The notes below the pieces were generated by a model, which was not told the DNA's origin, did not search any database, and worked only from the letters and a program-made list of their open reading frames with translations. Source: Chitinivibrionales bacterium (GTDB lineage Bacteria; Fibrobacterota; Chitinivibrionia; Chitinivibrionales; WJKA01). Taken from it: a stretch of 64,000 nt of DNA. Position 1 is the stretch's first letter; each line of letters opens with the position of its first letter. A program made the position numbers and the translations under genes. The stretch is taken from the NCBI GenBank assembly GCA_038247415.1, contig JBBRUX010000007.1, positions 1-64,000 of the forward strand, in the 5' to 3' direction. This document shows, one piece after another, positions 1-64,000 of the stretch.

Positions 1-30
1 CCTGATAGATAATCAGAAAGGTAGAGAGCC

Positions 31-417
31 ATGTCAGCTATAAAAGTTCTCGTTATTGATGATGAGGTACTCATGATGAAATCTACCTGCATGGTACTTA
101 AGTACAAGGGGTTTGATGCACATGGCACTCTCGATGGCAATCAAGGCATTAGCGATGCATTGTCTTTGCAACCCGATATTATTCTCCTCGATATTATGAT
201 GCCAGGTAAAGATGGGTGGCAGGTATTACGAGAGCTTAAGGAAAGCAGCCAAACAAAAAATATCCCGGTCGTTATCTTCAGCGCACGTGAATACTCCGAT
301 GGCAGGCAAAAAGCTCAGAAATGCGGGGCTGTAGATTTTATCCCAAAACCATTCGAGACCGATTTTCTGATTGATATACTAACGCGATATGGTAAAAAGG
401 AGGCATCCCATGCTTAG
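31..417 (+). CDS. Single-domain response regulator (receiver)
   Basis: VIDDE, LLDIMMP (phospho-Asp), FSA and FIPKP receiver motifs all intact. Confidence 0.92.
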   Translation: MSAIKVLVIDDEVLMMKSTCMVLKYKGFDAHGTLDGNQGISDALSLQPDIILLDIMMPGKDGWQVLRELKESSQTKNIPVVIFSAREYSDGRQKAQKCGAVDFIPKPFETDFLIDILTRYGKKEASHA

Positions 418-1459
418 GGACGCATCAAACGGCGTGTTGATGGATAAATTGCCAATCGGGATAATTATTCTCAATTCAACCGGGCGATACCAATCAGGAA
501 ATCGTTTGGCTTTGCAATTGTTTGGCATAGGCATCGAGGATCTTATTGACAAATCGTTTGTTCAGGTTGTGGATGATAAAAAATTAACCGAGACAATCTT
601 ACAAATTAAATATGAAGGAGCTAGTCTTTCGCAGGTACTTATAACCCGCAATAAGAGGACTCTTAAATGTTCGGTGCAAGTGTATTCTGTAAACGGTGAT
701 GAGAGTGATCTGTTGGTTGCAGTTGAAGATGTGACTGCATTACGTAAAATGGAAGAGATCAAAAAAGAGTTTTTGTCAAATATTCTGTATCGCCTTCGCA
801 CTCCTCTCTCGAGCCTTAAAACAGGGCTGAGCCATCTTGGTACAATTGCCGAATTCCCGAAAAATTCCGATGAAAATGAACTCCTGAACATGTGCTCTCA
901 TGAGGCCAATCGTTTACATGCGCTCCTGAGTGATTTGAGAGCCCTTTTTTCTATAGAAACGGGCATTTCTAAAGATGACCTTGAGCTCGAAAATTTTGAA
1001 GTATCGTTTGTGCTGCGACGTTGCATCGAGGATATCAAAAAACTCGGTGGAAAGTATCCCTCTGGTTGCGAGCTTATAACGTTAACAGATGTAAAGCTTC
1101 CCCAATTGCATGCCGATTTTGAAAAAACCAAAATTGCCCTAACAATTCTTATTAAAAATGCCCTGCAATTTTCATTGTGTGAAAAACCTATTAGTATTAT
1201 GTGTGAAGATGTTGGGGATAGTATCGATATTTCAGTTGTTGATAAAGGAATAGGAATTCAACCCAATAGCCTCGATGTAATAGGTGAAAAGTTTTTTCGC
1301 GAAGATAACGAAATAACACGTTCGATAGAAGGTAATGGTTTGGGACTTTTTATCGCCCGATCCTTTGTTACCGATATGGGGGGACATCTGTATTTCGAAA
1401 GCCGCGGAGTCGAAGGTACTGTTTTTCATATCTCATTGCCCGCAGTACAAGGGAGATAA
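410..1459 (+). CDS. PAS-domain sensor histidine kinase-like protein with degenerate H-box
   Basis: PAS-like N-terminus; HisKA-like FLSNILYRLRTPL with His replaced by Tyr; HATPase N/G1/F/G2 boxes (KNALQFS, DKGIGI, EKFFR, GNGLGL). ATG 410 chosen because it overlaps the upstream stop. Confidence 0.85.
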   Translation: MLRDASNGVLMDKLPIGIIILNSTGRYQSGNRLALQLFGIGIEDLIDKSFVQVVDDKKLTETILQIKYEGASLSQVLITRNKRTLKCSVQVYSVNGDESDLLVAVEDVTALRKMEEIKKEFLSNILYRLRTPLSSLKTGLSHLGTIAEFPKNSDENELLNMCSHEANRLHALLSDLRALFSIETGISKDDLELENFEVSFVLRRCIEDIKKLGGKYPSGCELITLTDVKLPQLHADFEKTKIALTILIKNALQFSLCEKPISIMCEDVGDSIDISVVDKGIGIQPNSLDVIGEKFFREDNEITRSIEGNGLGLFIARSFVTDMGGHLYFESRGVEGTVFHISLPAVQGR

Positions 1460-1461
1460 CT

Positions 1462-2328
1462 ATGGGTCGGGAGCAGCTGATTGCACAGCTCGAAGAAGTT
1501 GATAATTTACCAACGCTTCCCGTAATCGTGCAACAAATTCAAAGTCTTCTGGCAAGTCCACGATCAAGCATGGCGCAAATAGCAACTGTTATTGCCCGTG
1601 ATCAGGCGATTAGCACAAAAGTTGTGAGGCTTATTAATTCTGCTTTTTATGGTTTGGGACAACCGGTATCGTCTATTCAGCAAGCAATTGTCTTGCTCGG
1701 GCTCACAACCGTTAAAAATCTTGTTGTGGGTGTGTCTATTGTTAAGACATTCGATAAGGCTGGTACTGCGTCTCTTTTCGATCGAGAAAAATTCTGGATG
1801 CACTGCTTCGCATGCGCAATGGGAGCAAAGGCTTTAGCAAAAAGGTTAGGACTAGAAGAGCCCGAAGATTATTTCCTTGCCGGATTGCTCCATGATATTG
1901 GGGTGCTTATACTGGATCAATATGCACATCATGAGTTCGTTGACATTTTACAAAAGGCAATCCGCGGCAAACGTGATTATTCTGCTGTAGAGAAAGAAGT
2001 AATGGGGATTACTCACGGCGAAATTGGTGAAATTCTGGCCAGCAAATGGAAAATTCCCTTGTTTTTGAGTCAGTCAATGCGTCATCATCATGTGCCTTTA
2101 TTTCAAAATCCCGAACTTTCAGCGAGTCTGGATAAAATTGCAATGGTACATATTGCCGATTACCAGGCGATTGTGCATGGGATAGGGATGGGAATAGCGT
2201 GTCCAGCATCGGCGTGTTCCGCCGAAGCGATGCGCCGTTTTAGCATTTCGCAAACAATGCTCGATGAAGTATTTGCAGGTATCGAAAAAGAAGTCAAGGT
2301 TATTATGCGAGAATGGTTCGCTCGTTAA
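1462..2328 (+). CDS. HDOD domain protein
   Basis: LPTLP, DQAISTKVVRLINSAFYG, FWMH, AGLLHDIG, THGEIG..W motifs. Confidence 0.92.
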   Translation: MGREQLIAQLEEVDNLPTLPVIVQQIQSLLASPRSSMAQIATVIARDQAISTKVVRLINSAFYGLGQPVSSIQQAIVLLGLTTVKNLVVGVSIVKTFDKAGTASLFDREKFWMHCFACAMGAKALAKRLGLEEPEDYFLAGLLHDIGVLILDQYAHHEFVDILQKAIRGKRDYSAVEKEVMGITHGEIGEILASKWKIPLFLSQSMRHHHVPLFQNPELSASLDKIAMVHIADYQAIVHGIGMGIACPASACSAEAMRRFSISQTMLDEVFAGIEKEVKVIMREWFAR

Positions 2329-2354
2329 ATACTATCGCCTCTCTAGGAATTGTT

Positions 2355-4208
2355 ATGGAAGACACACTTTCAGACTTTAATGCAGAAGATCGCTTTTTTG
2401 AGCGGCTCGAAGAGCAATTAATGTCGATAGAAACCGATGAAATTTTAAAAGATCTCTCCCTCGAATCGCTTGAGGGTAAGGGATTTATGAATAAAGTCGA
2501 TATACAGAAAAAAAACAACGCGCTTCCCACAGAAAAAGAAGGCCTTGTTTTTGAATCCCATGTTGATTACTATCGTTCCCGCGACAAAAAGGAAATAGGG
2601 CAAGTGTCAATGGAAATGATATTGGATATTAGCCCGGTAGCTGCTCAAGCCTGTATTGCATCACGTGATGCCAAGGATACTCGCAAACTTGTACTTGGGC
2701 AAAATATCGAAGCCAAAACGGTAAATTCTATTACAAAGTTGTATGCAGCAATAAATGGGAGGGTGGTTATTTGCGGTAGTACCATTGGCCTCATACCTGC
2801 AGATGTTGACTCAAAGGTAACAGTTACCATTGCGCCGGATCAGTTTTCTGCATTGGTCACCATTTCACCATCCTTTGGGAATGGGGCTGCTGCGACGCTT
2901 GTAAAAGTAATTGGCGAATTATCAAAAATGAAAGTACGTTTTGGGGTAGTTCAAGAAAATATCGAAAAAGCAATTGCAATTGCAGAAACTCAAAAAATAG
3001 TTCAAACAGATATTGTTGCAGCTTTAGGAGAATTGCCGATCGCAGGCCACAATGGAACTGTTGAATACCTTTTTGACGCTTCGGGAAAAGCGCCCGAGTT
3101 TAAAATTTTGCCAGATGGAAGAATCGATTACAAAAACCATGCAGGAATCTTGCGGGCGCGCAAAGGAGATGTGCTGGCTCATTTGTATCCCCCCGGCATT
3201 GGTAAAGCAGGGCTCACCGTATGTGGGGAGGTTGTAGCGCAGGAAGAAGGTAAACCTGCAGTATCGTTTGCAGGCAAGGGTGTTACGCTTTTGAAAGAGC
3301 GTCAAGAATATGTGTCGGAAATTGATGGAATGATTATACTCACCGGTGCGCTCATTGAGGTAGTCGATTCATTTGTTGTTGAAGGGGATGTCGATTATTC
3401 AACGGGGAATATCGATTTTAACGGAACGGTCATCGTGCATGGCTCAGTTCTTGACGGATTCGAAATAAAAGCTGGAGGCGATATTGTAATAGGTCGCAAT
3501 GTCGAATCGGCTAAAATTGAAGCTGGTCGGGATATCCTGATTCGGGGAGGGGTTCAGGGAAAAGGGAAAGGGCTTATTTCTGCGGGTCGAAATGTTACCA
3601 TAGATTTTGTACAAAATGGAAAAGTTGAAGCACAAGGCTCTATCACCATAGAAAATTTTGCTTTAAATAGCTATTTATACGCATCAAAAAATTTGCATGT
3701 TTTCGGGAAGCGGGGCATGCTCTTGGGCGGGGAAGTGTATATTCGCCACAGCATTGAAGTTAAAACTATAGGATCTGAGGGAGGGACAAAAACTCATGTC
3801 GAATGCGGTACCGATTTTTTGGTGACACGAAAAATTCATGAGATTGACAGTGTTATGCAGATGATTAAGAGTAGCCATCAAAAAATTGTTGGCATGTTGC
3901 GCACCGTTTCGCTAACATTTAAAAAAGATATAGAGTTCTTAAGTAGCAAGAAGGAAGTGCTCTTAAAGGCGTTAGAAAAGAAAAAAGATTTAGAAAAGCG
4001 GATGAATATCCTGGTTGCCCGTCGGATGGAACTTACGCAAGAATCCCTTGAAAAAGACCCTTGTACCATAAAAGTCCGAAATTCCTGTTTTCCCAATACA
4101 CATATTAAAATAAAAAATGAACAACTAGCAATTGTTAAACGGCTCGATAGCGTCGTTCTTATGATTAATCCAAAGACGCAAACAATAAGCGCAACGGCTT
4201 CGAGATAA
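2355..4208 (+). CDS. DUF342 / FapA family protein (flagellar assembly protein A-like)
   Basis: DGRIDYK, GDVDYSTGNIDFNGTVIVHGSV and beta-helix-like repeats, C-terminal coiled coil; ORF open from 2313, ATG 2355 has an AGGA RBS. Confidence 0.85.
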   Translation: MEDTLSDFNAEDRFFERLEEQLMSIETDEILKDLSLESLEGKGFMNKVDIQKKNNALPTEKEGLVFESHVDYYRSRDKKEIGQVSMEMILDISPVAAQACIASRDAKDTRKLVLGQNIEAKTVNSITKLYAAINGRVVICGSTIGLIPADVDSKVTVTIAPDQFSALVTISPSFGNGAAATLVKVIGELSKMKVRFGVVQENIEKAIAIAETQKIVQTDIVAALGELPIAGHNGTVEYLFDASGKAPEFKILPDGRIDYKNHAGILRARKGDVLAHLYPPGIGKAGLTVCGEVVAQEEGKPAVSFAGKGVTLLKERQEYVSEIDGMIILTGALIEVVDSFVVEGDVDYSTGNIDFNGTVIVHGSVLDGFEIKAGGDIVIGRNVESAKIEAGRDILIRGGVQGKGKGLISAGRNVTIDFVQNGKVEAQGSITIENFALNSYLYASKNLHVFGKRGMLLGGEVYIRHSIEVKTIGSEGGTKTHVECGTDFLVTRKIHEIDSVMQMIKSSHQKIVGMLRTVSLTFKKDIEFLSSKKEVLLKALEKKKDLEKRMNILVARRMELTQESLEKDPCTIKVRNSCFPNTHIKIKNEQLAIVKRLDSVVLMINPKTQTISATASR

Positions 4209-4358
4209 GTCTTCATGCAAGCTTCCTTCTAAAAATGCTATTCTCATTGTCTGCTTTTTATAATTTTGTTTTTGCAATTATAACCGCATTGGTGTACAAT
4301 AATAATTCTAATTCTTATTGACCTTGTAACATTTTATATATTCCAATGAGGCACTACG

Positions 4359-6407
4359 ATGAAACTTTCCGTGAAGCTTCCCCTCATCGCCCTTTTTTTG
4401 GGTGGTATTATTGGAGCAATTTTTATCGCAACACAAATTGTTACGCTCCAGCAAAAATCTGATGGGCTGGTTATTAATATTGCAGGGCGTCAAAGAGCCT
4501 TGTCCCAGAAAATGACCAAGGAAGTGTATCAGTGTCAAAGCAAGATTGCCGCAGGAAAAGATGGTGCTGCATGCAAAGCATCTCTTGAAAATACGATGAA
4601 GGTATTTTCGGCCTCGCTTTCGGCGCTTCTTGACGGAGAAGATGCTCCTGTTACCACAGATCTAAAAACAACTGCTCTTGTAAAGTGCCCAAAGCCCGAC
4701 GAAGAAACTAAACTATTGCTACAAAAAGCTTTGTCGGAGTGGAAATCATTTGAGGCAGATCTTACTGGTGCGGTACAATCAAATTTTGCAGCTGGAGAAG
4801 TTTGGGACAAGATTGATGCCGAAAATATGGTCGTTTTTAAAGCTTCCGAGGCTGTGGTTGCACACGTTCAAAAGAATTCCGAATCGCGCGTTCAATTGCT
4901 TATTATCATTCAGCTTATTGGTTTGTGTCTTGGGATTGCGGCAATTATTTGGACTATACTTGTTGTGAAAGCAGTTCTTACTAAAATTCGCAAAGCTGAT
5001 ACTCTGACACAAGAATTTTCTTCTGGCGATCTCACGCAACGCATGCTTGTACCCCAAATTGTCGATGAGCTTGATGGCTCGCTAGCAAATGTAAATAAAC
5101 TCGGAGAAAATATCGCAGGAATCGTATCTCAAATATATTCTGCAAATGCTACGCTTGTCAGTGTTTCTCAGGAAGTCAATAAAACTTTCGATAAAATTGC
5201 AAACAATGCGACGAGTGTACGCAATCAGAGTTTTACCGTGGCAGCAGCATCGGAGGAGGCATCTGCTAATGTGAGCTCTATTGTAGCGTCAACCGAAGAG
5301 CTGAGCTCTACCATAAATAGTATTGCTGCAGCAATGGAAGAGATGAGTGCGACGGTCAATGAGATATCTAAAAATTGCCAGGAAGAATCGAATATAGCGC
5401 AAAAAGCAGCTAAACAGAGCGCAGAAACAGGTGAGGCAATGGAACGCCTTGGCTTTTCGGCACAGGAGATTGGGCGAATCATTAGCGTTATTAATGATAT
5501 CGCCGATCAAACAAATTTACTGGCACTTAATGCGACCATTGAAGCTGCAAGCGCAGGTGATGCGGGAAAAGGTTTTGCTGTTGTGGCAAATGAAGTAAAA
5601 GAGCTGGCTCGTCTAACAAGCAAGGCAACCTCCGAAATTACCGAACAGATTGAGGCTATGCAAACCGACACCAAAGCCTCGGTCGAATCGATGAAAGCCA
5701 TTTCCAAAGTCATTTCAGATGTCAACGATATTTCCATAGTCATCACGTCGGCTGTCGAAGAACAGTCGGCTACTATCAGCGAAATCGCTCGTAACGTTTC
5801 AGAATCATCTATTGCTGCAACCGAAATATCGGGAAATGTAAGCGAAATTTCTCTTGGCGTAAAAGAGGTGAGCAAGAATATTCAGAATGTCAATAGTGAA
5901 ACGGGTTCGGTTGCAGATGCAATAACAGCAGCTGCACCAGATGTTGCCAAGCTTGCAGCATTGGGCCTCGAGTTGCGTTCTATTGTGTCGACATTTAAAA
6001 TTCAAGCCGCCTTTATTGCATGGTCAGAAGAGTATTCGGTTAAAGTTCCCTTAATGGACGAACAGCATAAAAAGCTTATTGTACTAATCAACGAGCTCAA
6101 TAGTGCAGTGAGTGCAGGGAATAACAAAACTGCAGTAGAACAAACGCTTCAAAAACTTATCGATTACGCAGCTGTACATTTTGCCGAAGAAGAAAAGCTC
6201 ATGCAAGATGCAGGATACCCCGATTTGAATGCGCATAAGCCCATTCATATCAGTTTTGTTGACAAAGTGGTTTCTCTCCAGAACGCTTTTCTTGCGGGCA
6301 AAGCAATGGTTGGATCCGATATCATGATTTTTCTAAAAGATTGGCTTATTCAGCATATTATGGGGACCGACAAGAAATATGGTTCCGCTGTTTCTAAAAA
6401 GAAATAG
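4359..6407 (+). CDS. Methyl-accepting chemotaxis protein with PilJ/NarX-like sensor domain and C-terminal hemerythrin
   Basis: Two TM helices, [35 protein letters not shown] signalling hairpin; hemerythrin ligands H, HFAEEE, HKPIH, HIMGTD. Confidence 0.92.
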
Positions 6408-6427
6408 CGGTGGCTTTACATCATTTG

Positions 6428-7267
6428 TCAATCTATTGTAGCATGGATTGAATCTATAGGATGCCCGCAAAACATCGTTGCCAGTTCATTAAATTGAGCG
6501 GGCTGTTCTGTTGTGAAAAAAGTTCGCGACTCGCCTAAGCCAAGCTTCAATTCTATTTCCTCATGACGCATAAGATATTCTTTGAGGCTTTTTGCTACCA
6601 GTGCCCCTTGGTTTATTATTGTTGAGCCTTGCGGAAGATGTTCCCGGATCTGGTTAATGAGGAGTGGATAATGGGTGCATCCAAGTATAACCGTGTCGAT
6701 AAGCGGATCTTTACTTAAAAGCGCATTGATGTGTTTTTTGACAAAATATTCCGATCCGATCGTGTCAATCTCGCTATTTTCTACTAAGGGAACAAAAAGA
6801 GGACAGGCCTCGAGTGTAACGCATACATGCGGGAAAAACTTATTGATTTCGATGGTGTATGAATCCGATCGAACCGTTCCCGAGGTGGCAAAGATGCCAA
6901 CATGCCCGGTTGTAGTATAGTTACCGATAGCTTCTGTAACAGGCCGTATAACCCCGAGCACCCTCTTTTCTAGCCCAAGAATGGGGAGATCCCGTTGCTG
7001 AATAGATCTGAGTGCTTTGGCTGATGCCGTATTGCATGCTAAAATGACAAGCGGGCATTTTTGTTTAAAGAGCCACGACACAGCTTCTTTAGTATACGAA
7101 TAGACCGTCTCAAACGACCGAGACCCATAGGGCGACCGCGCATTATCGCCCAGATAAATAAAGTCGTACTGCGGCAAAAGTGCTACAATTTCTTTAAATA
7201 CGGTAAGCCCGCCGTATCCTGAATCAAAGATTCCAATAGGACACGACCGGTTATCGGGCATAGCCAT
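6428..7267 (-). CDS. murI: Glutamate racemase
   Basis: IGIFDSGYGGLT, PYG, ACNTAS and LGCTHYP catalytic motifs. Confidence 0.96.
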   Translation of the reverse strand: MAMPDNRSCPIGIFDSGYGGLTVFKEIVALLPQYDFIYLGDNARSPYGSRSFETVYSYTKEAVSWLFKQKCPLVILACNTASAKALRSIQQRDLPILGLEKRVLGVIRPVTEAIGNYTTTGHVGIFATSGTVRSDSYTIEINKFFPHVCVTLEACPLFVPLVENSEIDTIGSEYFVKKHINALLSKDPLIDTVILGCTHYPLLINQIREHLPQGSTIINQGALVAKSLKEYLMRHEEIELKLGLGESRTFFTTEQPAQFNELATMFCGHPIDSIHATID

Positions 7268-7276
7268 TGTGCATCC

Positions 7277-9958
7277 TCAGAGACTTTCTAGTGCAACGGT
7301 ATCTGCTTCGGGTGGTGTTGATGTTCCATCGTCTTCGGAAAAGACAATCGAAAACTCGCCCTGTTCATTTTCGCCAACATAGAGCGTAGTATACGTTACG
7401 GTTTCATCGGCAAGATTTGCCAAAAGCTGCCGCGAAATTGCCGGCAAAAGTTGACTTTTAATAATAGCTTCTGCATTACGAGCCCCAGCTTCGGATGCGG
7501 TACAGCCCAGTGCAAGGTTTGAAACAAGGCTATCTGAGTAAGTAAAGGCAATGTGGTGAGTAGCTTTAATTCGTTTTGCAATTTTATCAAGCTTCATGCG
7601 AATAATACCGCCCAAAATCTCTGCTGAGAGCGGACGATAGGGGATAATCGTGCATCGTGCAAGAAGGGCTGGCCTAAAATGCGCTGATAATTCTGGACGT
7701 ATTGCGTCAACAAGAGCTTCATCGGAAATGGGCTCTTCTTTGGTAGCGAGATCCATAATGGTATCGGTGGCCAAATTAGAAGTCATGATGATAATGGTAT
7801 TGCGGAAATTAATTTCACGGCCTTCCCCATCGCGCATAAATCCTTTATCAAATACCTGATAAAAAAGATTCATAACTTCCAAATGCGCTTTTTCTACTTC
7901 GTCGAGAATAACAACCGAATAAGGCTTCATGCGAACAGCTTCTGTCAAGATCCCGCCTTCACCGTATCCTACATATCCCGGAGGAGCTCCCTTAAGCTGG
8001 CTAACGGTATGCTTTTCCTGATATTCCGACATGTTTATAATTGTTGTAAATTTCTCACCGCCAAAGAGTGCATCGGCAAGCGCTAGCGCGCTCTCTGTTT
8101 TGCCAACGCCCGATGGCCCCGAAAAAAGAAATACCCCAAGAGGAGCATCGGGGTTTCCCATGCCCGTTTTTGAAGATCGGATGCAATCCGATAATGTTGC
8201 AAGTGCGCCATCTTGGCCAATAACGCGGGAGGTAAGAATATTCTCCAGATCGAGCAACGTTTTTGCTTCATCTTTCATCATGGAGCCAATTGGTATTGCA
8301 GTCCAGTCTGCAATAACCCTCGCACATACCGCGCTATTTACATACGGAAATACCATGGGGGATTCGCCGGCAATGGTCGTAAGGCATGCTTGCGCATCAG
8401 TGATTTTTTTAGTTGCAGCAGCGGCGTTGGAATCGTTTTTGGGAAGTTTTCTAAATTCTTCCTGAGCTGCCAGAAGATCGGCAACTCCAATCTTTTCCTC
8501 TTCCCACTGTGTTGTGAGTTTTGAAATGGTAGCCGAAATTGTTTTGATCTTTTCATCGAGAAGTTCGGTTTCATCGGAGTTTGTGAGAATACCTGCAGCA
8601 CTGTCGTTTGCTAAGCGGTTTTTTGCAAGATTGGCATTTATCAGGGCACGTTCTTCGTGATCGATAATTCCCGGCTTTGCTTGTTGGCTCATTTTTACCC
8701 GTGCGCATGCAGTATCTAGTACGTCGACTGCTTTGTCTGGTAGTTGACGTCCAGAAATATACCGATGCGAATAATTTACCGCAGCTTTAACACCATCGTC
8801 GGTGATGCGTACGCCATGATATTTCTCAAATGCGTTGGCAACACCGCGAAGCATTGCGCATGCACGTTCAACATCGGGTTCTTCTACGTGCACGAGCTGA
8901 AATCGTCGGGCAAGCGCAGGATCTTTTTCGAAATATTTGCGATATTCCGACCAGGTGGTAGCAGCCATGGTTTTCATTTCACCACGGGCCAGTGCAGGCT
9001 TGAGCAGATTTGCAGCATCGCCCATCCCTGCATTCCCGCCTGCACCAATGAGCGTATGCGCTTCGTCGATAAAGAGTATAACCGGTGTTGCGCTCGTTTT
9101 TATTGCCTCAATAACACCTTTTAAGCGCTTTTCGAATTCTCCCTTTACAGAAGCTCCCGCTTGCAAAAGTCCAAGATCAAGACCCCAAATGTCAACATTA
9201 CGAATAGATTCGGGAACATCGTTTTTTGCAATACGGAGTGCAAGACCTTCTATCACGGCTGTTTTTCCAACACCTGCTTCACCAACAAAAATGGGATTGT
9301 TTTTACGGCGTCTGCTTAAAATATCAATCGCCTGACGAATTTCGTCATCGCGTCCGAGAATTTCGTCGATTTTTCCGTCGCGAGCTTGCTGCGTAAAATT
9401 GACGCAATAAGCGGATAGCGTATCGGTTGGGCTCTTGCCTTCGGCACGATGAGCCGGGGAAGCAGTGCCCGAAGAAATTTCTGTTTGTTCTGTTGAAAGC
9501 TTTACTATATGGGTATATTCAGCGAGAAGCAGCTGCAAATTAATCGCTCGCAAAACCTGTGATACCGCTGTGCCTGCCGATGCATTTCGTTCGAGGTAGG
9601 CCGCAAAGAGCGTTCCCGACGATATTGAGGCAAATGAAAAACCAAGTGTGGCGAGTGTCCATGCACGCTCGATTGTTTCGAGGAGCGGTGGAGAAAATGC
9701 GGGCTTGCCAGTATTACCATTTTGTAATGTCTCGAGGTCGATCTCAAGCGCTTTTTTAAGTTCGCCGGGGTTAATACCAAAATGAATAAGAATTTCGGTA
9801 ATATCTCCATCGTTCGCATCGAGGCTTACCGATAGAAGGTGTTCGAATCGGAGTTCGTAGTGACCTCGGTTGACACATGAACCTATAGCAGTTTCCAAAA
9901 GGCGTGTGCAATATCCATTAAGGCCTTGCAGATGTTTACGTAAATCGGGAAGAAGCAT
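7277..9958 (-). CDS. tssH: Type VI secretion ATPase TssH/ClpV
   Basis: Two AAA+ modules (GEAGVGKT, GPSGVGKT), LSRRRKNNP, LQAGASVKGEFEKRLK, NMSEYQEKHTVS; next to tssEFG. Confidence 0.93.
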   Translation of the reverse strand: MLLPDLRKHLQGLNGYCTRLLETAIGSCVNRGHYELRFEHLLSVSLDANDGDITEILIHFGINPGELKKALEIDLETLQNGNTGKPAFSPPLLETIERAWTLATLGFSFASISSGTLFAAYLERNASAGTAVSQVLRAINLQLLLAEYTHIVKLSTEQTEISSGTASPAHRAEGKSPTDTLSAYCVNFTQQARDGKIDEILGRDDEIRQAIDILSRRRKNNPIFVGEAGVGKTAVIEGLALRIAKNDVPESIRNVDIWGLDLGLLQAGASVKGEFEKRLKGVIEAIKTSATPVILFIDEAHTLIGAGGNAGMGDAANLLKPALARGEMKTMAATTWSEYRKYFEKDPALARRFQLVHVEEPDVERACAMLRGVANAFEKYHGVRITDDGVKAAVNYSHRYISGRQLPDKAVDVLDTACARVKMSQQAKPGIIDHEERALINANLAKNRLANDSAAGILTNSDETELLDEKIKTISATISKLTTQWEEEKIGVADLLAAQEEFRKLPKNDSNAAAATKKITDAQACLTTIAGESPMVFPYVNSAVCARVIADWTAIPIGSMMKDEAKTLLDLENILTSRVIGQDGALATLSDCIRSSKTGMGNPDAPLGVFLFSGPSGVGKTESALALADALFGGEKFTTIINMSEYQEKHTVSQLKGAPPGYVGYGEGGILTEAVRMKPYSVVILDEVEKAHLEVMNLFYQVFDKGFMRDGEGREINFRNTIIIMTSNLATDTIMDLATKEEPISDEALVDAIRPELSAHFRPALLARCTIIPYRPLSAEILGGIIRMKLDKIAKRIKATHHIAFTYSDSLVSNLALGCTASEAGARNAEAIIKSQLLPAISRQLLANLADETVTYTTLYVGENEQGEFSIVFSEDDGTSTPPEADTVALESL

Positions 9959-9971
9959 TCTAAACTCCTGG

Positions 9972-10916
9972 TTAGTTATTTTCGATTACTACAGATTGAA
10001 TATCGGTACTTATATGTGCTTCGCCCAAACTGCTTGCAAAACCAAGTGGCGCAGTGTCGTCGCCAAGAATAATTGGTATAAGCTGCATGGGCTTGAGGGT
10101 AACTTTAATGTCGAAATCTAAGGGATCGGCACAGTAGGCCTTAACCAGTTCCTGCATGCGGGAAATATTTTGGGTGCCAGGAAGAAATGTTTCGAATTGC
10201 TGCCGGGGGAGGGGCCCAATTACCAATCGGAATTTTCCTGAACAATCGGGAATTCGTGTTCCGAGCATGGTTGTTTGTCCAAGTTTTCCGCTTCCTAGAG
10301 GTGCAACGCCAGCTATTTCAGCATAGCGTGGTGTAAATTGCTCTAGTGCTACCGGAAGGTTTTCAAAAAGAAACGAGAGCATGGTGCATAATCCTGCTTC
10401 TCCACGGTTGCGGGAAGCTAAAAGTCCACAACAAGAGAGCATCGAGAGCTGTGCTTGACTTTTTGTTGCCGACGGAGAGATTCCTGCCAATGCCCCAATG
10501 CGCGAAAGAAACGTAGTGTTTGGGCCAATAAGATTATTAACAAGACGGTATTTTTTCCAGGCTCGGTAAAAGAGCACATACATACGGTGATTAAACATAT
10601 TGAGAAAATCGTAGAGCGCATCATCGGTACCCGTGTGGCGCGCGCAATATTCAGAAAAGTAAACAGGTAATGGCGAAACCGAACCGCATAATCCCATGAA
10701 TGTCGAAAACAGCGTTATACTGTCCTCTCTCCATTCTGCTTTACGAATATCAGACGATGGAAATGCAAGACCGACATCGGGAGATAATCGAATGGCACCA
10801 GAATCCAGTGGGTTTGGAATCCCTTTTTCGGCAAAATATTCTTCGAGCTGGAAAAGCAGCGCAAAAAAATTAAACTGTGGAGCTTCGGTTTGTAGACGTT
10901 CTATTAGATTAGCCAT
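9972..10916 (-). CDS. tssG: Type VI secretion baseplate subunit TssG
   Basis: FNFF, LAFPSSDI, FMGLCGSVSPLP, DFLNMFNHR..LFYRAWKKYR. Confidence 0.92.
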   Translation of the reverse strand: MANLIERLQTEAPQFNFFALLFQLEEYFAEKGIPNPLDSGAIRLSPDVGLAFPSSDIRKAEWREDSITLFSTFMGLCGSVSPLPVYFSEYCARHTGTDDALYDFLNMFNHRMYVLFYRAWKKYRLVNNLIGPNTTFLSRIGALAGISPSATKSQAQLSMLSCCGLLASRNRGEAGLCTMLSFLFENLPVALEQFTPRYAEIAGVAPLGSGKLGQTTMLGTRIPDCSGKFRLVIGPLPRQQFETFLPGTQNISRMQELVKAYCADPLDFDIKVTLKPMQLIPIILGDDTAPLGFASSLGEAHISTDIQSVVIENN

Positions 10917-12646
10917 TGCCGCCCCTCAAGCGATGAAAAAACCATGGTATCTCCTGATGGTCTACCAATGAGCGCAACTTCAACAAAAGAATTGAGCGAG
11001 ACATAATGTGCTAAAAATTCACGCAGTACCAATCCAAAGAGATGCATATCGTTCATATCAGCAAAGTGTGATTCGGTGAGGGTAATTGAAAACCGGACTC
11101 CTCTGACAATGGATCCCTTGACAACTGCATCTTGTGGCTTAGCCAAAACTTCGTAGATTGCTTCGATACGGGCCGCGCGCCCAACATTACGAGACCAGTC
11201 GTATAAACGAAGACATGTTTTAAGCGTGTCTTTATCTGCAAGCGACGAATAGGTTGCTCCGGTGTGCGCAAGAAACATCCATAAGAAATCTTCTTGGGCC
11301 GGCGGGGTCGTTGGATATGTTGGCCGGGTTATATTGGTGATGCGGACATAATCGCCTATGCCGCTCCCTGGGCGTGTGAGACCATTTTCGCGGATCTCTT
11401 CTCGTGGCAGCGGCCCGTTGCTCATGAGTGCCACAATCGAAAGGCTTTCTGGTCGCATAACGCCCTGCGTAGAGGGAGTGGTAGGGGAGAGTGAGCAGAT
11501 TCGCTGTCCTGCTGCATTGTACCGAAATCGCGCTGCAAACAGACGCCGATTTTTTATGCCAATATTTTTAAATGATGTAAACGGTTCGTAGGTAAATCGT
11601 TCGCCGGTTACATTGTCGGCGCCGGTCACATTTACAATACGCGCAATGCGCATTGAGTGTGGAGCAGAGGCATTGGCAATTACGGTATATTCGGGCTTAT
11701 GTCCTTCGTGCAAGATTGGTTCGGCATCGGCAGTAAATAAGTTTACCGCAGGCACACAGTACAGTCGAAAGTTTCGTGCTGTAAATGGTTTGTCTGCAGG
11801 AAAACCACTCTTAAAGGTGACGGTATAGGTAATGGTTTTTGGTACGGTTGTGCTCGACTGAATAGCCGATAGCCCATGAATATCGATAAAGAGAAATTTC
11901 TCTAGATTAATAAAGTACTCGCGTAGTAAACCAAATCCCCAGTAGGTTCGGGTATCTGTGGGCAAAAGCGATTCTTCTGCAGTTAAGCCTGCAGGAGAAA
12001 CAGCAGTTGAGGCAGGGATTTCACATGAAATGCCAGTATCGGTAGAAAGGGAAACTTTTTCGACTCGCTGTGTAAGAAATTCATGCAGCATAAGTGCAAT
12101 GGGCATTTCGGCATGGAGATAGATTCGCAACGGATCGAGGTTGCAACGCGCAAGCGCTGCGGTTTCACTCAGATCGAAGGTGAAAGTCAAAGAACTTTTC
12201 CCACGGTTATCGTGAGATTGACTCACGTTTGTCAGGCGCATGGGATGTATTGGTACATCAAAGGCAGTTGTAAATTTGCACATGATAGATTCGGCGCCCA
12301 AAGGCTCCGAAAGAATTTCTGCACCCTGCTGGATCGTGCGGGTTTCATTAATAATGCCATCGCGCGGGGCGAATTCCATAATGCACATGGAAGGAACTTC
12401 TTCCATAAGTGCTGGCCACATAAGATCGAGCAGACCTTCGGTAATTTCGGGAAAGGAATCGTCTATTTTTTCGCGGATTCGGCCTGCTAAAAAAGCGAAG
12501 CCTTCAAAGAGGCGTTCTACATAAGGGTCTCGGTCGCCAACAGCATCGATATTGAGAAATCGAGCGCGATCTGGATGTGCCGTGGCAAATTCTCTTCCAG
12601 ACTCGTAGAGGTATCGGAGTTCTTCTTCGTAATATTTTTCTATCAT
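10904..12646 (-). CDS. tssF: Type VI secretion baseplate subunit TssF
   Basis: YYEEELRYL, DPYVERLFEGFAFL, LYCVPAVNLF, YVSLNSF; start moved to ATG 12646. Confidence 0.93.
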   Translation of the reverse strand: MIEKYYEEELRYLYESGREFATAHPDRARFLNIDAVGDRDPYVERLFEGFAFLAGRIREKIDDSFPEITEGLLDLMWPALMEEVPSMCIMEFAPRDGIINETRTIQQGAEILSEPLGAESIMCKFTTAFDVPIHPMRLTNVSQSHDNRGKSSLTFTFDLSETAALARCNLDPLRIYLHAEMPIALMLHEFLTQRVEKVSLSTDTGISCEIPASTAVSPAGLTAEESLLPTDTRTYWGFGLLREYFINLEKFLFIDIHGLSAIQSSTTVPKTITYTVTFKSGFPADKPFTARNFRLYCVPAVNLFTADAEPILHEGHKPEYTVIANASAPHSMRIARIVNVTGADNVTGERFTYEPFTSFKNIGIKNRRLFAARFRYNAAGQRICSLSPTTPSTQGVMRPESLSIVALMSNGPLPREEIRENGLTRPGSGIGDYVRITNITRPTYPTTPPAQEDFLWMFLAHTGATYSSLADKDTLKTCLRLYDWSRNVGRAARIEAIYEVLAKPQDAVVKGSIVRGVRFSITLTESHFADMNDMHLFGLVLREFLAHYVSLNSFVEVALIGRPSGDTMVFSSLEGRQWLI

Positions 12647-12653
12647 AGGGCTC

Positions 12654-13076
12654 TCAATCGACTTTCTTCCATGGAGATATGGTTGAATTGCCCATACTCG
12701 TAAACGTTGTTTGAAAACGAACCAGCCCACCTTCTCGCAATTCGCCGGTTAGGATGAATTCGAGAGAGAATTTTTTAGTGGGATCATTATCTCTTTTGAC
12801 AACTTTAACTTTTTTGAGGCGGGGTTCGTACTTTTCTATGGTTGTCTCAATAGCTTTTTTCAGTTCTTCGAGCCCATCAGGCATTTTTCGGTAGATTTCC
12901 GAAATGTCGGGCAACCCGTAGCCTTTAAGGTGGGGAATTGAGCCCGACCGGGTATTGAACATGCGCGATAGATGATCCATGATTGAAATAATTCGCCGAG
13001 ACTGAGGCGCGATAGCCTCAATGGGCGTTTTATCGAGAAATTGACCAATAAGGCTTTCGAATAATCCTTGATTCAT
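12654..13076 (-). CDS. tssE: Type VI secretion baseplate subunit TssE (gp25-like)
   Basis: HLSRMFNTRSG, YGLPD, IEKYEPRL motifs; directly upstream of tssF. Confidence 0.9.
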   Translation of the reverse strand: MNQGLFESLIGQFLDKTPIEAIAPQSRRIISIMDHLSRMFNTRSGSIPHLKGYGLPDISEIYRKMPDGLEELKKAIETTIEKYEPRLKKVKVVKRDNDPTKKFSLEFILTGELREGGLVRFQTTFTSMGNSTISPWKKVD

Positions 13077-13299
13077 TGCACACTAGTCCGTAACTGATAG
13101 AATTCATCATTTTAACACAAAATAGATTATATACTTATAAAGAATATAATTTATAGGGATAGCAACTTGTTACTCAGCCGATACGTGCACGTATCGCGAT
13201 ATCTGGACTTGTCAGCTTTTAAGACTCTCGAGAACCTTTGGTGCTGGCTTGCACGTACATCACATGCTGTGTTTGGTTTCACCGTAAAGCGATACTGTA

Positions 13300-16200
13300 A
13301 TGCAAAAATTTCTAAAAAAATTCCTGAGTATGCAACAAAATTCGTATGCTTTTTCGATCCTTCTAATTCTTGTGGTGTATTGTATACCAAGCAGTGGTCG
13401 TACCGTCGATACCGTGATTGTGGGCAATGGTACCAATGGGCCCTATCTTCTTGGGTCTGATAATATCGATTCGTCAAGTATTAGGGTCGCCCAAGGTGAT
13501 CTTGGCTCGCGCATCGATTATCTTTTTGACCCCTTGACAAATTCACTTATTTTTTCGATCCCCCAGGATTCTCTAAAAAGTATTCCGATTACCTATCAGA
13601 CATTGCTTGGATCGCTCGTGCGAACCCATTACCGGTATCGCTATCAAACTCTTGATACCGCTACGCTGAACACCTTCCTGCGCGATACCACTCTGCAACA
13701 CTACAATGCCGATGCAGCAGAAAATCTGCAAATTTCTGGTTATAAAAGCATTGGAATTGCACTTGGCAATTCTGGGCAATCCAATCTTACCCAGGCGCTT
13801 GATGTTTCGATTTTTGGAGAAATTGCCCCACAAACGCTCTTGTCTGCCCACCTTTCAGATCAGGGATCATCGCTTGACGGCGTAACACGGGAAATTGGTG
13901 AGCTCGATATGATCTACATAACATTGGCTCACCCAAACTTTGGGGTGACCGTGGGGGATCAGTATGCACGGTGGCCTAGCGGTGGACTTCTTATGGGTGA
14001 GAAAAAAATAAAAGGTTTGTCGGTGTCCGGAAAAAACGAATTTTTAAACGGTACGATTTTTGGAGCCCTTTCGGGTGGCGTGTCTACGGTGACAACTATT
14101 GTGGGCCGTACAGGGCTGCAAGGCCCTTATTTTGTTCGTGGTAATACAGGCGAACCCATTGTAATTCTATCTGGAACTGTCAATGTTACTCTCAATGGTA
14201 AAAAGCTTATAGAAGGTGAAATTGCAGATTATAGGGTTGACTATGAGCAAGGCTTTATATCGTTTAGTCCGCGCATTCCTATTGCAGACAAAGATCTTAT
14301 TAGTATCCAATACGAATATAAAACCTCAAATTACCGGCGGTTGCTTGCAGGGACAACGCTTGGCGGCACCATGCCCGATTCAACGATTTCTACTCAGGGC
14401 GTGCTGTGGTACGAATCCGATGATGCTAACCATCCCCTCGATCTTGAAATCTCTGCGGCCGATAAAGATAGTCTGGGCTTGTATGGGACTAAACCCTGGT
14501 ATAAGGTAATGGGAATACCAATACGCGGCATGAAAGCCGATTCTGTTGCATCGGTCAATGCATTATATGCGAAACGAGACTCTGCTGGTATTCAAATTTT
14601 TGTGTATCATCCGTCAAATATTCGATTTGCCCCCGACAGTACCTATTATCAGGTGACCTTTCGAAAAATTACTGCTGGCAAAGGGGATTATGCGTTGTTG
14701 CGTCGCGATTGCCCCGCTGCATCTTCGGGTGTCTGCTACGATGTGTACGAATTTGTGGGATCGGGACTCGGCGATTACACTGCCCTTTCGGTCTTTCCAA
14801 CCCCGGCTCGAACTGTTAACGGAGAGGTTCGCATTAGGTATAGGCCACGCTCGTTTCTTGTGGCCGACATCGATGTTGCAGGGCAAGAAAAATCGGAAAA
14901 CCTATTCTCATCACGTTCAGATGCATCAACAACAGCGGGTGCAGGGATCATTGTTCTTGGTGCCGGATCTCGACGGGCACAAACTACCGGGAGTTGGGCA
15001 GGCATAGAGGGCTCAGTTATTTCGGAGGGTTTTGTGCGCACGGCTCAAAGCCCAAGTCAGCGAAAAAGTGTTTGGGATGATACTTCTATCGCAGGTCAAC
15101 AAGGAAAATCCATGGGTATGTCGGGTTATGCGGGGAGCAGTTTTGGAAGAATTATTTTGGGAGAAGTTGATGGCGGTAGATTGTATCGCAATAATAGTGT
15201 CGCTACCGATCGGTTGGGCGCGTACTGTTTGTATACTCCGTTAGATTCTCTTTCGTTTTCTGGTGATTTTAAAGAGTTCTGGCACAAGGATGTGCCGGTT
15301 CCTTCGCGTATGCAAAGTTTTACGCTTTCAACGCGGATTGGTGCTCGTAAGATCCAATCAATAGTGACACTTGGCGATGAATGGCGAGTTGTTGATACTT
15401 TTGGGGGCGGGCATTTTGTTGGTTCGTTGAACATAGTGCTTCCACGCATTGGATTATCCCAGAGTATAAGCGCAGAGCGGGCGATGCGGGGAAAGCTTGG
15501 GTATGGAGCGCTTGTTGACACAGGGTATAGAGTTGGTTTTGAACAGCGCTTTGATAAAAACATCACGCGTGAGTGGAACACCTCCCTTTTTGCATCGCAT
15601 ACTGTCCAGAAAAATGGAATAGGCTCGCCAGCTGTTCCCACAACACTTATCGATATAACAAGCGACCTATCTCGTGCGGCTCTAGGATTAACCACGCATC
15701 AGGAATATGCGATTACGTTCGAACGGGCTTCACTATTTGTACAGGAAGGACGGTATGTTGGTGCAGGTTTTGGGGATTATACACTCGATACTCTGCAAGC
15801 CTTGGCCCCGTATGTTCCTAAAAGCGGTGGATCGTATAGCATTACGAATCGGGAATGGTTCGATTCGAGTGCCGTTCCAACGCGCGTACGCAAAATAAAC
15901 GCGTCTCTTTCGTATTCGCTTGATGTGCCCGATAGCATTATATCGCAGGGTATTTTATCGGATCTTTCCTATAAAGGTACGTATACTGTTTCGGAACAAG
16001 TGACCGATTCTTCTTTGTCTAGTTTAACCTTTATCCCCGGTGTCGCATCAATCGACACCTCACTGAGTGCATGGCTTCGTTATGGGAGTGTCTCTTTTAG
16101 GCAAGAAATAATTTTCGAACCTTCTAAATCCAAAGATGTAAGAGTATTATTTTCTGTGCGCCCCTTTGTGATGGCGCAGCCGCTTTTTCGTGAACATGGC

Positions 16201-16725
16201 TGGGAGCTTGGGTTATCCGGCTTGCAATCAAAGCCGCATCTAACGCTTGGCGTTAATTCCCGTTTGTTTTATGTACAGCACGATCCAAAAACAGTATATG
16301 GGCAAGTGTTTTCGGCTCTTGACAGATCGCTTCAATTTACGCAGAGCATTCCAATACGCTCAGTGGTAACTGTGTCATTCAAAGAAGCACTAGGGTACGC
16401 AGAACAAAAAACAGAATTCGCAAGCGCATCTGGTTTATATGTGGCAATCGATCCAGAACTTGTTGTGCGTCCTAACGATAAAAGTTCGATAATTGGGTCG
16501 TATACCTTTGCATCAAATGGAGCTCGCGGCATAACCGATTTCAGATTAGCGCGCGGATACGCTTTCGGTTTTACGCAGGCATTCTCGATTCTCGCTAATG
16601 TAGATGTCTCCAAAAACGTCACGCTTACCGGCAGTTACCGAGGCGATTTGCCACCAGAAAACGCTCCTGGGTATCCTACGAATGGAACTCATGTGGTGGC
16701 TTTTGAGGTCAAAGCTTATTTTTAA
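13300..16725 (+). CDS. Large conserved hypothetical outer-membrane protein (1141 aa)
   Basis: Signal-peptide-like N-terminus, amphipathic beta-strand pattern, C-terminal Phe (EVKAYF), DYRVDYEQGFISF motif reminiscent of large FCB-group OM proteins. Confidence 0.6.
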   Translation: MQKFLKKFLSMQQNSYAFSILLILVVYCIPSSGRTVDTVIVGNGTNGPYLLGSDNIDSSSIRVAQGDLGSRIDYLFDPLTNSLIFSIPQDSLKSIPITYQTLLGSLVRTHYRYRYQTLDTATLNTFLRDTTLQHYNADAAENLQISGYKSIGIALGNSGQSNLTQALDVSIFGEIAPQTLLSAHLSDQGSSLDGVTREIGELDMIYITLAHPNFGVTVGDQYARWPSGGLLMGEKKIKGLSVSGKNEFLNGTIFGALSGGVSTVTTIVGRTGLQGPYFVRGNTGEPIVILSGTVNVTLNGKKLIEGEIADYRVDYEQGFISFSPRIPIADKDLISIQYEYKTSNYRRLLAGTTLGGTMPDSTISTQGVLWYESDDANHPLDLEISAADKDSLGLYGTKPWYKVMGIPIRGMKADSVASVNALYAKRDSAGIQIFVYHPSNIRFAPDSTYYQVTFRKITAGKGDYALLRRDCPAASSGVCYDVYEFVGSGLGDYTALSVFPTPARTVNGEVRIRYRPRSFLVADIDVAGQEKSENLFSSRSDASTTAGAGIIVLGAGSRRAQTTGSWAGIEGSVISEGFVRTAQSPSQRKSVWDDTSIAGQQGKSMGMSGYAGSSFGRIILGEVDGGRLYRNNSVATDRLGAYCLYTPLDSLSFSGDFKEFWHKDVPVPSRMQSFTLSTRIGARKIQSIVTLGDEWRVVDTFGGGHFVGSLNIVLPRIGLSQSISAERAMRGKLGYGALVDTGYRVGFEQRFDKNITREWNTSLFASHTVQKNGIGSPAVPTTLIDITSDLSRAALGLTTHQEYAITFERASLFVQEGRYVGAGFGDYTLDTLQALAPYVPKSGGSYSITNREWFDSSAVPTRVRKINASLSYSLDVPDSIISQGILSDLSYKGTYTVSEQVTDSSLSSLTFIPGVASIDTSLSAWLRYGSVSFRQEIIFEPSKSKDVRVLFSVRPFVMAQPLFREHGWELGLSGLQSKPHLTLGVNSRLFYVQHDPKTVYGQVFSALDRSLQFTQSIPIRSVVTVSFKEALGYAEQKTEFASASGLYVAIDPELVVRPNDKSSIIGSYTFASNGARGITDFRLARGYAFGFTQAFSILANVDVSKNVTLTGSYRGDLPPENAPGYPTNGTHVVAFEVKAYF

Positions 16726-16730
16726 TACCT

Positions 16731-18329
16731 ATGAACACAAAACCACTCGTTGTATTAAGCGGTAACTCGCTTACCATTGCAGATATCGTCGCCATAGGCA
16801 TTGGCGATAAACACGTTGCCCTCGATGTAGAGTCACTGGTTCGCTGTCGTGCGTCGCGAACATTTCTCGAAGAAGAAGTTGCAGCAGGACGCATTATCTA
16901 TGGTGTTAACACCTCGTTTGGCCCTATGTGCAATAAAATTATTGCCGTGCCAGAACTCGAAGCTTTGCAGGTAAACCTCATTCGATCCCATGCCGCAGGG
17001 TTAGGCGATCCCATCAAGCCCTATATGGCCAGGGCAGTTTTGGTCGTAAGACTTAATAGCCTTGTTAAAGGTTATTCGGGGGTGCGTATCGAGTTGCTGG
17101 AACATCTGGTGTCGCTTATTAATTACGGTATTGCTCCGTATATCCCAGAATGTGGCAGTGTCGGCGCTTCGGGCGATCTAATTCATTTAGCGCATGCGGC
17201 TCTTGCGGTGATTGGCGAAGGCGATGTGTATCTCGGCAAAGAGCTTATGAGCGCTTCTGATGCGTATAAAAAAGTTGGCCTTACGCCGCTCACGCTTAAG
17301 TTCAAAGAAGGTATCGCCCTCATGAATGGAACCTCTGCCATGACAGCGCTTGCGGCCTTTGCACTCTTTACCATGCAGAAATTGCTCAATATTGCATGTG
17401 TCAATGCCGCATTTACCATGGAAGTGTTTGGTGGTATCGATGACGCTTTCGACCCCGATTTGCATACTGTTAAGCCTCATGTTGGTCAACAACGAATTGC
17501 TGCTGTGGTAGCAAGTCTTTTCCAGGGGAGTGGCAATATTACTCCACGAGCAATCATGCACGAAAAAATTCGCAAGCAAGATCCCAAAAATGGCCTTGTT
17601 TTTGAAACGTCAATTAATGTGCAAGATGTATATTCTATCCGATGCACGCCTCAAATTTTGGCTCCTGTCTACGATGCTTTTAAGAGCGCGCTTGTCACCG
17701 TTGAGACAGAAGCAAATTCCACCAACGATAACCCCGTAATTATTCCCGAAAAGAAAAAGGTTATTCATGGTGGAAATTTTCATGGACAATCGATCGGGTA
17801 TGTCATGGATGCCCTTGCAATAGCCATTGCCCAACTCTGTACGCTTTCGGAACGGCGCATTAATAAATTGCTCGATAAGAATCTCAACGAAGGGCTGCCA
17901 GAACATCTTATTGCAGGAACCCCGGGGTTATGCATGGGATTCATGGGCGCGCAGTATTTGGCAACGTCAACCACAGCCGAAAACCGCCAGCTTGCAAATC
18001 CCGTTAGTACGCATAGCATTCCTTGCAATGCAGAAAATCAGGATGTTGTGAGCATGGGAACTATTGCAGCACGTAAAGCAGCTCGCTCGGCATCTAACGC
18101 CAAGCACGTTTTAACCCTCGAAACACTGGTGCTCATGCAGGCGTTATCGTTCCGCAATAGCGATAAACTGGGCACGGGTACCCAAAAGATTCACGAGCTG
18201 CTCTCCAAGCACTTTACAGTATACGATAATCAGCGCATCATGCATCCCGATCTTGTAAAATTTCGGAAGCTACTTTTCTCAACGCCGATATTTGATGATT
18301 TAGGGCCTTATACCGACCAGAAATTGTAG
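16731..18329 (+). CDS. MIO-dependent aromatic amino acid ammonia-lyase (HAL/PAL/TAL family)
   Basis: YGVNTSFG, GSVGASGDL (MIO-forming ASG), KEGIALMNGT, QDVYSIRC, NDNP, GGNFHG, NQDVVSMG. Confidence 0.93.
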   Translation: MNTKPLVVLSGNSLTIADIVAIGIGDKHVALDVESLVRCRASRTFLEEEVAAGRIIYGVNTSFGPMCNKIIAVPELEALQVNLIRSHAAGLGDPIKPYMARAVLVVRLNSLVKGYSGVRIELLEHLVSLINYGIAPYIPECGSVGASGDLIHLAHAALAVIGEGDVYLGKELMSASDAYKKVGLTPLTLKFKEGIALMNGTSAMTALAAFALFTMQKLLNIACVNAAFTMEVFGGIDDAFDPDLHTVKPHVGQQRIAAVVASLFQGSGNITPRAIMHEKIRKQDPKNGLVFETSINVQDVYSIRCTPQILAPVYDAFKSALVTVETEANSTNDNPVIIPEKKKVIHGGNFHGQSIGYVMDALAIAIAQLCTLSERRINKLLDKNLNEGLPEHLIAGTPGLCMGFMGAQYLATSTTAENRQLANPVSTHSIPCNAENQDVVSMGTIAARKAARSASNAKHVLTLETLVLMQALSFRNSDKLGTGTQKIHELLSKHFTVYDNQRIMHPDLVKFRKLLFSTPIFDDLGPYTDQKL

Positions 18330-19195
18330 AAATTGAACCATTGGAACGGGTGCTTCTGGACGGTTGCTTCCAATGCCTTTACAAATGATTGCAGCGCAGC
18401 ATTCGTTTCAAGGGGATCGCGCGAGCGGATGTGTTGTTGCAAAGACGCCGAAAGGGTGTAGTGTAACAATCCTGTTTTTACAATAAATATCGGGATTATT
18501 ACTGCACCCGTAGCCCGTGCAAGTGCAAAAGGGCCTTTGGGAAAGCTGGCCTCTTCTCCAAGAAACGCTACCTTTTGAGTTTGTCCACCAGCGGTTCTAT
18601 CGGCAAGCATGCATACAATCTCATTATTTCGCAGCGCATTCATGAGTTCTACAGAAGATCCAAACCCAGTTGGATCTAAAAAAATCGGGTGAATACTTCT
18701 TTTGTCAAATGCTTTTTTGTAAATTTTGCGCATATCATCGCGTTCGTTATCAAGCATAACCGGCCTAACAGGTACCTTAAGTTTATCTGCTAAAAGATTT
18801 CCTGCTATTTCTGTACTGCCGATATGTGCAGAAATAAGAATAACTCCTTTGCCTTCTTGCAACGCAGCCGAAATTCTCTCTTCGTGAATGCAGGTAAATC
18901 GAAAGGGCGGTTTATCCATTACCAAAAACGCGAGGCGATCTAAGAGCGCCATACCAAAAGTATAGCAGTGGCCCCAGCGCGAAGAAAAAGTGCATTTGAG
19001 ATTCAAATGGTGGCTGAGGGCATCGATTCCTGTTTTTAAAGATTTGTCAATAAGACAATATACAAAACTGACAGGAATTAAAAGTATATATGCTGGAAGC
19101 ACACCCACATGACGAATGAGAAATAGAAAGGCTGCAATGCCACGGCTGGGACCTTTTGAGGTTCCGGTCCATTGGGGTGAGGGGTTTGGGGTCAT
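18308..19195 (-). CDS. LpxL/LpxP-like lysophospholipid acyltransferase
   Basis: W.G.S.G N-terminus, SAHIGSTE (HxxxxE), LADR, FLGEEASFPKGPF, HPFQWFNFYNFW. Confidence 0.85.
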   Translation of the reverse strand: MTPNPSPQWTGTSKGPSRGIAAFLFLIRHVGVLPAYILLIPVSFVYCLIDKSLKTGIDALSHHLNLKCTFSSRWGHCYTFGMALLDRLAFLVMDKPPFRFTCIHEERISAALQEGKGVILISAHIGSTEIAGNLLADKLKVPVRPVMLDNERDDMRKIYKKAFDKRSIHPIFLDPTGFGSSVELMNALRNNEIVCMLADRTAGGQTQKVAFLGEEASFPKGPFALARATGAVIIPIFIVKTGLLHYTLSASLQQHIRSRDPLETNAALQSFVKALEATVQKHPFQWFNFYNFWSV

Positions 19196-19437
19196 GTTTT
19201 GTCCAATATAAGAGCCATCTGAAGTTGTGATTTGCGGTGTATAGGGTGGTGGAGCAGAGTATTGTAAATAGCCCAGTATATTAAAATAATTCTAGGGCAA
19301 AAAATAAAAAAGACTTCAGCTGCAACAATAATTGCTCTACATAAATATGCTATCAGAGACGTGCCAAACTGGAAAATCCCCCGACCAGCTTGGATATTGA
19401 TCCCCAATTTGAAAAAGCATGCGTGACACCAAACTCA

Positions 19438-20808
19438 TCACACCATCGTTACTATTTCCAGTACTTGTTCCACCATGTAAATAGGCAATGATACAAGAGT
19501 AAACGCAACGCTTTTCCCATTGCTGGTGAGCGAAACTGCAACTTCCTGCTTGGATGGGGGATTAAGATCGAAACGAATTGCCAGATTCAGATTCCTGTCC
19601 GCCACAACCTGCTGCAGCGACTTTAGGGAACCGCTGTTGCCGGATTTTACTTCTATAGGGATGATTCGGGTGCCTGATTGTATTACAAAATCAACTTCCG
19701 CATTGGAGGTGCGTAATTCCCTCAACCAATAAAAAAGCGAGGGGCGAAAAAATGGACCCTGCACAAATTGCAGATGCTGCGCAACGAACTGCTCTGCCAT
19801 AGCTCCTTCGTTGATAAATTGGGTAGAGGTAAATTCCTCGATAGTTACCCCCCTAATACCACGCATGGTATTGGATAATCCAATGTCAAGTGCATATGGT
19901 TTATACACTTTTTCATCACGCAACCCGTCTATAGGAATTCCGGCGCATGAGGTATGATACGCCGGCATAACAACACGTGCTTTGGCCAGCAAATCGAATG
20001 CTTCGCGAATATCTGCCGCTTTTGCATCACGATCAATCTGAGTATATTTGAATTTGTTCCCTATGGATGTCGGCAGAAAATCAAATACCCTTTGCAAACG
20101 TGCAAGCCGAACACCGGAGGCGTACGTGCCAAAATCATCTCTGAATGTTTCGGCAATCCTTTCATGTATTCGTACAACCTCTTCGACATCCCTGTTTTGA
20201 ATAAAAGCAGCTGTCGCTTCAGGCATACCACCACACAACAAGTATTCACGCAAAAATATTAGGGATTTTTCGTGTGCCCCGGAAGAAAAACCAGCGCTCA
20301 ATTGATAACTTTTCAAATAAGAAATTAACTGATCTTCGTTATGTGCCGATAAAAATTCAAAAAAGGTTACTGGGCCAATGTGTAAATATTCCACTCTGCC
20401 AACCGGCATGGAAAAGGAGTGATCGGCAAGAGCAAATTCAAGGAGCGATCCAGCTGCAATTATTGCCAGATCCGGTTTTTCTTCATACAAATATCGCAAT
20501 GCTGCAAGTGCCGAAGGCGTTGCCTGTATTTCATCCAGAAAGAGGAGCGTTCCCTCTGTCGATACCGGCCCTTGGTTACATAAAAGTTCAAGTTCAAAAA
20601 GAATATCATGTACCGAAAGTGTGGCAAAAATCTTTTCGAGACGAATTGCTTTTTCAAGATTTATCTCAAAGAGTTTCAGGCTATTGTCGGCAGCAAAATT
20701 GCGCACCAATGTTGATTTTCCAACCTGTCGTGCACCACGAATGATGAGCGGTTTGCGCTTATCACTATGATACCATAGTGCCAAATCGTGCTGGTATTTT
20801 CGTTTCAT
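19438..20808 (-). CDS. AAA ATPase with DUF4143 domain
   Basis: GARQVGKS Walker A, FLDEIQ Walker B, GGMPE, C-terminal EVDF..IPIEVKSG nuclease-like motif. Confidence 0.9.
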   Translation of the reverse strand: MKRKYQHDLALWYHSDKRKPLIIRGARQVGKSTLVRNFAADNSLKLFEINLEKAIRLEKIFATLSVHDILFELELLCNQGPVSTEGTLLFLDEIQATPSALAALRYLYEEKPDLAIIAAGSLLEFALADHSFSMPVGRVEYLHIGPVTFFEFLSAHNEDQLISYLKSYQLSAGFSSGAHEKSLIFLREYLLCGGMPEATAAFIQNRDVEEVVRIHERIAETFRDDFGTYASGVRLARLQRVFDFLPTSIGNKFKYTQIDRDAKAADIREAFDLLAKARVVMPAYHTSCAGIPIDGLRDEKVYKPYALDIGLSNTMRGIRGVTIEEFTSTQFINEGAMAEQFVAQHLQFVQGPFFRPSLFYWLRELRTSNAEVDFVIQSGTRIIPIEVKSGNSGSLKSLQQVVADRNLNLAIRFDLNPPSKQEVAVSLTSNGKSVAFTLVSLPIYMVEQVLEIVTMV

Positions 20809-20819
20809 AGACATAATAT

Positions 20820-20904
20820 ACAAAACAAGGGGATGTTTTGTCAATAATAGTATTTTTTAAGGCCTTGATTTATACTAAAAACAGACAAAACAAGGGGATG
20901 TTTT
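20820..20904. promoter_or_regulatory. Two copies of a palindromic operator-like site
   Basis: ACAAAACA-AGGGGA-TGTTTTGT at 20820-20841 and ACAAAACA-AGGGGA-TGTTTTAT starting at 20885; the first 20 bp are identical. Confidence 0.65.
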
Positions 20905-21170
20905 ATCCAAAACCCCAAATTTCACACTATTTCAAATACTTTCCTAATCGAAAAAATCTGGACTTACCCTTAGGTGTGCGAAAGTTGAGCTACATTTTTA
21001 GAGCACCCATGCCCCCATGTTTACCAAGATTAATCACTTTATTTTTTAAAATTTCTCCTTGTATTATTCATAAAATAGCCGGATAATAAGCACGCAGATA
21101 AGTTTAGGAAACAGGACCTTTGCTCGAAAAAAATCATTTAAGCGTTTAAATTGCAGATGCGGAGTATATA

Positions 21171-23375
21171 ATGGCTACGGTGATGATTATTGCGCATGAC
21201 CCCAAAGAGTCCGTTCTCCTACGTCAAGTATTTCTAAAGCTCTCGATTAATGTGGTTACGTGCCTTCCAACCTATGCGAGCTACCTTAAAACACTGCAAT
21301 ATGCTCCCGATGTTGTGCTCATGGAAATGTCAGCTAACAGCAAAATGCATCTTAACTTTCTTAAAGTTATTCGGTCTAATAAAGGTATCGCTCAAATTCC
21401 TTTTGTTCTTTTTGGCCCCGAACAGGATCCTCGCGTGTGTGAGTTTTTAGGGGCTTTGGGGCTTACTACCTATTTTAAACGGCCTTTTGATATAAAAGAA
21501 ATGATTAAAGCTGCTTTTGCTTTAATTCAAGCAAAAAAACAGAAGAAAAAAGCCGAAATTAATAAAAATCAGGTTGCCGACGAGGAGCTCAAAAAACTTC
21601 TGTCTAAAAGCGTTTCGGTTCCTGCAAAGCTCGATATCATGGCAGCGCATATCGAAAATTTGCTTGCTTTTCCGGCAACGGTCGCAGCCATTCTCAAGAT
21701 ATCGCAGGATGAAAAGAGTGGAGCTTATGATCTAGCGCAAGTTATCAAGTCCGATCCCTCTGTGTCAACGGAAATCTTAAAAGTCGCTAACTCGGTTCAT
21801 TTTGGACGGGGTGGAAAACGTCTCGTGGAAATTAAAGATGCGGTTGTACGCATTGGCTTTTTGCAAACAAAAAGCGTGGCAATGTCGTTATCTGTTTTTA
21901 AGATCATGCAGGATAAGAATTATGCCACAGGCTTTAATCATACCGAATTCTGGCTTCATGCTGTGGGCGTTGCAATTATTGCAGAAAAGCTCGCTAAAAG
22001 CTCCAGGCTTGTTTCACCCGATCAGGCCTTCATGGCAGGGCTTGTGCATGATCTGGGGATAATGCTCTATAACGAATATTTTAATGCTATTTTTCTTGAC
22101 ATGCTTGATACAACAACAACCGATGGTGTGCGCTTTTCAGATTGTCAAATGGAAAAGGTTGGATTTACTCATAATCAACTTGTTGCGCGCATGCTTAGTG
22201 CCTGGAATTTTCCAGAAGAGTTTGTAGCAGATATAGAATATTTCTGCATGGCTTCGATACTTAACGAAAAAGCCCTCGCAGAACGTCCTACAGCCGTGAT
22301 TGTTACCGTGGCAGATATTATTGCAAAAAGCCTCGTTATCGGCAGAGAGGCCGATTGTTGCGTAGACCCTATTCCCGCTGGAGTTCTGGAAAGATTGGGT
22401 ATGCCATATGGTTTACTTAAAGAATTTGTAGCCTCTGTATTTGATGAAATCAATGTGTTTAATGGAATTTTGCATATCGATAAGAACCTATTCCCTATAG
22501 TCAACGATTCTATTATAGATGCGCCAACTGTTCAGTTGTTGTGTTATTCATTTTCAAGTGAGCAATACAATCCTGTAATCACTTACCTGCAATCGCATCG
22601 GTATAGTGTTACGCTTGCAAAAAGTCTCGACGACTTTTATCATAGCGAAAAGAAATTCCATTTGTATGTTCTCACCGATGCGAGCAATGCAGTAATCGGA
22701 GATATTGGCCAATTGGCCTCGCTTAAAACCATGCTCTATGCAAAAGATAAAGAAGAGGCGGTTTTGCACGATGCTAAGATGATGCTTTTTGATACCAAAA
22801 AAGAAATCGATACCACCTTACTTGGCGAAAATTCTGTTGTGTCGTGCTTTCCGGTCGATTTGCGAGCTATTGATATGGTTCTTGCGTGTATGATTTATGA
22901 TCAGCCCCTTATTTCGCCACATAACAAGTTCGGTGCCTTCAAACCCATGCGGACTATCACGGTAGGCGGAGCCCCGGTCGATATGAGAACCATTCTTATA
23001 GTAAATGATCACAGCTCATTTCAAAAACAGTGCACTCAGGTTGTTGCCTCGGCTCCTACATATCGGGTCGAAATTGCCAATGATGGATTAAAAGCCCAAA
23101 ATCTTGCCAAAACTGCCACGCGTGAAATTGCTCTGGTAATTATCGATGTGCATATTCCAATTGTATCGTGTGCCGAAGTAGTAAAAAGTATCAAGATGCT
23201 GCCTGGTCATAAACGTGCAAAATATCTGATAACCTTCGAATCTGCTGAAAAGAGCGAGCTGCTGCCGCTTGTGTCACTTGGCGTAACTAGTTTTATCCGG
23301 GAGAAAATCACCGATCAGGATCTCGGGCTTAAAATAATGGGGCTCCTCAATCTCCCCTCGCAGTCAAATGCATAA
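21171..23375 (+). CDS. HDOD domain protein with degenerate receiver domains
   Basis: N-terminal receiver-like fold (LMEMS at the phospho-Asp position), HDOD (LAFP, SDPSVSTEILKVANS, AGLVHDLG), C-terminal receiver-like domain (IIDVHIP). Confidence 0.85.
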   Translation: MATVMIIAHDPKESVLLRQVFLKLSINVVTCLPTYASYLKTLQYAPDVVLMEMSANSKMHLNFLKVIRSNKGIAQIPFVLFGPEQDPRVCEFLGALGLTTYFKRPFDIKEMIKAAFALIQAKKQKKKAEINKNQVADEELKKLLSKSVSVPAKLDIMAAHIENLLAFPATVAAILKISQDEKSGAYDLAQVIKSDPSVSTEILKVANSVHFGRGGKRLVEIKDAVVRIGFLQTKSVAMSLSVFKIMQDKNYATGFNHTEFWLHAVGVAIIAEKLAKSSRLVSPDQAFMAGLVHDLGIMLYNEYFNAIFLDMLDTTTTDGVRFSDCQMEKVGFTHNQLVARMLSAWNFPEEFVADIEYFCMASILNEKALAERPTAVIVTVADIIAKSLVIGREADCCVDPIPAGVLERLGMPYGLLKEFVASVFDEINVFNGILHIDKNLFPIVNDSIIDAPTVQLLCYSFSSEQYNPVITYLQSHRYSVTLAKSLDDFYHSEKKFHLYVLTDASNAVIGDIGQLASLKTMLYAKDKEEAVLHDAKMMLFDTKKEIDTTLLGENSVVSCFPVDLRAIDMVLACMIYDQPLISPHNKFGAFKPMRTITVGGAPVDMRTILIVNDHSSFQKQCTQVVASAPTYRVEIANDGLKAQNLAKTATREIALVIIDVHIPIVSCAEVVKSIKMLPGHKRAKYLITFESAEKSELLPLVSLGVTSFIREKITDQDLGLKIMGLLNLPSQSNA

Positions 23376-23679
23376 CGCCATCACTGTTGCCTGCTGCGCA
23401 ACACTTTATTCCTCCTTTTCCTTATAATGCGTGCATTTTTCCGCGTTCATGGGTATATTTTTATTGATGAAATGTAGCTCATGTGCTGGATTTATACTAC
23501 CAATGCAATGTGGTCAAAATATTTTTAAAAGCTTTCTTCACTTTCTTTTTAAAAAACACTATTTTAAGAGACTATGCCTCGATCGAATTGGGATTTGGGG
23601 TTGGTTATTTAAAGGCTTAAATTGAATTCTCTTAAATTTATGTGTGTTAATTTATTTTTTTACCGAAAGGAATGCGCTT

Positions 23680-24888
23680 ATGACTAAGCGATCTTTGATT
23701 GTACAAGGCGCTGTTGTGCTATCGTGTTTTGTGGCGGGATGTGATTTCCCATATAAGCCAGTAGTTCAGACGCAGCCTGGTGTTGTTATAAAACCTGCAG
23801 CTCTCGTTGGCTTGCACCCCATTAATTCTGGGCGCCAAATTTGTAATGCCAACGCTTCAAACGATCCCGTTAATTTTAAAGCATGTATGCTTTTCTTGAA
23901 CCTAATTGGTCCAATGAAATTAAGCTTTGTGGATCCAGTCTGGGCAGCGGATTATGGACCCGATGCAGGAGAGCATGATCGCTTAACTATTGTTGATACG
24001 GGCAATGTTGTACGTTGGTATATGAAAGTTGGGAAAGACTATATTTCTGAAGATGCAATTCAAAAGCCCCGTTGGTCTACCCATCCAGATTTTATTTCTT
24101 TTAATGGCGAAGTCGATGAAGCAAATGGGTATGCAATTCGCATATCTGATAAAAAAGTTTTTAAATTTAATAATGGCAAATTTAATGGAGGATCAGCCGC
24201 CCATATCTGGGTCGATCCAGCGGTTCCTTCTGGAGCAATGTTAAATGTAGATCCCTCTGCTTTTCCCGCAACTGTTACCTATGATTCTGAAACGGGTATG
24301 GCAGATACAACAAGCATTAAGAGCTTTTTTGGAACACGGAACGTTAAAATAGTTTACTCAAAGGTTATCAATACTAAATTCGCACTGTATTATACCGATT
24401 ATTCTGAGGCGACTCCAACAGAACGTGCACTCGCAAAGCCACTTCAAAAGGAAATCTACAATTGTGAGAGCGCTCAAATATCACCTGATGTAAAGGGGGA
24501 TTGGATTATTTATAATTGCTACAAGGGCGTGAATGATCCAGTTGCTTATTATCAAAAGCTTGAGCCGAACTCTAAGCCCGCTGCTTTGAGCAATCTGCCA
24601 CGAAGTGCAGAACCACGATTTTTTAAAGATCCTGAAACAAACGAATTATTTGCAGTATATTGCAATGTTTTTGATGCCATCGATAAAGATTTGGGGCTTG
24701 AAATAGCAGACAATTCATTAGGAACTACCTATATTCGCTCCCTAAACCTTAATAGCGCAGTCACCTTTAATAGATTAAAAGAAGAGCGGGTACTTATTGG
24801 AATGCCATTCCGGGGAGGGATAACAGCAGATGGTGGCTTTTTGTGCACTGGCTATCAGTTCGGTTATATATATCATCTAAGCAATTAA
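23680..24888 (+). CDS. Lipoprotein, possible TolB-like beta-propeller
   Basis: Lipobox VAGC; PRWSTHP and QISPD repeats resembling PD40; AAGGA RBS before ATG 23680. Confidence 0.6.
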   Translation: MTKRSLIVQGAVVLSCFVAGCDFPYKPVVQTQPGVVIKPAALVGLHPINSGRQICNANASNDPVNFKACMLFLNLIGPMKLSFVDPVWAADYGPDAGEHDRLTIVDTGNVVRWYMKVGKDYISEDAIQKPRWSTHPDFISFNGEVDEANGYAIRISDKKVFKFNNGKFNGGSAAHIWVDPAVPSGAMLNVDPSAFPATVTYDSETGMADTTSIKSFFGTRNVKIVYSKVINTKFALYYTDYSEATPTERALAKPLQKEIYNCESAQISPDVKGDWIIYNCYKGVNDPVAYYQKLEPNSKPAALSNLPRSAEPRFFKDPETNELFAVYCNVFDAIDKDLGLEIADNSLGTTYIRSLNLNSAVTFNRLKEERVLIGMPFRGGITADGGFLCTGYQFGYIYHLSN

Positions 24889-24909
24889 ATTTATTAGGAG
24901 CTATAAATC

Positions 24910-26091
24910 ATGAAATTTAATGTTTTACAAAAGAAAGCGCTTGGCGGAATCGGTGCAGCCAGTTTAGTGGTGGCAGGCTTATTCTGTGCTGTTTCGCTTA
25001 TTCCTTCGGCACAAACAAAACTTTCCAATGCTGGTTTAATGCTTACACCATGGGCAACCGTTGGCGGTTGTGGTGCCGGCGGTTCTGGTGGTGGTGGCGG
25101 CGGTGCAAAATGGGTTGGTAAGGGTGTTGCAGGTGGTTTGGTTGATGTTCAGATTATGACAACCCCCTTAAGTGTCGGTCAAAATTTCCATAATTCATCC
25201 GTGTCAACACGGCTGAGCATGAAGCCACGCTGGGATACTCAAATTGGGCTTTCAATTCCTGTTGTGTCAAAAAGTGGTGAAGTTCAGCCAACAACACTTC
25301 TTGATCCAAAATTTTCTGTGACAACAGGTGGTATGGGCGATCTTGGCCTTGATATATCTCAAAGCTTGGGTATGGAAGGTCAGTATTCTGTTGGCCTTGC
25401 AGTAAGCCTACCAACAGCTCAATACAATATTAAGCGTGGGTCAGATAAAGTAAGCACCATTCTGCCTTCTGGTCTTCAAAAAGGATCTGGCCTTTACGGT
25501 GTATCATTGGCGCTTGGGTACACTAAAGACGTAAAAGATGGCATCTGGCTTGTAGATGCAGGGTATAGTCATCCGATGGCGATGCGTTTGTTTACTGGTG
25601 AAAATGAATTCAATAAAACTTGGTTTAAGTATAGCTATGCAGCAGATTCAACATTAAAGGATGATAAACGATTTTTCTATCGTTTTAAGCCTTATGGCGA
25701 GAACGACCTTGGGGATTATACTCCTCCAAGCGTCAGTTTAAGTTGCTATTTTGGCTATAAAGGAGTAGCAAATTATATGCATTCTTGGGGTGTAACTCTT
25801 GGGGCTCCTTTGGGTATAGCGTGGGTTCATGATGAGAGTGTACTTGGAACCGTTGTAAACTATAATCCTCGACCCGATACAGATCATAAAACATGGTCTG
25901 CTACGTTTAACTATGGTATAGAATTCAGCAGTGCAAAGTATCCTCTTTTTGCGGCTGTATCGCTTCCATTTCATGCAAAAAGTGCAGTTGCTGCGGATAA
26001 GAAGGCTCCAGGTTCCGAATTTGCTCCTGATTGGAAAGATTTTGGCCAACAGTGGAGCTTTTTTGTAGGCGTTAAATCAACCATGTTCTAA
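24910..26091 (+). CDS. Hypothetical outer-membrane beta-barrel protein with Gly-rich N-terminal segment
   Basis: Signal/TM segment, GGCGAGGSGGGGGG, alternating beta-strand pattern (GMGDLGLDI, LAVSLPT), terminal Phe; AGGAG RBS. Confidence 0.55.
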   Translation: MKFNVLQKKALGGIGAASLVVAGLFCAVSLIPSAQTKLSNAGLMLTPWATVGGCGAGGSGGGGGGAKWVGKGVAGGLVDVQIMTTPLSVGQNFHNSSVSTRLSMKPRWDTQIGLSIPVVSKSGEVQPTTLLDPKFSVTTGGMGDLGLDISQSLGMEGQYSVGLAVSLPTAQYNIKRGSDKVSTILPSGLQKGSGLYGVSLALGYTKDVKDGIWLVDAGYSHPMAMRLFTGENEFNKTWFKYSYAADSTLKDDKRFFYRFKPYGENDLGDYTPPSVSLSCYFGYKGVANYMHSWGVTLGAPLGIAWVHDESVLGTVVNYNPRPDTDHKTWSATFNYGIEFSSAKYPLFAAVSLPFHAKSAVAADKKAPGSEFAPDWKDFGQQWSFFVGVKSTMF

Positions 26092-26123
26092 CTACTTCTT
26101 TAACTATTATCAATGGAGGTCTC

Positions 26124-26525
26124 ATGAAAAAACGTTTTGGTTTTGCTGTATTGTGTGCTGTTGGTTTGAGTATAGGTCTTATGGCTTCTGGATGCAAGGA
26201 ACCACCACCACCACCACCTTCATGTGATACATGGGTTATAAAAAACCCTATGGCTGGTACAACATTAAAAGTTGGCCAAACTGTTAATATTGAGTGGTGT
26301 GTGCCAGCTTCTGTCGATTCTTTGGGTGCAAAGCGGGTTAATGTTTTGTTGGCAATAGGAAAAAATGTATATCAACTTAATCAAGAGCCCGTCGTCTACC
26401 CAACCAGAAGCTTTTCATTGACAATCGTAGATTCTCTAGTTGGCGATGTTTGCTATCTTAGAGTCAAAGATTATCAGCAACAGAACTTGGTTTCTGAAGA
26501 TTTGCAGATAAAAATCATTCCATAG
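26124..26525 (+). CDS. Small lipoprotein with polyproline linker and Ig-like domain
   Basis: Lipobox ASGC, EPPPPPPS, GQTVNIEW; GGAGG RBS. Confidence 0.7.
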   Translation: MKKRFGFAVLCAVGLSIGLMASGCKEPPPPPPSCDTWVIKNPMAGTTLKVGQTVNIEWCVPASVDSLGAKRVNVLLAIGKNVYQLNQEPVVYPTRSFSLTIVDSLVGDVCYLRVKDYQQQNLVSEDLQIKIIP

Positions 26526-26536
26526 TAAAATCAACC

Positions 26537-27640
26537 ATGCAAGCTCTTCCTCAACACTCCCTCCTCATCCTCGGTGCATCCGGCTTTATCGGATCGCACC
26601 TGGTGGAGCGGTTATTGTCAGAAACGTCTGTTTCTGTTGTGGGGATAGATGTTAATGTGGCAAAGGTGGGGGAGTATCTTGCGGATAGCAGATTTACGTA
26701 TGTTAATCTAGATATTTACGATGCAGAAAAAGTCCGCGCCTTTATCAAAGGTGCGGACGCTGTTGTTTCTTTGGCAGCGCTGTGCAACCCCTCGCTTTAC
26801 AATACAACACCCTTGGCTGTCATCGAATCGAATTTCACCCGGCCTATCGATATTGTTCGTATGTGTGCCGAAGAGAAAAAATGGTTAATACATTATTCTA
26901 CCTGTGAAGTATATGGGAAAACGGTTGCTCATGTGAGCAATGCCGATGTGCAAACGCAGGAAAATACTCTTTTGTCGGAATATTCAACACCGCTTATTAT
27001 GGGTCCTGTTTCTGCGCAACGATGGTGCTATGCAACTGCTAAGCAGTTGCTTGAGCGCACTATTTTTGCGTATGGTTTTGAGCAGGATCTTGCTTATACT
27101 ATAGTCAGACCGTTTAATTTTATTGGCCCTCGCATGGATTATATCCCGGGTATTGACGGAGAAGGGGTACCGCGCGTAATCGCTTGTTTTATGGATGCTC
27201 TTATGAGCGGAACGCCTTTGCAGCTTGTTGATGGTGGCATGAATAAGCGTACCTTTACAGCAATAGATGACGCAATAGATGCTCTGATGCTTATCCTTGC
27301 CAAACCTGCACATGCTCGCAACGAGATTTTCAATATAGCAAATCCTGCAAACGAGATAAGTATCTCGGCACTTGCCGAAAAAATGATTTACGCTTACGAA
27401 AAAGTACGCAGACCAGATATGCCGCTGCCTATGGGCGCTGTGCAGGTATCGTCGGAAGAATTTTATGGTGTTGGCTACGAAGATTCCGATAGACGTTTAG
27501 CAGATATTAAAAATGCACGAATAAAGCTTGGGTGGAATCCCTGCCGTGGACTCGACGAAGCGCTTGCAGAAACAGTTGCGTGGTATGTTAACCATTATGC
27601 CTTGGCAATGACCGAAAAAAAGGCACTTAATGCTAGGTGA
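26537..27640 (+). CDS. UDP-apiose/UDP-xylose synthase-like SDR (UDP-glucuronate decarboxylase family)
   Basis: GASGFIG; LAALCNPSLYNT, STCEVYGKT, QRWCYATAKQL, RPFNFIGPRMDYIPGIDG.GVPRV, EFYGVGYEDSDRR closely follow plant AXS/UAS motifs. Confidence 0.85.
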   Translation: MQALPQHSLLILGASGFIGSHLVERLLSETSVSVVGIDVNVAKVGEYLADSRFTYVNLDIYDAEKVRAFIKGADAVVSLAALCNPSLYNTTPLAVIESNFTRPIDIVRMCAEEKKWLIHYSTCEVYGKTVAHVSNADVQTQENTLLSEYSTPLIMGPVSAQRWCYATAKQLLERTIFAYGFEQDLAYTIVRPFNFIGPRMDYIPGIDGEGVPRVIACFMDALMSGTPLQLVDGGMNKRTFTAIDDAIDALMLILAKPAHARNEIFNIANPANEISISALAEKMIYAYEKVRRPDMPLPMGAVQVSSEEFYGVGYEDSDRRLADIKNARIKLGWNPCRGLDEALAETVAWYVNHYALAMTEKKALNAR

Positions 27641-28355
27641 TCTTGGTATTGTCATGCCGGCTTATAATGCCGGTAAGCTGATACCAGGGGTTTTAGCCCG
27701 GATACCCGAAACACTCTGGAAGCAGATTCGCTTTTTTGTAATTGTAAATGACGGGTCGAGCGATGATACCGCCGCGATTATCGAAGAATGTAAAGTGGGA
27801 CGCGACTGTATACACACGGTTCATTTTCATGAAAATCGCGGATACGGTGCTGCAGTGCGTGAAGGGTTGTTAAAATGCCGCGTTCACGATTGTTTTGCAG
27901 TGATATGTTTGCATGCAGATGGTCAGTATGCGCCCGAAGCTCTTGTTGATCTGCTTAGAGGAATTCGCGAAGATACGTACGATATTGTTCAAGGGTCCCG
28001 TATAGCATCGGGTACTGCCTTGTCGGGTGGGATGCCACTCTATAAATTTGTTGCGAATAGAATTTTAACGTTCTTTGAAAATTGTGTTTACGGTTTACGA
28101 TTAACCGATTATCATAGTGGATATCTTGCCTATTCACGTAAAGCGCTCGAAATACTTCCCTTCGAAAGATTTAGTTCAACGTTTGAATTTGATGTTGAAG
28201 TAATTGCTACGGCGCGTTCGCATGGTTTACGTATAGGCGAAGTTCCCGTCCCAACACGGTATGCAGGAGAAAAATCCCATGTGCCTTCGATTCAATACGG
28301 TTTTAGGGTTCTGGGTGTTATGGTTAAATACCTTCGTGGGAAGTACAAACCATGA
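27630..28355 (+). CDS. GT2 glycosyltransferase, DPM1/ArnC-like polyprenol-phosphate type
   Basis: MPAYN, VNDGSSD, NRGYGAA, HADGQY, GSR, LTDYHSGY. Confidence 0.88.
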   Translation: MLGDLGIVMPAYNAGKLIPGVLARIPETLWKQIRFFVIVNDGSSDDTAAIIEECKVGRDCIHTVHFHENRGYGAAVREGLLKCRVHDCFAVICLHADGQYAPEALVDLLRGIREDTYDIVQGSRIASGTALSGGMPLYKFVANRILTFFENCVYGLRLTDYHSGYLAYSRKALEILPFERFSSTFEFDVEVIATARSHGLRIGEVPVPTRYAGEKSHVPSIQYGFRVLGVMVKYLRGKYKP

Positions 28356-29257
28356 TCCTTGTAACGGGTGGTTGCGGAATTATGGGGAGCGCATTGGTAA
28401 AGCTTCTGTGCAATAAGGGTCATGCGGTACGAGTTGTTACGCTTGCGGGTGATCCTTTTGTAACGCGGTTGGATGGTCTTACGGTGGATATTCGTTTTGC
28501 AGATATTAGCAATAAAGAGTCGCTTTCGGGAATTTGCAATGGGATAACTCTGGTGTATCACCTTGCGGCTATCATCTTAACAAAAAACGAATTGCTCTTT
28601 GAAAGTATAAATGCGCAGGGAACACGAAATGTTGTGGATATTGCGATTCAATCAGGTGTAAGTCGTTTTGTGTATGTTTCATCTGCTTCCGTAACGTATA
28701 CGTTTCCAACAGCCTACGCACGTTCAAAAATTGCAGGCGAGGAAGCCGTGGTGAAAAGTGGCTTGACCTATACCATAATAAGGCCAACGCTTGTGTACGA
28801 TGATCGCGGAGGTGAGGAATTTAATCGGTTTCTGGCGTATTTGCTAAAGTATCCAATTGTTCCTTTTATTGGTTCTGGCAAAGCACTCAAGCGACCTGTG
28901 CATGTCAATGAGATTATTAATGGGCTTGCTGCAGTAGCGACCTCGGAACATGCGAATAATAAAGTGTATAATTTTTCTGGCGCGCAAGCTCTTTCAATTA
29001 AGCAATTTGCTCGCCTCTGTTTACAGGTAGCAGGCTCTGGAAATAAACCAATTGTATCGTTGCCCGTTTTTGTGTGCAGATTGATTGCGTGCGTGATGCA
29101 GCTGGTATATAAGAATCCTCCACTTTCCAAGCAAATGATTGCGGGGATAATTCAGGATGCCGACTTAGATCCCGGAAGTGCTATCAAAGATTGTGGTTAT
29201 TCGCCCACCCGCGTAACTGATATGCTTCCACACTGTTTTCCACGGAAAATATCGTAA
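28352..29257 (+). CDS. NAD-dependent epimerase/dehydratase family SDR
   Basis: ILVTGGCGIMG, HLAA, YARSK (YxxxK), RPTLVY; ATGA overlap with the GT2 gene. Confidence 0.85.
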   Translation: MILVTGGCGIMGSALVKLLCNKGHAVRVVTLAGDPFVTRLDGLTVDIRFADISNKESLSGICNGITLVYHLAAIILTKNELLFESINAQGTRNVVDIAIQSGVSRFVYVSSASVTYTFPTAYARSKIAGEEAVVKSGLTYTIIRPTLVYDDRGGEEFNRFLAYLLKYPIVPFIGSGKALKRPVHVNEIINGLAAVATSEHANNKVYNFSGAQALSIKQFARLCLQVAGSGNKPIVSLPVFVCRLIACVMQLVYKNPPLSKQMIAGIIQDADLDPGSAIKDCGYSPTRVTDMLPHCFPRKIS

Positions 29258-29319
29258 TAAAATGATTTTTTGCTGTTGTAGTGTTGTAGTAACTTTTTCA
29301 ATTTTTCAGGGGGTTGTGT

Positions 29320-29808
29320 ATGATTAAATCCAGGTTAATTCTTGGAGTCGCCATGCTCACAGGGGCCTGTGTGTTTTCGGCGTTTGCCGCAGATGCAGCA
29401 GCAAAGCCAGCAGCCAAGACGGCGGTAAAGCCTGCCGCTGCAAAAGTGGCCGATACGCTTGTTATCGAGGGCCGGGTGCTTGAGATTCCAGGGAAGTTTC
29501 CACCAAACGACTTGTACAACTATGTGTACATCATGAAGTATCGAGTTATTAAAGTTGTCAAAGGAGTATATGCCGAAAAGGATATTCTTGTTGGGCACTA
29601 TAATCCGCTCATTCCACGGTCTCAGGTTAAAGACGCAAAAATGAAAAAGTATGTTGCAGGTAATGTAGAAAAGTTTGAAGTTGGTGCCAAGCACAAACTC
29701 ACTCTTATCAAGTCTATTGGCACAGTATGGCAGGATGCTATCGAAGATGAATACTTTGATGCAACTGGAGACAAATATTTTGCACTTAAAGCGGATATCG
29801 CTCAGTAA
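29320..29808 (+). CDS. Exported hypothetical protein
   Basis: Signal peptide ending AFA, Ala/Lys/Pro linker, compact beta domain; in line with the MBOAT gene. Confidence 0.7.
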   Translation: MIKSRLILGVAMLTGACVFSAFAADAAAKPAAKTAVKPAAAKVADTLVIEGRVLEIPGKFPPNDLYNYVYIMKYRVIKVVKGVYAEKDILVGHYNPLIPRSQVKDAKMKKYVAGNVEKFEVGAKHKLTLIKSIGTVWQDAIEDEYFDATGDKYFALKADIAQ

Positions 29809-29827
29809 CCCGAAAGGATGATGTCAA

Positions 29828-31252
29828 ATGGTTTTTTCGTCACACATATTCATCTTCTACTTCATGCCGATTTTCTTCTTGATTTATTATCTCTTGCCGT
29901 TTAATTGGAAAGGGTTCTATCTCAAGAACAGTTTTATCACCATATCAAGTTATATTTTCTACGGCTGGCTTGTTCCTTGGTTTGTTGTGCTTATGCTTTT
30001 GTCTACTACGTGGGATTATTTTTGCGGCTTAGTTATCACCAAGCCGGGACAAGTCCAGTGGAAACGAAAAGCTGCGCTGCTTACAGCAATTATTGGTGAT
30101 ATGGGACTTCTTGTATTTTACAAGTACTACATGTTCACAATGGAAAATGTCAATGCCATGCTTGGGCTTTTGGGCATGGGTCCCGATATGTTCCCTATTA
30201 TGAATGTTATGCTTCCATCTGGTATTTCTTTTTATACCTTTGTTGCGCTATCCTATACGATCGACCTTTATCGTGGCGATGCAAAACAATCTCGAAATTT
30301 TCCAACATTCAGTTGCTTTATTGGATTGTTCCCGCATCTTATTGCTGGTCCTATTATCCGGTATCAATCGGTTGCCGATCAGCTTGGCGAACGTACTCAT
30401 ACTATTGATAAGTTTACCAGTGGTGCTGCAATATTTTGTTTGGGTATGGCCAAGAAAATTATTTTGGCAAACTCTGCAGGTCAAATTGCCGATGCTGTGT
30501 TTACAGCAGATAACCCGGGTGTTCTCAATGCATGGTGGGGTATTTTAGGGTATCACTTCCAGATTTATTTCGATTTTTGCGGCTACTCAGATATGGCCGT
30601 AGGGTTGGCTCGCATGCTGGGTATTGAGTTTATTAAAAACTTCAATGCACCGTATATGGCAACAAATATTACGGTGTTCTGGCGAAGGTGGCACATATCG
30701 CTTTCTGCGTTTATTCGGGATTATCTCTATATCCCACTCGGTGGAAACCGGTTTGGCACAACGCGTACCTATTTCAATTTGGTGCTTACCTTTTTCCTCT
30801 GCGGTTTGTGGCATGGTGCTAAAATGACGTTTGTCATTTGGGGTGTGTATCAGGGTGTGTTCCTTATCCTTGAACGTCTCAGCGGCAAGAAGACCGTGTA
30901 TGGTTTTCTTCCAAACTTCATGCAAATTATAATAACGAATATTATAGTGATGTTTGGATGGGTCATGTTCCGGGCTCCTTCTATCGATCAGGCATTAGCC
31001 TATTGGGGGTCAATGGTTGGAATGGTTCAAGCCTCGGTAGCAGCGCCTATTTTGTCGTCTGAAATCTTTTCGCCACGGCATATTTTTGAAATCGCAGTGT
31101 GCGCATTGGCAACATTTCAGCCTATACAGGCGCATGATTGGGTTAAAAATCTGTCAAAGCCAAAACTTGTGGTTTGCAGTCTATTGTTTTTGTATTCAAT
31201 CATTGTGATGTTTACTCAGACATATAACCCATTCCTTTACTTTCAGTTCTAA
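29828..31252 (+). CDS. MBOAT O-acyltransferase, AlgI/PatA type
   Basis: MVFSS, FYKY, GISFYTF, FPHLIAGPI, QIYFDFCGYSDMA, FWRRWHISLS, GLWHGA, PFLYFQF. Confidence 0.95.
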   Translation: MVFSSHIFIFYFMPIFFLIYYLLPFNWKGFYLKNSFITISSYIFYGWLVPWFVVLMLLSTTWDYFCGLVITKPGQVQWKRKAALLTAIIGDMGLLVFYKYYMFTMENVNAMLGLLGMGPDMFPIMNVMLPSGISFYTFVALSYTIDLYRGDAKQSRNFPTFSCFIGLFPHLIAGPIIRYQSVADQLGERTHTIDKFTSGAAIFCLGMAKKIILANSAGQIADAVFTADNPGVLNAWWGILGYHFQIYFDFCGYSDMAVGLARMLGIEFIKNFNAPYMATNITVFWRRWHISLSAFIRDYLYIPLGGNRFGTTRTYFNLVLTFFLCGLWHGAKMTFVIWGVYQGVFLILERLSGKKTVYGFLPNFMQIIITNIIVMFGWVMFRAPSIDQALAYWGSMVGMVQASVAAPILSSEIFSPRHIFEIAVCALATFQPIQAHDWVKNLSKPKLVVCSLLFLYSIIVMFTQTYNPFLYFQF

Positions 31253-31269
31253 CATAAGGATTTTTCGTC

Positions 31270-32937
31270 ATGGAAAGAAAAGCTCAAATAATATTCGTAG
31301 TGTTCTTTTGCTTCGTAATGGGCTTTGTGCCTATTGCGCAAGCAGTATACGAACTTAAAAAGATCAAGCGCATCCAGGCATTCGAAATGATCGAAGATGC
31401 GACCGTTGTTCCGTATCAGCGAGCTAAAACAATGGCTGCTGCAGCCCAGCGTCTTGACGTACAAGCGCAGGCACTCTCTGCTGCGGTAACAAAAGCTGCT
31501 GGCGATTCGGTGTTTGATGGAAGTGCCTTTTCTACGCAAACCGACGAAATCGGGTTCGCACTGGGTGAACTCCAAAAGAGTGCTGAAACGATCAATCGTT
31601 ATGTAAAAGAAAAAGCAACTACTCCAGAGATGCATGAGATTATAGTTCTTCAAAAAGGACTCGATTCCCTATCGAAGGCAATCTCAAATGCTTCAACAGC
31701 ACAAGAGGCTCTAGCAGTATCAACTGCATATGAAGTGCGTGCAAAGGCACTGGTTGCAAAACATCCCAAGCCAACCACAGCATCGGCATTTCCTCTTATA
31801 GTAAAGAATTTGCCAAATATGTTTTGGGATGCGGTGTATTTGCGTCCCTACGAAAAGGAAATGGAAAATACTTCTATTTTCGCAGTTGCCGCGCGGCCGG
31901 TCATGCTTTTTACGCGCTATGCAATTTTTCAGGATTTGGGTGATAAGGCTCTTTTAGGACAGAAAAACTGGTTCTTTTATAAGCCAGACGTTCAGTTCCT
32001 TTCTAAGCCTTATATCCTTGCTGCGCGCAATTATTTGCCAGAACACAGCAACGTTGCGGATCCTAACCTCTTATCTGTTAAAGAGGAGCCAATTAAAAAG
32101 ATCGCCCTCTTCCGCGATGAATTAAAGAGACTGGGAATAGATCTTATCGTTGTTGTTCTTCCTACTAAGGCGTCAGTGTATCCAGAAGTGCTTAATCCTA
32201 AAATTTCAAAGGATCTGTCGGGGAAATTGAGCCACTCTACAAAATCAATTGCAGAATTACGTGCGATGGGTGTAGAATGCGTCGATCTCTTTTCCGAATT
32301 TGCAAAGGAACGCCAGAACGATGAACGTGCGGGAGACTCGCTTTATTTGGCAAAAGACACTCACTGGCGTGGGCGCGGTGTGCGTTGCGCTGCTAAGGCT
32401 GTTGCAGATCGAATAAAGCAGTATTCTTGGTATACTCCCGGAACAACTACTTTTGAGATCGATACCATTATGGTAGACCGTGTTGGAGATATTGGATCTA
32501 TGACAAAAATCACTGATGTCAAGTTTCATGACCTTCGCACAATTTTCCCCGTTGAAGCTACTAAATGCTATCAGGTTTACAAAGTTGAAAATGATTCAGC
32601 AGGTAATCAGATTTCCCGTGCTTTGTATAGAGATGATTATGCTCGCTCCCAAGTATTGCTTTTGGGCGATAGCTTCTCGCGTATCTATCAAACAGATGCT
32701 CCTATGAGCGCAGGATGGATTTCTCATATTGCTGCTGAACTTGAGCAACCAATTGCCTCTATCGTTTCGGATGGTGGAGCATCGACACTTGTTCGTGAGA
32801 CACTTGCCCGTAAGGTAAATGTATTACGCAATAAGAAAGTGGTTGTATGGGAATTTGTAGAACGCGATTTCAGATATGGTGCCGAAGGTTGGAAAGATAT
32901 TAAGCTCGATCTGAAGCAGACTGCATCTGCAGAATAA
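31270..32937 (+). CDS. AlgJ/AlgX-type SGNH-like O-acetyltransferase, membrane anchored
   Basis: N-terminal TM, G..NWFFY, PTKASVYPE, KDTHW (DxH) and LLGDSF catalytic motifs, VWEFVER. Confidence 0.85.
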   Translation: MERKAQIIFVVFFCFVMGFVPIAQAVYELKKIKRIQAFEMIEDATVVPYQRAKTMAAAAQRLDVQAQALSAAVTKAAGDSVFDGSAFSTQTDEIGFALGELQKSAETINRYVKEKATTPEMHEIIVLQKGLDSLSKAISNASTAQEALAVSTAYEVRAKALVAKHPKPTTASAFPLIVKNLPNMFWDAVYLRPYEKEMENTSIFAVAARPVMLFTRYAIFQDLGDKALLGQKNWFFYKPDVQFLSKPYILAARNYLPEHSNVADPNLLSVKEEPIKKIALFRDELKRLGIDLIVVVLPTKASVYPEVLNPKISKDLSGKLSHSTKSIAELRAMGVECVDLFSEFAKERQNDERAGDSLYLAKDTHWRGRGVRCAAKAVADRIKQYSWYTPGTTTFEIDTIMVDRVGDIGSMTKITDVKFHDLRTIFPVEATKCYQVYKVENDSAGNQISRALYRDDYARSQVLLLGDSFSRIYQTDAPMSAGWISHIAAELEQPIASIVSDGGASTLVRETLARKVNVLRNKKVVVWEFVERDFRYGAEGWKDIKLDLKQTASAE

Positions 32938-33027
32938 CAGCTCTTTTGTTCTTCACATGCTTTGTGCATGTGGAAAATGATGCGTAAGAGGTTTCGTATG
33001 ATATATTTTCTGAACATCTGAATAACT

Positions 33028-33067
33028 GCGCGCAATCTTTTTAAAAGATTGCGCGCTTTGCTTTTTT
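33028..33067 (+). terminator. Hairpin with T tail inside the operon (terminator or attenuator)
   Basis: GCGCGCAATCTTTT / AAAAGATTGCGCGC inverted repeat at 33028-33056 followed by TTTGCTTTTTT. Confidence 0.5.
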
Positions 33068-33083
33068 ACCAAAAGGAGTAACT

Positions 33084-35090
33084 ATGGGACTTCATCGGAA
33101 TCTGGTTCTTGGCATTGGTATATATGCAACCGTTGCAACTGCAGCTGTTACACCGGTGTATACTGAACTTGCACCTAAATTTATTCTTAACAAGTCGCGA
33201 GCAACGGTTCGCGAAATTGCTAAGCCAACTATGGCAAATCTCGATTTTACTGCATACGATAAAAATCCTGTGCGCCTCGATTTTAAAGCTCAAAAGCCAA
33301 AGATGCCTGCTGCAAAGGTTACCTTTGCAGACCTAGGCTACGATGGCGCACTTTCTGATGTTGTTGACAGCGTTGGAAAAACACCTCTTACCGAAGCAGA
33401 ACTCTCTAATCCTCTTGCATGGAAGCCATTAAGTGAAAGGCTCTGGAAAGCAATAAAAAATCCATTCTTTGCCGAAGTTACCGGCAAGATCGAAGGTAAG
33501 AAATGGGCAGATCCTGCGATACCAAAACCGTATCAGGAAATTGCAGTTGCCTATGTGCATAAAACAACCGCCGGTGTTGAACTTTGGGTACGCATCGATT
33601 TTCCTGCTTGGTCAAAATTTTTGGCGCCCCGTGGCGCCGATGAAAATAAGGACGGTTTTTGCGAAGTGTACGGAAAGCTTTCTCTTGATAAACTTGATAA
33701 AGAAGTATGGGCAAAAGCTCTTGCTTATATCGAACAAGATTATTGTGTAAAGGTTCTTTCTAAAGACGAAATTACCGATTGGGTTACAATTCTTGCATCG
33801 TATTGGTATCCTGCTTTTAACACAGATATCATTGATATGACCAATGAAACTGCATGGCCCATAAAAGATACCGATAAAGACGTAGCTAAAGCACTTAAAG
33901 GTTTTAGCGTTAAGAATCCAACTGCAGTTGTAAAGGGAAATCCTTTTGGCAAGCTCATGTATAATGTGTATGTTGTTAAGGAACAAGATGGAGCAGTTGC
34001 CCCTGTTGTCCACGAGCAAGCCGCAGCTGCGCCCGTTGCTGCAATTATTGACAAAAGGGCAGATACCGCAGTTTCTGCGAATATGAAGGCTAATTCTACG
34101 CGCCTTGCTGCCGAAATTAAGCCATTTATAACCTATGAGGCTTGGGCAAAACAAAATGCTGCCGGGCTTGGTAATCTTAAAACCTTTTTAGGAACTATTC
34201 CAGCAGAGCAGATGGGTTTTGAAGGTAAAGACAATTGGGTATTCTTTCGTAAATCATGTGACTATATTTTGGGTGGCGATCTGAATGCTCAGGCAAAAGA
34301 TAAAAATCCCATACCTTCGCTTGTTGAGCTTAAAAAGTTCCTTGCATCAAAGGGTGTAAATCTTTTGTTTGTTCCCGTACCCAATAAAGAAGAAGTTTAC
34401 TACGATAAGCTTCCTTGTACCACGATCCCCGACGCTGCGGCAGTGTATAATCCTTATTCTCGCAAGTTTATCAAGGATGCTCAGGATGCTGGTATCGAAG
34501 TAATTGACTTGCTTCCACTGTTTCTTGCAGCAAAAGCAAAAGACAAGGACTCAAAAGAAAAGGTGTATCAGTTACATGATACCCATTGGACAGATAGGGG
34601 ATTGGAGATTGCTGCAACAGCTATTGCAGACCGCGTAAAACAGTATGGCTGGTATAGTTCCATTACGCCTGCTAAATATTCGATTGTCGATACCACTTTT
34701 GATCGTCAGGGTGATATTGTTGATAAATTGCCCGATGCGCTTAAGTCTAAATATGCACCTGTCAATCTTAAGGGTGCAATGGTCCGCGCTGCCGATGGAA
34801 AGCCCTATAAGGGTGCTGCAACAGACCCAATCATTCTAATGGGTGATAGTTTTACGGGCGTTTTTGAATCGGTCGACTGCAAGAGCGCTGGCGTTGGTGC
34901 TCATATTGCAGCTAACTCTGGTGTTGGTGTTGATATCATCACCAGCTGGGGCGGTGGCCCTGGTGTTCGCAACAAGATGCTTCGTGCTCGTTCTACAGCT
35001 CTCGGGCAGAAGCGCCTGGTTATTTACATGATGGTAGCTCGCGATTTGTATAATTATTCTCAGTCGTGGGAACCGCTTAAGCCAGAATAG
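33084..35090 (+). CDS. AlgX/AlgJ-type SGNH-like O-acetyltransferase with large uncharacterised N-terminal domain
   Basis: Signal peptide; GKDNWVFF, PVPNKEEVY, HDTHW, LMGDSF motifs in the C-terminal half. Confidence 0.83.
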   Translation: MGLHRNLVLGIGIYATVATAAVTPVYTELAPKFILNKSRATVREIAKPTMANLDFTAYDKNPVRLDFKAQKPKMPAAKVTFADLGYDGALSDVVDSVGKTPLTEAELSNPLAWKPLSERLWKAIKNPFFAEVTGKIEGKKWADPAIPKPYQEIAVAYVHKTTAGVELWVRIDFPAWSKFLAPRGADENKDGFCEVYGKLSLDKLDKEVWAKALAYIEQDYCVKVLSKDEITDWVTILASYWYPAFNTDIIDMTNETAWPIKDTDKDVAKALKGFSVKNPTAVVKGNPFGKLMYNVYVVKEQDGAVAPVVHEQAAAAPVAAIIDKRADTAVSANMKANSTRLAAEIKPFITYEAWAKQNAAGLGNLKTFLGTIPAEQMGFEGKDNWVFFRKSCDYILGGDLNAQAKDKNPIPSLVELKKFLASKGVNLLFVPVPNKEEVYYDKLPCTTIPDAAAVYNPYSRKFIKDAQDAGIEVIDLLPLFLAAKAKDKDSKEKVYQLHDTHWTDRGLEIAATAIADRVKQYGWYSSITPAKYSIVDTTFDRQGDIVDKLPDALKSKYAPVNLKGAMVRAADGKPYKGAATDPIILMGDSFTGVFESVDCKSAGVGAHIAANSGVGVDIITSWGGGPGVRNKMLRARSTALGQKRLVIYMMVARDLYNYSQSWEPLKPE

Positions 35091-35132
35091 TTTTTTGTTT
35101 TTTTTTGGTTTGAGTTTGAAATGTTTTTGTAA

Positions 35133-35171
35133 AGGGTGTCCACTAGAATTTCTCGTGGGCACCTTTTTTTT
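35133..35171 (+). terminator. Rho-independent terminator
   Basis: AGGGTGTCCAC / GTGGGCACCT stem (with G-U pairs) followed by a T run, just after the cluster's last gene. Confidence 0.7.
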
Positions 35172-35408
35172 CGCCCTTGGCTGGTTCTGGTATGTCAGTT
35201 CTAATGGATATCCAATTTTTCCCCACTGCTCGCCCTTCCTCAAAAATAAGCATAGCGTACAATACTTCGGCAGCTTGGCATCCTCAATATCTGGCAAAAA
35301 GATGCGTCTGGATATACATTAAATAATGCGTTATCTAATGGTTTAAGAATTTTGGCGCTTCATACAACGTACTACCACTTAAAACCGCCTTGAAAAGAGG
35401 TTCAAACT

Positions 35409-36170
35409 ATGTTTGTTCAACGCAGTGCTTCCTTAAAGACTGGGATACTTGTATGTTCTATGCTCTCGTCGCTGTTTGCCTACGAATCATCGCTTAATAA
35501 TCTTGTTGTTCCGTCAACAATTGAATCTCCGAGCCTAGAAGCTACATTTGAGCATCGATTTGGGCGTGCTCTTGGCATGTCGGCACATGGTGGCAGCATT
35601 ATGGGAGGCGCAAATATCGGGCTTGGTATGCGAGGAGAAATCTGGAAGGGGATTGGTGCGACCTTTTACTATACCTATCGGAATAATGAATTTGATGGAG
35701 CTGTTACCTATTCTCAAAGTGTAGATTTTTTGCAATTAGATATATTGGGTTCGATACATGCATTTACGTATCAAAAAAGTGAATGGAACAATTTCAGGGC
35801 AACAAACGCTGCGTATGATATTGCGCTTCAATCGAAACCATTGCTCTTTGATCATCTCGTCCTCAATGCAGGCATGAATTATGATGGCTATAATGCTCAT
35901 GTAGGATTAGGTCTTGGAACTACAGTACAAATTATAGAAAAAGTTGCGCTTGTGGGAGAACTTTTCCCATTAATTCCAAACGCCTCCAATGTAAATATTG
36001 GGTCAAAACCATGTTTTTCGGCAGGTATTAAATACGATACCTACGGACATCATTTTAAATTGTCGGTTGCAAATTCCACAGAGCTTGGTCAACGGCATGC
36101 AATGCTTGGCACGAATTCCAAAAATGTGTACTTCGGTTTTTCGATTCAACGACACGTTTCTTTTGAGTAA
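35409..36170 (+). CDS. Outer-membrane beta-barrel protein (DUF5777-like)
   Basis: Signal peptide, FEHRFG, GGANIGLG, TYGHHFKL...N, YFGFSIQR. Confidence 0.65.
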   Translation: MFVQRSASLKTGILVCSMLSSLFAYESSLNNLVVPSTIESPSLEATFEHRFGRALGMSAHGGSIMGGANIGLGMRGEIWKGIGATFYYTYRNNEFDGAVTYSQSVDFLQLDILGSIHAFTYQKSEWNNFRATNAAYDIALQSKPLLFDHLVLNAGMNYDGYNAHVGLGLGTTVQIIEKVALVGELFPLIPNASNVNIGSKPCFSAGIKYDTYGHHFKLSVANSTELGQRHAMLGTNSKNVYFGFSIQRHVSFE

Positions 36171-36191
36171 ATGATTGACAATCTGTGAGTC

Positions 36192-37320
36192 CATCACGGA
36201 GAGGTTTTAAAAGTAGCTGCCACAGCGTTAAGCTCATCGCCAAGTTTGGCCAAATCGTTTGATTGGCTGCGCTCTCTAGATTTCCTACAAGTTCTTTGGC
36301 CTCACGAGACTGGACATCTGCTTCTGCAGCAATATTCGATTCATCGCGACATGCTTTTTGAACTTCTGCAAGGGATGCACTCATTTCTTCGATGGCCGAT
36401 GCAACGGTGTTGACATTAGAAGAAATGCTTTCGCTTGCAACCGCAATTTGGTTGACATTAGTTTCAACAAGGCTAGCCGACGACGAAACCGAGGAAGATT
36501 CCTGATTCATACGTTGTGCAGTTGCGGTTAAAGTAGTGGTTGCTTCGCGCACTTCAGTGGTGTTTTTGGAGAGTGCTATGGCGCCTTCTTTTATGCGGCG
36601 TACCATGTTCCCTAAATTTGTTGTAGTAGTTTGTAAAGCACGTGAAATGTGGGCAACTTCGTCGTTGCCTGTGGTGGTAACCTGCACCGTAAGGTCGCCA
36701 TTACCAATTTGTTCCATATCTTTTAACAAAGCGCGTATCGGCATGGTAATAGATGCTATTATTGAAATTGCCAAAAGGATAAAAAGTAATGAGGCTCGAA
36801 TCGTAGGTTCTTAAATAGCCCTGAGCAGCTGCTTGACGCTTAAATACATTTGCGTCCATTTCCAAAGCATGCTCACGTAATCGTATTGCATTTTCTAAAG
36901 AGTTTGTTGCAAGAGCTTGCAGCCCTACTCCAATAAGTAGCGCCGCTAGGCCGGATGCTGCAAAAACAATCAGGCGCGCTCGTAAAGAGTATCGCGCCGA
37001 TAGGGCAACAAATTTCGTAAGAAAAGTAGGCATTGAAGCATTCGTCATTGTGCTGTGGTCTTTTGGATTTCTTCGAGGGTCATATCATACACGCCGCAGC
37101 CTACGACTACGGGGATGCCATCTATAGTTGCTTTTTTAACATACGATACTTTGAGAGAACGTTCGGTTGCACCAGGTTTAGGCCACATATAATCGATCCA
37201 GCCAGATCCTTTTTCTTTGCATATGGCAATCATATCAACAAAAAAAGCGTTTGCCATTCGAATCTTTAAGACCCAAAAGATCTTGTCCTTCCATACCTGT
37301 CATTTCTGCGGGAGGATGGC
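36192..37320 (-). pseudogene. Fragmented Cache-sensor and methyl-accepting chemotaxis protein remnants
   Basis: Cache segment (GQDLLGLKDSNG / GWIDYMWPKPG..K.SYV) broken by a frameshift at an A7 run near 37240; TM fragment; HAMP plus the start and end of an MCP domain with the central signalling hairpin missing. Confidence 0.75.
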
Positions 37321-37346
37321 AAGCGATTTGGTGAACTATGCTTTTA

Positions 37347-38222
37347 TTACAATAGGGCTTTGCGAAGAACCACAAGGTTAGATTCCATTATTTGTAAGTA
37401 AGCATTAGGAGAATTAGGCCCACTTACAGCAGGATCGAGAGTCCAAATGGTTGCACCTGTTTCTTGTGCAATGGTTTGAGCTGCCTTAAGGGAGTATTGG
37501 GGTTCGGCAAAAAGAGCTTTGATTTTTGATGCGCGGATTATTCGAATAGTTTGGGCCAGATCCCGTGCGCTGGGTTCTGAGCCTGGTTCGCGCTCGATAA
37601 CAGCAGCTACGGTGAGGTTAAATTCCTGCGCAAAATACGGAAAAGCCTCATGAAAGGTAATTATTGAGCGGTTTGAGAGAGGCGCAAGTGCCTCATGCAT
37701 TTTTTGCTGAAGCGTTTTGAGTTTCAACACATAGATGTCGCAGTTTGCTGCATAGCGTGTTGCATTGACAGGGTCAAGCCGCGAGAGTGCGGATGCAATG
37801 TTTTTTGTTTGTGCAATGGCGCCTGCTATTGACACAAATATATGAGGATTTTCGCCGGTATTGCCTTCACCCATAATAAATTGTAAATCCTTGCTTGCAT
37901 TTATGATGGTGAGGTTTGGGCGTGAGCTCATAGCTTTGCTCATAAACGACTCCATACCGCCACCATTTATTACCATGACCCATGCGGTTGAAAGTGTTTT
38001 CATGTCGGTGGGGGTAAGTTGGTAATCATGCAAACAGCCCGATTGCGGTTTTGTCATGTTGACAACAGTAATCCCTGATACGTTTTGGGCAACATTAAGC
38101 GTGGTGATATACATGGGGTAGAATGATGTGAGGATTATGCGGTTGACAGGTTTGGTCTCTGCTGCATGAAGATGGGATGCAAAAAAGAGAAGTGTTAGCA
38201 GTGTAATGAGATGTTTTCGCAT
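37347..38222 (-). CDS. Metal ABC transporter substrate-binding protein (ZnuA/TroA family)
   Basis: TSFYPMY, CLHDY, NPHIF, FHEAFPYF, EPS, LDP; signal peptide from ATG 38222. Confidence 0.9.
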   Translation of the reverse strand: MRKHLITLLTLLFFASHLHAAETKPVNRIILTSFYPMYITTLNVAQNVSGITVVNMTKPQSGCLHDYQLTPTDMKTLSTAWVMVINGGGMESFMSKAMSSRPNLTIINASKDLQFIMGEGNTGENPHIFVSIAGAIAQTKNIASALSRLDPVNATRYAANCDIYVLKLKTLQQKMHEALAPLSNRSIITFHEAFPYFAQEFNLTVAAVIEREPGSEPSARDLAQTIRIIRASKIKALFAEPQYSLKAAQTIAQETGATIWTLDPAVSGPNSPNAYLQIMESNLVVLRKALL

Positions 38223-38304
38223 TGTGATAGTCCTTGGTTCCATATTTTTTTTACTTCCCTTGCCCACGGGCGTGAGGGATTATCGAATAGATCATGACCC
38301 CTCC

Positions 38305-38365
38305 CACTTCGACCCTTCGACGGGCTCAGTGCAACGCCTGGCCCCTCTCTCCAAGAGAGAGGGGG
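38305..38365. repeat. REP-like palindromic elements
   Basis: CACTTCGAC-CCTTCGACGG-GCTCAGTG followed by a perfect hairpin CCCCTCTCTC-CAA-GAGAGAGGGG (38342-38364). Confidence 0.5.
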
Positions 38366-38569
38366 ACTTGACCCAAAAAACGCTTTGGATAGAGCTCTAA
38401 TTCCCCAAAAAAACTACGGAATTGTAAAAGAATTTGTCATCGACTGCGTTACACTTCCCCGTGGATCTTTAAGGCTTATCCGCCACAAAACATCTCCCGT
38501 GATAGTTTTCTTAAAACCGTAACGACGTTTAGTGTTTGTTTCATATTTCATAGAGGTATTCCTTCCCGC

Positions 38570-39448
38570 CTAAAACAGGAATGTTAACGAGAACGCTGTA
38601 AAACCAACAGCCCCAGACATCAGACATGCATTTCCGATTAAAGCTGCACGATCTCGCTTGTCGCCAAGGGAGGTTACTGTGGGAGTGGCTTTTTGGTATT
38701 GGGTATTGTAAACAGCTGAGGCAATAAGGGATCCCGCTGCAATTCCGAGTGATACAGATCCAAATACTGCGGTTGCTACGCGTGGTGGCCGCAACCATGT
38801 CTTGACTTTTGGGGTTGTCAGATTTTTTTGCGGAGAGGCATGTATATCAGGACTTGTCACCGTGGTTCTGTGAATAGTAAGTTTTTGGACAATCCCTTCG
38901 CGAGGAATATCTAGAGGCTTTGAGTTGAGGGTTATTTTGCCGATATTGTTATCTGCAAAGGCGACAGTATCTAAGTGCACTTCGGTATTGTTTGAGTCGA
39001 TAACAATGCCATAATCTGAACCGCGAATAATGGTATGTTTAAATCGCACTATTCCGCCCTGCTCTACATAAATTCCTGCCCAACGTTTGCCATCGGGTTT
39101 GGTTGTCCACGGGCATTCCTTCGCAAGAAGTTGTCTAAAGAGAATGCTTTTTGATTCTGTTCCGCTGCATACCAAGGTGCCTCGAATACGAATAGCTGCA
39201 TTTTGTGCCATAAGACATTCGGTTCCAGCAGCGAGGGTCATTGTTTTCTCTTTGTCAATAATAATATCATGAAGAATTAAAAACTTTTGGCTATCGTATT
39301 CTCCATCTTGAAGGGTATCGACCATAGGAGTATAGCCAGGACAGCGCGGTACCTGATCAATTTCGTTTGATTGAGAATATGCTAAAGAAAAGAGAAGTAC
39401 TATTGAGGAATAAAAAAATGAACATGATAAAAACCGCAGTTTCCCCAT
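38570..39448 (-). CDS. Exported hypothetical protein with pectin-lyase-like beta-helix segment and C-terminal hydrophobic helices
   Basis: Signal peptide; IRGTLVCSGT..SILF and WAGIYV pattern; C-terminal TM-like segments. Confidence 0.55.
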   Translation of the reverse strand: MGKLRFLSCSFFYSSIVLLFSLAYSQSNEIDQVPRCPGYTPMVDTLQDGEYDSQKFLILHDIIIDKEKTMTLAAGTECLMAQNAAIRIRGTLVCSGTESKSILFRQLLAKECPWTTKPDGKRWAGIYVEQGGIVRFKHTIIRGSDYGIVIDSNNTEVHLDTVAFADNNIGKITLNSKPLDIPREGIVQKLTIHRTTVTSPDIHASPQKNLTTPKVKTWLRPPRVATAVFGSVSLGIAAGSLIASAVYNTQYQKATPTVTSLGDKRDRAALIGNACLMSGAVGFTAFSLTFLF

Positions 39449-39555
39449 TATCAGGAAGCCTTCGAAAAGTGGGCGTGAAAAATATTTTCAATATAAGTTA
39501 TGCTAGTAAGAAAATATACGATGGGTTGCTGATTGTGGAAGGATTATAGCAAGTT

Positions 39556-40110
39556 TTAATGAGGTGTTGAAATGCTGGTTATCCACTGAGCAGCTTCTAA
39601 AAGATTGTTGAATGTAAGGCTTTGTGGGTCGAGGTCGTTAAAATGCTTTTGGCCATGCCCTGTTAATACATACAGTCCTCTTCCTCCTGCGTTTTGAGCA
39701 AATTGTACATCGTGAGGATGATCTCCAATAGAAAAAGAATTTGGTATATCCAGAGAATACTTTTCTTGGGCTTTTTTTATAAAATATGGTTTTGGTTTGA
39801 TACAGTCACAGTTGTCGTTTCTGGTATGGGCACAACAATATACTTCTTGAATGGTAACACCGTGTGATAAGAGTGTGTCTACAACATGGCGATTAATTTC
39901 TTGCGCTTGCGAAAGTGTAATTCTGCCAAGGCCCACAGCCGATTGATTGGTTACAATAAAGAGTTGATACTTAGTTTGAAGAATTTTAAGAGCTTCTATA
40001 CTAAAGGGGAAAATGTCAACATCGTTAATGTTTGACAAGTTACCTTTATCTTCGATGATAGTACCATCTCTATCAAGAAAAATAGCTGGCCTGTGGGTAT
40101 TTGTTTTCAT
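39556..40110 (-). CDS. gmhB: HAD-IIIA phosphatase, D,D-heptose-1,7-bisphosphate phosphatase (GmhB)-like
   Basis: FLDRDGT, VTNQS, CAH...CDCIKP zinc motif, IGD...D, VLTGHG. Confidence 0.8.
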   Translation of the reverse strand: MKTNTHRPAIFLDRDGTIIEDKGNLSNINDVDIFPFSIEALKILQTKYQLFIVTNQSAVGLGRITLSQAQEINRHVVDTLLSHGVTIQEVYCCAHTRNDNCDCIKPKPYFIKKAQEKYSLDIPNSFSIGDHPHDVQFAQNAGGRGLYVLTGHGQKHFNDLDPQSLTFNNLLEAAQWITSISTPH

Positions 40111-40228
40111 GTAATCCTTCAATGCCGAAAGATCGTGAGAGTGCGCGTTAAGCTCGCACGATTAAAAATGCTGCTCATGTGCTGAATTATCCGTCATTTT
40201 TGCGATATTTGCAAGCCCAATAGCAGAA

Positions 40229-40654
40229 CTATTCATCGAGATGGGTTAAAACTTTATTGAGGAGCTCAACCAGATGATCGAGCTCATTTTTTTCCAATGC
40301 TTTTTCAAAATATTTTGCGTACCCTCGATGAATCTCATCATGAAGCTCTGAAATTTTTAGGCCTTTGTTCGTCAAATGGACATAGGATTTTCGGCGATCA
40401 TCAGATGATTGCGTTTTTGTAATATAGCCACTTTTTTCGAGTTTGTCTAATGCTACCGTGGCAGTTGGTTTCGTAACCTTGAGAAGGGTTGCCAGGTCAC
40501 TTATTGGGGGTGCCGCTTTTAAATGTCTGATTGCTTCGAGATAGTGAATTTGAGTAACAGATAAATTTGAAAAAGCGCTTTTTTGAGTCACTTTAACTTC
40601 ATGATCCCGGATTCTCTTTGATAAGCGCTCTATTATTTCAGATAGGGTATACAT
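40229..40654 (-). CDS. MarR family transcriptional regulator
   Basis: LSVTQIHYL, LA..L.VTKPTAT..LDKLEKSGYI, DDRR..V.LT.KG. Confidence 0.92.
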   Translation of the reverse strand: MYTLSEIIERLSKRIRDHEVKVTQKSAFSNLSVTQIHYLEAIRHLKAAPPISDLATLLKVTKPTATVALDKLEKSGYITKTQSSDDRRKSYVHLTNKGLKISELHDEIHRGYAKYFEKALEKNELDHLVELLNKVLTHLDE

Positions 40655-40675
40655 TGAAAGTTTCCTTTTGATTTG

Positions 40676-40689
40676 TTAGTACAAACTAA
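40676..40689. promoter_or_regulatory. Putative MarR operator palindrome
   Basis: TTAGT-ACAA-ACTAA about 21 bp upstream of the marR start, in the divergent promoter region. Confidence 0.5.
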
Positions 40690-40800
40690 TTAAATATACA
40701 CTTTTTTGCTAAAATTGTTAAATTTTAGTTCTTATGGAGGATAAAACAATAATGTTAATGAATCATCGTATTTAGTTCAATTCTTTAAGGAGTAATTATT

Positions 40801-41169
40801 GTGGCTATTCGTTTGAGTATTCTCTGTATCTGTTTGATGAGTGCGGCTGGGATTGCCCAAGCATCCGAACACATGCTTCCGGAAAAAGCCCCTGGTCTTC
40901 TTATTCTTTGTAAAGATACCTGCTCAAGTTCAGATCTCTCTGGTGGGCATGCGCCTTCATGTGATTGTGAATGTCATCAAGACCCACTCGATTCAAAAGA
41001 AGTTCCCGTTGTGCAACGTGCTCAACATACAAGAACGAACCCCATTCTTATTCTAGCTCTCCATTCATTACTTCCCGATCGATATGCCTCCAACACATCC
41101 TTCTCGAAATGTCTTTCCTCCTCCAGAGTAGATTCTTCTGCGCCAAAACTTCTCTTTCTGCGCATCTGA
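40801..41169 (+). CDS. Small exported Cys/His-rich protein upstream of the RND pump (CzcI-like position)
   Basis: AAGGAG RBS, GTG start, signal peptide (AQA), H..SCDCECH motif. Confidence 0.6.
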   Translation: MAIRLSILCICLMSAAGIAQASEHMLPEKAPGLLILCKDTCSSSDLSGGHAPSCDCECHQDPLDSKEVPVVQRAQHTRTNPILILALHSLLPDRYASNTSFSKCLSSSRVDSSAPKLLFLRI

Positions 41170-41289
41170 TTTCTTGAAAAAATCCTGATCAAAGTTTACT
41201 AGTATCTAATGTTCGAGAAAGTTCAGAATGCCCGGTTTGTGCATTCTGAACCATATGCATATCCTATCTATTTAAATTTGTAGGAGGTT

Positions 41290-42549
41290 TTGGTGATACA
41301 AAAAATTGCACTGCTTTGCATAGTTCATTGCATGGCATTGACAACAATCGCGTATAGTCAACATGCAAGTTCTCTCTCGCTTGCCGATGCGCTTGAGATC
41401 GGTATCAAGAATAATTCCGAAATTGCAGCAGCACTTCAAAATGTAAATGCTGCGCACGGTCGGTTTGTTGCGGGAGTATCTTTGCCTCCACCTCAAGTGG
41501 CGTTTACCTATGATAATGTACCTTTACGAGAAGGACTCAGAGCGTATGATGAAAAATCTTTTGAAGTGAGTCAAGCCTTTGAATTTCCAGCGATATATGT
41601 AATGCGGGCAACTCAGGGAAAAAAAGAAAAGAAGATGGCTCAAATCGATTTTGGCGTGGCAAAAATACGGATAACACAACAAATAAAGTCTGCATATTTC
41701 GAGTTGCTCGCACGAAATAAGCAGATCCAAATTGCAGAGGAGAATTGTACTATTGCCCATGATTTTGAAAAACATGCCGAAGCGAGAGCTTTAGCAGGAG
41801 AAGCAACTGCATTGGAAGCTCTTGCTGCGCATGTTGGGTATGCAACCGCAAAAAATACTTTGACTGTTGCAGAGTATCAACAAAAGATTGCGCTGTATGA
41901 ACTTAAACAGGCAATGGGCTTACCATCAAATAACGAAACTATGTATGCATTAACAGATTCCCTTGGCACCTTTTTGCATGCTCCATCATTGCGGGATCTT
42001 ATTGACAAGGCAGATAAGAAAAATGGTGAAATACAAAATCGAACACTGCAGGTAGATATTTCTTCACTAGAAAAATCCAGGGCTATTGCATCGTTTGTCC
42101 CCGAGATCGCTTTGGGCTATTATTCCAAACAGATCGTAAATGCCGGTGATAAAAAAACGGTATATGGCGCTTCAATTGGATTTTCGGTGCCCCTCTATGG
42201 CATGTTAGATTATAGAGGAAAAGTTACAGAAGCGTCGGCGAATTTGAATGTAGCCACCGTGCAGCTGAGAAATGCTCAAAATTCGCTCGTGACAAATTTA
42301 CAAAAGGCTTTTGCACAATACAAATCTACAGATGCGCAGAGGGTATTGTATGCCACAGAAATTCTGCCGCAAGCCGAAGAAATGCTGCGGTGTGCCAAAG
42401 TAGGATATGAATCCGGAGAAAATTCTTATTCCGAATTTCTGTTGGCCCAGCAAACGCTCGCTCTTTCACGGGGGGAATATATTGACGTCTTGCTTTCGTG
42501 CAATCGAGCGCTCTGCGCAATGGATGAAGCAGCAGGAATAATCGAATAA
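41290..42549 (+). CDS. TolC family outer-membrane efflux protein (CzcC-like)
   Basis: Signal peptide, two OEP repeats, Y..GE.S..E.L.AQ motif; AGGAGG RBS. Confidence 0.88.
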   Translation: MVIQKIALLCIVHCMALTTIAYSQHASSLSLADALEIGIKNNSEIAAALQNVNAAHGRFVAGVSLPPPQVAFTYDNVPLREGLRAYDEKSFEVSQAFEFPAIYVMRATQGKKEKKMAQIDFGVAKIRITQQIKSAYFELLARNKQIQIAEENCTIAHDFEKHAEARALAGEATALEALAAHVGYATAKNTLTVAEYQQKIALYELKQAMGLPSNNETMYALTDSLGTFLHAPSLRDLIDKADKKNGEIQNRTLQVDISSLEKSRAIASFVPEIALGYYSKQIVNAGDKKTVYGASIGFSVPLYGMLDYRGKVTEASANLNVATVQLRNAQNSLVTNLQKAFAQYKSTDAQRVLYATEILPQAEEMLRCAKVGYESGENSYSEFLLAQQTLALSRGEYIDVLLSCNRALCAMDEAAGIIE

Positions 42550-42596
42550 TTGCTATAAGAACTCATAGTTTTCAAAATAAATACAAGGAGAATATA

Positions 42597-43772
42597 ATGG
42601 TTTCAAAAAGCATGATATACACACCACTGTTTTTTGTGGTGTCAATACTGTCGGTAGGATGTTCTAAGAGAGAGAGCGCACAAAAAGAGGAGTCTATCGT
42701 TATAGATACTGCTCAAATAGTTACGGTTACTTCTTTGACAGGAAAGGCAATTGGCCTTGTTTCTGAGCCGGTGGCGCTCAAAAAACATACCCGGTTCCTA
42801 ACCCTTCCTGCGAAGGTTGTGGTAGCGCAGGATAATGATGCTTTTGTGGGATCTCTTATATCGGGACGTGTATGCAATGTAGTTGTAAAGCTTGGTGACA
42901 GGGTAGCAGCAGGACAAACTCTCATGTTTGTGGAAGGACTGGAGATTGGCGAAATCAAGGCCCGGTATGCAACCGCATCGGCCGAATTCGAATTTGCAAA
43001 ATCGAACCTTGATAGGCAAAAAAAGTTGTTAGAAAGCAATGTTTCTTCACAGAGGAGTCTTTTGGAAGCTCAGATGCACTATGATAAAGCAATGGCATTA
43101 TTTGGTGCAGAAAAGAGCAGGATAAAAGCAATTGGGCTTTCGGAAAGCGATGCAGCAACCCAGGCTGTTTTTTCGGAAGACCGGTGCAGTGGGACTTTGG
43201 CCATCAAATCTCCTCTGAGTGGCATTGTCGTAGAACGAAATGTTGTTATTGGTCAATTGGTTGACGGAGGAGTAAATGCATTTAGAATTGTAAATTTGTC
43301 GTCTGTATGCGTCGATGCGCAGGTGTACGAAAAGGATCTTGATAAGTGTGTTCTTAAAAGCAGTGCAACATTTTCGGTATCGGCATACCCAGCAGAAGTT
43401 TTTGCAGGCATTGTTACCTCAATTGGTCAAATTGTGGACGAACAGACGCACACTCTGCGCATTCGTGCCGAATTAAAAAATCCGTTTGCAAAGTTGAAGC
43501 CTTCTATGTTTGGAGAATTAACGCTTCCCGTTGATAATAAAAAAACTGCACTTATTGTTCCTGCCGAAGCCCTTTTAAAAATCGATAATGCAGATTGTGT
43601 CTTTATCCAAACTTCCGATTCAACGTTTGAAAAGCGAGTTGTTATGGCCAATCCAGCTCCGCGCGAAATGGTGGAAATTCTCCAAGGAATCCGCGATGGA
43701 GAAAAAGTAGTTGTCAAGGGTGCCTTTTATCTTAAAAGTGAACTCTTAAAATCGTCTTTAGGAGGCGAATAA
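42597..43772 (+). CDS. RND periplasmic adaptor subunit (CzcB/CusB-like), lipoprotein
   Basis: Lipobox SVGC, IKSPLSGIVVER, LKPSMF, GEKVVVKGAFYL. Confidence 0.9.
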   Translation: MVSKSMIYTPLFFVVSILSVGCSKRESAQKEESIVIDTAQIVTVTSLTGKAIGLVSEPVALKKHTRFLTLPAKVVVAQDNDAFVGSLISGRVCNVVVKLGDRVAAGQTLMFVEGLEIGEIKARYATASAEFEFAKSNLDRQKKLLESNVSSQRSLLEAQMHYDKAMALFGAEKSRIKAIGLSESDAATQAVFSEDRCSGTLAIKSPLSGIVVERNVVIGQLVDGGVNAFRIVNLSSVCVDAQVYEKDLDKCVLKSSATFSVSAYPAEVFAGIVTSIGQIVDEQTHTLRIRAELKNPFAKLKPSMFGELTLPVDNKKTALIVPAEALLKIDNADCVFIQTSDSTFEKRVVMANPAPREMVEILQGIRDGEKVVVKGAFYLKSELLKSSLGGE

Positions 43773-43773
43773 T

Positions 43774-46700
43774 ATGTTGGAAAAAATTATTTCATCGCTT
43801 CTGAAACAACGTGCAGGCGTCTTGCTCATTATTGCGCTCATCATTGGCATCGGAACCTATTCGTATTACAAACTGACTATCGATGCCTTTCCAGATGTAA
43901 CCAATATTCAGGTTGATGTGGTGAGCTATGCAGATGGACTCTCGGCAGTTGAAATAGAGCGTTCTGTAACCTATCCGGTTGAGATGTCGATGCGAGGTTT
44001 GCCTAAAGTTAAGCAATTACGTTCCGTAACAAAATTTGGTTTGTCGCTTGTTACGATAGTTTTTGAGGATAATGTTGATATTTATTTTGCCCGTCAACTA
44101 GTATTTGAGCGGCTGGCCCAAGCAAAAGAAAGCGTGCCGCCTGGTGTGGAGCTTTCTATGGGTCCTATTGCTACTGCAATGGGAGAGATCTATCAATTTA
44201 CGCTCGATGGGAAAATGCCCGATGATGCACAAAAAAAGAAAGAATATCTTACACAACTAAGAACTTTGCAGGAGTGGGTCATTAACCCGTTGCTCAAAAG
44301 TGTCCCCGGTGTCAATGAGATCAATTCCTTTGGGGGGTATTTTAAACAATACGATGTTATAGTATCTCCAGAAAAACTACTTAAGTATAACATTGCCCTT
44401 TCTGATGTGTTTGCGGCAATAGAAAACAATAATCAGAATGCGGGCGGAAATATTCTAGAAAAATATTCCGATCAATACATTGTTAGAGGAATCGGGCTTA
44501 TTAAAGACACTACGGATATTGGGAATATTGTCCTGAAAAGTATTGATGGAATCCCAACGCTTATCAAAGATGTTGCGCAGATACAGCTTGGTGAGGCAGT
44601 TCGCCAGGGAGCATCAATGATAAACGGTAAAGATGAAGTGGTTGGTGGAATTGTCATGATGCTGCGAGGTGAAAATAGCCGCGATGTTGTAAACCGCGTC
44701 AAAGCTAAAGTTAAGGAAATCAACGGGAATAATGCCTTGCCAAAAGGAATACAAATTGTTCCGTATTACGATAGATCAGATATAATCAATGCCTCGATAG
44801 GAACGGTAAACAAGGCTCTTTTAGAAGGGGCTCTGCTGGTATTGGTTGTTCTTTATTTGTTGCTGCGAAGCATGCGAGGTTCATGCGTGGTCCTTATGGG
44901 TTTGCCGCTTTCTCTTCTTGTAACTTTTATCGTAATGAAAGCATGGGGTATAAGCGCAAACTTGATGTCTCTGGGTGGGCTTGCCATTTCTATCGGAATG
45001 ATCATGGATTCTACCATCATCCAGGTTGAAAATGTTCAGCGTAAACTCAATGAAGCCAAGGCTTCTGCGCACAGAATGTCGACTATTCTCAAAGCTGTGC
45101 TGGAAGTGCAGAAGCCGAGTATTTTTGGGGTTCTTATTATTGCTATTACTTTTATTCCTATTTTGTCGCTTGAAGGGATCGAAGGCAAAATGTTTGCTCC
45201 CCTTGCTATAACGGTTGCTATAGCTCTTCTTGCGTCACTGGTAGTATCGATTCTCATTACTCCAGGTTTATGTCTTTTGTTTTTGAAGCCGCAAACAGAA
45301 AAGCCTGGCGGAATTATGAATGGCATTAAAAAAGTATATATGCCCCTTCTTCGAAAAAGTATTCGTAAGAAAAAAGTGATGATTGGTATTGCAATTGCAG
45401 CTCTTGGTGTATCTTTGGGATTATTTACTAAAATTGGTACAGAATTTCTTCCGATTATGGATGAGAGCGCTTTTGATCTGGATGTTTCGCTTTTACCCGG
45501 TGTATCCCTTGACAAAGCCATGGAAATTAATATGCTTATCGGGGAAAAAATGAAAAAGTTTCCCGAACTCAAGACTGTTGTTTCCCGCACAGGACAAACC
45601 GGAGTTGCTCTTGATACCCGTGGAGTTGATAAAACAGGATATGTTGGCGTTCTGTATCCTAAAAAACAATGGAAAATTAAACGCACCCATGAACAATTGA
45701 CAGAAGCAATGAGAGATTCCCTTTCATCCATTCCGGGGATCGCCTTTAGCTTTAGTCAGCCCATTCAATGCCGCATTGATGAATTGGTTGCGGGAACCAA
45801 GGCACAGTTGATTTTAAAGCTTTTTGGTGACAATTTGGAAGTTTTAAAAGAAAAAGCAACAGATATCGAAAAAATCCTCTCGTCTATAGAAGGATGCACA
45901 GATCTTGTTACCGAGAGCATATCAGGGCAACCCTATCTAACTATCGAAATTGACAGATTAAAAATTGCCCGCTATGGGCTTGCGATACGAGATGTTCAGG
46001 AAATCATCGAAATTGCCCTTGCGGGAAAGATTGCATCGCAACTCTATGAAGCAAACAAGAGCTTTGATATTTCTGTTCGTCTTCCACAAGAGCATCGGAC
46101 GTCTGTAGAAACAATTGGGAATATTCTGGTACCAACCCCAACTGGTTCCAATATTCCTCTTAGTCAAATTTCAACGATTGCCATATCTGTTGGGCCTGTG
46201 CAGATAAGTCGTGATGATGGATTGCGCCGAATTGGTATTGAGCTTAATATTTCTGGAAGAGATATAGGGAGCTTTGTTGCAGAGGCTAAACAGAAAATTA
46301 TGGAGAAGGCAAAACTTCCCGAGGGCTACTACATAATGTGGGGTGGGCAATTTGAAAACCAGCAGCGAGCAATGGCAAAACTTGTTATGGTGGGACCGAT
46401 TGCCATCGGACTTATCCTTATATTACTCTTTTTGACATTTCGTACTATTAGGCTTTCGCTTCTTGTTATTTCCAATTTACCGTTTGCGCTTATTGGTGGA
46501 ATGTTTTCGCTCTGGATATCGGGGCTGTATCTTTCGGTACCGGCTGCGGTGGGTTTTATTGTACTGTTTGGTGTTGCCGTATTGAATGGCGTAGTTCTTG
46601 TTTCGCATATTGCACAACTGCGTGAAGAAGGAATGGATTTGCAAAATGCGCTTGAAACAGGATGCGCAAACAGGCTGCGTCCAGTGCTCATGACAGCATC

Positions 46701-46881
46701 CATTGCAATTTTCAGTCTCATTCCGATGCTGTATGCAAGCGGAACCGGCTCGGAAATACAAAAGCCATTGGCCGTAGTTGTTGTTGGGGGTCTGGTGACA
46801 TCAACGCTTTTGACGCTTTTCTTAATTCCTTCCCTGTATGGGTGGTTTGAAAATCGAAAAAAGGTAGTTGAAGAGGTTTGA
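43774..46881 (+). CDS. CusA/CzcA family heavy-metal efflux RND transporter
   Basis: IDAFPDVTNIQV, DIYFARQLV.ERL, SLGGLAISIGMIMDS...VEN, RLRPVLMTA, GSEIQKPLA. Confidence 0.95.
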   Translation: MLEKIISSLLKQRAGVLLIIALIIGIGTYSYYKLTIDAFPDVTNIQVDVVSYADGLSAVEIERSVTYPVEMSMRGLPKVKQLRSVTKFGLSLVTIVFEDNVDIYFARQLVFERLAQAKESVPPGVELSMGPIATAMGEIYQFTLDGKMPDDAQKKKEYLTQLRTLQEWVINPLLKSVPGVNEINSFGGYFKQYDVIVSPEKLLKYNIALSDVFAAIENNNQNAGGNILEKYSDQYIVRGIGLIKDTTDIGNIVLKSIDGIPTLIKDVAQIQLGEAVRQGASMINGKDEVVGGIVMMLRGENSRDVVNRVKAKVKEINGNNALPKGIQIVPYYDRSDIINASIGTVNKALLEGALLVLVVLYLLLRSMRGSCVVLMGLPLSLLVTFIVMKAWGISANLMSLGGLAISIGMIMDSTIIQVENVQRKLNEAKASAHRMSTILKAVLEVQKPSIFGVLIIAITFIPILSLEGIEGKMFAPLAITVAIALLASLVVSILITPGLCLLFLKPQTEKPGGIMNGIKKVYMPLLRKSIRKKKVMIGIAIAALGVSLGLFTKIGTEFLPIMDESAFDLDVSLLPGVSLDKAMEINMLIGEKMKKFPELKTVVSRTGQTGVALDTRGVDKTGYVGVLYPKKQWKIKRTHEQLTEAMRDSLSSIPGIAFSFSQPIQCRIDELVAGTKAQLILKLFGDNLEVLKEKATDIEKILSSIEGCTDLVTESISGQPYLTIEIDRLKIARYGLAIRDVQEIIEIALAGKIASQLYEANKSFDISVRLPQEHRTSVETIGNILVPTPTGSNIPLSQISTIAISVGPVQISRDDGLRRIGIELNISGRDIGSFVAEAKQKIMEKAKLPEGYYIMWGGQFENQQRAMAKLVMVGPIAIGLILILLFLTFRTIRLSLLVISNLPFALIGGMFSLWISGLYLSVPAAVGFIVLFGVAVLNGVVLVSHIAQLREEGMDLQNALETGCANRLRPVLMTASIAIFSLIPMLYASGTGSEIQKPLAVVVVGGLVTSTLLTLFLIPSLYGWFENRKKVVEEV

Positions 46882-47136
46882 TTCACAGGATGAAAGCATT
46901 TTTATTGTGGGCTCCGTAAAGGAACTTGATTTAAAAATGCTTTTTTCTTGTAGCACTAATCCTTTTGGTGTTCATCCCCGTCGAATTAAATCCACCCACA
47001 TATCGACCGTGTTCCATGGCTAATGCGTGTCGTTGATATCACGAAATGGTTCTCCGATTGCTTTGGTTCCTTGGGGAGCAGTATATTTTACAGTATTAGA
47101 TAGTGTCTCTCTTTTCTTTGCGCGAAGAGGTTGTAT

Positions 47137-47916
47137 ATGAAGAGAATTTTTTTTTCCTGCTTAAGCTGGATATTGGTTACTGTGGGTCTTTTTAGCATGG
47201 CCGGGTGTAGCGCCAGCAAAAATAATGTATCTGGAAAGACTTCGGCACTCTTTGTTCGTGTGCAAGCAACGGTAAATGGGGAAGATTTGAAGTATGGTTC
47301 GGTTTATAAAACCAGCTCTGGTCGACAATTTAGGATTTCAGATTTTCGTTATTACCTCACGAGAATCGGCGCTACCCGTTCCGATGGAACTCAAAACGCC
47401 CCGTTTGATTCTGTTATCCTTATTTCTCCAGATTTACAAAGTTCCTATCTTCGTGTCCCTGTTTTACAAGGGGCGTATAAATCCTTACAATTTACAATCG
47501 GTTTAGATTCACTCAAAAATCATGGAGATCCCACCGTATACGCTTTGCCTCATCCATTGGCTATTCAGACTCCGAGCATGCATTGGGATTGGAACAGCGG
47601 GTATCTCTTTTTGAAATTAGAAGGGTTGGTTGATACTACGGTACAGGCAAATGGCCCAATAAATACGGAATATTTTTACCATATTGGCCTCGATACTATG
47701 CTGCGAGCGGTTGATATCCCCATAGCATTTTCAGTGCCGTCTTCTGGTGCCTGCTCACTGGACGTACGCTGCGGGATCGATTCGATTATAGCGCATATCG
47801 ATTTTTTAAAAGAGAGATCGACCCATACTTTTGATAATCTTCCCTTGGCGCAAAGGATTATGGATCGCATAATCAATTCGTTTGCTGTTGTCAATATACA
47901 TCCTGCAATTCAGTGA
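47137..47916 (+). CDS. mbnP: MbnP family copper-binding lipoprotein
   Basis: Lipobox MAGC; FRYYL, FTIGLD, MHWDWNSGYLFLKLEG (WxW motif), YHIG. Confidence 0.82.
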   Translation: MKRIFFSCLSWILVTVGLFSMAGCSASKNNVSGKTSALFVRVQATVNGEDLKYGSVYKTSSGRQFRISDFRYYLTRIGATRSDGTQNAPFDSVILISPDLQSSYLRVPVLQGAYKSLQFTIGLDSLKNHGDPTVYALPHPLAIQTPSMHWDWNSGYLFLKLEGLVDTTVQANGPINTEYFYHIGLDTMLRAVDIPIAFSVPSSGACSLDVRCGIDSIIAHIDFLKERSTHTFDNLPLAQRIMDRIINSFAVVNIHPAIQ

Positions 47917-47939
47917 TAGTGTGCAGATTTGGCTGAGAG

Positions 47940-48968
47940 GTGCAATTTGTGGAAAAACAAACCCGATTTGTAGTATTTGTTCTTTGTGTATGTGGAGCAG
48001 GTATTGGCATTGGCTTAATTGGCGTGTATTTCTACTTTTCTCCCTTCTTGGATCAGAGCAATCAGATTGTACACTATAAAATACCCCGAGGTTTTCCGTA
48101 TCCTCTAATTCCTGTTGATAATCAGCCTACCAAGAATCGTATCGCATTGGGTAAGCAGCTTTTTTTGGATCCTATCCTCTCAAAAGATTCAACTATTTCG
48201 TGCGCATCCTGCCATAAAGAATCGGCTGCGTTTGCTGATGGTTTGCCTAAAAGTAAAGGTATTAATGGGAACTTTGCTTTGCGTAATGCCCCAACTATAA
48301 TTAATTGTGCATACCTGCCGTATACTACCTGGGATGGAGGGGTACCAACACTTGAGCAACAGGTTCTTGTTCCCATAGCAAATCCTTTAGAAATGGGCTT
48401 TGATATTAATAAGGTTGTGGAGAGGCTTAAAAGAGATCGAAATTATGTGAGTTTGTTTAAGAGTGCTTACCAACAAGGTCCCTCAGTATATACCCTTACT
48501 CGGGCTATTGCATGCTACGAACGTTCACTTTTGAGTACTGGTTCCCGATACGATAGATTTCTTTATGAGAAAGATACTACCGCATTAACACAATCTGAAA
48601 AAAAAGGAAAAGATCTCTTTTTTGGTGAACGAGGAGAGTGCTTTCATTGTCATGGAGAATACAACTTTACCGATTATAGTTTCAAAAACAATGGGCTCTC
48701 TGAAATATATGCAGATTCAGGCAGAGCACGCATTACGTTATCGCGTAGTGATGTTGGCAAATTTAAGGTTCCATCGTTACGAAATATTGCGCGCACAGCT
48801 CCTTATATGCATAATGGCTCTATTGTTACGCTAGAATTGGCGGTAGATCATTATGCACGGGGTGGATATGCTCATCCTAACAAGAGTGGCCTCATTAAAC
48901 CCATCAATTTGACAGATAAAGAAAAAAGTGAACTTGTAGATTTTTTAAAAGCACTTTCCGATGATTAA
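47940..48968 (+). CDS. mbnH: Di-heme cytochrome c peroxidase family protein (MbnH/MauG-like)
   Basis: LGKQLF.DP.LS, CASCH, RNAP, WDG, CFHCH, FKVPSLRNI..TAPYMHNGS; directly after mbnP. Confidence 0.85.
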   Translation: MQFVEKQTRFVVFVLCVCGAGIGIGLIGVYFYFSPFLDQSNQIVHYKIPRGFPYPLIPVDNQPTKNRIALGKQLFLDPILSKDSTISCASCHKESAAFADGLPKSKGINGNFALRNAPTIINCAYLPYTTWDGGVPTLEQQVLVPIANPLEMGFDINKVVERLKRDRNYVSLFKSAYQQGPSVYTLTRAIACYERSLLSTGSRYDRFLYEKDTTALTQSEKKGKDLFFGERGECFHCHGEYNFTDYSFKNNGLSEIYADSGRARITLSRSDVGKFKVPSLRNIARTAPYMHNGSIVTLELAVDHYARGGYAHPNKSGLIKPINLTDKEKSELVDFLKALSDD

Positions 48969-49129
48969 ACTGTTCTCTATAAATGTCGTACCGAAAGAAC
49001 AGTTTTCAAATGAAAGTTAATTGATACGGAGGAAGTTAGCGGGCGCCCGGAAGAACCCAGGCGCGCAAACCATGCTTTTTTTTGCTCCGCATAAATTCTC
49101 GTGATTTTTATGCGAAGCAAAAGCGGCTG

Positions 49130-49960
49130 CTATTTGTTAATATTTACAAAGGGCATTCCGCCGTTACCGGTGACTTGGGGAAGGATGCCATTCCATTTCT
49201 CGATAGCCTTAAGGTTTGCTTCGATTTTCCTAAGCTCGAGAAGATCACTTGAAATATTTGCTCTTTGAAGTCGCAGGGCTTCGGCTTCGGCCTGAGCTGC
49301 GGTGATTTTTTGTTCCGCCTCAATTTTAATTCTGTCAAGATCTCTTGTTGCCTTTTGAGCCAACTGTTCTGCTGCCTGTTTCGATTCAATCGCTTCTCCA
49401 AATATCCTTGAAAAATTGAACGCTACAATAGAAAAGGCATCGACAGTGATATTGTTGGTTGCAAGTCTTTCGGCTAATGTTTGTCTCATTTCTTCGCCGA
49501 CCTTTGATCTTTTTGTAATCAGTTCCTCTGCAGTGTATCTGGCTGAAACAGCTTTAACGACTTCAAGAATTGCTGGATCGATAATACGTTCCTTGTATTC
49601 AATACCAATATTCTGGTATATGACATTAGCTTTTTCTGGCAAAACATGGTAATTGAGTGCAAGAGTCGAAGTTACGTCTTGCAGGTCGGATGAAGCCGCA
49701 ACAGTTTCTGTGGTTGCCTTCTGAATCTGGACATTTATCACTGCCACCTTTTGCATAACGGGGATAAGGAAATGAAGCCCTTCTCCAAGGACTGTTTGCT
49801 GAACTGCCCCGAAATTGAGTACAACGCCACGTTGTCCAGCTCCGATTTGAACAAACGGACGGAAGAAAATGAGAATGAATAATATCCCACCAACAACAAA
49901 TACCCAACGCGGCATTTTTTTTATCTCTCGAGTAACATCATTGAAATTATCGCTAGCCAT
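49130..49960 (-). CDS. Prohibitin/SPFH (band 7) family protein
   Basis: N-terminal TM, GQRGV..FG, EGLHF..P, DLQ, AEELITKR, AIE.KQ.A.Q; AAGGAG RBS before ATG 49960. Confidence 0.9.
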   Translation of the reverse strand: MASDNFNDVTREIKKMPRWVFVVGGILFILIFFRPFVQIGAGQRGVVLNFGAVQQTVLGEGLHFLIPVMQKVAVINVQIQKATTETVAASSDLQDVTSTLALNYHVLPEKANVIYQNIGIEYKERIIDPAILEVVKAVSARYTAEELITKRSKVGEEMRQTLAERLATNNITVDAFSIVAFNFSRIFGEAIESKQAAEQLAQKATRDLDRIKIEAEQKITAAQAEAEALRLQRANISSDLLELRKIEANLKAIEKWNGILPQVTGNGGMPFVNINK

Positions 49961-50148
49961 ACACGTAACTCCTTGCACTGAATGGTGAATTAATAAATGT
50001 CAATAGACTGTGATTAAAGCCATGAGTAATTCGTTTCTTATTGCTTACTAAATTACATGATAGTCATGCCTACGCGTCAAAACATTTTTGGATCATCGAA
50101 TCGAGAATGAGACTTTTGAGCCCAAGTACCGCTTAAACAGGGATGTTT

Positions 50149-50487
50149 TTAAAGGCGAAGAACCGTAGAGGAGAGTGCTACAAGAGAAATGTTTGGGAGA
50201 GGATTATTATCGCGGAAAATTAAGTCGTTTTTATCAGAAAGATTCTGATTGTTTTGGAATAGCCTCCTTGCTGATTGTTTTGATATTCTAATTTGATGAG
50301 TATTTTTGATAGTAAATGATTGAGCGATGCGACCGGTGACATCTTCTGAGGAGTATTCCCGATTATTTTCAGAGCTGGATTTTGAACAATCTGAGTGGTT
50401 TAAAGAAATAGTGCAAGGGCTTTCCGCACCAAGAGCCAGAACAAAAATCACAAACAAGACAGAAATGAGCTGAAGAAATTTGTCCAT
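50149..50487 (-). CDS. Small exported hypothetical protein
   Basis: Hydrophobic signal peptide from MDKF, Cys/His segment, low-complexity middle, ends LSSTVLRL. Confidence 0.45.
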   Translation of the reverse strand: MDKFLQLISVLFVIFVLALGAESPCTISLNHSDCSKSSSENNREYSSEDVTGRIAQSFTIKNTHQIRISKQSARRLFQNNQNLSDKNDLIFRDNNPLPNISLVALSSTVLRL

Positions 50488-50643
50488 ATATTTATTTCGA
50501 TTGTCCAAGGAATAAATTGTTTTGAATTGAGCCGGCCCTATTATGACGTCGGTGCACAATCCATTGCTTAATAGATCCACAATGGCAAACGTGGCTGGGG
50601 ATACCAAGGAAGCAATTTAAAATGGATGCCATTATAAAATCCT

Positions 50644-51500
50644 TTATCTGTTTTCTTTGGTCAAATCGGATCCTGCGATTGATGGAATTAATTTTAAAAG
50701 TTCCATAAATGCAATTGCGATAACCCCACCGGAAAGTGCCAAAAGTACATCTGTTATAGAAACATTTCCAAACTGAAAAATATTTTTAAGAAAAGGCAGT
50801 GTGAAAATTAGGCTCATCAGGACTGTTGTTCCGTCCATTAGCCATCTGAACGCAGCATTCTTTTCAGCGTGCAGACGGGATCGATAATCAGTTCAAGAAA
50901 AACAATATGAACGGGAAATAGAATAAGAGGCCATTTAAAAAGGCCTGGTATCCATGAGAGTCCTGTAATTGGTATATGAACCGAGAGAATATACATCATA
51001 GCTTTTTTGAGGTTGTCATAGATGCGTCGTCCCATGCGAACTGCTGTCACAATAGAATTAAAATCGTCATCAGGAAGAACAAGAGATGCAGCTTCGCGGG
51101 CAACATCGGTACTACGACCACCCATGGCTATGCCGATATGCGCAGCCTTAAGTGCGGGGGCACCGTTGACACCATCGCCGGTTGTGGCGACTATTTCCTT
51201 GTTAATCTTTAGAGCATTGACAATACGTAGTTTCTGTTCCGGTACCATGCGAGCGAATATATAACTTCTTTGATCTGCACAGCAAGTTCATCATCACTCA
51301 GAGCTTCGAGTTTCGAGCCACTGTGTTTGTGTCTTGTCGAAGTGGCATAAGTCCGCACTTGCTTCTGGTGCGCCTTTGGCTGCAATTACCAATTAATCAC
51401 CCGATTCGGAAGTCCACACGCGCGACATTGCGAGAAGCTCTTTACTGAGAGGATATTCGCGCTGTAAGTTCCAGGAAGCATAAAGATGCTCAATTTTTGC
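50644..51500 (-). pseudogene. Cation-transporting P-type ATPase remnant
   Basis: Fragments REYPLSKELLAMS, KGAPE preceded by an in-frame TAA, FARMVPEQK, TGDGVNGAPAL (Asp lost), GRRIYDNL; frameshifts and large deletions. Confidence 0.85.
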
Positions 51501-51831
51501 AAGACTACTTTCTAAATATATTGCAAGGTGAAAAGGAAATCAAATAGTAATTATCCTTATTTGAAGTTCAGCCAATTTGCAGCCCAATTTTTTAACTTTG
51601 TGGAAGTCATAGCTGCATACGCCAGTCGTGGGGGATGAGATTGCAATGATACGTTGAGATGATATGCTGCTGTCAATCAAGAGATTGGTCGCCGCTAGAT
51701 CGACAATAGGTGACTAAGCGGCACTAGCTTTTGCCGCAATTATCATGTTGCCTATGAAAATTAGTCGTACCATTTTGTCGAGAGCAAATTTCAATGGCGA
51801 CGAAATCATTGCGGAAGCTTTATTACCCGGC

Positions 51832-53016
51832 CTAAAACTTTTTCGTTATCGACATATCAATGGTGTGATACGTATAAGAATTTTTTCCAAAAAAAGAATA
51901 AGCACTATAAGGTTGTGAATAAATCTTATACTCGACACCAAGGGAGGTATTCCACCAAAGGTTTTTTGCCATTGAAGCTGTAAAAGTCAACGGAGCCAAG
52001 CCATTATAGAAGTAGTAAAAATCTCCAAAGCCAGCAAGGATATTTTTGGGGACAGATTGATAGTATCCCCGATACGTTCCGCCAGAAACAAGAGGCATGG
52101 TAATTTTACTAAACAAATTATTGATTAGCGCTTCGTTACTGGCCCATTTCTTTTCAAATGCTAGAATGCAATGAGCAGACCATTCATCTTGTGGTGTTGT
52201 ATAAGGTGCATAGCCGTATAGAATTTCGCCAGAATCAGTTTCTGCTAATGGTAGATAAAAATTTTCTTGGGTTGTACGGTAAGCGATTGACAAGCCACCA
52301 TACAAAACAGGAGTAATGGGGCCGAATGTGTAAAATGAAAAGTTGTGAAGTGTATTTTCGGGGAGTGGGTTTGTAGCATCATCAATAAAATTTCTCAGTG
52401 GATTTACCACGTCAAAAAATGTCTTGAAAAACAGAGTGTCATTTAAAATCGTATTCAGGTCTTTTCTGTCAACACTCTTATACTGATCATTCTGGTAATC
52501 GCAGTGGAACTCCCACTGTGCAACCTGTGCGGCGACATCGGCGCCAATGGAGCGTTTTGTAACGCCGATATATTGTGCAAAAGGATTTTCGGCAGTAACG
52601 CCATAATCAAATCGCACGTGGGGTGACCATCGAACGGCCGGTGCCGCAGGTAGTGTAAATGACAGTGGTAGCGAACCACTGAAACGCATGCGACCAGATT
52701 TTCCTGTTGGATACCAGACCTGCTGATATGTGGGTGTGGCCTCAAAGGCGCCAATCGTTAAAAAATAACTGCACCCCGCAGAAATCCTTTTGTCTGCAAT
52801 GGGTGCAAATCCGCTGATGGAATGGGATATTTTAGATTCCTGATAATCAACCGATGCAGAAATAAGTCCAAGACCAGCTTTAAAATTTTTCAATTTCGCT
52901 TCTACGTCTGTGGCATGGAAGTATGTGTTGTCAAAAAGATAGCTGTACATTCCAGAGATCTCCCGACTTGAAACGATGGATACGGTGAGCATAAGTATGC
53001 TCAACAGAATTTTCAT
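51832..53016 (-). CDS. Hypothetical outer-membrane beta-barrel protein
   Basis: Signal peptide, aromatic-rich alternating strands, C-terminal SITKKF; ATGA overlap with the upstream gene. Confidence 0.55.
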   Translation of the reverse strand: MKILLSILMLTVSIVSSREISGMYSYLFDNTYFHATDVEAKLKNFKAGLGLISASVDYQESKISHSISGFAPIADKRISAGCSYFLTIGAFEATPTYQQVWYPTGKSGRMRFSGSLPLSFTLPAAPAVRWSPHVRFDYGVTAENPFAQYIGVTKRSIGADVAAQVAQWEFHCDYQNDQYKSVDRKDLNTILNDTLFFKTFFDVVNPLRNFIDDATNPLPENTLHNFSFYTFGPITPVLYGGLSIAYRTTQENFYLPLAETDSGEILYGYAPYTTPQDEWSAHCILAFEKKWASNEALINNLFSKITMPLVSGGTYRGYYQSVPKNILAGFGDFYYFYNGLAPLTFTASMAKNLWWNTSLGVEYKIYSQPYSAYSFFGKNSYTYHTIDMSITKKF

Positions 53017-54353
53017 CGTATAACCCTATTCTTAAATGTAAAAACGTCTAGATTATTGCTGATAGTTACTACATACATTCCCTTGACGATAGGCTTTGAA
53101 AAGTTGATAGATGTAGTGTTGTGCTCTACCGGCATTTGGAGCAACAGTTTTCCGTCGGGTGTGTGTATCCGCACCATTGCACCTAGCAAGCCGGTCATTG
53201 CGCCCATAGCAAGGCTGGAACGGGTAAGTGTGGGCGATAAGGCGGTTCTGCGTATCGATGGAATCAAATTTTTTACATCGCGAACATCGGTAAAAAGCGA
53301 CATCGGAGCTATTTTGAGCGTCATTGACGTTCCGCTCTTGTCGAACCAGCACAGCGTGTCGCTATGTAGTGTTGGATGTCCCTGGTATCCTGGCGCAACA
53401 ACAAGCGGAACGGTAGTGCCGGACACGGTATTATACCCATAGATGTCTGCATTGGTACTGTCGGTTGATGTTGCGTTGCGAAAGTCTTCCCATACAATCC
53501 AGTTCCCTCGAACAAAGGGGTTTCCTTGATATTTTGAGGCTATACAAATCGGAGTTGTTACTCCATTTGTCAAATTGTATGAATAGATGTCTCCGTTTTT
53601 ATGATCTACTGTGGCATTACGATAATCTACCCAGACAGCGACATTACCATCGATGCGTGGATCATCTTTCCCAGCAGAAAAAGGGGCAATTTCGATACCT
53701 GATGAGGTGACTGGAGTATACGAAAAAAGCCGCCCAAAAGACTGTGCATTATCTATCCAGACAATCGAACTACCGTCGGTAAACGGTTTGCCTTGGTATG
53801 CATGATCATTGGTTATTCGACGCTCTTGGTTTGCAGAAAGATCATACATGAAGATTTCGCTATTGAGACTGTCGACTGAGGTAGAATCCCAATAGCGGTA
53901 ATCCACCCAAATAGCATAGTTCCCCCCAACCCAGACAGCTTCTTTCCAACTGCTGTTTGTGGTCAATTGTCGAGTAACATTGGTACTAATATTTTTTTCA
54001 TAGAGATAACAGGTACGGCCTCCGCTACCTGCTCCACCACCAGAACCAGGCGTTCCAGATGCAAGGTATGGAACATACACCAATCGGTTATTCGCATAGC
54101 CATAAGTGATGTAATAGGGCATTGAGTTGTCGCTTGGGACAGCAACGGTTTTAGCTTTTGTAGCAAGTGTTACGAGTGAAACCTGGGCCCAGTAGAGAGA
54201 GGACGTGGCATAATGGTAGTCAAAACAGGCCATTTTTCCCTGAGACATGACCCCCCAGGTATCGGTGCTTACCGATGTCAATACTTCCTCGGAAGAAACC
54301 GCAGCAATGAGTAGTGGAAAGCTTACCGTTAGTATTTTGAGTATGCGATTCAT
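53013..54353 (-). CDS. Secreted beta-propeller repeat protein with T9SS-type C-terminal tail
   Basis: Repeats W(V/E)D(Y/F)RN...DIY.Y and Q..P; tail IHTPDGKLL...KGMYVVTI. Confidence 0.7.
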   Translation of the reverse strand: MNRILKILTVSFPLLIAAVSSEEVLTSVSTDTWGVMSQGKMACFDYHYATSSLYWAQVSLVTLATKAKTVAVPSDNSMPYYITYGYANNRLVYVPYLASGTPGSGGGAGSGGRTCYLYEKNISTNVTRQLTTNSSWKEAVWVGGNYAIWVDYRYWDSTSVDSLNSEIFMYDLSANQERRITNDHAYQGKPFTDGSSIVWIDNAQSFGRLFSYTPVTSSGIEIAPFSAGKDDPRIDGNVAVWVDYRNATVDHKNGDIYSYNLTNGVTTPICIASKYQGNPFVRGNWIVWEDFRNATSTDSTNADIYGYNTVSGTTVPLVVAPGYQGHPTLHSDTLCWFDKSGTSMTLKIAPMSLFTDVRDVKNLIPSIRRTALSPTLTRSSLAMGAMTGLLGAMVRIHTPDGKLLLQMPVEHNTTSINFSKPIVKGMYVVTISNNLDVFTFKNRVIR

Positions 54354-55423
54354 AGATTTTCTCCTTTGTGATAGGTTTTGATTTTTATGTGATCTGTAAT
54401 TTCTTTTTTGTCTATTTTTGTATACACCTCCGCATCGCTTGTGAAACTCAGGTCAACCGGTAATCCTGACGGTGTCTGTGCCTGGGGCGCATCGAATATT
54501 ATAAGGCCTTTAACAAGAGGGAAGTTTTTGGTGGCAAGCGAGTGAAACATATCGCGGTACCAGTCGTTCTTGTTGCCGCCGCCTTGCCCACACCCAGCCT
54601 CGGCGATTATAATGGGCTTATTATAGCCCTTAACAGCATCGTAGAGGATTTTTGTTACCGTATAAAAATCCATCCACAAACCGTTTTCGGCCAGCGAACC
54701 AAAGTTAAATATGTCGAGTCCGATCCAATCGACATATTTATCGCCAGGGTAGTTTGCCGTGTCTGCTGGGATATAGGGATTCCAAACAAAAGCGACATTA
54801 CGCGCTCCTTCCTGGGCAAAGATGTCGTGCACATGGCGCCAGAACCTCTTGTATGATTCTGGCGAATTTCCGTGTGAGGTACTCCAAGAGTACCACGGGT
54901 TGGACATCTCGTGCCCGGGTCGAAGGAAAAAAGGCTTTTTAAGCTTCGCCGCCTCCCGTGCCCAGGCATGTATAAACAAATCAAATTGACCTTGACTGAT
55001 GATATTCAGGGACGAGTCTACCTGACTATCCCTAAATTTTTTAAAGGCCGATACCCAAGGCTCCCAGGTTATCAAGGGAGTGTAACCGCCATTGACAAGA
55101 TTACGATTGACATCGGTTAAAAAAGCATGCTCTTTCTGGTCTCCCCAAGCCTGGTAATAGGAGACGATTGAGACCTGCGCACTTAACCCTTCCTGAACCA
55201 CAAACAGCATTCCGAATTCATAGGGTAATTCGGGCCGGTAAAGTCCAAGAAAAAATTCACTTTCTTGTGTCAATGCAATCTTGTCTTGGACCAGGTTTTT
55301 TGTAACACGCTGATAATAGACTTCGAGCCCCACACGCTCAAATGGTTTTATCGCATAGATATAGGCTGCAACAATAATACCAGATATTAGAGCAATTTTT
55401 AGCATGATAAAAATGCTTTTCAT
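54350..55423 (-). CDS. Glycoside hydrolase family 26, membrane anchored
   Basis: ITWEPW, LRPGHEM (acid/base), WYSW, YPGDKYVDWIGLD, KPIIIAE (nucleophile); N-terminal TM. Confidence 0.88.
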   Translation of the reverse strand: MKSIFIMLKIALISGIIVAAYIYAIKPFERVGLEVYYQRVTKNLVQDKIALTQESEFFLGLYRPELPYEFGMLFVVQEGLSAQVSIVSYYQAWGDQKEHAFLTDVNRNLVNGGYTPLITWEPWVSAFKKFRDSQVDSSLNIISQGQFDLFIHAWAREAAKLKKPFFLRPGHEMSNPWYSWSTSHGNSPESYKRFWRHVHDIFAQEGARNVAFVWNPYIPADTANYPGDKYVDWIGLDIFNFGSLAENGLWMDFYTVTKILYDAVKGYNKPIIIAEAGCGQGGGNKNDWYRDMFHSLATKNFPLVKGLIIFDAPQAQTPSGLPVDLSFTSDAEVYTKIDKKEITDHIKIKTYHKGENL

Positions 55424-56925
55424 GCACCACACCCCTTTTTTGGAAACAAGCCCCAGAATACCACAGGGGCTAATGACACAACATTCATTACTGCAAATAC
55501 CATCATAAGCTGCGTGCCGCTATCGATCCGAGGATATGTTGTTAGGACAAATGCGATTGACATACACGACAAAAGGATGGCGATTATATGCGGGAGCACA
55601 AGCGTTATGCTTGTTTTTTCGGATCCCGATTTAGGCGTGGGAATCCAGACAATATTCTTTCCTGTTAATGAATAAAAAAGAGCCAGCGTATAGATGTGCC
55701 ATGTCCCTTTTTCCAAAAACATCGAACGCCAGGGGAAGCCTTTTTCCTGCGGCGCCGAATACCAGCGCTGGATATACATACTGAGCATAAGCGAAGCGAT
55801 CACATACGGCGTTATGTGCAGGAAATATCCGCTTATAGGCATTTCTATTGCATATATCTTGAAAAAGATAAAAATGACAGGCAGAATAATTGTTAATAAA
55901 GTAACAGCTCCATTCAGATAAAATGTCCCGGCAAACAGGTAGTAGATTTTTTGTTGAATATTGAGATTAAAAAATGCCTTTGGATATTCGTGCAGCAAAA
56001 GATCAAACATTCCTTTGGCCCATTTGATCTGCTGTTTAAAGAATGACGCAAGGTCTTCGGGTACGAGTCCGTATGATGCACGATACGGCACGTATCGTCC
56101 TTTCCATCCGGCAGCATGCAATCGAAGGGATGTGCAGGCATCTTCGGCCAAATGGACTGCATGGCCATCAATAGAATCAAGTGCCGCGCGACGAAAAGTA
56201 CAATTAGCACCAATGGCAATTGCTGAATCAAGGCCAGAAAGTCCCATTTGCAGTGGCCCGTAAAATCCAAACCCCTGCTCGGCAGCGGCGTGTGCAACCA
56301 CATTTTTATCAGCGTTATAATATGCCTGAACAACCTGAACAAATCCCACTTTTTCATCGTTGAAATATGGCAGTGTTCTGTCAAGAAAATCCGGTTCGGG
56401 TATGTGGTCGGGGTCAAGCACCAGAACAAGCTCAGCCTTCGAGAAGTTTTTAAGGCAGTAGTTTATTTTCCCCGCCTTTGCTCCGGGCACCCCTTTACAA
56501 TTTATATGCCCAACTCCCAATTCTGAGCACAGCGATTTAAGTTGCGGATCATCGCTTCCATCAAGAAGGTAGGATGTGTGTGGATGTGTAATCTTTTGCA
56601 TTGCAATCAGGGTTGTCCGGAACATATCACATGGCTCGCCCGGCATGGCAGTTGTAAAAATATCGACTGTCCGGTGCGTTGTTGAGGTGTGTAGTGACGG
56701 GATGGCAATAAACTGGAAAAAGATCCAACTTATTACTGATCTAACAACGCCACGAAAAACAGCATAACTGAGGAGTATAAACAGAAAAATATTGACGCGA
56801 TGGCCTCCAAAAAACCAGTAGTCGGCCCAGTACAGTGCTGCTTCGATAGCAAGTATCGTGAGTATGGCAAACAGTATTCTGTCCCACCAGCCAATCCTTA
56901 TGGTTGTCTGCCCTGTAGAGTACAT
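55420..56925 (-). CDS. Cellulose-synthase-like processive GT2 (no PilZ domain)
   Basis: Two N-terminal TMs, LLDG, GAKAG, DPDH, QVVQAY, LAED, QQIKW, multiple C-terminal TMs, W.PTPK. Confidence 0.88.
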   Translation of the reverse strand: MYSTGQTTIRIGWWDRILFAILTILAIEAALYWADYWFFGGHRVNIFLFILLSYAVFRGVVRSVISWIFFQFIAIPSLHTSTTHRTVDIFTTAMPGEPCDMFRTTLIAMQKITHPHTSYLLDGSDDPQLKSLCSELGVGHINCKGVPGAKAGKINYCLKNFSKAELVLVLDPDHIPEPDFLDRTLPYFNDEKVGFVQVVQAYYNADKNVVAHAAAEQGFGFYGPLQMGLSGLDSAIAIGANCTFRRAALDSIDGHAVHLAEDACTSLRLHAAGWKGRYVPYRASYGLVPEDLASFFKQQIKWAKGMFDLLLHEYPKAFFNLNIQQKIYYLFAGTFYLNGAVTLLTIILPVIFIFFKIYAIEMPISGYFLHITPYVIASLMLSMYIQRWYSAPQEKGFPWRSMFLEKGTWHIYTLALFYSLTGKNIVWIPTPKSGSEKTSITLVLPHIIAILLSCMSIAFVLTTYPRIDSGTQLMMVFAVMNVVSLAPVVFWGLFPKKGCGA

Positions 56926-57770
56926 TATTTTACCCATAAGAGTTTTTCCAGACTTAGTTTGGCACGTTTGTTGTCGGGAGCTATAATTATCATGTTTTTA
57001 TATGCATCCCGCGCTTCACTAAATTTACCCGTCCACTCAAGTATCTGGCCCTTGAGTTGCAATGCGTCAAGAATGCGATCACGTACTTCTGGAGGAGCGC
57101 TTGCCGGCTTTCGATCCATTGCAATGACACTGTCCAGTTCACTTAATGCCGCGAGCGACTGGCCCTTCCATGCAGTTACTTCCGCACGACGGATTTTAGC
57201 GTGCATACGAAGGGTACGAGGGGCACTTGGGTCATCGACAACTCTGGTAAAAAGCGCTATCGATTCGTCAAACTTCTTTTTCCAGGAAAGAACCTCGGCT
57301 TTATGGTTCATTGTTGCCCAAGGTTGCTTTTCTTTTGCGATCATGCTGTCGTAACATGCAATGGCTTCATCGAATTTTCCCAGCATTTCCAAACGCATGG
57401 CAAAAACATTTTTATAGGCATGTTGGGTTTTGTTAGTTACTTTGTCGAGCAAACTGCCGGCTTTTTTGAATTCTTTTTTCCACAGCAATACTTCTGAGTA
57501 ATGTATAAGCACAGGATCATCGGCCTTCCCTGATGCAACTACCATTTCTAGATACAAAACAGCCGAATCTGCTTTGTAAATATGATAAAATGCTTCCCCT
57601 TTAAGCCGGAATGTTTCGTTGTTGTGTGTGCATTCTGCCAGAATTACAAGCGCTGTGTCATAATTTTGTTTACTAATGGCCTGCATCGCTTTTTTCTGAC
57701 AGGCATCTTGTGCCTGCAATGGCATAGTCACGTAGAACAGCATCAGAATCGACCAATGAGCAATGGTCAT
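56925..57770 (-). CDS. Exported tetratricopeptide repeat protein
   Basis: Signal peptide (LQA), helical TPR-like repeats (AEVLSW..KFDESI, GQILEW.GKF.EA). Confidence 0.8.
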   Translation of the reverse strand: MTIAHWSILMLFYVTMPLQAQDACQKKAMQAISKQNYDTALVILAECTHNNETFRLKGEAFYHIYKADSAVLYLEMVVASGKADDPVLIHYSEVLLWKKEFKKAGSLLDKVTNKTQHAYKNVFAMRLEMLGKFDEAIACYDSMIAKEKQPWATMNHKAEVLSWKKKFDESIALFTRVVDDPSAPRTLRMHAKIRRAEVTAWKGQSLAALSELDSVIAMDRKPASAPPEVRDRILDALQLKGQILEWTGKFSEARDAYKNMIIIAPDNKRAKLSLEKLLWVK

Positions 57771-58711
57771 GGTTCGCATACAGCAACTCTCCTTTTGCGT
57801 TCAAAGTCAATGGTTTTATTTATTCCAGCATCCAGACTTGTACTCGGTTGCCAGTTGAGAATTTTTTTAGCTTTTGTGCCGTCAACGCAATACTCCCACG
57901 ACTCTTTGTCGCGATAAGGAATCGCACCTGGCCGTACTTTATTCTTTTCACCAACCAATTTTTCTACCATGACAGCAACATCTCGCAGCATGGGAGCATG
58001 TCCGGTTCCAAGGTTGAAAAGACCGGAAATTTCGGGCTGATCAAGAACAATCTCAATGGCATTGACCAGGTCATCGATATAAATAAAGTCTCGGGTCTGT
58101 TCGCCTTTTGTCATGGGAAATTCCTTTCCATCCAGCAGCGATGAAACCAGCGTTGGAATAAACATTGCGTTTGTCTGACCAGCACCATAGAGTATACCTA
58201 TTCTGAAAATCACCCACGAAAGAGCGTATCTGTTGCCATAAAATCGGATAAGCTGCTCACTCATAAGTTTTGATAAGGCGTAAAAATCGCCCGGATCAGT
58301 CTGCATCGCTTCGGTGAATGGACCTTTTTGACTGCCATATACCAGTGCTGTTGACGGAAAGACTATACGCGCCTTGTGCTCTTGTGCCATTTCGAGGAGG
58401 AGAAACGTTGCCTGAATATTTGAATTCATAATAGCAAAGTAGGTGTTCGTGTCTGATGCTTGGGAAATGATTGCTGCAAGATGTATGATAGTGTCAAACC
58501 TATACATTAGAGAAAGTTTTTCGATACACGGTCGGCTTGATAAATCCCCTTTATGATATTCTATACCTGCGTGAAGGTTTTCGTTCAATGGAATAAAGTT
58601 TTCGTGAACATCAACGGCGACAATATTCGTTTTTGGCCGATTGACAAGAAAATTGATGAGATTGCGACCCACAAAGCCGTTTGCGCCGGTAACAAGAATT
58701 ACATTGTCCAT
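57767..58711 (-). CDS. NAD-dependent nucleotide-sugar epimerase/reductase (SDR)
   Basis: LVTGANGFVG, IHLAA, YALSK, GEQTRDFIY; ATG 58711 with GGAGG RBS. Confidence 0.87.
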   Translation of the reverse strand: MDNVILVTGANGFVGRNLINFLVNRPKTNIVAVDVHENFIPLNENLHAGIEYHKGDLSSRPCIEKLSLMYRFDTIIHLAAIISQASDTNTYFAIMNSNIQATFLLLEMAQEHKARIVFPSTALVYGSQKGPFTEAMQTDPGDFYALSKLMSEQLIRFYGNRYALSWVIFRIGILYGAGQTNAMFIPTLVSSLLDGKEFPMTKGEQTRDFIYIDDLVNAIEIVLDQPEISGLFNLGTGHAPMLRDVAVMVEKLVGEKNKVRPGAIPYRDKESWEYCVDGTKAKKILNWQPSTSLDAGINKTIDFERKRRVAVCEP

Positions 58712-59802
58712 GGTAAACCTCCTTGTGCAGCTTTTTCCACATAGAGTGCCAAATCTTCTGCTGTGGAAACAGTATTGATGGTATAAAAGTTTTTGTACCA
58801 CTGAACTGTCCGTTCAAACGTAGTTTCGAGATCCCATGTTGGATGCCACTTTAGCATTGAATGCGCCTTTGAGCAATCAAGACTGAGGAAGCGCGCTTCG
58901 TGGGGGTTTTTTTCCGACGATTGGATTTCGTATGCGATGGCAGCCCAGTATTTTTTGACTTTGCGTACAACCTCTTCGACGCACAGCGAACCTTCGGGTG
59001 GTGGACCGAAATTAAACGCAGTTGCAAAGTCGCGCTGCTCCAGCAGTAGGTGTTGACCTACTGTTAAATAGCCGCTTAAACATTCCAGAACATGCTGCCA
59101 TGGGCGTGTAGCATGGGGACTGCGAATGACAACTGTTTCCTTGTGGGAACACGATCGCATGATGTCGGGAATAAGCCTATCTCGCGCCCAGTCTCCGCCA
59201 CCAATCACATTGCCTGCACGCACACTTGACAAAAGGATGTTGTGGGATTTGCCATATTCTGCAAGATTAAAAAATGAATTGCGATAGCTTGCAATCATTA
59301 TCTCTGCGCATGCTTTAGAGGAGCTGTATGGGTCATATCCTCCGAGTTCATCAACTTCCCGATATCCCCACCACCATTCCCGATTCTGATAGACTTTGTC
59401 TGTGGTGATTGCCACAATAGCGCGCACCGATTCGGATGCGCGACACGCTTCCAATACATTCATTGTGCCAATAACATTTGTGCTGTAGGTACCCACCGGA
59501 TCGACATATGAATCGCGCACAAGGGCTTGCGCTGCAAGGTGAAACACAATTTCAGGTTTTTTTTCTGCTATTGTTTTACCGAGCAATTCAGTGTCGCGAA
59601 TATCACCGATGATTGAATTGATATCTAAGAATAGGCTGCTAAAGTGATTAGGTTCAGATTGTGGCTGCAAGGAGTATCCGGTGACCTCGGCTCCCATTTT
59701 TTTGAGCCAATATACCAACCATGACCCCTTGAAGCCCGTGTGACCTGTTACAAAAACTTTTTTACCTGCGTAAACTCCATTAAACAAATTTCGAAATTGC
59801 AT
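58699..59802 (-). CDS. rfbG: CDP-glucose 4,6-dehydratase
   Basis: TGHTGFKGSWL, HLAAQALVR.SY, TTDKVY, DPYSSSK, RAGNVIGGGDW, RPWQHVLE. Confidence 0.95.
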   Translation of the reverse strand: MQFRNLFNGVYAGKKVFVTGHTGFKGSWLVYWLKKMGAEVTGYSLQPQSEPNHFSSLFLDINSIIGDIRDTELLGKTIAEKKPEIVFHLAAQALVRDSYVDPVGTYSTNVIGTMNVLEACRASESVRAIVAITTDKVYQNREWWWGYREVDELGGYDPYSSSKACAEIMIASYRNSFFNLAEYGKSHNILLSSVRAGNVIGGGDWARDRLIPDIMRSCSHKETVVIRSPHATRPWQHVLECLSGYLTVGQHLLLEQRDFATAFNFGPPPEGSLCVEEVVRKVKKYWAAIAYEIQSSEKNPHEARFLSLDCSKAHSMLKWHPTWDLETTFERTVQWYKNFYTINTVSTAEDLALYVEKAAQGGLPWTM

Positions 59803-59813
59803 CGTGTGCTCCT

Positions 59814-60662
59814 TTACCAGATTTTCCAGGGTGCTTTTTTATCATTCCACATCGCGTTGAGGGCCATGTAGTCTTTATACGTGTCCATGCAGTGCCAGAA
59901 ACCTTCGTGCTTGAACATTCCCAATTGACTGCTGCGTGCTAATCGCTTGAAAGGCATCTCCTCAAGAACACAATCGTCACCAGTTATTATGTCGAATATA
60001 CCCCGATTGAAAACAAAAAAACCGCCATTGATAAGACCTGACATAACTGGCTTTTCCCGGAATGATGTCACCATATCTTCGGCATCAGCTTCAACGATTC
60101 CAAAGGTTGTTGGAAGATGCACTCCGGTAAGTGTTGCGGTTTTACATTTTTTTTTGTGAAAAGCCAGCAGAGCACTGATATCTACGTCTGAAACGCCATC
60201 ACCATAGGTACAAAAAAAGAGGTCTTCGGTGATATACTTTTCGATTCGTTTTATTCGGCCGCCGGTCATAGTGTTTTCGCCGGTAAGGGCAAAGGTGATT
60301 TCCCATTCATCAACGTCTGCGTCGGTGGCTGGGCTCATTTTATTTAAATCACTTCTTTCTCCGGGACCTTGTGGATTAAGATTTCTGGTAAAAGGAGAGC
60401 TGCTAATTTTCATGGTAAAATCGTGATTGCGTTTGTGGTAATTTGCAAAGTAATCGATGATTGTTTCGCCTTTATAGCCAAGGCACAAAACAAATTTTTT
60501 AATGCCATAGGTCGAATACGTCTTCATGATATGCCAGAGAATTGGCTTACCGCCAACATCGATGAGCGGCTTTGGGAGCGATTCCGAAACCCCCTTTATC
60601 CGTGTTCCCTGTCCGCCGCACAGAATAACTACCTGATACTCGGCCAGATCACTGATAGCCAT
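59814..60662 (-). CDS. rfbF: Glucose-1-phosphate cytidylyltransferase
   Basis: LCGGQGTRI, PKP, ILWHIMK, TMTGGR, TYGDGVSD, INGGFFV, GFWHCMDT, APWKIW. Confidence 0.94.
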   Translation of the reverse strand: MAISDLAEYQVVILCGGQGTRIKGVSESLPKPLIDVGGKPILWHIMKTYSTYGIKKFVLCLGYKGETIIDYFANYHKRNHDFTMKISSSPFTRNLNPQGPGERSDLNKMSPATDADVDEWEITFALTGENTMTGGRIKRIEKYITEDLFFCTYGDGVSDVDISALLAFHKKKCKTATLTGVHLPTTFGIVEADAEDMVTSFREKPVMSGLINGGFFVFNRGIFDIITGDDCVLEEMPFKRLARSSQLGMFKHEGFWHCMDTYKDYMALNAMWNDKKAPWKIW

Positions 60663-60896
60663 AAAACCCTCCTGAAAATTTTAAGTTTCCTGCATGTCTG
60701 TATGGGTGTGTCTCTTGAAATATAGCATTTTTAAAATTAAATGTGAATAGAATTAATTCAATTAATTTTTATTTTTTTTCTTAATTAAGTATTTAGCCTA
60801 TTAAAATCAATAAGTTGCATAATATTAGTGAATAAAATATTTTATAAAATATTTATATGTGTTGAAGTGTTCGTCAGTTTTGTATATTATCATAGT

Positions 60897-61730
60897 ATGA
60901 AACCAGAGCTTTTTACCTATCTCGATTACCGACATTATCTCAAGGACCTTTTTGAAGCGCTGAAAAAAGGAGATGAGGGATTATCGTACCGCATGTTTGC
61001 AAAAATGGCCGGTTCAAGTTCGCCTAATTTTTTACAGCTCATCATCCAGCGCAAACTTAACATTGGGCAATCGCATATCAGAGCTCTTGCTGAATCGATA
61101 GTGCTTTCCAAAAAAGAGGAAGGTTTTTTAGAAACCATTGTTGCCTTTGACCATGCCAAAACGCATGAAGAAAAAAACAAATACTACCGCAGAATGCTTT
61201 TAACGCGTGAATATAGCTCAATAAGGCAATTGCAAAAGGAACAATACTCCTATTTTTCCAAATGGTATCTGCCGGTTATTCGTGAATTGGTTGTTGCATC
61301 GGACTTTACAGGAAATATGACCGCGCTTGGTGATCGTATTGTCCCGCCTGTATCTGCGAGCAAAGTTAAAAAAGGAATTGCACTATTGGAATCGTTGGGA
61401 CTTATACAAAAAGATCCAGACCGCTATATACTATCAAATGCAGTTTTAAGTACGCCTTCCGAGGTTATCTCGCTGGCAGTAACTCACTACCACAAAGACG
61501 TGATTGCGCTTGCGGCAGAGGCAATCGAAAAGTTTCCTGCGCAGGATCGCGACATTCGCGCAGTAACGCTGGGTGTTGATGCCGACGGATTCCTGGAAGT
61601 TAAACAACGCCTCGAAAGGTTTTGGAAGGAGCTTCTAGAATTTGCTGATACGCAGAAAACTCCCACCCGGGTCGTGCAGGTCAACATGCAGCTTTTTCCG
61701 TTGACAAAAGACAAGGAATTTAAAGCATGA
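60897..61730 (+). CDS. TIGR02147 family protein
   Basis: F.YLDYR.YL.D, SYR.FA..AG.SS, Y.YFSKWY..VIREL, QVNMQLFPL; start moved to ATG 60897. Confidence 0.85.
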   Translation: MKPELFTYLDYRHYLKDLFEALKKGDEGLSYRMFAKMAGSSSPNFLQLIIQRKLNIGQSHIRALAESIVLSKKEEGFLETIVAFDHAKTHEEKNKYYRRMLLTREYSSIRQLQKEQYSYFSKWYLPVIRELVVASDFTGNMTALGDRIVPPVSASKVKKGIALLESLGLIQKDPDRYILSNAVLSTPSEVISLAVTHYHKDVIALAAEAIEKFPAQDRDIRAVTLGVDADGFLEVKQRLERFWKELLEFADTQKTPTRVVQVNMQLFPLTKDKEFKA

Positions 61731-62623
61731 TAATCAGAACAAAGAGTACCGTCTTTTGCTGTGCACTGCTTTTGTGTGCATTTCTTAAATGTACCTCAGG
61801 CAGTGGCGACCCGCTTGCAGGTGGTTCGGGTAGTGGAAATCCAGGTGGTGGATACACAACGCTCTCACTTTTCGTAGACACATCCGCCACAGGCAATTTA
61901 CAAAAAACAATTGCGCAAGCACCAGCACAACCCTCAACTGGTGGTCCTCAAACCGGACGTCAGCGCTATTCTGTCCATGATGCATCTGGCATGGTCCTTA
62001 CCATCGACTCTGTTGTCATTATAGCACAGCATGTGTCCTTTGCACTCGATTACTTGTTGTCGTGCGACTCATTGCTGGCAGGTTTTGATACATCGCTTCA
62101 TTGTGGCTATTCTGGCATGAGCATTAAGGGCCCAATACAATTTAATTGCCTCGCGCGTTCATCTGTTCCGGCTCTTGGTTTTGTCAAGCTTCCGATTGCC
62201 AGCTATACAGGCGTTGTATTTCATATTAGCATCGACACGACCCAGCCAGGAATTCAGTCCACGACAAGTGCGGCCGATTCCGCATGGCCAATTTTCGTGC
62301 ATGGTTCATTTACATACCTCGATACACTCAGGTCGTTTTTTGTCCGGTGCTCACTGAATATGGCCATTCCTTTCAGAAGTGCAGATTCTGGGTTTACGGT
62401 CTCACAAGGGGACACCACAGATCTGTCGGTGGTTTTTGACTGTCGCGACTGGTTTGCTGGGATGAATCTGAAAGAGAGTCTTGATAATAGGGATATCTTA
62501 CTTGATAGCCAAGGGAACTTGATTATCGATGATACGCAAGCAACCGGGCCAGGGTCTAATGTGGTGGTGCAAATTAGGAACAATCTCATTGGCTCGGGGA
62601 GGTTGGGTGTTAATCGACGGTAG
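61727..62623 (+). CDS. Hypothetical lipoprotein
   Basis: Hydrophobic signal ending FLKC, LAGGSGSGNP linker; ATGA overlap with the TIGR02147 gene. Confidence 0.65.
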   Translation: MIIRTKSTVFCCALLLCAFLKCTSGSGDPLAGGSGSGNPGGGYTTLSLFVDTSATGNLQKTIAQAPAQPSTGGPQTGRQRYSVHDASGMVLTIDSVVIIAQHVSFALDYLLSCDSLLAGFDTSLHCGYSGMSIKGPIQFNCLARSSVPALGFVKLPIASYTGVVFHISIDTTQPGIQSTTSAADSAWPIFVHGSFTYLDTLRSFFVRCSLNMAIPFRSADSGFTVSQGDTTDLSVVFDCRDWFAGMNLKESLDNRDILLDSQGNLIIDDTQATGPGSNVVVQIRNNLIGSGRLGVNRR

Positions 62624-62646
62624 GAAAAATGAAAATTAATTAATTG

Positions 62647-63483
62647 TCAAGTCGATTGGTTGGATGTTCCGTCGTCCTGTACTCTCATTGTTTGCAAGAG
62701 AAACTTTTTTCTGCCCACAAAAATAAAGGTTAAGAACAACGCAAACAGTCCAATACAGAGTACCTGATTATGACTCAATGGACCAAGTCGCTCGCTGGGC
62801 GGATAAAATCTGGTTAGGTCGATGATAAATCTGAGAACAGCATAGAGCAGCCCGACAAGATAGAACTGAAATCCATGAAACGTTTTTTTACGGCCGGCAA
62901 GCAGCACAATTCCCGCAATGACAAGTCCACCCACAGATTCAAATACCTGGGAAGGCAGTAAACCTGTCGCATGTAAAGAAGCCTGATATGCTCCGGCAGG
63001 GCTATTTACAGGAAAGTTTACCGAACATATATCAGAGGCCGCTCCGTAACAGCATCCATTGAGATAACAACCAATGCGCGTGAAAAATATTCCTATACCA
63101 AGACTTGGAGCAAGAGCATCTGCATACGGCAAAAAAGGAAGTTTTTTAATCTTGAAGAAAAAGATACTCGCGGCAATTGCACCGATAAAACCGCCGTACA
63201 TCACTAACCCACCAAGTCCCACAGCTCCGTCTTGAAATGGATTTATGATATTGAGAAGATTGCCACTAAATTCGCCCGGCTTTAGAAGCACATAGTAAAG
63301 TCGCGCTCCGACAATTGCAGAAATAATCAGCCAGAAAGATACGTCTGAAATAATTTCTGGCTTTAGCCCTGCTCTTTTTGCTCGTACTGTCGCAAGCCAG
63401 ATTCCAACCAGGAAAGACGTTGCAAGCATTGCGCCATATGAATGAATAGGAAAACCGAAAATATGAAATAGAATTGTGTGCAT
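62647..63483 (-). CDS. lgt: Prolipoprotein diacylglyceryl transferase
   Basis: IHSYG, GARLYYV, GLVMYGG, RIGCYLNGCCYG, PSQVFES, RFIID..R. Confidence 0.9.
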   Translation of the reverse strand: MHTILFHIFGFPIHSYGAMLATSFLVGIWLATVRAKRAGLKPEIISDVSFWLIISAIVGARLYYVLLKPGEFSGNLLNIINPFQDGAVGLGGLVMYGGFIGAIAASIFFFKIKKLPFLPYADALAPSLGIGIFFTRIGCYLNGCCYGAASDICSVNFPVNSPAGAYQASLHATGLLPSQVFESVGGLVIAGIVLLAGRKKTFHGFQFYLVGLLYAVLRFIIDLTRFYPPSERLGPLSHNQVLCIGLFALFLTFIFVGRKKFLLQTMRVQDDGTSNQST

Positions 63484-63900
63484 TTGATTCCTTTATAATT
63501 AGTTATCTATATATGACTGCGGACATCCCAATAAACGTATAGTTTTCTTGCATAGAGACGTTAGTGCCGTATCCGATTTTTAAAATCGGTAAAGTGCGTT
63601 GACCTGCATATGAATAATCTGAATTACTCTCTTATTTCGACCCAAAAAAGATGACGCTGTTTGCAGTAACTGTTAATGGTTAATGATAACCGTGATGAAC
63701 TTTTCGTAACTTGAATATACCTCATATCCGCAATGAGATGAAATTATTCCCATTTGCTCTCAAATTAGATATTCCACTTGTCAATAAAATCAATAAAATC
63801 AATGAAAGGGATTGAAATTCGCCTCAATTGAAGCCACTATCTCTAAAAGCCTGCTCTTAAAAGGAGCGATCCAAGGAATAGACCGAGTTAACTAATTCGA

Positions 63901-63916
63901 TGGCACATCAATTGCT
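63901..63916 (+). promoter_or_regulatory. Sigma54 (-24/-12) promoter
   Basis: TGGCAC-ATCAA-TTGCT with the exact GG-N10-GC spacing, about 50 bp upstream of ATG 63968. Confidence 0.7.
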
Positions 63917-63967
63917 ATAATACTAAGCAAGATAAACAAATGGTTCATAAACAAAAGGAGTCGAGCT

Positions 63968-64000
63968 ATGGAACATCTCACTGTAGAGAGCTTTAAGGAA
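63968..64000 (+). CDS. Probable thioredoxin, N-terminus only (cut by the window edge)
   Basis: AAGGAG RBS then MEHLTVESFKE, which resembles thioredoxin N-termini; only 11 codons visible. Confidence 0.45.
   Translation, partial: MEHLTVESFKE

Follow-up and report, generated by a model that had tools for sequence, protein, structure and literature searches.

We describe a conserved set of about 13 genes in Fibrobacterota, degraders of cellulose, that may form a single envelope-tailoring system, in which apiose, a plant-type sugar, would be relayed on a lipid to a periplasmic acceptor and the same product acylated. We favor this explanation tentatively, with confidence in the whole slightly short of even. 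In the source genome, that of a Chitinivibrionales bacterium, the genes occupy two loci: ten of them (g1 to g10) lie in the window, the 64,000-nucleotide stretch of DNA that we analysed, and g11 to g13 lie on another contig. The ten genes reported in the initial annotation of this window are real, and the system is larger than was drawn there.

Bacterial apiose has been described as a rarity that lacks a conserved operon and a known acceptor (PMC5607165, PMC6193724). Here about 60% of genomes across a phylum have a UDP-apiose-synthase (UAS)-like gene, set within a conserved machine that has a candidate lipid step, transferase, acylation and outlet, so that the acceptor and purpose of bacterial apiose become testable in cultured Fibrobacter. 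The result bears on rumen fibre digestion and on the envelope chemistry of Fibrobacter, which is poorly explained. It also gives functional context to two uncharacterised families, the STT3-like GT-C g12 and the MBOAT-linked accessory g7. Glycoengineering would gain a useful tool in a stable lipid-linked apiose donor.

Gene content and layout of the locus

As initially annotated, positions 23680 to 35090 hold ten open reading frames on the + strand, and the family assignments stand: g4 and g6 are SDRs, g5 is a GT2, g8 an MBOAT, and g9 and g10 match ALGX. No match to g1, g2, g3 or g7 was found in Pfam or NCBIfam. From g1 to g10, neighboring genes overlap or lie no more than about 60 bp apart, the sole exception being a gap of 146 bp 5' of g10. 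The run was said to end in a terminator, and an intrinsic-terminator-like hairpin with a U-tract does lie at its 3' end (about 35131-35173, + strand; -21.1 kcal/mol, z -4.4, 0 of 200 shuffles), although it is absent from the list of the consensus scan, whose loop limit is 8. The correction is a second, internal hairpin and U-tract of the same kind, as strong as the terminal one, in the gap between g9 and g10 (33028-33056, + strand; 13 bp stem, -20.7 kcal/mol, z -5.4). Because of it, co-transcription of g1 to g10 in the source genome is doubtful. Among relatives, the g9-g10 gap is at most 60 bp in 13 of 20 loci, which leaves little space for such a hairpin there.

The first three genes encode probable envelope proteins. 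The product of g1 (23680-24888, + strand) is a 402 aa lipoprotein, without a Pfam family, that is probably a TolB-like beta-propeller (profile match to TolB, E 2.8e-4); Cys21 is invariant, and 3 of 17 aligned homologues have a circularly permuted order. By alignment and profile, g2 (24910-26091, + strand; 393 aa) probably encodes an outer-membrane barrel of the FapF / Phenol_MetA_deg (PF13557) kind. Its profile match to FapF, of the 12-stranded COG4313/FapF-type outer-membrane barrels, has E 9e-4; PF13557 occurs on 22% of the members of its Atlas row (0.96), which we treat as a lead; and the alignment shows a conserved, Gly-rich, Cys-containing N-terminal segment and a conserved terminal Phe. 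The propeller and barrel labels given earlier to g1 and g2 are consistent with these profile matches, all of them weak. The small lipoprotein-like protein encoded by g3 (26124-26525, + strand; 133 aa) belongs to no family, and neither it nor three of its homologues matched Pfam. Its divergent homologues retain their position upstream of g4 or g7.

Proposed apiose synthesis and lipid loading

The SDR encoded by g4 (26537-27640, + strand) resembles UDP-apiose synthase, and judging from its sequence it likely makes UDP-apiose. It matches Arabidopsis AXS1 at E 1e-95 (324 bits), ArnA at 1e-64 (221 bits) and UXS at 1e-20 (77 bits), and its profile scores (466 versus 316 versus 229) also place it nearer AXS/UAS than ArnA, U4kpxs or UXS. 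The SDR motifs GxxGxxG, S-T-x-E and YxxxK are present. Cys83 aligns to the AXS1 Cys mutated in 6h0p and is retained in 19 of 20 rows, where ArnA and U4kpxs have Ala; a second Cys (STCE) occurs in just 5 of 20. We take Cys83 to be the AXS1 Cys100-type residue. A separate gene at C1:72921, which we take to be UXS-like from its motifs, would make g4 unnecessary for xylose, and two genes of the UDP-glucose-dehydrogenase family are a possible source of precursor.

Several points count against our preferred reading of g4. It exceeds the cut-off of PRK11908, the U4kpxs model, if narrowly (298 versus 294). The tree that places g4 outside the ArnA/U4kpxs clade (separate, 100/100) holds neither plant AXS nor the three assayed bacterial UAS (bUAS) and has an unresolved base. 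UAS enzymes yield both sugars, at about 1.7 to 1 (PMC5607165), and the GT2 adjoining the UAS of X. pisi used UDP-xylose (PMC6193724). In favor of that reading, UDP-apiose is unstable and is degraded within 4 h (PMC6193724), a property that fits the overlap of g4 and g5. We infer that the pentose transferred is apiose, not xylose or an epimer.

The start of g5 (27630-28355, + strand) overlaps the stop of g4. It encodes a 241 aa GT2 (PF00535, E 2e-24), a candidate polyprenyl-phosphate glycosyltransferase (DPM1/GtrB/ArnC-like), with no transmembrane helix by hydropathy. Its best matches are all of this kind: in NCBIfam, all below cut-off, they are PpgS, AglJ and dolichyl-P hexose transferase, its PDB matches to GtrB, ArnC and DPMS are weak (E 7e-6 to 3e-5), and H-x-D replaces the usual DxD in 18 of 19 rows. 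The 301 aa product of g6 (28352-29257, + strand) is an atypical NDUFA9-like SDR whose best PDB matches are complex I 39 kDa-type subunits (E 9e-18), with GxxGxxG and YxxSK in 18 of 18 rows; it might conceivably modify the lipid-linked pentose.

An oligosaccharyltransferase-like GT-C

The initial annotation noted that no polymerase, flippase or GT-C was present. This holds for the locus but not for the genome, because a linked GT-C, g12, is encoded on another contig (G000:C14) together with a TPR protein (g13), its upstream neighbor, and a propeller (g11). No Pfam family and no PDB sequence match were found for g12; its structural model matches STT3 at E 1.9e-8. Its predicted structure (pLDDT 94.6) is closest to oligosaccharyltransferases: the matches are OST-B (Z 24.7, rmsd 3.9, 467 aligned residues), PglB (22.9), AglB (19.8), Pmt4 (19.3) and ArnT (16.9). 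Its C-terminal domain alone matches the globular domains of AglB (Z 9.0, rmsd 2.7, 111 aligned) and PglB (Z 7.6). Judged on this model, g12 combines a GT-C membrane domain with an OST-type C-terminal globular domain. A conserved N-x-x-R-Y-G-G segment resembles the WWDYG position and may correspond to it.

In 14 other genomes g12 lies 78-745 bp from g4, the synthase gene, and in 13 of 134 loci, representing 9 distinct genomes, it sits beside g1-g10 genes. The earlier idea of lipid activation gains strong support from the discovery of this GT-C and from its linkage to the synthase; a lipid relay from GT2 to GT-C is quite likely. No flippase recurs among the neighbors in the 134 loci, and the source genome has a single GtrA gene, on contig C66. 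No processive synthase or backbone polymerase was found among the recurring neighbors of the system genes.

The predicted acylation module

The 162 aa exported protein encoded by g7 (29320-29808, + strand) represents an uncharacterised family found in 186 of 296 phylum genomes. In 71 of 80 loci g8 follows it directly, a further 3 being cut by contig ends, and the g7-g8 pair is present in named Fibrobacter records. Searches gave no Pfam match and no PDB sequence match, and g7 shows no sequence link to AlgF; we consider g7 a candidate AlgF/WssG-like accessory of the module. The 474 aa AlgI/PatA-type MBOAT encoded by g8 (29828-31252, + strand; PF03062) ends in an acyl-shuttle hexapeptide. Its His329 and terminal F-L-Y-F-Q-F are invariant (27 rows), and the shuttle motif, defined as FXYXXF (PMC12148441), ends 108 of 110 distinct homologues.

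Both g9 (31270-32937, + strand; 555 aa; PF16822, E 5e-26) and g10 (33084-35090, + strand; 668 aa) have the DxH and Ser triad in AlgJ order that defines SGNH partners (PMC4148444). The former encodes a membrane-anchored AlgJ-like SGNH acyltransferase with an N-terminal hydrophobic stretch at 5-23 and invariant Asp363, His365 and Ser468 (28 rows); the latter is AlgX-like, with invariant Asp499, His501 and Ser589 (10 rows) and about 330 aa of conserved sequence at its N-terminus. The g10 model matches AlgJ (Z 18.0), AlgX (17.2) and PatB1 (11.3), comparisons that barely probe its N-terminal part. Where AlgX has a C-terminal binding module, g10 has this long N-terminal region instead. By sequence, g8 to g10 have the full set of MBOAT/SGNH acyltransferase motifs, both catalytic and acyl-shuttle.

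Conservation across Fibrobacterota

Of 20 loci in relatives, 11 preserve the g1 to g10 order in full, and another 5 preserve it as far as a contig end. The initial annotation had staked its proposal on the co-occurrence of the SDR/GT2 genes with the algI/J/X-like genes. These do occur together and remain clustered phylum-wide, even where their order has been reshuffled, so this attempt at refutation failed; in one genome (G281) the whole set forms one cluster with orientations flipped. Tests of 5 distant genomes, each complete or nearly so, found g2, g4, g5, g6, g8, g9 and g10 in every one. Of the 172 good genomes, 115 have g7, 113 have g2, 110 have g12 and 109 have g4. Across the 296 phylum genomes, 179 have a g4 orthologue, and g7, g4 and g12 are jointly present in 155 and jointly absent in 100, counts that overstate the association since kin are not independent. 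When five 'g4-negative' genomes were re-tested, g4 was found in four; one genome (G264) has g7 without g4, which we counted against our explanation. It is very likely that the system genes act together.

More distant homologues consist of propeller-g7-MBOAT-AlgJ only, and all 37 loci over 6 kb lack both g4 and g2, so acylation can function without the pentose part. These loci and the internal terminator before g10 disfavor a single unit.

Proposed mechanism

In the mechanism we favor, g4 would convert UDP-glucuronate to UDP-apiose, with UDP-xylose as co-product, a step strongly suggested by its family. The overlapping g5 would capture the short-lived UDP-apiose to form polyprenyl-phosphate-apiose, which g6 might edit, and a putative flippase would carry the lipid-linked pentose outward. 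There g12, whose fold is taken from the model, would transfer it to a periplasmic acceptor, most likely a surface glycan or glycolipid whose synthesis takes place elsewhere. In turn, g8 would hand an acyl group, probably acetyl, via its C-terminal Tyr to g9 and g10, with g7 as accessory; the motifs for this are in place, and the target would be the same molecule as is glycosylated. Most speculatively, the propellers g1 and g11, lipoprotein g3, TPR protein g13 and barrel g2 could provide a scaffold and outer-membrane delivery, with g2 exporting the product.

Alternative explanations

The same machine could instead carry xylose or an epimer, if g4 were a 4-keto-pentose/xylose synthase or g5 picked UDP-xylose, with g6 reducing or epimerising the sugar. 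This is somewhat unlikely, as g4 is about 100 bits nearer AXS1 than ArnA, the AXS-type Cys is absent from ArnA and U4kpxs, which form their own clade, and the genome has its separate UXS-like gene. We also regard as unlikely a protein acceptor, for which g12 would be a DPY19/PMT-like monosaccharide protein glycosyltransferase, g13 would present substrates and the acylation module would cap the glycan. The best structural matches of the g12 model are indeed protein-acceptor GT-Cs (STT3, PglB, AglB, Pmt, DPY19), down to the C-terminal domain; TPRs are fused in many g12 homologues, and g13 stands upstream of g12 here; and PMC3079729 lists a reference on a cellulose-binding glycoprotein from F. 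succinogenes. However, a common fold does not establish function, enzymes whose acceptors are lipids or glycans (ArnT, Aft, ALG) match too (Z 12-17), and polysaccharides are the substrates of known MBOAT/SGNH pairs. A fuller version, in which Fibrobacterota including rumen Fibrobacter use lipid-linked apiose and the OST-like GT-C to apiosylate periplasmic or surface proteins, followed by acylation and display through the barrel, seems rather unlikely; if true, a plant-wall sugar coats plant-cell-wall degraders. Neither a lipid-linked apiose pathway nor protein apiosylation was found described in the literature searched.

Pentose transfer (g4 to g6, g12) and acylation (g7 to g10) might also be two modules that share a neighborhood but have different targets, such as peptidoglycan or some other polymer. 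The 37 distant loci with the acylation core alone, the many Fibrobacter loci with g7-g8 and no other system gene within 10 kb, the split arrangement in G032, G274 and G189 and the internal terminator before g10 would all fit. Presence and absence are nonetheless joint across the phylum, and the genes are interleaved in several orders, with g7 immediately adjoining g4 in some genomes (L047, L105), so we judge this improbable. Far more improbable is an alginate-like, synthase-dependent exopolysaccharide polymerised by the cellulose-synthase-like GT2 at window positions 55423-56937. The AlgI/J/X-like set, TPR protein and barrel recall alginate, and this GT2 lies at 20 kb distance with GH26 and TPR genes; but it occurs in just 16 of 121 sampled genomes, in 0 of 57 in a family where the system is common (f13), and in genomes without detected system marker genes (for example, G048, G035, G071 and G072). 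Given this lack of co-occurrence, its role as the system's polymerase is largely refuted.

Relation to known systems

We regard the favored apiose system as a variant of three-component extracytoplasmic glycosylation (GtrA/GtrB/GtrII; Citrobacter pentofuranose system ORF12-15, PMC11127046; ArnC/ArnT). As there, it would have a GT-C, an accessory SDR, a pentose as donor and, in g5, a candidate GT2 polyprenyl-phosphate sugar synthase. It differs in that a UDP-apiose-synthase-like enzyme and a GT2, rather than PRPP, would provide the donor, that its GT-C most resembles STT3/PglB, that no flippase is linked to it, and that an MBOAT/two-SGNH module, propellers and a barrel accompany the whole. The main text of PMC11127046 contains the words 'Apiose' and 'Fibrobacter' 0 times each. 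With the bacterial UDP-apiose synthases and the X. pisi apiose operon it shares a UAS-like enzyme and an adjoining GT2. For those, just 8 bUAS have been reported, their operons are not conserved, and the apiosyltransferase is a soluble GT90 (PMC5607165, PMC6193724), whereas the g4 orthologues of this one phylum belong to a gene set that is conserved and includes a candidate lipid-relay GT-C.

Like AlgI/AlgJ/AlgF/AlgX, WssHIFG, PatA/PatB and PatA1/PatB1 (PMC12148441, PMC4148444, bioRxiv 2023.07.25.550544), the acylation module combines an MBOAT that has the His and the FXYXXF shuttle with two SGNH proteins, one anchored and both bearing the DxH and Ser triad, and with a small exported neighbor; no homologues of Alg8/44, AlgK or AlgE were detected in the loci. 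The g12 model superposes on STT3/PglB/AglB and DPY19 across 450-470 residues, the C-terminal globular domain among them, but at 11-14% identity, and its partner GT2 predicts a monosaccharide donor.

Conservation of the gene cluster

All ten co-oriented genes described in the initial annotation (g1 to g10, window 23680-35090, + strand) were found as open reading frames, and Pfam and NCBIfam matches agree with its family calls: SDR for g4 and g6, GT2 for g5, MBOAT for g8, and ALGX for g9 and g10. The propeller-like lipoprotein g1, the predicted barrel g2, the small lipoprotein g3 and the exported protein g7 had no match in either database. The GC content of the run is close to that of the remainder of the window.

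A synteny check across Fibrobacterota had been proposed, and in it the SDR/GT2 genes and the algI/J/X-type genes stay together. A close g4 orthologue occurs in 24 of 40 relatives. Among 20 regions excised around g4, 11 hold g1 to g10 in identical order (g3 is divergent and sometimes undetected, and one locus has frameshifts), five match up to the contig end, two hold g4 to g10 only, and two are broken up. All five complete or near-complete distant genomes examined carry g2, g4, g5, g6, g8, g9 and g10; the genes of the system are scattered in the distant genome G189 and form a single reshuffled cluster in G281.

Across 296 genomes of the phylum, we found g7 in 186, g4 in 179 and the membrane protein gene g12 (see below) in 172, with all three in 155, none in 100 and a mixed set in 41. 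As related genomes are not independent of one another, the counts show a pattern and cannot serve as a test. One genome, G253, which is marked unpublished, enters only the tallies. When five good genomes seemingly devoid of g4 were re-examined, four proved to carry it and one (G264) did not. The barrel g2 is present in 113 of 172 good genomes. Synteny and co-occurrence rule out chance clustering, and the system is real and phylum-wide.

Several variants were seen along the way. The g4 orthologues of G108, G110, G115 and G164 gave a two-piece match in one open frame, which points to an in-frame insertion of approximately 20-55 aa near residue 249. The g1 propeller is naturally circularly permuted in three of 17 aligned homologues (L027, L038 and L050). 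In some families a SASA-family (PF03629) acetylesterase gene, possibly a de-acetylating partner, is repeatedly embedded in the cluster (11 loci, including L045, L046, L047, L056 and L146). Loci L116, L118 and L124, from records titled Oscillospiraceae, Alistipes and Senegalimassilia, have a g7-g8 pair scoring like Fibrobacter/Hallerella loci and are probably mis-binned contigs.

A predicted GT-C protein in a second operon

In relatives, three more genes are repeatedly found next to the cluster: g11, encoding a PD40 propeller (35 of 134 loci); g13, encoding a TPR protein that gave a weak transglutaminase-like match (20 of 134); and g12, encoding a 555 aa membrane protein (13 of 134, representing nine distinct genomes). 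In the source genome, g13, g12 and g11 form a separate operon (G000:C14:32608-36464; L240:7609-11465). Searches with g12 gave no Pfam match and 0 sequence matches in the PDB. AlphaFold models it with high confidence (pLDDT 94.6, pTM 0.93), and fold searches with the model matched STT3 (E 1.9e-8) and OST-B (Z 24.7, rmsd 3.9, 467 aligned), followed by PglB (Z 22.9), AglB (19.8), Pmt4 (19.3), DPY19 (18.7) and ArnT (16.9); as modelled, g12 has a GT-C fold. In 14 genomes of other families, chosen by eye among the listed matches and not to be taken as a rate, g4 and g12 are on opposite strands and 78-745 bp apart.

The initial annotation had reported no polymerase, flippase or GT-C in the locus. The GT-C that it lacked is provided by g12 as modelled. 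No co-travelling flippase or backbone polymerase was found among neighbours in the 134 loci, where only housekeeping genes and an MFS-like gene (8 loci) recur. The genome has a single GtrA gene, on contig C66.

The predicted sugar-forming genes

The g4 sequence scores 324 bits against the Arabidopsis enzyme AXS1, 221 against ArnA and 77 against UDP-xylose synthase (UXS). We reject its identification as an ArnA, as it has no formyltransferase domain and scores much lower against ArnA than against AXS1. It keeps the Cys that was mutated in the AXS1 structure 6h0p, a residue present in 19 of 20 rows and retained by an Alloyangia protein resembling bacterial UDP-apiose synthases (bUAS). ArnA and U4kpxs have Ala at this position and form a separate clade (100/100), in a tree that is unresolved at its base, did not converge and includes no plant or assayed enzymes. 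Against an apiose synthase, g4 falls narrowly above the cut-off of the NCBI U4kpxs model (PRK11908). The genome also has two UDP-glucose-dehydrogenase-family genes and a separate UXS-like gene, so labelled from its motifs. An archaeal UAS-like gene with 43% identity to g4 was seen on a Halomarina plasmid (L243:5974-7050); the glycosylation cluster around it also contains GT2s and a flippase.

The GT2 g5 has no transmembrane helix and weakly resembles polyprenyl-phosphate glycosyltransferases. The second SDR, g6, is NDUFA9-like with SDR motifs intact, and may, by analogy only, be likened to the SDR that edits a lipid-linked pentose in Citrobacter O2 (PMC11127046).

The putative acylation module

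The MBOAT g8 has an invariant catalytic-type His, and its C-terminal end is an FXYXXF motif, defined as the MBOAT acyl-shuttle motif in PMC12148441. In both g9 and g10 the DxH and Ser triads are invariant and follow the AlgJ order, the criterion for SGNH partners being taken from PMC4148444. Fold searches with the whole g10 model found AlgJ, AlgX and PatB1, and left its N-terminal part unmatched.

The exported protein g7 is immediately 5' of g8 in 71 of 80 loci, where, by analogy, an AlgF-like accessory would sit. Its sequence had 0 matches in the PDB, and a complex prediction of g8, g9(185-548) and g7 scored 0.23 against a mark of 0.32, which speaks neither for nor against a complex. The g7 family extends past Fibrobacterota (233 representatives; one cluster member is named Planctomycetes), and its Atlas clusters are mainly from Verrucomicrobiota or Bacteroidota. 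For the 37 of 80 metagenome g7 loci that were readable (over 6 kb), the core consists of a propeller (36), g7 (37), MBOAT (33) and AlgJ-like gene (32), with a GH39 gene close by in 13. Neither g4 nor g2 occurs in any of these 37 loci; the acylation core therefore has a wider distribution and can be found with no pentose part in its vicinity. Outside Fibrobacterota, L162-L239 hold a double-propeller, g7, MBOAT and AlgJ cassette, often flanked by GH39 and a protein of approximately 930 aa without a Pfam match.

Proposed pathway and alternatives

The genes, their motifs and their linkage are observed, and the folds of g10 and g12 come from models. The best reading, which we hold tentatively, is a single system joining a lipid-linked, UDP-apiose-derived pentose, transfer by g12, acylation by g8 to g10, and delivery. 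UDP-apiose would be made and immediately fixed on polyprenyl phosphate; polyprenyl-phosphate-apiose would then be flipped, g12 would move the sugar to a periplasmic glycan or glycolipid, g8 to g10 would acylate the product, and the propellers, TPR protein and barrel would deliver it. We infer each enzyme activity, the one shared product and its export.

It is somewhat unlikely that xylose or an epimer takes the place of apiose. The AXS1-type Cys points to apiose. Two observations count against apiose: UAS enzymes yield apiose and xylose at approximately 1.7 to 1 (PMC5607165), and the GT2 adjoining the X. pisi UAS used UDP-xylose (PMC6193724). A protein acceptor is suggested by the OST-like fold of g12 and by the TPRs, and seems unlikely. 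That two independent modules are involved we consider quite improbable: the metagenome loci that hold the acylation core and no g4 speak for it, and the joint presence or absence of the parts across Fibrobacterota speaks against it.

The system resembles a three-component glycosylation system combined with an AlgIJX-type module. The GT-C, MBOAT and SGNH features are present, the GT2 is a weak match, and no flippase recurs among the neighbours. It does not belong with the synthase-dependent alginate-type systems, and an alginate-like synthase system is a very remote prospect: the closest synthase candidate fails to follow the system, occurring in 16 of 121 genomes and in 0 of 57 from family f13. 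The same patchy occurrence rules out this nearby synthase-type GT2 as a source of polymer. Only eight bUAS are listed in PMC5607165, and their operons are not conserved. The combination was new to the initial annotation, and by title and abstract we too found no prior description of the system in the literature, including apiose in Fibrobacter, most subscription journals being outside the scope of the search.

Terminator-like hairpins and other genes in the window

The run ends, as had been noted, with a terminator-like hairpin (z -4.4); between g9 and g10 there is a second one (z -5.4). The g9-g10 gap is at most 60 bp in 13 of 20 relatives' loci, so g10 is normally coupled to g9. A promoter scan of the window performed at chance level (36 vs 37.5). 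Immediately 5' of g1 is a response regulator-HDOD-response regulator gene (window 21171-23375, +) that is absent beside the cluster in 20 relatives' loci; past the terminator, a DUF5777 barrel gene (window 35409-36170, +) is not kept beside it in relatives.

A separate glycan operon (window 51832-60662, -) encodes a cellulose-synthase-like GT2 (the one present in 16 of 121 genomes), GH26, a TPR protein, two sugar dehydratase/epimerases and a nucleotidyltransferase, along with two open reading frames that have no assignment. Elsewhere, a partial type VI secretion-like cluster (window 6428-12730, -) encodes TssF, TssG and a ClpV-like ATPase, after which comes a gene of the Asp/Glu racemase family. 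Window 13300-19195 contains a 1141 aa open reading frame without a Pfam match, then an aromatic amino acid lyase, with a lipid A acyltransferase-family gene on the opposite strand, and window 47131-48968 (+) holds an MbnP/MauG-type di-haem pair.

What the first reader, a model, noticed from the sequence alone, without database searches (positions are those of the whole stretch)
26537..27640. Plant-type UDP-apiose/UDP-xylose synthase signature in a bacterial SDR
Seen: LAALCNP and STCEVYGK carry two cysteines at the positions that, from my recall of plant AXS/UAS (LAAICTP, STCEVYGK), support the ring contraction to apiose. ArnA and UXS enzymes have other residues there. The distinctive PRMDYIPGIDG.GVPRV and EFYG.GY.DSD segments also match plant AXS. 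Bacterial UDP-apiose synthases are known only from a few taxa. One in a probable Fibrobacterota genome is notable.
Basis: partly seen in the sequence, partly recalled or inferred. Interest (0 to 1): 0.75.

Follow-up and report, generated by a model that had tools for sequence, protein, structure and literature searches.

The report
Probable bacterial UDP-apiose synthase gene cassette
This gene very probably encodes an enzyme that makes the activated form of apiose, a branched sugar best known from plant cell walls, and it sits in a conserved gene set that appears to load the sugar onto a membrane lipid carrier.

Summary
The ORF at 26537-27640 (+, 367 aa) is real and carries the motifs described. 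[quoted passage not shown] Its best solved relative is Arabidopsis UAXS1 (324 bits, TM 0.92-0.94), ahead of ArnA (about 220 bits). A careful tree places it with the characterised Geminicoccus roseus UAS and a plant AXS (bootstrap 100).

- Only the first cysteine (Cys83, equivalent to UAXS Cys100) discriminates. It is present in 239 of 239 homologues and is Ala in ArnA/U4kpxs. The second (Cys123, equivalent to Cys140) is Ser in the characterised bacterial enzyme.
- The family is not rare. Hundreds of Fibrobacterota-type homologues exist. JGI already names them UAS, while NCBI labels them U4kpxs through a lax cut-off.

The new result is context. The gene is translationally coupled to an ArnC-like GT2 and an atypical SDR. 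These sit with an MBOAT, two AlgX-like proteins and a small secreted protein. The same set recurs in a Myxococcota genome, which suggests a lipid-linked apiose or xylose donor. Product chemistry remains untested.

The parts
26537..27640 (+). UAS/UAXS-family extended SDR (367 aa), the finding itself. Probable UDP-apiose/UDP-xylose synthase.
   Evidence: ORF. Pfam Epimerase at 9.5e-42. Best PDB sequence match 6h0n at 323.8 bits against ArnA at about 220. Model pLDDT 94.9, best fold match 6h0n/6h0p at TM 0.92-0.94. UAS clade supported 100/99.
26783..26785 (+). Codon of Cys83, equivalent to UAXS Cys100, the ring-opening proton-transfer residue.
   Evidence: Mapped by hand on the alignment. Role of Cys100 as stated in PMC12820599. 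Cys in 239 of 239 homologues and invariant in alignment A2. Ala in the ArnA/U4kpxs rows.
26903..26905 (+). Codon of Cys123, equivalent to UAXS Cys140. This position varies between Cys and Ser.
   Evidence: Cys in 74 of 119 query-type and 8 of 120 GrUAS-type homologues, Ser in the rest, including the characterised GrUAS.
27630..28355 (+). GT2 glycosyltransferase (241 aa) of the polyprenyl-phosphate-sugar synthase type (ArnC/GtrB/DPMS-like), without C-terminal membrane helices. Its ATG overlaps the UAS stop by 11 nt.
   Evidence: Pfam Glycos_transf_2. NCBIfam best matches are PpgS, AglJ, dolichyl-phosphate hexose transferase and ArnC, all below their cut-offs. Model pLDDT 93.2. Foldseek ranks 1-22 shown are ArnC, GtrB and DPMS at TM 0.62-0.76. 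Junction sequence.
28352..29257 (+). Atypical or extended SDR (301 aa, HpnA/NDUFA9-like) with a GxxGxxG motif and YxxxK. ATGA overlap with the GT2 stop.
   Evidence: Orthologues lie next to UAS in L001 (49% identity) and in L002 (41%).
29314..29808 (+). Small secreted protein (164 aa) of no known family, conserved in the cassette.
   Evidence: No Pfam hit. 44% identity over 117 aa to L002 12558-12896. Nearest atlas clusters are hypothetical proteins of Fibrobacterota and Myxococcota, scores 0.96-0.93.
29828..31252 (+). MBOAT membrane-bound O-acyltransferase (AlgI/DltB-like).
   Evidence: Pfam MBOAT at 4.5e-25. DltB model scores 137.9 against a cut-off of 375. 46% identity to L002 2745-4184.
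31270..32937 (+). AlgX-type SGNH acyltransferase-like protein 1.
   Evidence: Pfam ALGX at 5.4e-26. L002 counterparts.
33028..33056 (+). Terminator-like hairpin (13-bp stem followed by a T-rich tail). Probable end of the transcription unit.
   Evidence: This is a consensus match only.
33084..35090 (+). AlgX-type SGNH acyltransferase-like protein 2, probably a separate transcript.
   Evidence: Pfam ALGX. 38% identity over 657 aa to L002 9644-11575.
23644..26525 (+). Three co-directional upstream genes with 11-32 nt gaps: a 414-aa secreted protein, a 393-aa protein resembling an outer-membrane barrel, and a 133-aa lipoprotein-like protein. They may belong to the same operon, but membership is uncertain.
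   Evidence: with no Pfam hits. The 393-aa protein has a weak L002 match (30% over 181 aa, opposite strand). Its nearest atlas clusters are Fibrobacterota 'Transporter' and hypothetical proteins.

Best explanation
[quoted passage not shown] By analogy with the plant and G. roseus enzymes, tightly bound NAD+ oxidises C4 of UDP-glucuronate. Tyr165 acts as the base and Cys83, with Glu124, relays protons for retro-aldol ring opening. Decarboxylation follows. The open-chain intermediate then re-closes either as a furanose aldehyde, reduced to UDP-apiose, or as the pyranose 4-ketone, reduced to UDP-xylose. Shown here: family membership, conservation of all ten active-site residues, fold and clade. 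Inferred: the product. The enzyme is the first step of a conserved cassette. The overlapping ArnC/GtrB/DPMS-like GT2 most likely transfers the pentose from UDP to a polyprenyl phosphate. The coupled atypical SDR modifies the nucleotide sugar or the lipid-linked sugar. The MBOAT, the two AlgX-like proteins and the 164-aa protein O-acylate the same extracytoplasmic glycan. All of these cassette steps are inferred from homology and gene linkage.
For: Sequence: 6h0n scores 323.8 bits against ArnA at 217-221, PbgP3 (3slg) at 205.5 and human UXS at 76-77. Calibration: the characterised GrUAS gives 345.9, about 211 and 188.7. A genuine Cupriavidus U4kpxs gives 224, 422 and 639. Residues: all ten UAXS signature residues from PMC12820599 Table 3 are present. 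Cys at the Cys100 position occurs in 119/119 query-type and 120/120 GrUAS-type homologues, and Ala in the ArnA/U4kpxs rows. Fold: model pLDDT 94.9, with 6h0n/6h0p at TM 0.92-0.94, ArnA at 0.86-0.87 and UXS 2b69 at 0.75. Tree: in the careful 40-row tree the Cys100 clade (25 rows: query subclade, GrUAS, plant AXS fragment P0273, eukaryote-like P0250, Myxococcota) is supported 100/99. The AU test rejects query subclade plus ArnA/U4kpxs at p = 0.001. Biochemistry of relatives: CeUAS, GrUAS and XpUAS convert UDP-GlcA to UDP-Api and UDP-Xyl, at about 1.7:1 for GrUAS (PMC5607165). Cassette: gene overlaps of 11 nt and 4 nt. GT2 fold matches are ArnC, GtrB and DPMS. 8 of the 11 window genes tested, from 23644 to 36170, have counterparts in Myxococcota locus L002. 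31 of 119 query-type UAS hits share an exact contig length with a GT2 hit, against 2 of 119 for GrUAS-type hits.
Against: No assay: UDP-apiose formation is inferred. No member of the query's subclade has been characterised, and the subclade is only 45% identical to GrUAS and 43-45% to AtUAXS1. On the larger 54-row set that includes long branches, the AU test did not reject query subclade plus ArnA/U4kpxs (p = 0.074). The rejecting test used a set from which I had dropped 14 rows, and the group was named after a first tree had been seen. NCBIfam's U4kpxs model formally passes the protein (298.1 against a cut-off of 294). A Cys100-bearing relative in Paraburkholderia is fused to a DegT aminotransferase. 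That hints that some clade members supply a 4-keto-pentose rather than apiose. The adjacent SDR could likewise intercept the UDP-4-keto-xylose intermediate that bUAS enzymes release in detectable amounts. For the lipid-carrier step: the GT2 lacks the membrane helices of ArnC/GtrB, soluble GpgS-type GT-A enzymes also match from rank 23, no GT-C transferase or flippase was found in the cassette, and no UDP-glucose dehydrogenase was seen among the window ORFs scanned.
Confidence: 0.7

Rival explanations
1. [quoted passage not shown] On this reading it oxidatively decarboxylates UDP-GlcA without ring contraction.
For: NF008872 scores 298.1 against a cut-off of 294. NCBI names several homologues this way. 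The neighbouring GT2 is ArnC-like, so the pair resembles ArnA-ArnC. AU p = 0.074 on the 54-row set.
Against: A genuine U4kpxs scores 693.9 on NF008872, while the characterised apiose-forming GrUAS scores 276.7, so a score near 294 does not discriminate. The query has Cys, not Ala, at the Cys100 position and carries the UAS-type loop motifs. It is 37-38% identical to ArnA/U4kpxs, against 45% to GrUAS. Careful tree support 100/99 and AU p = 0.001. There is no aminotransferase, formyltransferase or deformylase in the cassette.
Confidence: 0.1
2. It is a true UAS-fold enzyme, but the cassette uses a different product. That could be UDP-xylose, or a UDP-4-keto-xylose intermediate that the coupled SDR reduces to another pentose such as an L-arabinose configuration. 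Apiose would then be a minor or unused by-product.
For: UAS enzymes always co-produce UDP-xylose, and bUAS enzymes release detectable UDP-4-keto-xylose. In X. pisi a GT2 next to UAS consumes UDP-xylose, not UDP-apiose (PMC6193724). A catalytically intact SDR is conserved next to UAS in L001, L002 and the window. A relative is fused to an aminotransferase.
Against: Cys at the ring-opening position is invariant in 239 of 239 homologues. That argues for selection on the apiose-specific chemistry, since UXS-type enzymes make UDP-xylose without it.
Confidence: 0.2

Closest known systems
Arabidopsis thaliana UDP-apiose/UDP-xylose synthase UAXS1/AXS1 (PDB 6H0N, 6H0P)
   Same: Best sequence and fold match (323.8 bits; TM 0.92-0.94). 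All ten signature residues are shared, including both cysteines. The loop and C-terminal motifs are the same.
   Different: 43-45% identity. The plant enzyme has a 6-residue and a 2-residue insertion that the query lacks. The query's subclade is not specifically sister to the plant subclade, because branching within the UAS clade is unresolved.
Characterised bacterial UAS: GrUAS, XpUAS and CeUAS (PMC5607165)
   Same: Same Cys100-bearing clade. The score profile against AXS1, ArnA and U4kpxs is like that of GrUAS. Identity to AtUAXS1 falls in the same range, 43-49% for the bUAS enzymes.
   Different: Only 45% identical to GrUAS and in a separate subclade supported 98/94. GrUAS has Ser at the Cys140 position. 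GrUAS-type genes show no linkage to the ArnC-like GT2 (2 of 119 contig-length matches). The paper reports no conserved operon around the bUAS genes.
RsU4kpxs / NF008872 and the ArnA dehydrogenase domain
   Same: Same extended-SDR UDP-GlcA decarboxylase superfamily. Eight of the ten signature residues are shared. The gene partner is ArnC-like.
   Different: Ala and Ser replace the two cysteines. 37-38% identity. A different clade. No formyltransferase domain or ArnB/ArnD partners.
Xanthomonas pisi apiose operon: XpUAS, XpApiT (GT90) and XpXylT (GT2) (PMC6193724)
   Same: A bacterial UAS in an operon with glycosyltransferase(s) that consume its products.
   Different: No GT90/CAP10 protein here. 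The GT2 here is of the ArnC/GtrB/DPMS type (PF00535), whereas XpXylT carries pfam13704. The SDR, MBOAT and AlgX-like genes are additional.
Arn pathway (ArnA-ArnC-ArnT) for lipid A modification with L-Ara4N
   Same: A UDP-GlcA decarboxylase of the same superfamily is coupled to an ArnC-like polyprenyl-phosphate glycosyltransferase.
   Different: No aminotransferase, formyltransferase, deformylase, flippase or GT-C transferase in the cassette. The decarboxylase is of the UAS type.
Alginate O-acetylation set AlgI/AlgJ/AlgF/AlgX (recalled, not from a call)
   Same: An MBOAT together with AlgX-type SGNH proteins and a small periplasmic protein.
   Different: No alginate synthesis genes were seen. 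The set is linked here to a nucleotide-sugar and lipid-carrier module.

Membership tests
[quoted passage not shown] | Extended SDR fold with an N-terminal GxxGxxG NAD+ site | tested here: met
   G13, G16 and G19 are invariant. Pfam Epimerase. Model pLDDT 94.9.
[quoted passage not shown] | Catalytic triad Thr139/Tyr185/Lys189 and decarboxylase residues Tyr105, Glu141, Arg182, Asn214 and Arg341 | tested here: met
   Query T122, Y165, K169, Y88, E124, R162, N194 and R320. Each is conserved in 239 of 239 homologues.
[quoted passage not shown] | Cys at the Cys100 position (proton transfer and ring opening), which is Ala in ArnA and UXS | tested here: met
   Query Cys83. Cys in 239 of 239 homologues. 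Ala in the ArnA/U4kpxs rows.
[quoted passage not shown] | Cys at the Cys140 position (the plant state) | tested here: met
   Query Cys123. This is not family-defining, because the characterised GrUAS and 112 of 120 GrUAS-type homologues have Ser.
[quoted passage not shown] | Closer to characterised UAS than to ArnA, U4kpxs or UXS in sequence and structure | tested here: met
   323.8 bits against about 220, 205 and 77. TM 0.92-0.94 against 0.86-0.87 and 0.75. Calibrated with GrUAS and a true U4kpxs.
[quoted passage not shown] | Falls in the clade that holds the characterised plant and bacterial UAS | tested here: met
   Careful tree 100/99 and AU p = 0.001. On the 54-row set, SH-aLRT 99 but AU p = 0.074. 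Full-length AtUAXS1 could not be included, so P0273 (C-terminal half, 450.9 bits to 6h0n) and P0250 (487.5 bits) stood in.
[quoted passage not shown] | Converts UDP-GlcA to UDP-apiose plus UDP-xylose | not testable with these tools
   Needs an enzyme assay, with NMR or LC-MS as in PMC5607165.
[quoted passage not shown] | Score above the curated cut-off and in the range of true members | tested here: inconclusive
   298.1 against a cut-off of 294. A true member scores 693.9 and the characterised GrUAS scores 276.7.
[quoted passage not shown] | Ala at the Cys100 position, and membership of the ArnA/U4kpxs clade | tested here: not met
   Cys83. A separate clade at 100/99.
ArnA | N-terminal formyltransferase domain fused to the dehydrogenase domain, and a score above the NF005998 cut-off | tested here: not met
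   367 aa with no Formyl_trans domain. 269 against a cut-off of 777.
UDP-xylose synthase (UXS) | Close similarity to UXS, with Ala/Ser at the two positions | tested here: not met
   76-77 bits to human UXS. TM 0.75 at rank 43. Residues.
Polyprenyl-phosphate glycosyltransferase (ArnC/GtrB/DPMS type), for the neighbouring GT2 | GT-A catalytic domain most similar to members of this group | tested here: met
   The listed Foldseek ranks 1-22 are ArnC, GtrB and DPMS (E 4e-13 to 1e-10, TM 0.62-0.76). NCBIfam best hits are PpgS, AglJ, Dol-P hexose transferase and ArnC, all below their cut-offs.
Polyprenyl-phosphate glycosyltransferase (ArnC/GtrB/DPMS type), for the neighbouring GT2 | C-terminal transmembrane helices that anchor the enzyme | tested here: not met
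   241 aa, against 301-355 residues for the matched chains. The model ends after a helix at 220-235. From recall, some members (PpgS, eukaryotic DPM1) also lack them.
Polyprenyl-phosphate glycosyltransferase (ArnC/GtrB/DPMS type), for the neighbouring GT2 | Transfers sugar to a polyprenyl phosphate | not testable with these tools
   Needs a membrane or C55-P assay.

The most novel reading that the evidence does not exclude
The cassette makes a polyprenyl-phosphate-linked apiose. The labile UDP-apiose would be captured at once by the translationally coupled ArnC-like GT2. The lipid-linked branched pentose would then serve outside the cytoplasm to decorate an envelope glycan or lipid, which the linked MBOAT and AlgX-like proteins also O-acylate. 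This would be a first lipid-linked apiose donor and a first envelope role for apiose in bacteria. It would be shared by Fibrobacterota and Myxococcota, and most current annotation labels the synthase as U4kpxs.
Probability: 0.25. Interest if true: 0.75.

Novelty: new variant of a known kind. Interest (0 to 1): 0.5.

Why it matters
Apiose was long thought to be plant-specific. Only three bacterial UDP-apiose synthases have been characterised, and the glycans they feed are still unidentified (PMC5607165, PMC6193724).

If this reading is right, it shows three things. First, a large uncharacterised subclade of probable UAS enzymes exists in Fibrobacterota-type and Myxococcota genomes. Second, NCBI's U4kpxs model (NF008872) probably over-annotates them, because its cut-off lies just above the score of a proven apiose synthase. 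Third, these enzymes sit in a conserved cassette that gives a concrete, testable route from UDP-apiose to an envelope structure through a lipid carrier.

That route would make two questions experimentally approachable: what bacteria do with apiose, and how a very unstable nucleotide sugar is used. If the enzyme makes only UDP-xylose, the result is an ordinary envelope-glycan locus.

Tried and rejected
- **UAS-GT2 complex prediction:** no verdict (score 0.00). It is not evidence either way.
- **Promoter scan:** uninformative, with 31 sites against 28 expected.
- **Genome-contig scan:** 24 stretches matched a pattern and 2 were relatives, both Myxococcota. The window's own lineage was not found and no further scan was allowed.
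- **`listing of cluster members`:** switched off, so the representatives have no names. I recognised the plant-like ones by a loop insert and by PDB scores instead.
- **Savino et al. 2019 (Nature Catalysis), the primary source for the roles of Cys100 and Cys140:** not held. I rely on its summary in PMC12820599.
- **Full-length AtUAXS1 in the trees:** not possible, because it is not a stored sequence.
- **Fusion partners of UAS-like domains** (esterase, second SDR, GT4, aminotransferase): too varied to point to one pathway.
- **An apparent AlgX-SDR fusion in L002 (ORF 4228-6534):** rejected. The AlgX-like match lies in another reading frame (ORF 4253-5584), so these are two adjacent genes.
- **L009 ArnA row:** mis-trimmed, giving gaps. 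It was re-cut.
- **First AU test:** p = 0.074, not significant. I kept it in the report.
- **A GT-C transferase, a flippase or a UDP-glucose dehydrogenase in the window:** none recognised.
- **Literature:** no paper in the library holds both 'apiose' and 'Fibrobacter'. 'apiose' with 'undecaprenyl' gave one general review. 'bUAS' with 'apiose' gave 4 papers, of which only the two PLoS One papers are relevant.
Full report
**The observation**

One search lists an ORF at exactly 26537..27640 on the + strand (ATG start, 367 aa). It is an extended SDR: Pfam Epimerase at 9.5e-42. The protein collection holds the window's own protein as a 345-aa form covering 94% of the ORF (P0001). If the missing 22 residues are N-terminal, that form would lose the GxxGxxG motif (G13, G16 and G19, invariant). 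I therefore take the 367-aa ORF as correct.

**What it resembles**

Against all PDB sequences (59 distinct sequences matched), the scores were:
- Arabidopsis UDP-apiose/UDP-xylose synthase 6h0n: 323.8 bits, E = 1.2e-95
- ArnA entries: 217-221 bits
- Burkholderia PbgP3 (3slg): 205.5 bits
- human UXS: 76-77 bits

I calibrated this with two controls. The G. roseus enzyme P0141 was found and is biochemically characterised in PMC5607165. It gives 345.9 bits to 6h0n, about 211 to ArnA and 188.7 to 3slg. [quoted passage not shown] The query behaves like the apiose synthase.

An AlphaFold model built on a 41-sequence alignment has pLDDT 94.9. It matches 6h0n/6h0p best (TM 0.92-0.94, 43-45% identity). 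ArnA follows at 0.86-0.87 and human UXS at rank 43 with 0.75.

**The annotation conflict**

NCBIfam NF008872 (U4kpxs) passes the query at 298.1 bits against a cut-off of 294. NCBI labels homologues from Chitinivibrionales, Fibrobacteres and Fibrobacter MAGs accordingly, while JGI calls many of the same clusters 'UDP-apiose/xylose synthase'. On that model the true Cupriavidus member scores 693.9. The proven apiose synthase GrUAS scores 276.7 and the candidate YpUAS 273.0. The cut-off therefore lies within the score range of UAS-clade proteins, and the NCBI name is probably an over-annotation.

**Active-site residues**

Table 3 of PMC12820599 (read as passages) gives these residues:

| Enzyme | Shared signature residues | The two discriminating positions |
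|---|---|---|
| UAXS | Lys189, Tyr185, Thr139, Tyr105, Glu141, Arg182, Arg341, Asn214 | Cys100, Cys140 |
| ArnA | the aligned equivalents of all eight (Table 3) | Ala393, Ser433 |
| human UXS | the aligned equivalents of all eight (Table 3) | Ala79, Ser119 |

The same paper describes Cys100 as a key residue for substrate proton transfer and ring opening. Counting along the alignment, the query has all ten: K169, Y165, T122, Y88, E124, R162, R320, N194, C83 and C123.

Across all retrieved homologues:
- The Cys100 position is Cys in 119 of 119 query-type proteins and 120 of 120 GrUAS-type proteins.
- The Cys140 position is Cys in 74 of 119 and 8 of 120 respectively, and Ser in the rest. The characterised GrUAS has Ser.

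So the first cysteine discriminates. The second is not needed for apiose synthesis in bacteria. The query does share the double-cysteine state of the plant enzyme.

**Phylogeny**

Anchors came from several sources:
- the plasmid collection (131 records): Alloyangia pacifica YpUAS, Paraburkholderia, Halomarina and Cupriavidus
- E. coli K-12 ArnA
- two Myxococcota loci
- the exhaustive representative search (12749 proteins at E<=1e-3, 1964 at <=1e-10, 136 at <=1e-30)

Two representatives stand in for the plant lineage. P0273 residues 148-379 score 450.9 bits to 6h0n over 232 residues, and its N-terminal half is garbled. P0250 residues 259-627 score 487.5 bits.

Results:
- A quick 62-row tree put the query-type clade as sister to the GrUAS-type clade (SH-aLRT 94), apart from ArnA/U4kpxs (98). 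17 rows had been dropped for run time.
- A quick 54-row tree gave a Cys100 clade of 32 rows at SH-aLRT 99. On that set, an AU test of 'query subclade plus ArnA/U4kpxs' gave delta lnL 30.8 and p = 0.074, which is not rejected.
- I then removed 14 long-branch, compositionally odd or redundant rows (listed). The careful tree supports the Cys100 clade (25 rows) at ultrafast bootstrap 100 and SH-aLRT 99. Support for the subclades is: query 98/94, GrUAS 98/94, plant/eukaryote-like 100/95, Myxococcota 100/99. The AU test then rejects the alternative (delta lnL 45.2, p = 0.001).

Both AU results stand in this report. The group was defined after a first tree had been seen. Branching among subclades is unresolved, so nothing can be said about a plant or bacterial origin. 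A Halomarina-type group lies between the UAS clade and ArnA/U4kpxs. It has Ala or Val at the Cys100 position in 8 of its 9 rows.

**How it probably works**

In the plant enzyme, NAD+-dependent oxidation at C4 is coupled to retro-aldol opening of the C2-C3 bond, followed by decarboxylation. The open-chain intermediate equilibrates by aldol chemistry and leaves by NADH reduction as either UDP-apiose or UDP-xylose (PMC5324594, abstract and passages; PMC7984243, passages).

The three bacterial enzymes tested make both products. GrUAS gives about 1.7:1, is a dimer, releases detectable UDP-4-keto-xylose, and its UDP-apiose decays to a cyclic phosphate (PMC5607165, section 8). I infer the same chemistry for the query because every residue named for it is conserved. 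That is inference, not demonstration.

**Context**

The GT2 start codon overlaps the UAS stop by 11 nt. The next SDR overlaps the GT2 stop in an ATGA. A 164-aa secreted protein, an MBOAT and an AlgX-like gene follow at gaps of 17-56 nt. Then come a terminator-like hairpin (33028-33056) and a second AlgX-like gene.

The GT2 model (pLDDT 93.2) matches Salmonella ArnC, GtrB and dolichyl-phosphate mannose synthase in all of the listed ranks 1-22 (TM 0.62-0.76). Soluble GpgS enzymes follow from rank 23. The protein is 60-110 residues shorter than those chains and lacks their membrane helices.

The Myxococcota locus L002 has counterparts for 8 of the 11 window genes tested. On one strand it carries:
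- MBOAT (46% identity)
- an AlgX-like gene
- the SDR (41%)
- UAS (46%)
- the GT2 (45%, overlapping the UAS stop)
- a second AlgX-like gene (38% over its full length)
- the 164-aa protein (44%)

It also has a weak match to the outer-membrane-like gene on the opposite strand. L001 keeps the SDR (49%) directly upstream of UAS.

As an indirect survey, 31 of 119 query-type UAS clusters share an exact 'longest contig' length with one of 119 GT2 homologues (28 of the 68 with contigs of at least 5 kb). Only 2 of 119 GrUAS-type clusters do. Only the best 120 of each list were visible, so this is a lower bound. It is not a direct view of adjacency.

The pairing of a UDP-GlcA decarboxylase with an ArnC-like enzyme recalls the Arn pathway. 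The aminotransferase, formyltransferase, deformylase, flippase and GT-C steps are all missing.

**Cautions**

- No member of the query's subclade has been assayed.
- A Cys100-bearing relative in Paraburkholderia is fused to a DegT aminotransferase (820 aa). The conserved SDR beside UAS could likewise intercept a 4-keto intermediate. The sugar actually used could therefore be xylose or another pentose.
- The acceptor, the transferase that would use a lipid-linked donor, and a UDP-glucose dehydrogenase were not found among the window ORFs scanned.

**Novelty**

As an enzyme, this is a new member of the bacterial UAS family in a phylum where none has been studied. The library has no paper with both 'apiose' and 'Fibrobacter'. 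Only the 2017 and 2018 PLoS One papers deal with bacterial UAS.

The family is not rare in sequence data, and one pipeline already names it correctly. The cassette that couples it to an ArnC-like GT2 and an O-acyltransferase set, shared by Fibrobacterota and Myxococcota, matches no system I could find described. 'apiose' with 'undecaprenyl' gave one general review. Supplementary files, the primary UAXS structure paper, metagenome contigs and cluster names could not be consulted.

Noticed in passing
window 26537-27640, and NCBIfam NF008872: The curated cut-off of NF008872 (294 bits) sits just above the score of the experimentally proven apiose synthase GrUAS (276.7), while true U4kpxs members score about 694. 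Query-type UAS homologues (298-320 bits) are therefore named U4kpxs in NCBI MAG annotations.
   Followed up: yes
L004 5890-8352 (Paraburkholderia sp. PREW-6R plasmid): An 820-aa ORF fuses a Cys100-bearing UAS-like domain (46% identical to the query, inside the GrUAS subclade) to a DegT/ArnB-type aminotransferase. This suggests an amino-pentose pathway built on a UAS-type enzyme.
   Followed up: partly
L006 4974-6050 (Halomarina plasmid), and representatives P0258, P0262, P0263, P0265, P0269, P0272, P0287, P0288: An intermediate group lies between UAS and ArnA/U4kpxs. It has Ala or Val at the Cys100 position in 8 of 9 rows, often with Cys at the Cys140 position. Its function is unknown. The haloarchaeal member sits in a glycosylation gene cluster.
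   Followed up: partly
window 27630-28355: In the GT2 family the motif aligned where DPM1-type enzymes have DxD (recalled) reads H-A-D-G-Q. H95, D97, G98 and Q99 are invariant in 32 of 32 sequences.
   Followed up: no
window 60828-61730: Strong match (256.9 bits, cut-off 50) to TIGR02147 'Fsuc_second'. From recall this is a paralogous family of Fibrobacter succinogenes, which supports a Fibrobacterota origin.
   Followed up: no
window 7277-12730 (- strand): Type VI secretion genes TssF and TssG and a ClpB/ClpV-type AAA+ ATPase.
   Followed up: no
window 51832-60662 (- strand): A second glycan locus. It holds a glucose-1-phosphate cytidylyltransferase-like gene (295.4 against a cut-off of 300.25), CDP-glucose 4,6-dehydratase, another SDR, a TPR protein, a cellulose-synthase-like GT2, a GH26-like protein and two proteins without Pfam hits. 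It looks like a CDP-deoxyhexose exopolysaccharide cluster.
   Followed up: no
window 47131-48968: A pair of MbnP and a di-haem cytochrome c peroxidase (MbnH-like), next to an RND efflux system at 41290-46881.
   Followed up: no
window 13300-16725: A 1141-aa ORF with no Pfam match, upstream of an aromatic amino acid ammonia-lyase gene at 16731-18329.
   Followed up: no
representatives P0242, P0244, P0343: Other fused forms of UAS-like or related SDR domains: with a BD-FAE/esterase domain (625 aa), with a Polysacc_synt_2 SDR (746 aa) and with a GT4 glycosyltransferase (774 aa).
   Followed up: no

Follow-up and report, generated by a model that had tools for sequence, protein, structure and literature searches.

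An eight-gene locus in a Chitinivibrionales genome joins a cassette for CDP-deoxysugar synthesis to the parts of a synthase-dependent exopolysaccharide machine. The locus lies in a 64,000-nucleotide stretch of DNA, here called the window. Judged from sequence comparison, this apparently undescribed pairing recurs in several phyla, alongside a change in the nucleotide-binding motif of the synthase, a family 2 glycosyltransferase (GT2). On balance, we favor a reading in which the GT2 polymerises a CDP-6-deoxyhexose made by its own cassette. Synthase-dependent systems (cellulose, alginate, PNAG and Pel) are the best-understood routes to biofilm matrix polymers and, to our knowledge, all of them draw on UDP- or GDP-sugars. 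We are not aware that any processive GT2 synthase has been shown to take a CDP-sugar, and found no paper in the literature that describes this pairing of CDP cassette and synthase.

Gene content and organization of the locus

All eight open reading frames named in the initial annotation were found, tightly packed on the minus strand between positions 60662 and 51832 of the window (Table 1). Its description of the seven junctions, six overlaps and one 11-bp gap, held as a count, but the exact type of overlap depends on the choice of start codon at two of them. The gap separates rfbF from rfbG; rfbG and the SDR gene overlap by 13 bp, with AAGGAGG preceding the SDR ATG at 58711; and ATGA overlaps join the GT2 to the GH26, the GH26 to the propeller and the propeller to the barrel gene. 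Between the SDR and TPR genes, a start at 57770 gives ATGA and a start at 57779, with the better Shine-Dalgarno sequence, gives a 13-bp overlap. Likewise, the TPR/GT2 junction reads TAATG with a start at 56925 or overlaps by 13 bp with a start at 56937, the latter giving the GT2 the N-terminus MGK that is common to its orthologues. Genes in operons are ordinarily packed this tightly, so the evidence beyond chance is that other genomes retain the gene set.

Table 1. Features of the locus and its upstream flank (window positions)
Feature	Position	Strand	Length and basis
rfbF, glucose-1-phosphate cytidylyltransferase type	59814..60662	-	282 aa; TIGR02623, PF00483
rfbG, CDP-glucose 4,6-dehydratase	58699..59802	-	367 aa; TIGR02622
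Extended SDR	57767..58711	-	314 aa; PF01370, E = 1.4e-45
Periplasmic TPR protein with signal peptide	56925..57779	-	284 aa; TPR_19, TPR_2 and other TPR families
BcsA-like processive GT2 synthase without PilZ	55420..56937	-	505 aa; PF13632/PF03552
GH26 glycoside hydrolase, N-terminal membrane anchor	54350..55423	-	357 aa; PF02156
Secreted beta-propeller, small C-terminal beta domain	53013..54353	-	446 aa; TIGR04275 repeats
Outer-membrane beta-barrel, predicted export porin	51832..53016	-	394 aa; AlphaFold2 and Foldseek
Divergent DUF4423 protein, candidate regulator	60828..61730	+	300 aa; PF14394, E = 4.6e-37
Intergenic region, likely operon promoter	60663..60827		165 bp; promoter-like site only

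The DUF4423 gene also adjoins the locus in nine other loci. In the intergenic region, the best minus-strand promoter-like site (60747-60719) shows 10/12 matches and a TG extension, with site counts not above those of shuffled sequence; promoter and terminator scans equalled the shuffled expectation. A scan of positions 50500-61500 against Rfam gave zero matches at E up to 1, and thus no c-di-GMP or other riboswitch in that region. Elsewhere in the window, other GT2, SDR, MBOAT and AlgX genes lie about 20 kb from the locus.

The two enzymes that open the cassette are encoded by the genome's sole copies of rfbF and rfbG. RfbG scores 496.2 bits against TIGR02622, over the cut-off of 278.45. RfbF stays below the TIGR02623 cut-off (295.4 bits; 300.25): about 25 inserted aa, located between model positions 81 and 88, break its match into two stretches and account for the shortfall. 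The SDR carries a GxxGxxG motif, a Ser-Thr pair and YxxxK, and lacks the TDE motif of dehydratases. Its nearest solved structures are generic epimerase/dehydratase folds (1e-29), and searches of the PDB, NCBIfam and a protein atlas for a specific reaction returned only relatives of this generic kind. The Asp that follows beta-strand 2 is typically seen in both NAD-binding epimerases and NADH reductases, so sequence does not fix the reaction; the position of the gene after rfbG suggests a CDP-4-keto-6-deoxyglucose 4-reductase. A cytidylyltransferase, a 4,6-dehydratase and a C4-reductase acting without RfbH have biochemical precedent in CDP-D-fucose synthesis, as described in PMC12369002.

The absence of rfbH, bcsB, PilZ, wzx and wzy, noted in the initial annotation, was borne out genome-wide for rfbH and BcsB and among the eight proteins for the others. 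The best match in the genome to the RfbH model NF011936 reaches 194 bits where the cut-off asks for 423, and the genome thus lacks a recognizable E1 dehydrase of the 3,6-dideoxyhexose pathway; in contrast, a related locus (L106) carries RfbH (709 bits) beside its rfbFG. BcsB was not found in a search of the whole genome. Family profile searches of the eight proteins returned no PilZ, Wzx or Wzy, nor a PilZ or GGDEF family that would point to a known c-di-GMP receptor.

The architecture proposed earlier, a synthase with a TPR protein, a porin and a hydrolase, was also upheld. The barrel has no family match by profile search, but its AlphaFold2 model (pLDDT 92.5) is all-beta and finds as best Foldseek matches BcsC (9b8a/6tzk, 1.5e-9), the polysaccharide secretin 4y25 and PelBC (9h80), which predicts a porin of the BcsC/PgaA/PelB/AlgE type. 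A homologue search with the barrel gave only two matches, and an HMM applied to the retrieved loci was used instead, placing the family in 34 of 80 related loci. The TPR protein, which matches the PgaA TPR region weakly, is a putative scaffold, as suggested by its TPR families and by TPR::barrel fusions elsewhere (L062, L047 and L051-53). The GH26 protein scores 55.5 bits against PF02156 (cut-off 20.2). Its nearest structure is the GH26 module of C. thermocellum endoglucanase H (CelH, 1.2e-24), to which both catalytic-Glu motifs, HE and AE, align; together with the membrane anchor, this is consistent with a periplasmic hydrolase. Mannanases match at 1e-12 or weaker, and we rejected a mannan or glucomannan polymer on the much closer similarity to the glucan-active CelH module. 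The propeller model (pLDDT 84.9), with a separate small beta domain at residues 375-446, is most similar to TolB (3e-13), and PL22 lyases are also among its matches. AlgI/AlgX-type acetylation genes (MBOAT and AlgX-like SGNH) lie inside the locus in relatives.

Cassette linkage and the DDG motif of the synthase

The GT2 is clearly related to BcsA structures (phmmer, 2.4e-37) but falls below the cut-offs of TIGR03030 CelA (177.8 bits; 699) and PRK11498 (148 bits; 992), and the PgaC model reaches just 47 bits. Given these scores, the lack of PilZ, the lack of BcsB in the genome and DGS in place of DDG, we rejected its identification as BcsA proper. Its motifs are D122-G123 replacing DDG, D171-x-D173 (DPDH), E261-D262 (AED), QQIKW and PTPK, and the Arg of QxxRW is Lys in 78 of 78 family rows. 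G123 and C143 correspond to D180 and R219 of Rhodobacter BcsA.

In a tree of the synthase, 40 rows form the window's own clade and 38 Bacteroidota rows its sister clade; three of the 80 genome loci (L076, L081 and L087) had no GT2 ORF at threshold and were omitted. The window's clade spans Fibrobacterota, Ignavibacteriota, Chlorobiota, Bacteroidota, Acidobacteriota, Myxococcota and others. Linkage of rfbFG-SDR to the GT2-GH26 pair in other genomes, on which the initial annotation had made its reading depend, was found in all three comparisons: cassette and machine are colinear in 6/6 sufficiently long contigs of relatives, rfbF, rfbG and SDR lie on the same contig in 33/40 rows of the clade, and the cassette accompanies 17/17 metagenome loci of the window's type that extend far enough upstream. 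The other seven rows of the clade comprise four cut contigs and three rows without the cassette, and the genomes of these three lack rfbG. Iterative GH26 and TPR profiles were contaminated by fused proteins, and those two columns were not used for counts.

Gene order is rearranged to barrel-GT2-GH26-rfbF-rfbG-SDR in Sorangium and to TPR::barrel-GT2-rfbF-rfbG-SDR-GH26 in a Prolixibacteraceae MAG (L062). Because the order differs in these two lineages, the data argue for selection on linkage rather than for one inherited layout. The SDRs of both are only 23-29% identical to that of the window. The cassette is absent from the 38 sister-clade rows, from loci of the L051-53 type and from 43 metagenome loci, and four of five sister-clade genomes contain no rfbF or rfbG at all. 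Since these more distant GT2-GH26 relatives do without it, the core machine does not need the cassette, and the ancestral donor was a sugar other than the cassette's product, probably UDP-glucose. A tree of rfbG did not place the copies linked to exopolysaccharide genes in one clade relative to four other copies (132/500 shuffles gave a value as low) and, being unresolved, speaks neither for nor against the cassette having travelled with the GT2.

Presence of the cassette co-varies with the second Asp of the DDG motif. This residue is Gly in 33/33 cassette-bearing rows and Asp or Glu in 41/41 cassette-free rows of the tree; over all informative rows, it is Gly in 51/51 synthases with the cassette and Asp or Glu in 66/66 without. 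Phylogenetically, the association amounts to only three independent contrasts (p = 0.25 by a sign test). When it was tested prospectively on 80 metagenome loci, the cassette was present in 17/17 G-type loci with at least 4.5 kb of upstream sequence and in 0/43 D-type loci. The first Asp of the motif coordinates UDP in BcsA and hydrogen-bonds uracil in CesA8, according to passages of PMC8892547 and PMC9934533, respectively. Its counterpart, D122, is kept in the window's GT2, and we conjecture that the neighboring D-to-G change affects the choice of base.

Proposed pathway and known export systems

In the pathway that we favor, RfbF would form CDP-D-glucose, which RfbG would dehydrate to CDP-4-keto-6-deoxy-D-glucose, and the SDR would reduce the latter at C4 to a CDP-6-deoxyhexose, presumably of D-quinovose or D-fucose configuration. 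This CDP-sugar would be the donor for the BcsA-like GT2, alone or alternating with a second sugar, and the enzyme would polymerise a beta-glycan and thread the chain through the inner membrane. In the periplasm, the chain would be trimmed by the membrane-anchored GH26 and passed by the TPR protein to the BcsC/PelB-like barrel for export. The weakest step is the last, in which the secreted propeller may bind or act on the polymer at the surface. More tentatively, the donor may have switched outright from a UDP-sugar to the CDP-6-deoxyhexose, with the DDG-to-DG[GST] change and the loss of the Arg equivalent to BcsA R219 as the specificity switch. The secreted product might then be a poly-6-deoxy-beta-hexan, and we can offer a "6-deoxy-cellulose" or a D-fucan-like polymer as possible, though still tentative, forms of it.

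If true, this would be the first synthase-dependent exopolysaccharide pathway driven by a CDP-sugar. A dedicated supply of CDP-6-deoxyhexose in so widespread a system would add new polymer chemistry in the form of hydrophobic 6-deoxy chains, and a signature of one residue, in a motif that is invariant otherwise, would offer a natural experiment on nucleotide choice in BcsA-like enzymes. It would also indicate that Fibrobacterota, Ignavibacteriota and soil Myxococcota have a matrix polymer that is yet to be studied. The proposal is testable in cultured strains, since two complete Sorangium genomes (So ce1099 and So ce388) carry the linked form.

The locus resembles the cellulose system BcsA-BcsB-BcsZ-BcsC in its processive GT2 with D, DxD, ED, Q-x-x-[RK]-W and a gating loop, in its periplasmic endoglycanase partner, and in having TPR repeats and a BcsC-like barrel. 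Unlike that system, it has no PilZ or BcsB, encodes the TPR protein and the barrel separately, carries a GH26 instead of a GH8 (the family of BcsZ), shows DG[GST] for DDG and QQxKW for QxxRW, and brings its own CDP-sugar cassette rather than relying on UDP-glucose. A TPR protein separate from the barrel recalls AlgK/AlgE of the alginate system, as do the MBOAT and AlgX-like SGNH acetylation genes in relatives' loci and the presence of precursor-synthesis genes in the operon, which for alginate are algD and algA. It differs from alginate in its putative CDP-activated donor (GDP-mannuronate in alginate), in having a hydrolase instead of a lyase and in lacking an Alg44-type PilZ co-polymerase; the barrel model also matches AlgE less well (7.4e-6, TM 0.43) than BcsC. 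The PNAG (PgaABCD) and Pel (PelA-G) systems share the TPR-porin export module, including the fused forms, and the barrel resemblance, but they differ in synthase subfamily, and neither a deacetylase nor a c-di-GMP receptor was found here.

Closest to our GT2-GH26 pair are fused GT2::GH26 proteins of about 1,260 aa from the Bacteroidota sister clade (40-44% identity, QQLKW), found in cultured Christiangramia, Pedobacter, Spirosoma and Segetibacter and also in Neolewinella and others. Their loci differ in having no TPR, barrel or CDP cassette and in carrying a GH2_C-like TIM-barrel gene upstream, and the proteins have D-E in the DDG motif, Arg at the C143 position and AKAGN. For the cassette, the nearest parallel by description is the CDP-D-fucose/CDP-6-deoxy-L-altrose pathway of Campylobacter jejuni HS:41, for which PMC12369002 describes a cytidylyltransferase, a CDP-glucose 4,6-dehydratase and a C4-reductase acting without RfbH/RfbI. 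The HS:41 enzymes supply the repeat unit of a capsule, and they include a 3,5-epimerase and a pyranose/furanose mutase that our locus does not have.

Alternative readings of the locus

The GT2 could instead make an ordinary beta-glucan, cellulose-like or of mixed linkage, from UDP-glucose, as must be the case for its cassette-free relatives. The CDP-6-deoxyhexose would then be a side decoration, cap or primer that a glycosyltransferase encoded elsewhere adds, or would belong to another glycan with mere co-regulation; we regard this reading as rather unlikely. Cassette-free relatives that are 40-46% identical and keep the same GH26 partner fit this reading, as do the similarity of the GH26 to a glucan-active module rather than to mannanases and the conservation in all rows of the base-contacting D122, together with E97 and K150. 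Moreover, 21/41 genomes of the order contain rfbG, in many cases within classical clusters alongside RfbH or RmlC-like genes, and the window has the other GT2, SDR, MBOAT and AlgX genes about 20 kb away. However, more than 50 cassette-bearing loci share no conserved second glycosyltransferase, side-chain addition has no obvious cytoplasmic step in synthase-dependent systems, the cassette stays adjacent through rearrangements in three phyla, and the DDG motif is changed in 51/51 rows with the cassette versus 0/66 informative rows without it. That CDP-glucose itself is the donor for a plain beta-glucan, with RfbG and the SDR drawing some of it off towards an unrelated deoxysugar, strikes us as improbable. 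It would suit the place of rfbF at the head of the operon, and a change in nucleotide specificity alone would account for the DDG variant, but 31 loci pair rfbF with rfbG and SDR and none has rfbF without them, and the fact that all three are translationally coupled to the machine speaks for a need for the end product.

We consider it very improbable that the locus is not an exopolysaccharide exporter and that it glycosylates or anchors a surface protein, namely the propeller, whose tail resembles that of T9SS cargo, or assembles a glycan of the periplasm or outer membrane. Residues 393-441 of the propeller match the T9SS sorting domain TIGR04183 weakly (18.4 bits, cut-off 23), a PorV-like gene is present in one related locus (L043), and a T9SS-tailed protein adjoins the Prolixibacteraceae locus. 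Yet many related loci lack the propeller, the best structural matches of the barrel are exopolysaccharide porins, the TPR::barrel fusions mirror PgaA, BcsC and PelB, and genes for polymer acetylation of the AlgI/AlgX type are embedded in relatives' loci.

The operon and its surroundings

The initial annotation described an eight-gene operon joining CDP-deoxysugar synthesis to a synthase-type exopolysaccharide machine, an observation that ORF coordinates, family matches and AlphaFold2 folds confirmed. The gene junctions are likewise as described, with an 11-bp gap, one 13-bp overlap and overlaps of 1 to 13 bp at the others, the overlap type at two of them varying with the chosen start codon. 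Tight packing is normal for operons, and therefore the weight rests on the comparative evidence.

Features of the operon, of its neighbourhood in the window and of related loci (L-numbers) in other genomes
Feature	Position	Strand	Remarks
Operon, eight ORFs head to tail	60662 to 51832	minus	
rfbF, glucose-1-phosphate cytidylyltransferase	59814-60662	-	first gene; TIGR02623 295.4 bits vs cut-off 300.25
rfbG, CDP-glucose 4,6-dehydratase		-	second gene; TIGR02622 496 bits vs 278; clear assignment
Extended SDR		-	third gene; PF01370; glycine-rich loop, Ser-Thr pair and YxxxK present
TPR protein		-	fourth gene; signal peptide present
GT2		-	fifth gene; BcsA-like catalytic core (2.4e-37 to BcsA structures)
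GH26		-	sixth gene; N-terminal membrane anchor
Propeller		-	seventh gene; TIGR04275 beta-propeller repeats
Barrel		-	eighth gene; AlphaFold2 fold; family searches matched nothing
DUF4423 gene and overlapping 298-aa gene without known family	60828-62623	+	divergent from operon
P-type ATPase piece	50838-51287	-	C-terminal part only (HAD-domain end, last helices)
Second polysaccharide-modification cluster	26537-35090	+	SDR, small GT2 (241 aa), second SDR, protein without assignment, AlgI-like MBOAT, two AlgX-like SGNH proteins
AcrB-type RND pump, then MbnP-family protein, then di-haem MauG/CCP-type peroxidase	43774-48968	+	
L043 (Chlorobiaceae MAG), PorV/PorQ-like protein and 1,550-aa protein	2297-7899		between cassette and machine
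L062 (Prolixibacteraceae MAG), T9SS-tailed cadherin-like protein	3737-5818		adjoins locus
L104 (G005:C22), EPS-type rfbF-rfbG-SDR	1758-5271		relative of the same family; 65%, 57% and 38% identity
L050, L054, L073, L078, L086, GT2-GH26 fusion of ~1,260 aa	around 8500-13800		cultured Bacteroidota

RfbF scores just under the NCBIfam cut-off because an insertion of ~25 aa (residues ~90-115) splits its match at model positions 81/88. This insertion is common to Fibrobacterota orthologues in an alignment over the full 282 aa, and is seemingly missing from RfbF of L062 (260 aa) and L047. The window SDR does not carry the TDE motif of dehydratases, and its relatives among solved structures, NCBIfam and the protein atlas are generic epimerases/dehydratases only. 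In profile searches, GT2 fell far under the CelA cut-off and showed no PilZ domain. The GH26 protein keeps both catalytic Glu motifs in alignment and matched best the GH26 module of C. thermocellum endoglucanase H (1.2e-24), which we take to be a lichenase, with mannanases at 1e-12 or weaker; this closeness would fit a gluco-configured beta-linked chain. AlphaFold2 models of the last two proteins were built on orthologue alignments. The barrel model (pLDDT 92.5) had as its best structural matches BcsC (9b8a, 6tzk; 1.5e-9), the polysaccharide secretin 4y25, presumably PgaA, and PelBC 9h80, with AlgE a poorer match; the propeller model (pLDDT 84.9) is TolB-like, with PL22 lyases and PorZ further down the match list.

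Family searches found no c-di-GMP receptor family in the eight proteins, and no riboswitch was found in the region. The divergent DUF4423 gene, which also lies beside nine other loci, is a candidate regulator of the operon; its 298-aa partner recurs in L013 and L020, and the two are possibly a regulator pair. Downstream, an ORF-free gap of ~545 bp separates the barrel gene from the P-type ATPase piece, probably a gene remnant. Elsewhere in the window, the MBOAT of the second polysaccharide-modification cluster is 34% identical to the MBOAT inside locus L013, and this cluster could supply acetylation of the polymer in trans, or it could serve a different glycan. The window also encodes an RND pump followed by MbnP-family and peroxidase genes; MbnP/MbnH-like pairs are usually tied to copper handling.

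Linkage of the cassette and the synthase

Within the same order, a GT2 orthologue of 50-60% identity occurs in 8 of 40 relatives, the remaining GT2 matches being paralogues at 35% identity or less. Six of the eight orthologue contigs carry rfbF-rfbG-SDR, TPR, GT2 and GH26 together, and the other two, at 6.6 and 3.2 kb, break off before the full set could show. Inside the locus, some relatives encode an MBOAT resembling AlgI and an SGNH protein resembling AlgX, the acetylation pair known from alginate and acetyl-cellulose systems. Genes of 396-415 aa without a family match in the relatives' loci proved to be barrel homologues; by HMM, the barrel is found in the window and, at variable positions, in 34 of the best 80 of 134 related loci, with TPR repeats fused to it in L062, L047 and L051-53. 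In L104, the cassette is followed only by short MBOAT and AlgX fragments and then by unrelated genes, and no GT2 orthologue was found in that genome; it looks like a decayed locus.

Scanning one genome per species gave 134 confirmed relatives, and the best 80 were used. The GT2 tree comprised 77 of these, the window and two paralogue outgroups; L076, L081 and L087 had no GT2 ORF at threshold. It splits the family into clade A (38 rows) and clade B (40 rows, the window included). Clade A is entirely from Bacteroidota and encodes GT2::GH26 as a single protein of ~1,260 aa, downstream of a GH2_C-like TIM-barrel gene; TPR, barrel and CDP genes are absent from its loci. Both TIGR02622 and TIGR02623 were below cut-off in four of five clade A genomes examined, and the fifth, Segetibacter, has the rfbF/rfbG families but unlinked. 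Carriers of the fusion include Christiangramia, Pedobacter, Maribacter, Neolewinella and Segetibacter; its ~450 C-terminal residues match no known family, and we found no literature description of its pairing with the TIM-barrel gene.

Clade B spans Fibrobacterota, Ca. Raymondbacteria, Calditrichota, a KSB1-type MAG, Ignavibacteriota, Chlorobiota, Bacteroidota, Acidobacteriota and Myxococcota. Here the linkage of rfbFG-SDR to GT2-GH26 held up: among the best 80 of 134 relatives, the two share a contig in 33 of 40 clade B rows. HMMs identified 30 of the 33; the other three are L047, with a divergent dehydratase, L084, whose contig ends inside the cassette, and L043, with its cassette 12.7 kb upstream and on the same strand. 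Four further contigs stop short of the expected place. The cassette is truly missing only in L051-53, MAGs that are possibly incomplete, with no rfbG in those genomes at E up to 1e-40. Gene order varies, from barrel-GT2-GH26-rfbF-rfbG-SDR in Sorangium to TPR::barrel-GT2-rfbF-rfbG-SDR-GH26 in L062; linkage that survives such rearrangement is the strongest genomic sign of shared function. Among cultured bacteria, Sorangium sp. So ce1099 and So ce388 carry the locus. We found no locus with rfbF but without rfbG and SDR, and no second conserved glycosyltransferase at the loci. T9SS-related genes adjoin the locus in other phyla (L043, L062).

GT2 residues that track the cassette

Comparison of GT2 columns between cassette-bearing and cassette-free rows singled out window G123: the cassette-bearing rows (33 of 33) and the four with cut contigs have Gly at this position, L051-53 and the outgroups have Asp, and 38 of 38 clade A rows have Glu. 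In alignments with BcsA of E. coli and Rhodobacter, D122-G123 falls on the DDG motif, as D179 and D180 of the Rhodobacter enzyme. In BcsA, D179 coordinates UDP (PMC8892547); in poplar CesA8, an Asp of the "invariant DDG motif" hydrogen-bonds the uracil ring nitrogen, with a Glu and a Lys sandwiching the uridine (PMC9934533). The window counterparts of this Glu and Lys, E97 and K150, are conserved. Window C143 aligns with a conserved BcsA Arg (R219); this position is Cys, Ser or Met with the cassette and Leu in L051-53, and clade A and the outgroups have Arg there. Whereas BcsA has QxxRW, the window GT2 family has QQxKW throughout.

A single metagenome scan, with search patterns that favoured clade B, served as a prospective test of the residue/cassette association. 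It yielded 80 GT2 loci, 37 with Gly (G-type) and 43 with Asp (D-type) at the G123 position. Where a G-type locus has 4.5 kb or more of upstream sequence, rfbF/rfbG are present (17 of 17); another 17 without the cassette have less than 1.8 kb upstream, and in four of these the contig edge shows an SDR fragment. The cassette is missing from all 43 D-type loci, of which 15 have flanks of 5 kb or more on either side and 25 on at least one side. A combined FastTree comprised 156 rows, 117 of them informative, and among these the 51 rows of G-type and the 51 rows with the cassette are one and the same set. Perfect as the association is, it does not amount to 117 independent pieces of evidence: the tree shows just three changes of the trait, leaving three independent contrasts, all concordant (sign test p = 0.25).

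Proposed pathway and the alternative donor

The RfbF and RfbG families are established makers of CDP-4-keto-6-deoxy-D-glucose, which the operon's pair would supply. The initial annotation had noted no rfbH in the locus; a genome-wide search bore this out (best 194 bits against a cut-off of 423), which excludes the 3,6-dideoxy branch. Since the keto-sugar needs a reductase, the SDR would most simply be a putative C4-reductase yielding a CDP-6-deoxyhexose. The C. jejuni HS:41 enzymes show that such a three-step route gives CDP-D-fucopyranose (PMC12369002).

GT2 is most likely the consumer of this sugar, a prediction from sequence comparison that we base on four points: the locus has no other conserved transferase, the cassette genes come as an inseparable trio, rfbF and rfbG occur in this genome only as the operon's copies, and the GT2 nucleotide motif changes with the cassette. 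TPR and barrel would form the export path. In the main rival, to which we assign a probability of about a quarter, the product would be a glucan made from UDP-glucose, and the deoxysugar would be added or used elsewhere. Cassette-free sister forms show the core at work with a different donor, and the base-contacting Asp is retained in GT2; both count against our reading, as do an SDR cofactor signature compatible with epimerases too and the identity of only 23-29% between the Sorangium and L062 SDRs and that of the window. Two further points against it are that rfbG is common in the order, being present in 21 of 41 genomes and often part of a classical cluster that includes RfbH or RmlC-like genes, and that the rfbG tree does not reveal co-transfer with GT2.

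Full-text literature searches, covering mostly journals outside subscription, returned nothing that joins CDP-glucose with "synthase-dependent", or GH26 with cellulose synthase-like and exopolysaccharide. CDP-glucose with cellulose synthase gave only an unrelated plant review, and synthase-dependent with exopolysaccharide and Fibrobacter only an unrelated match; the terms GH26, cytidylyl, CDP, Fibrobacter and Bacteroidetes are absent from the main text of a survey of synthase-dependent operons (PMC7112194). What sets the locus apart from the familiar architecture is its precursor supply, its hydrolase family and the change in the motif.
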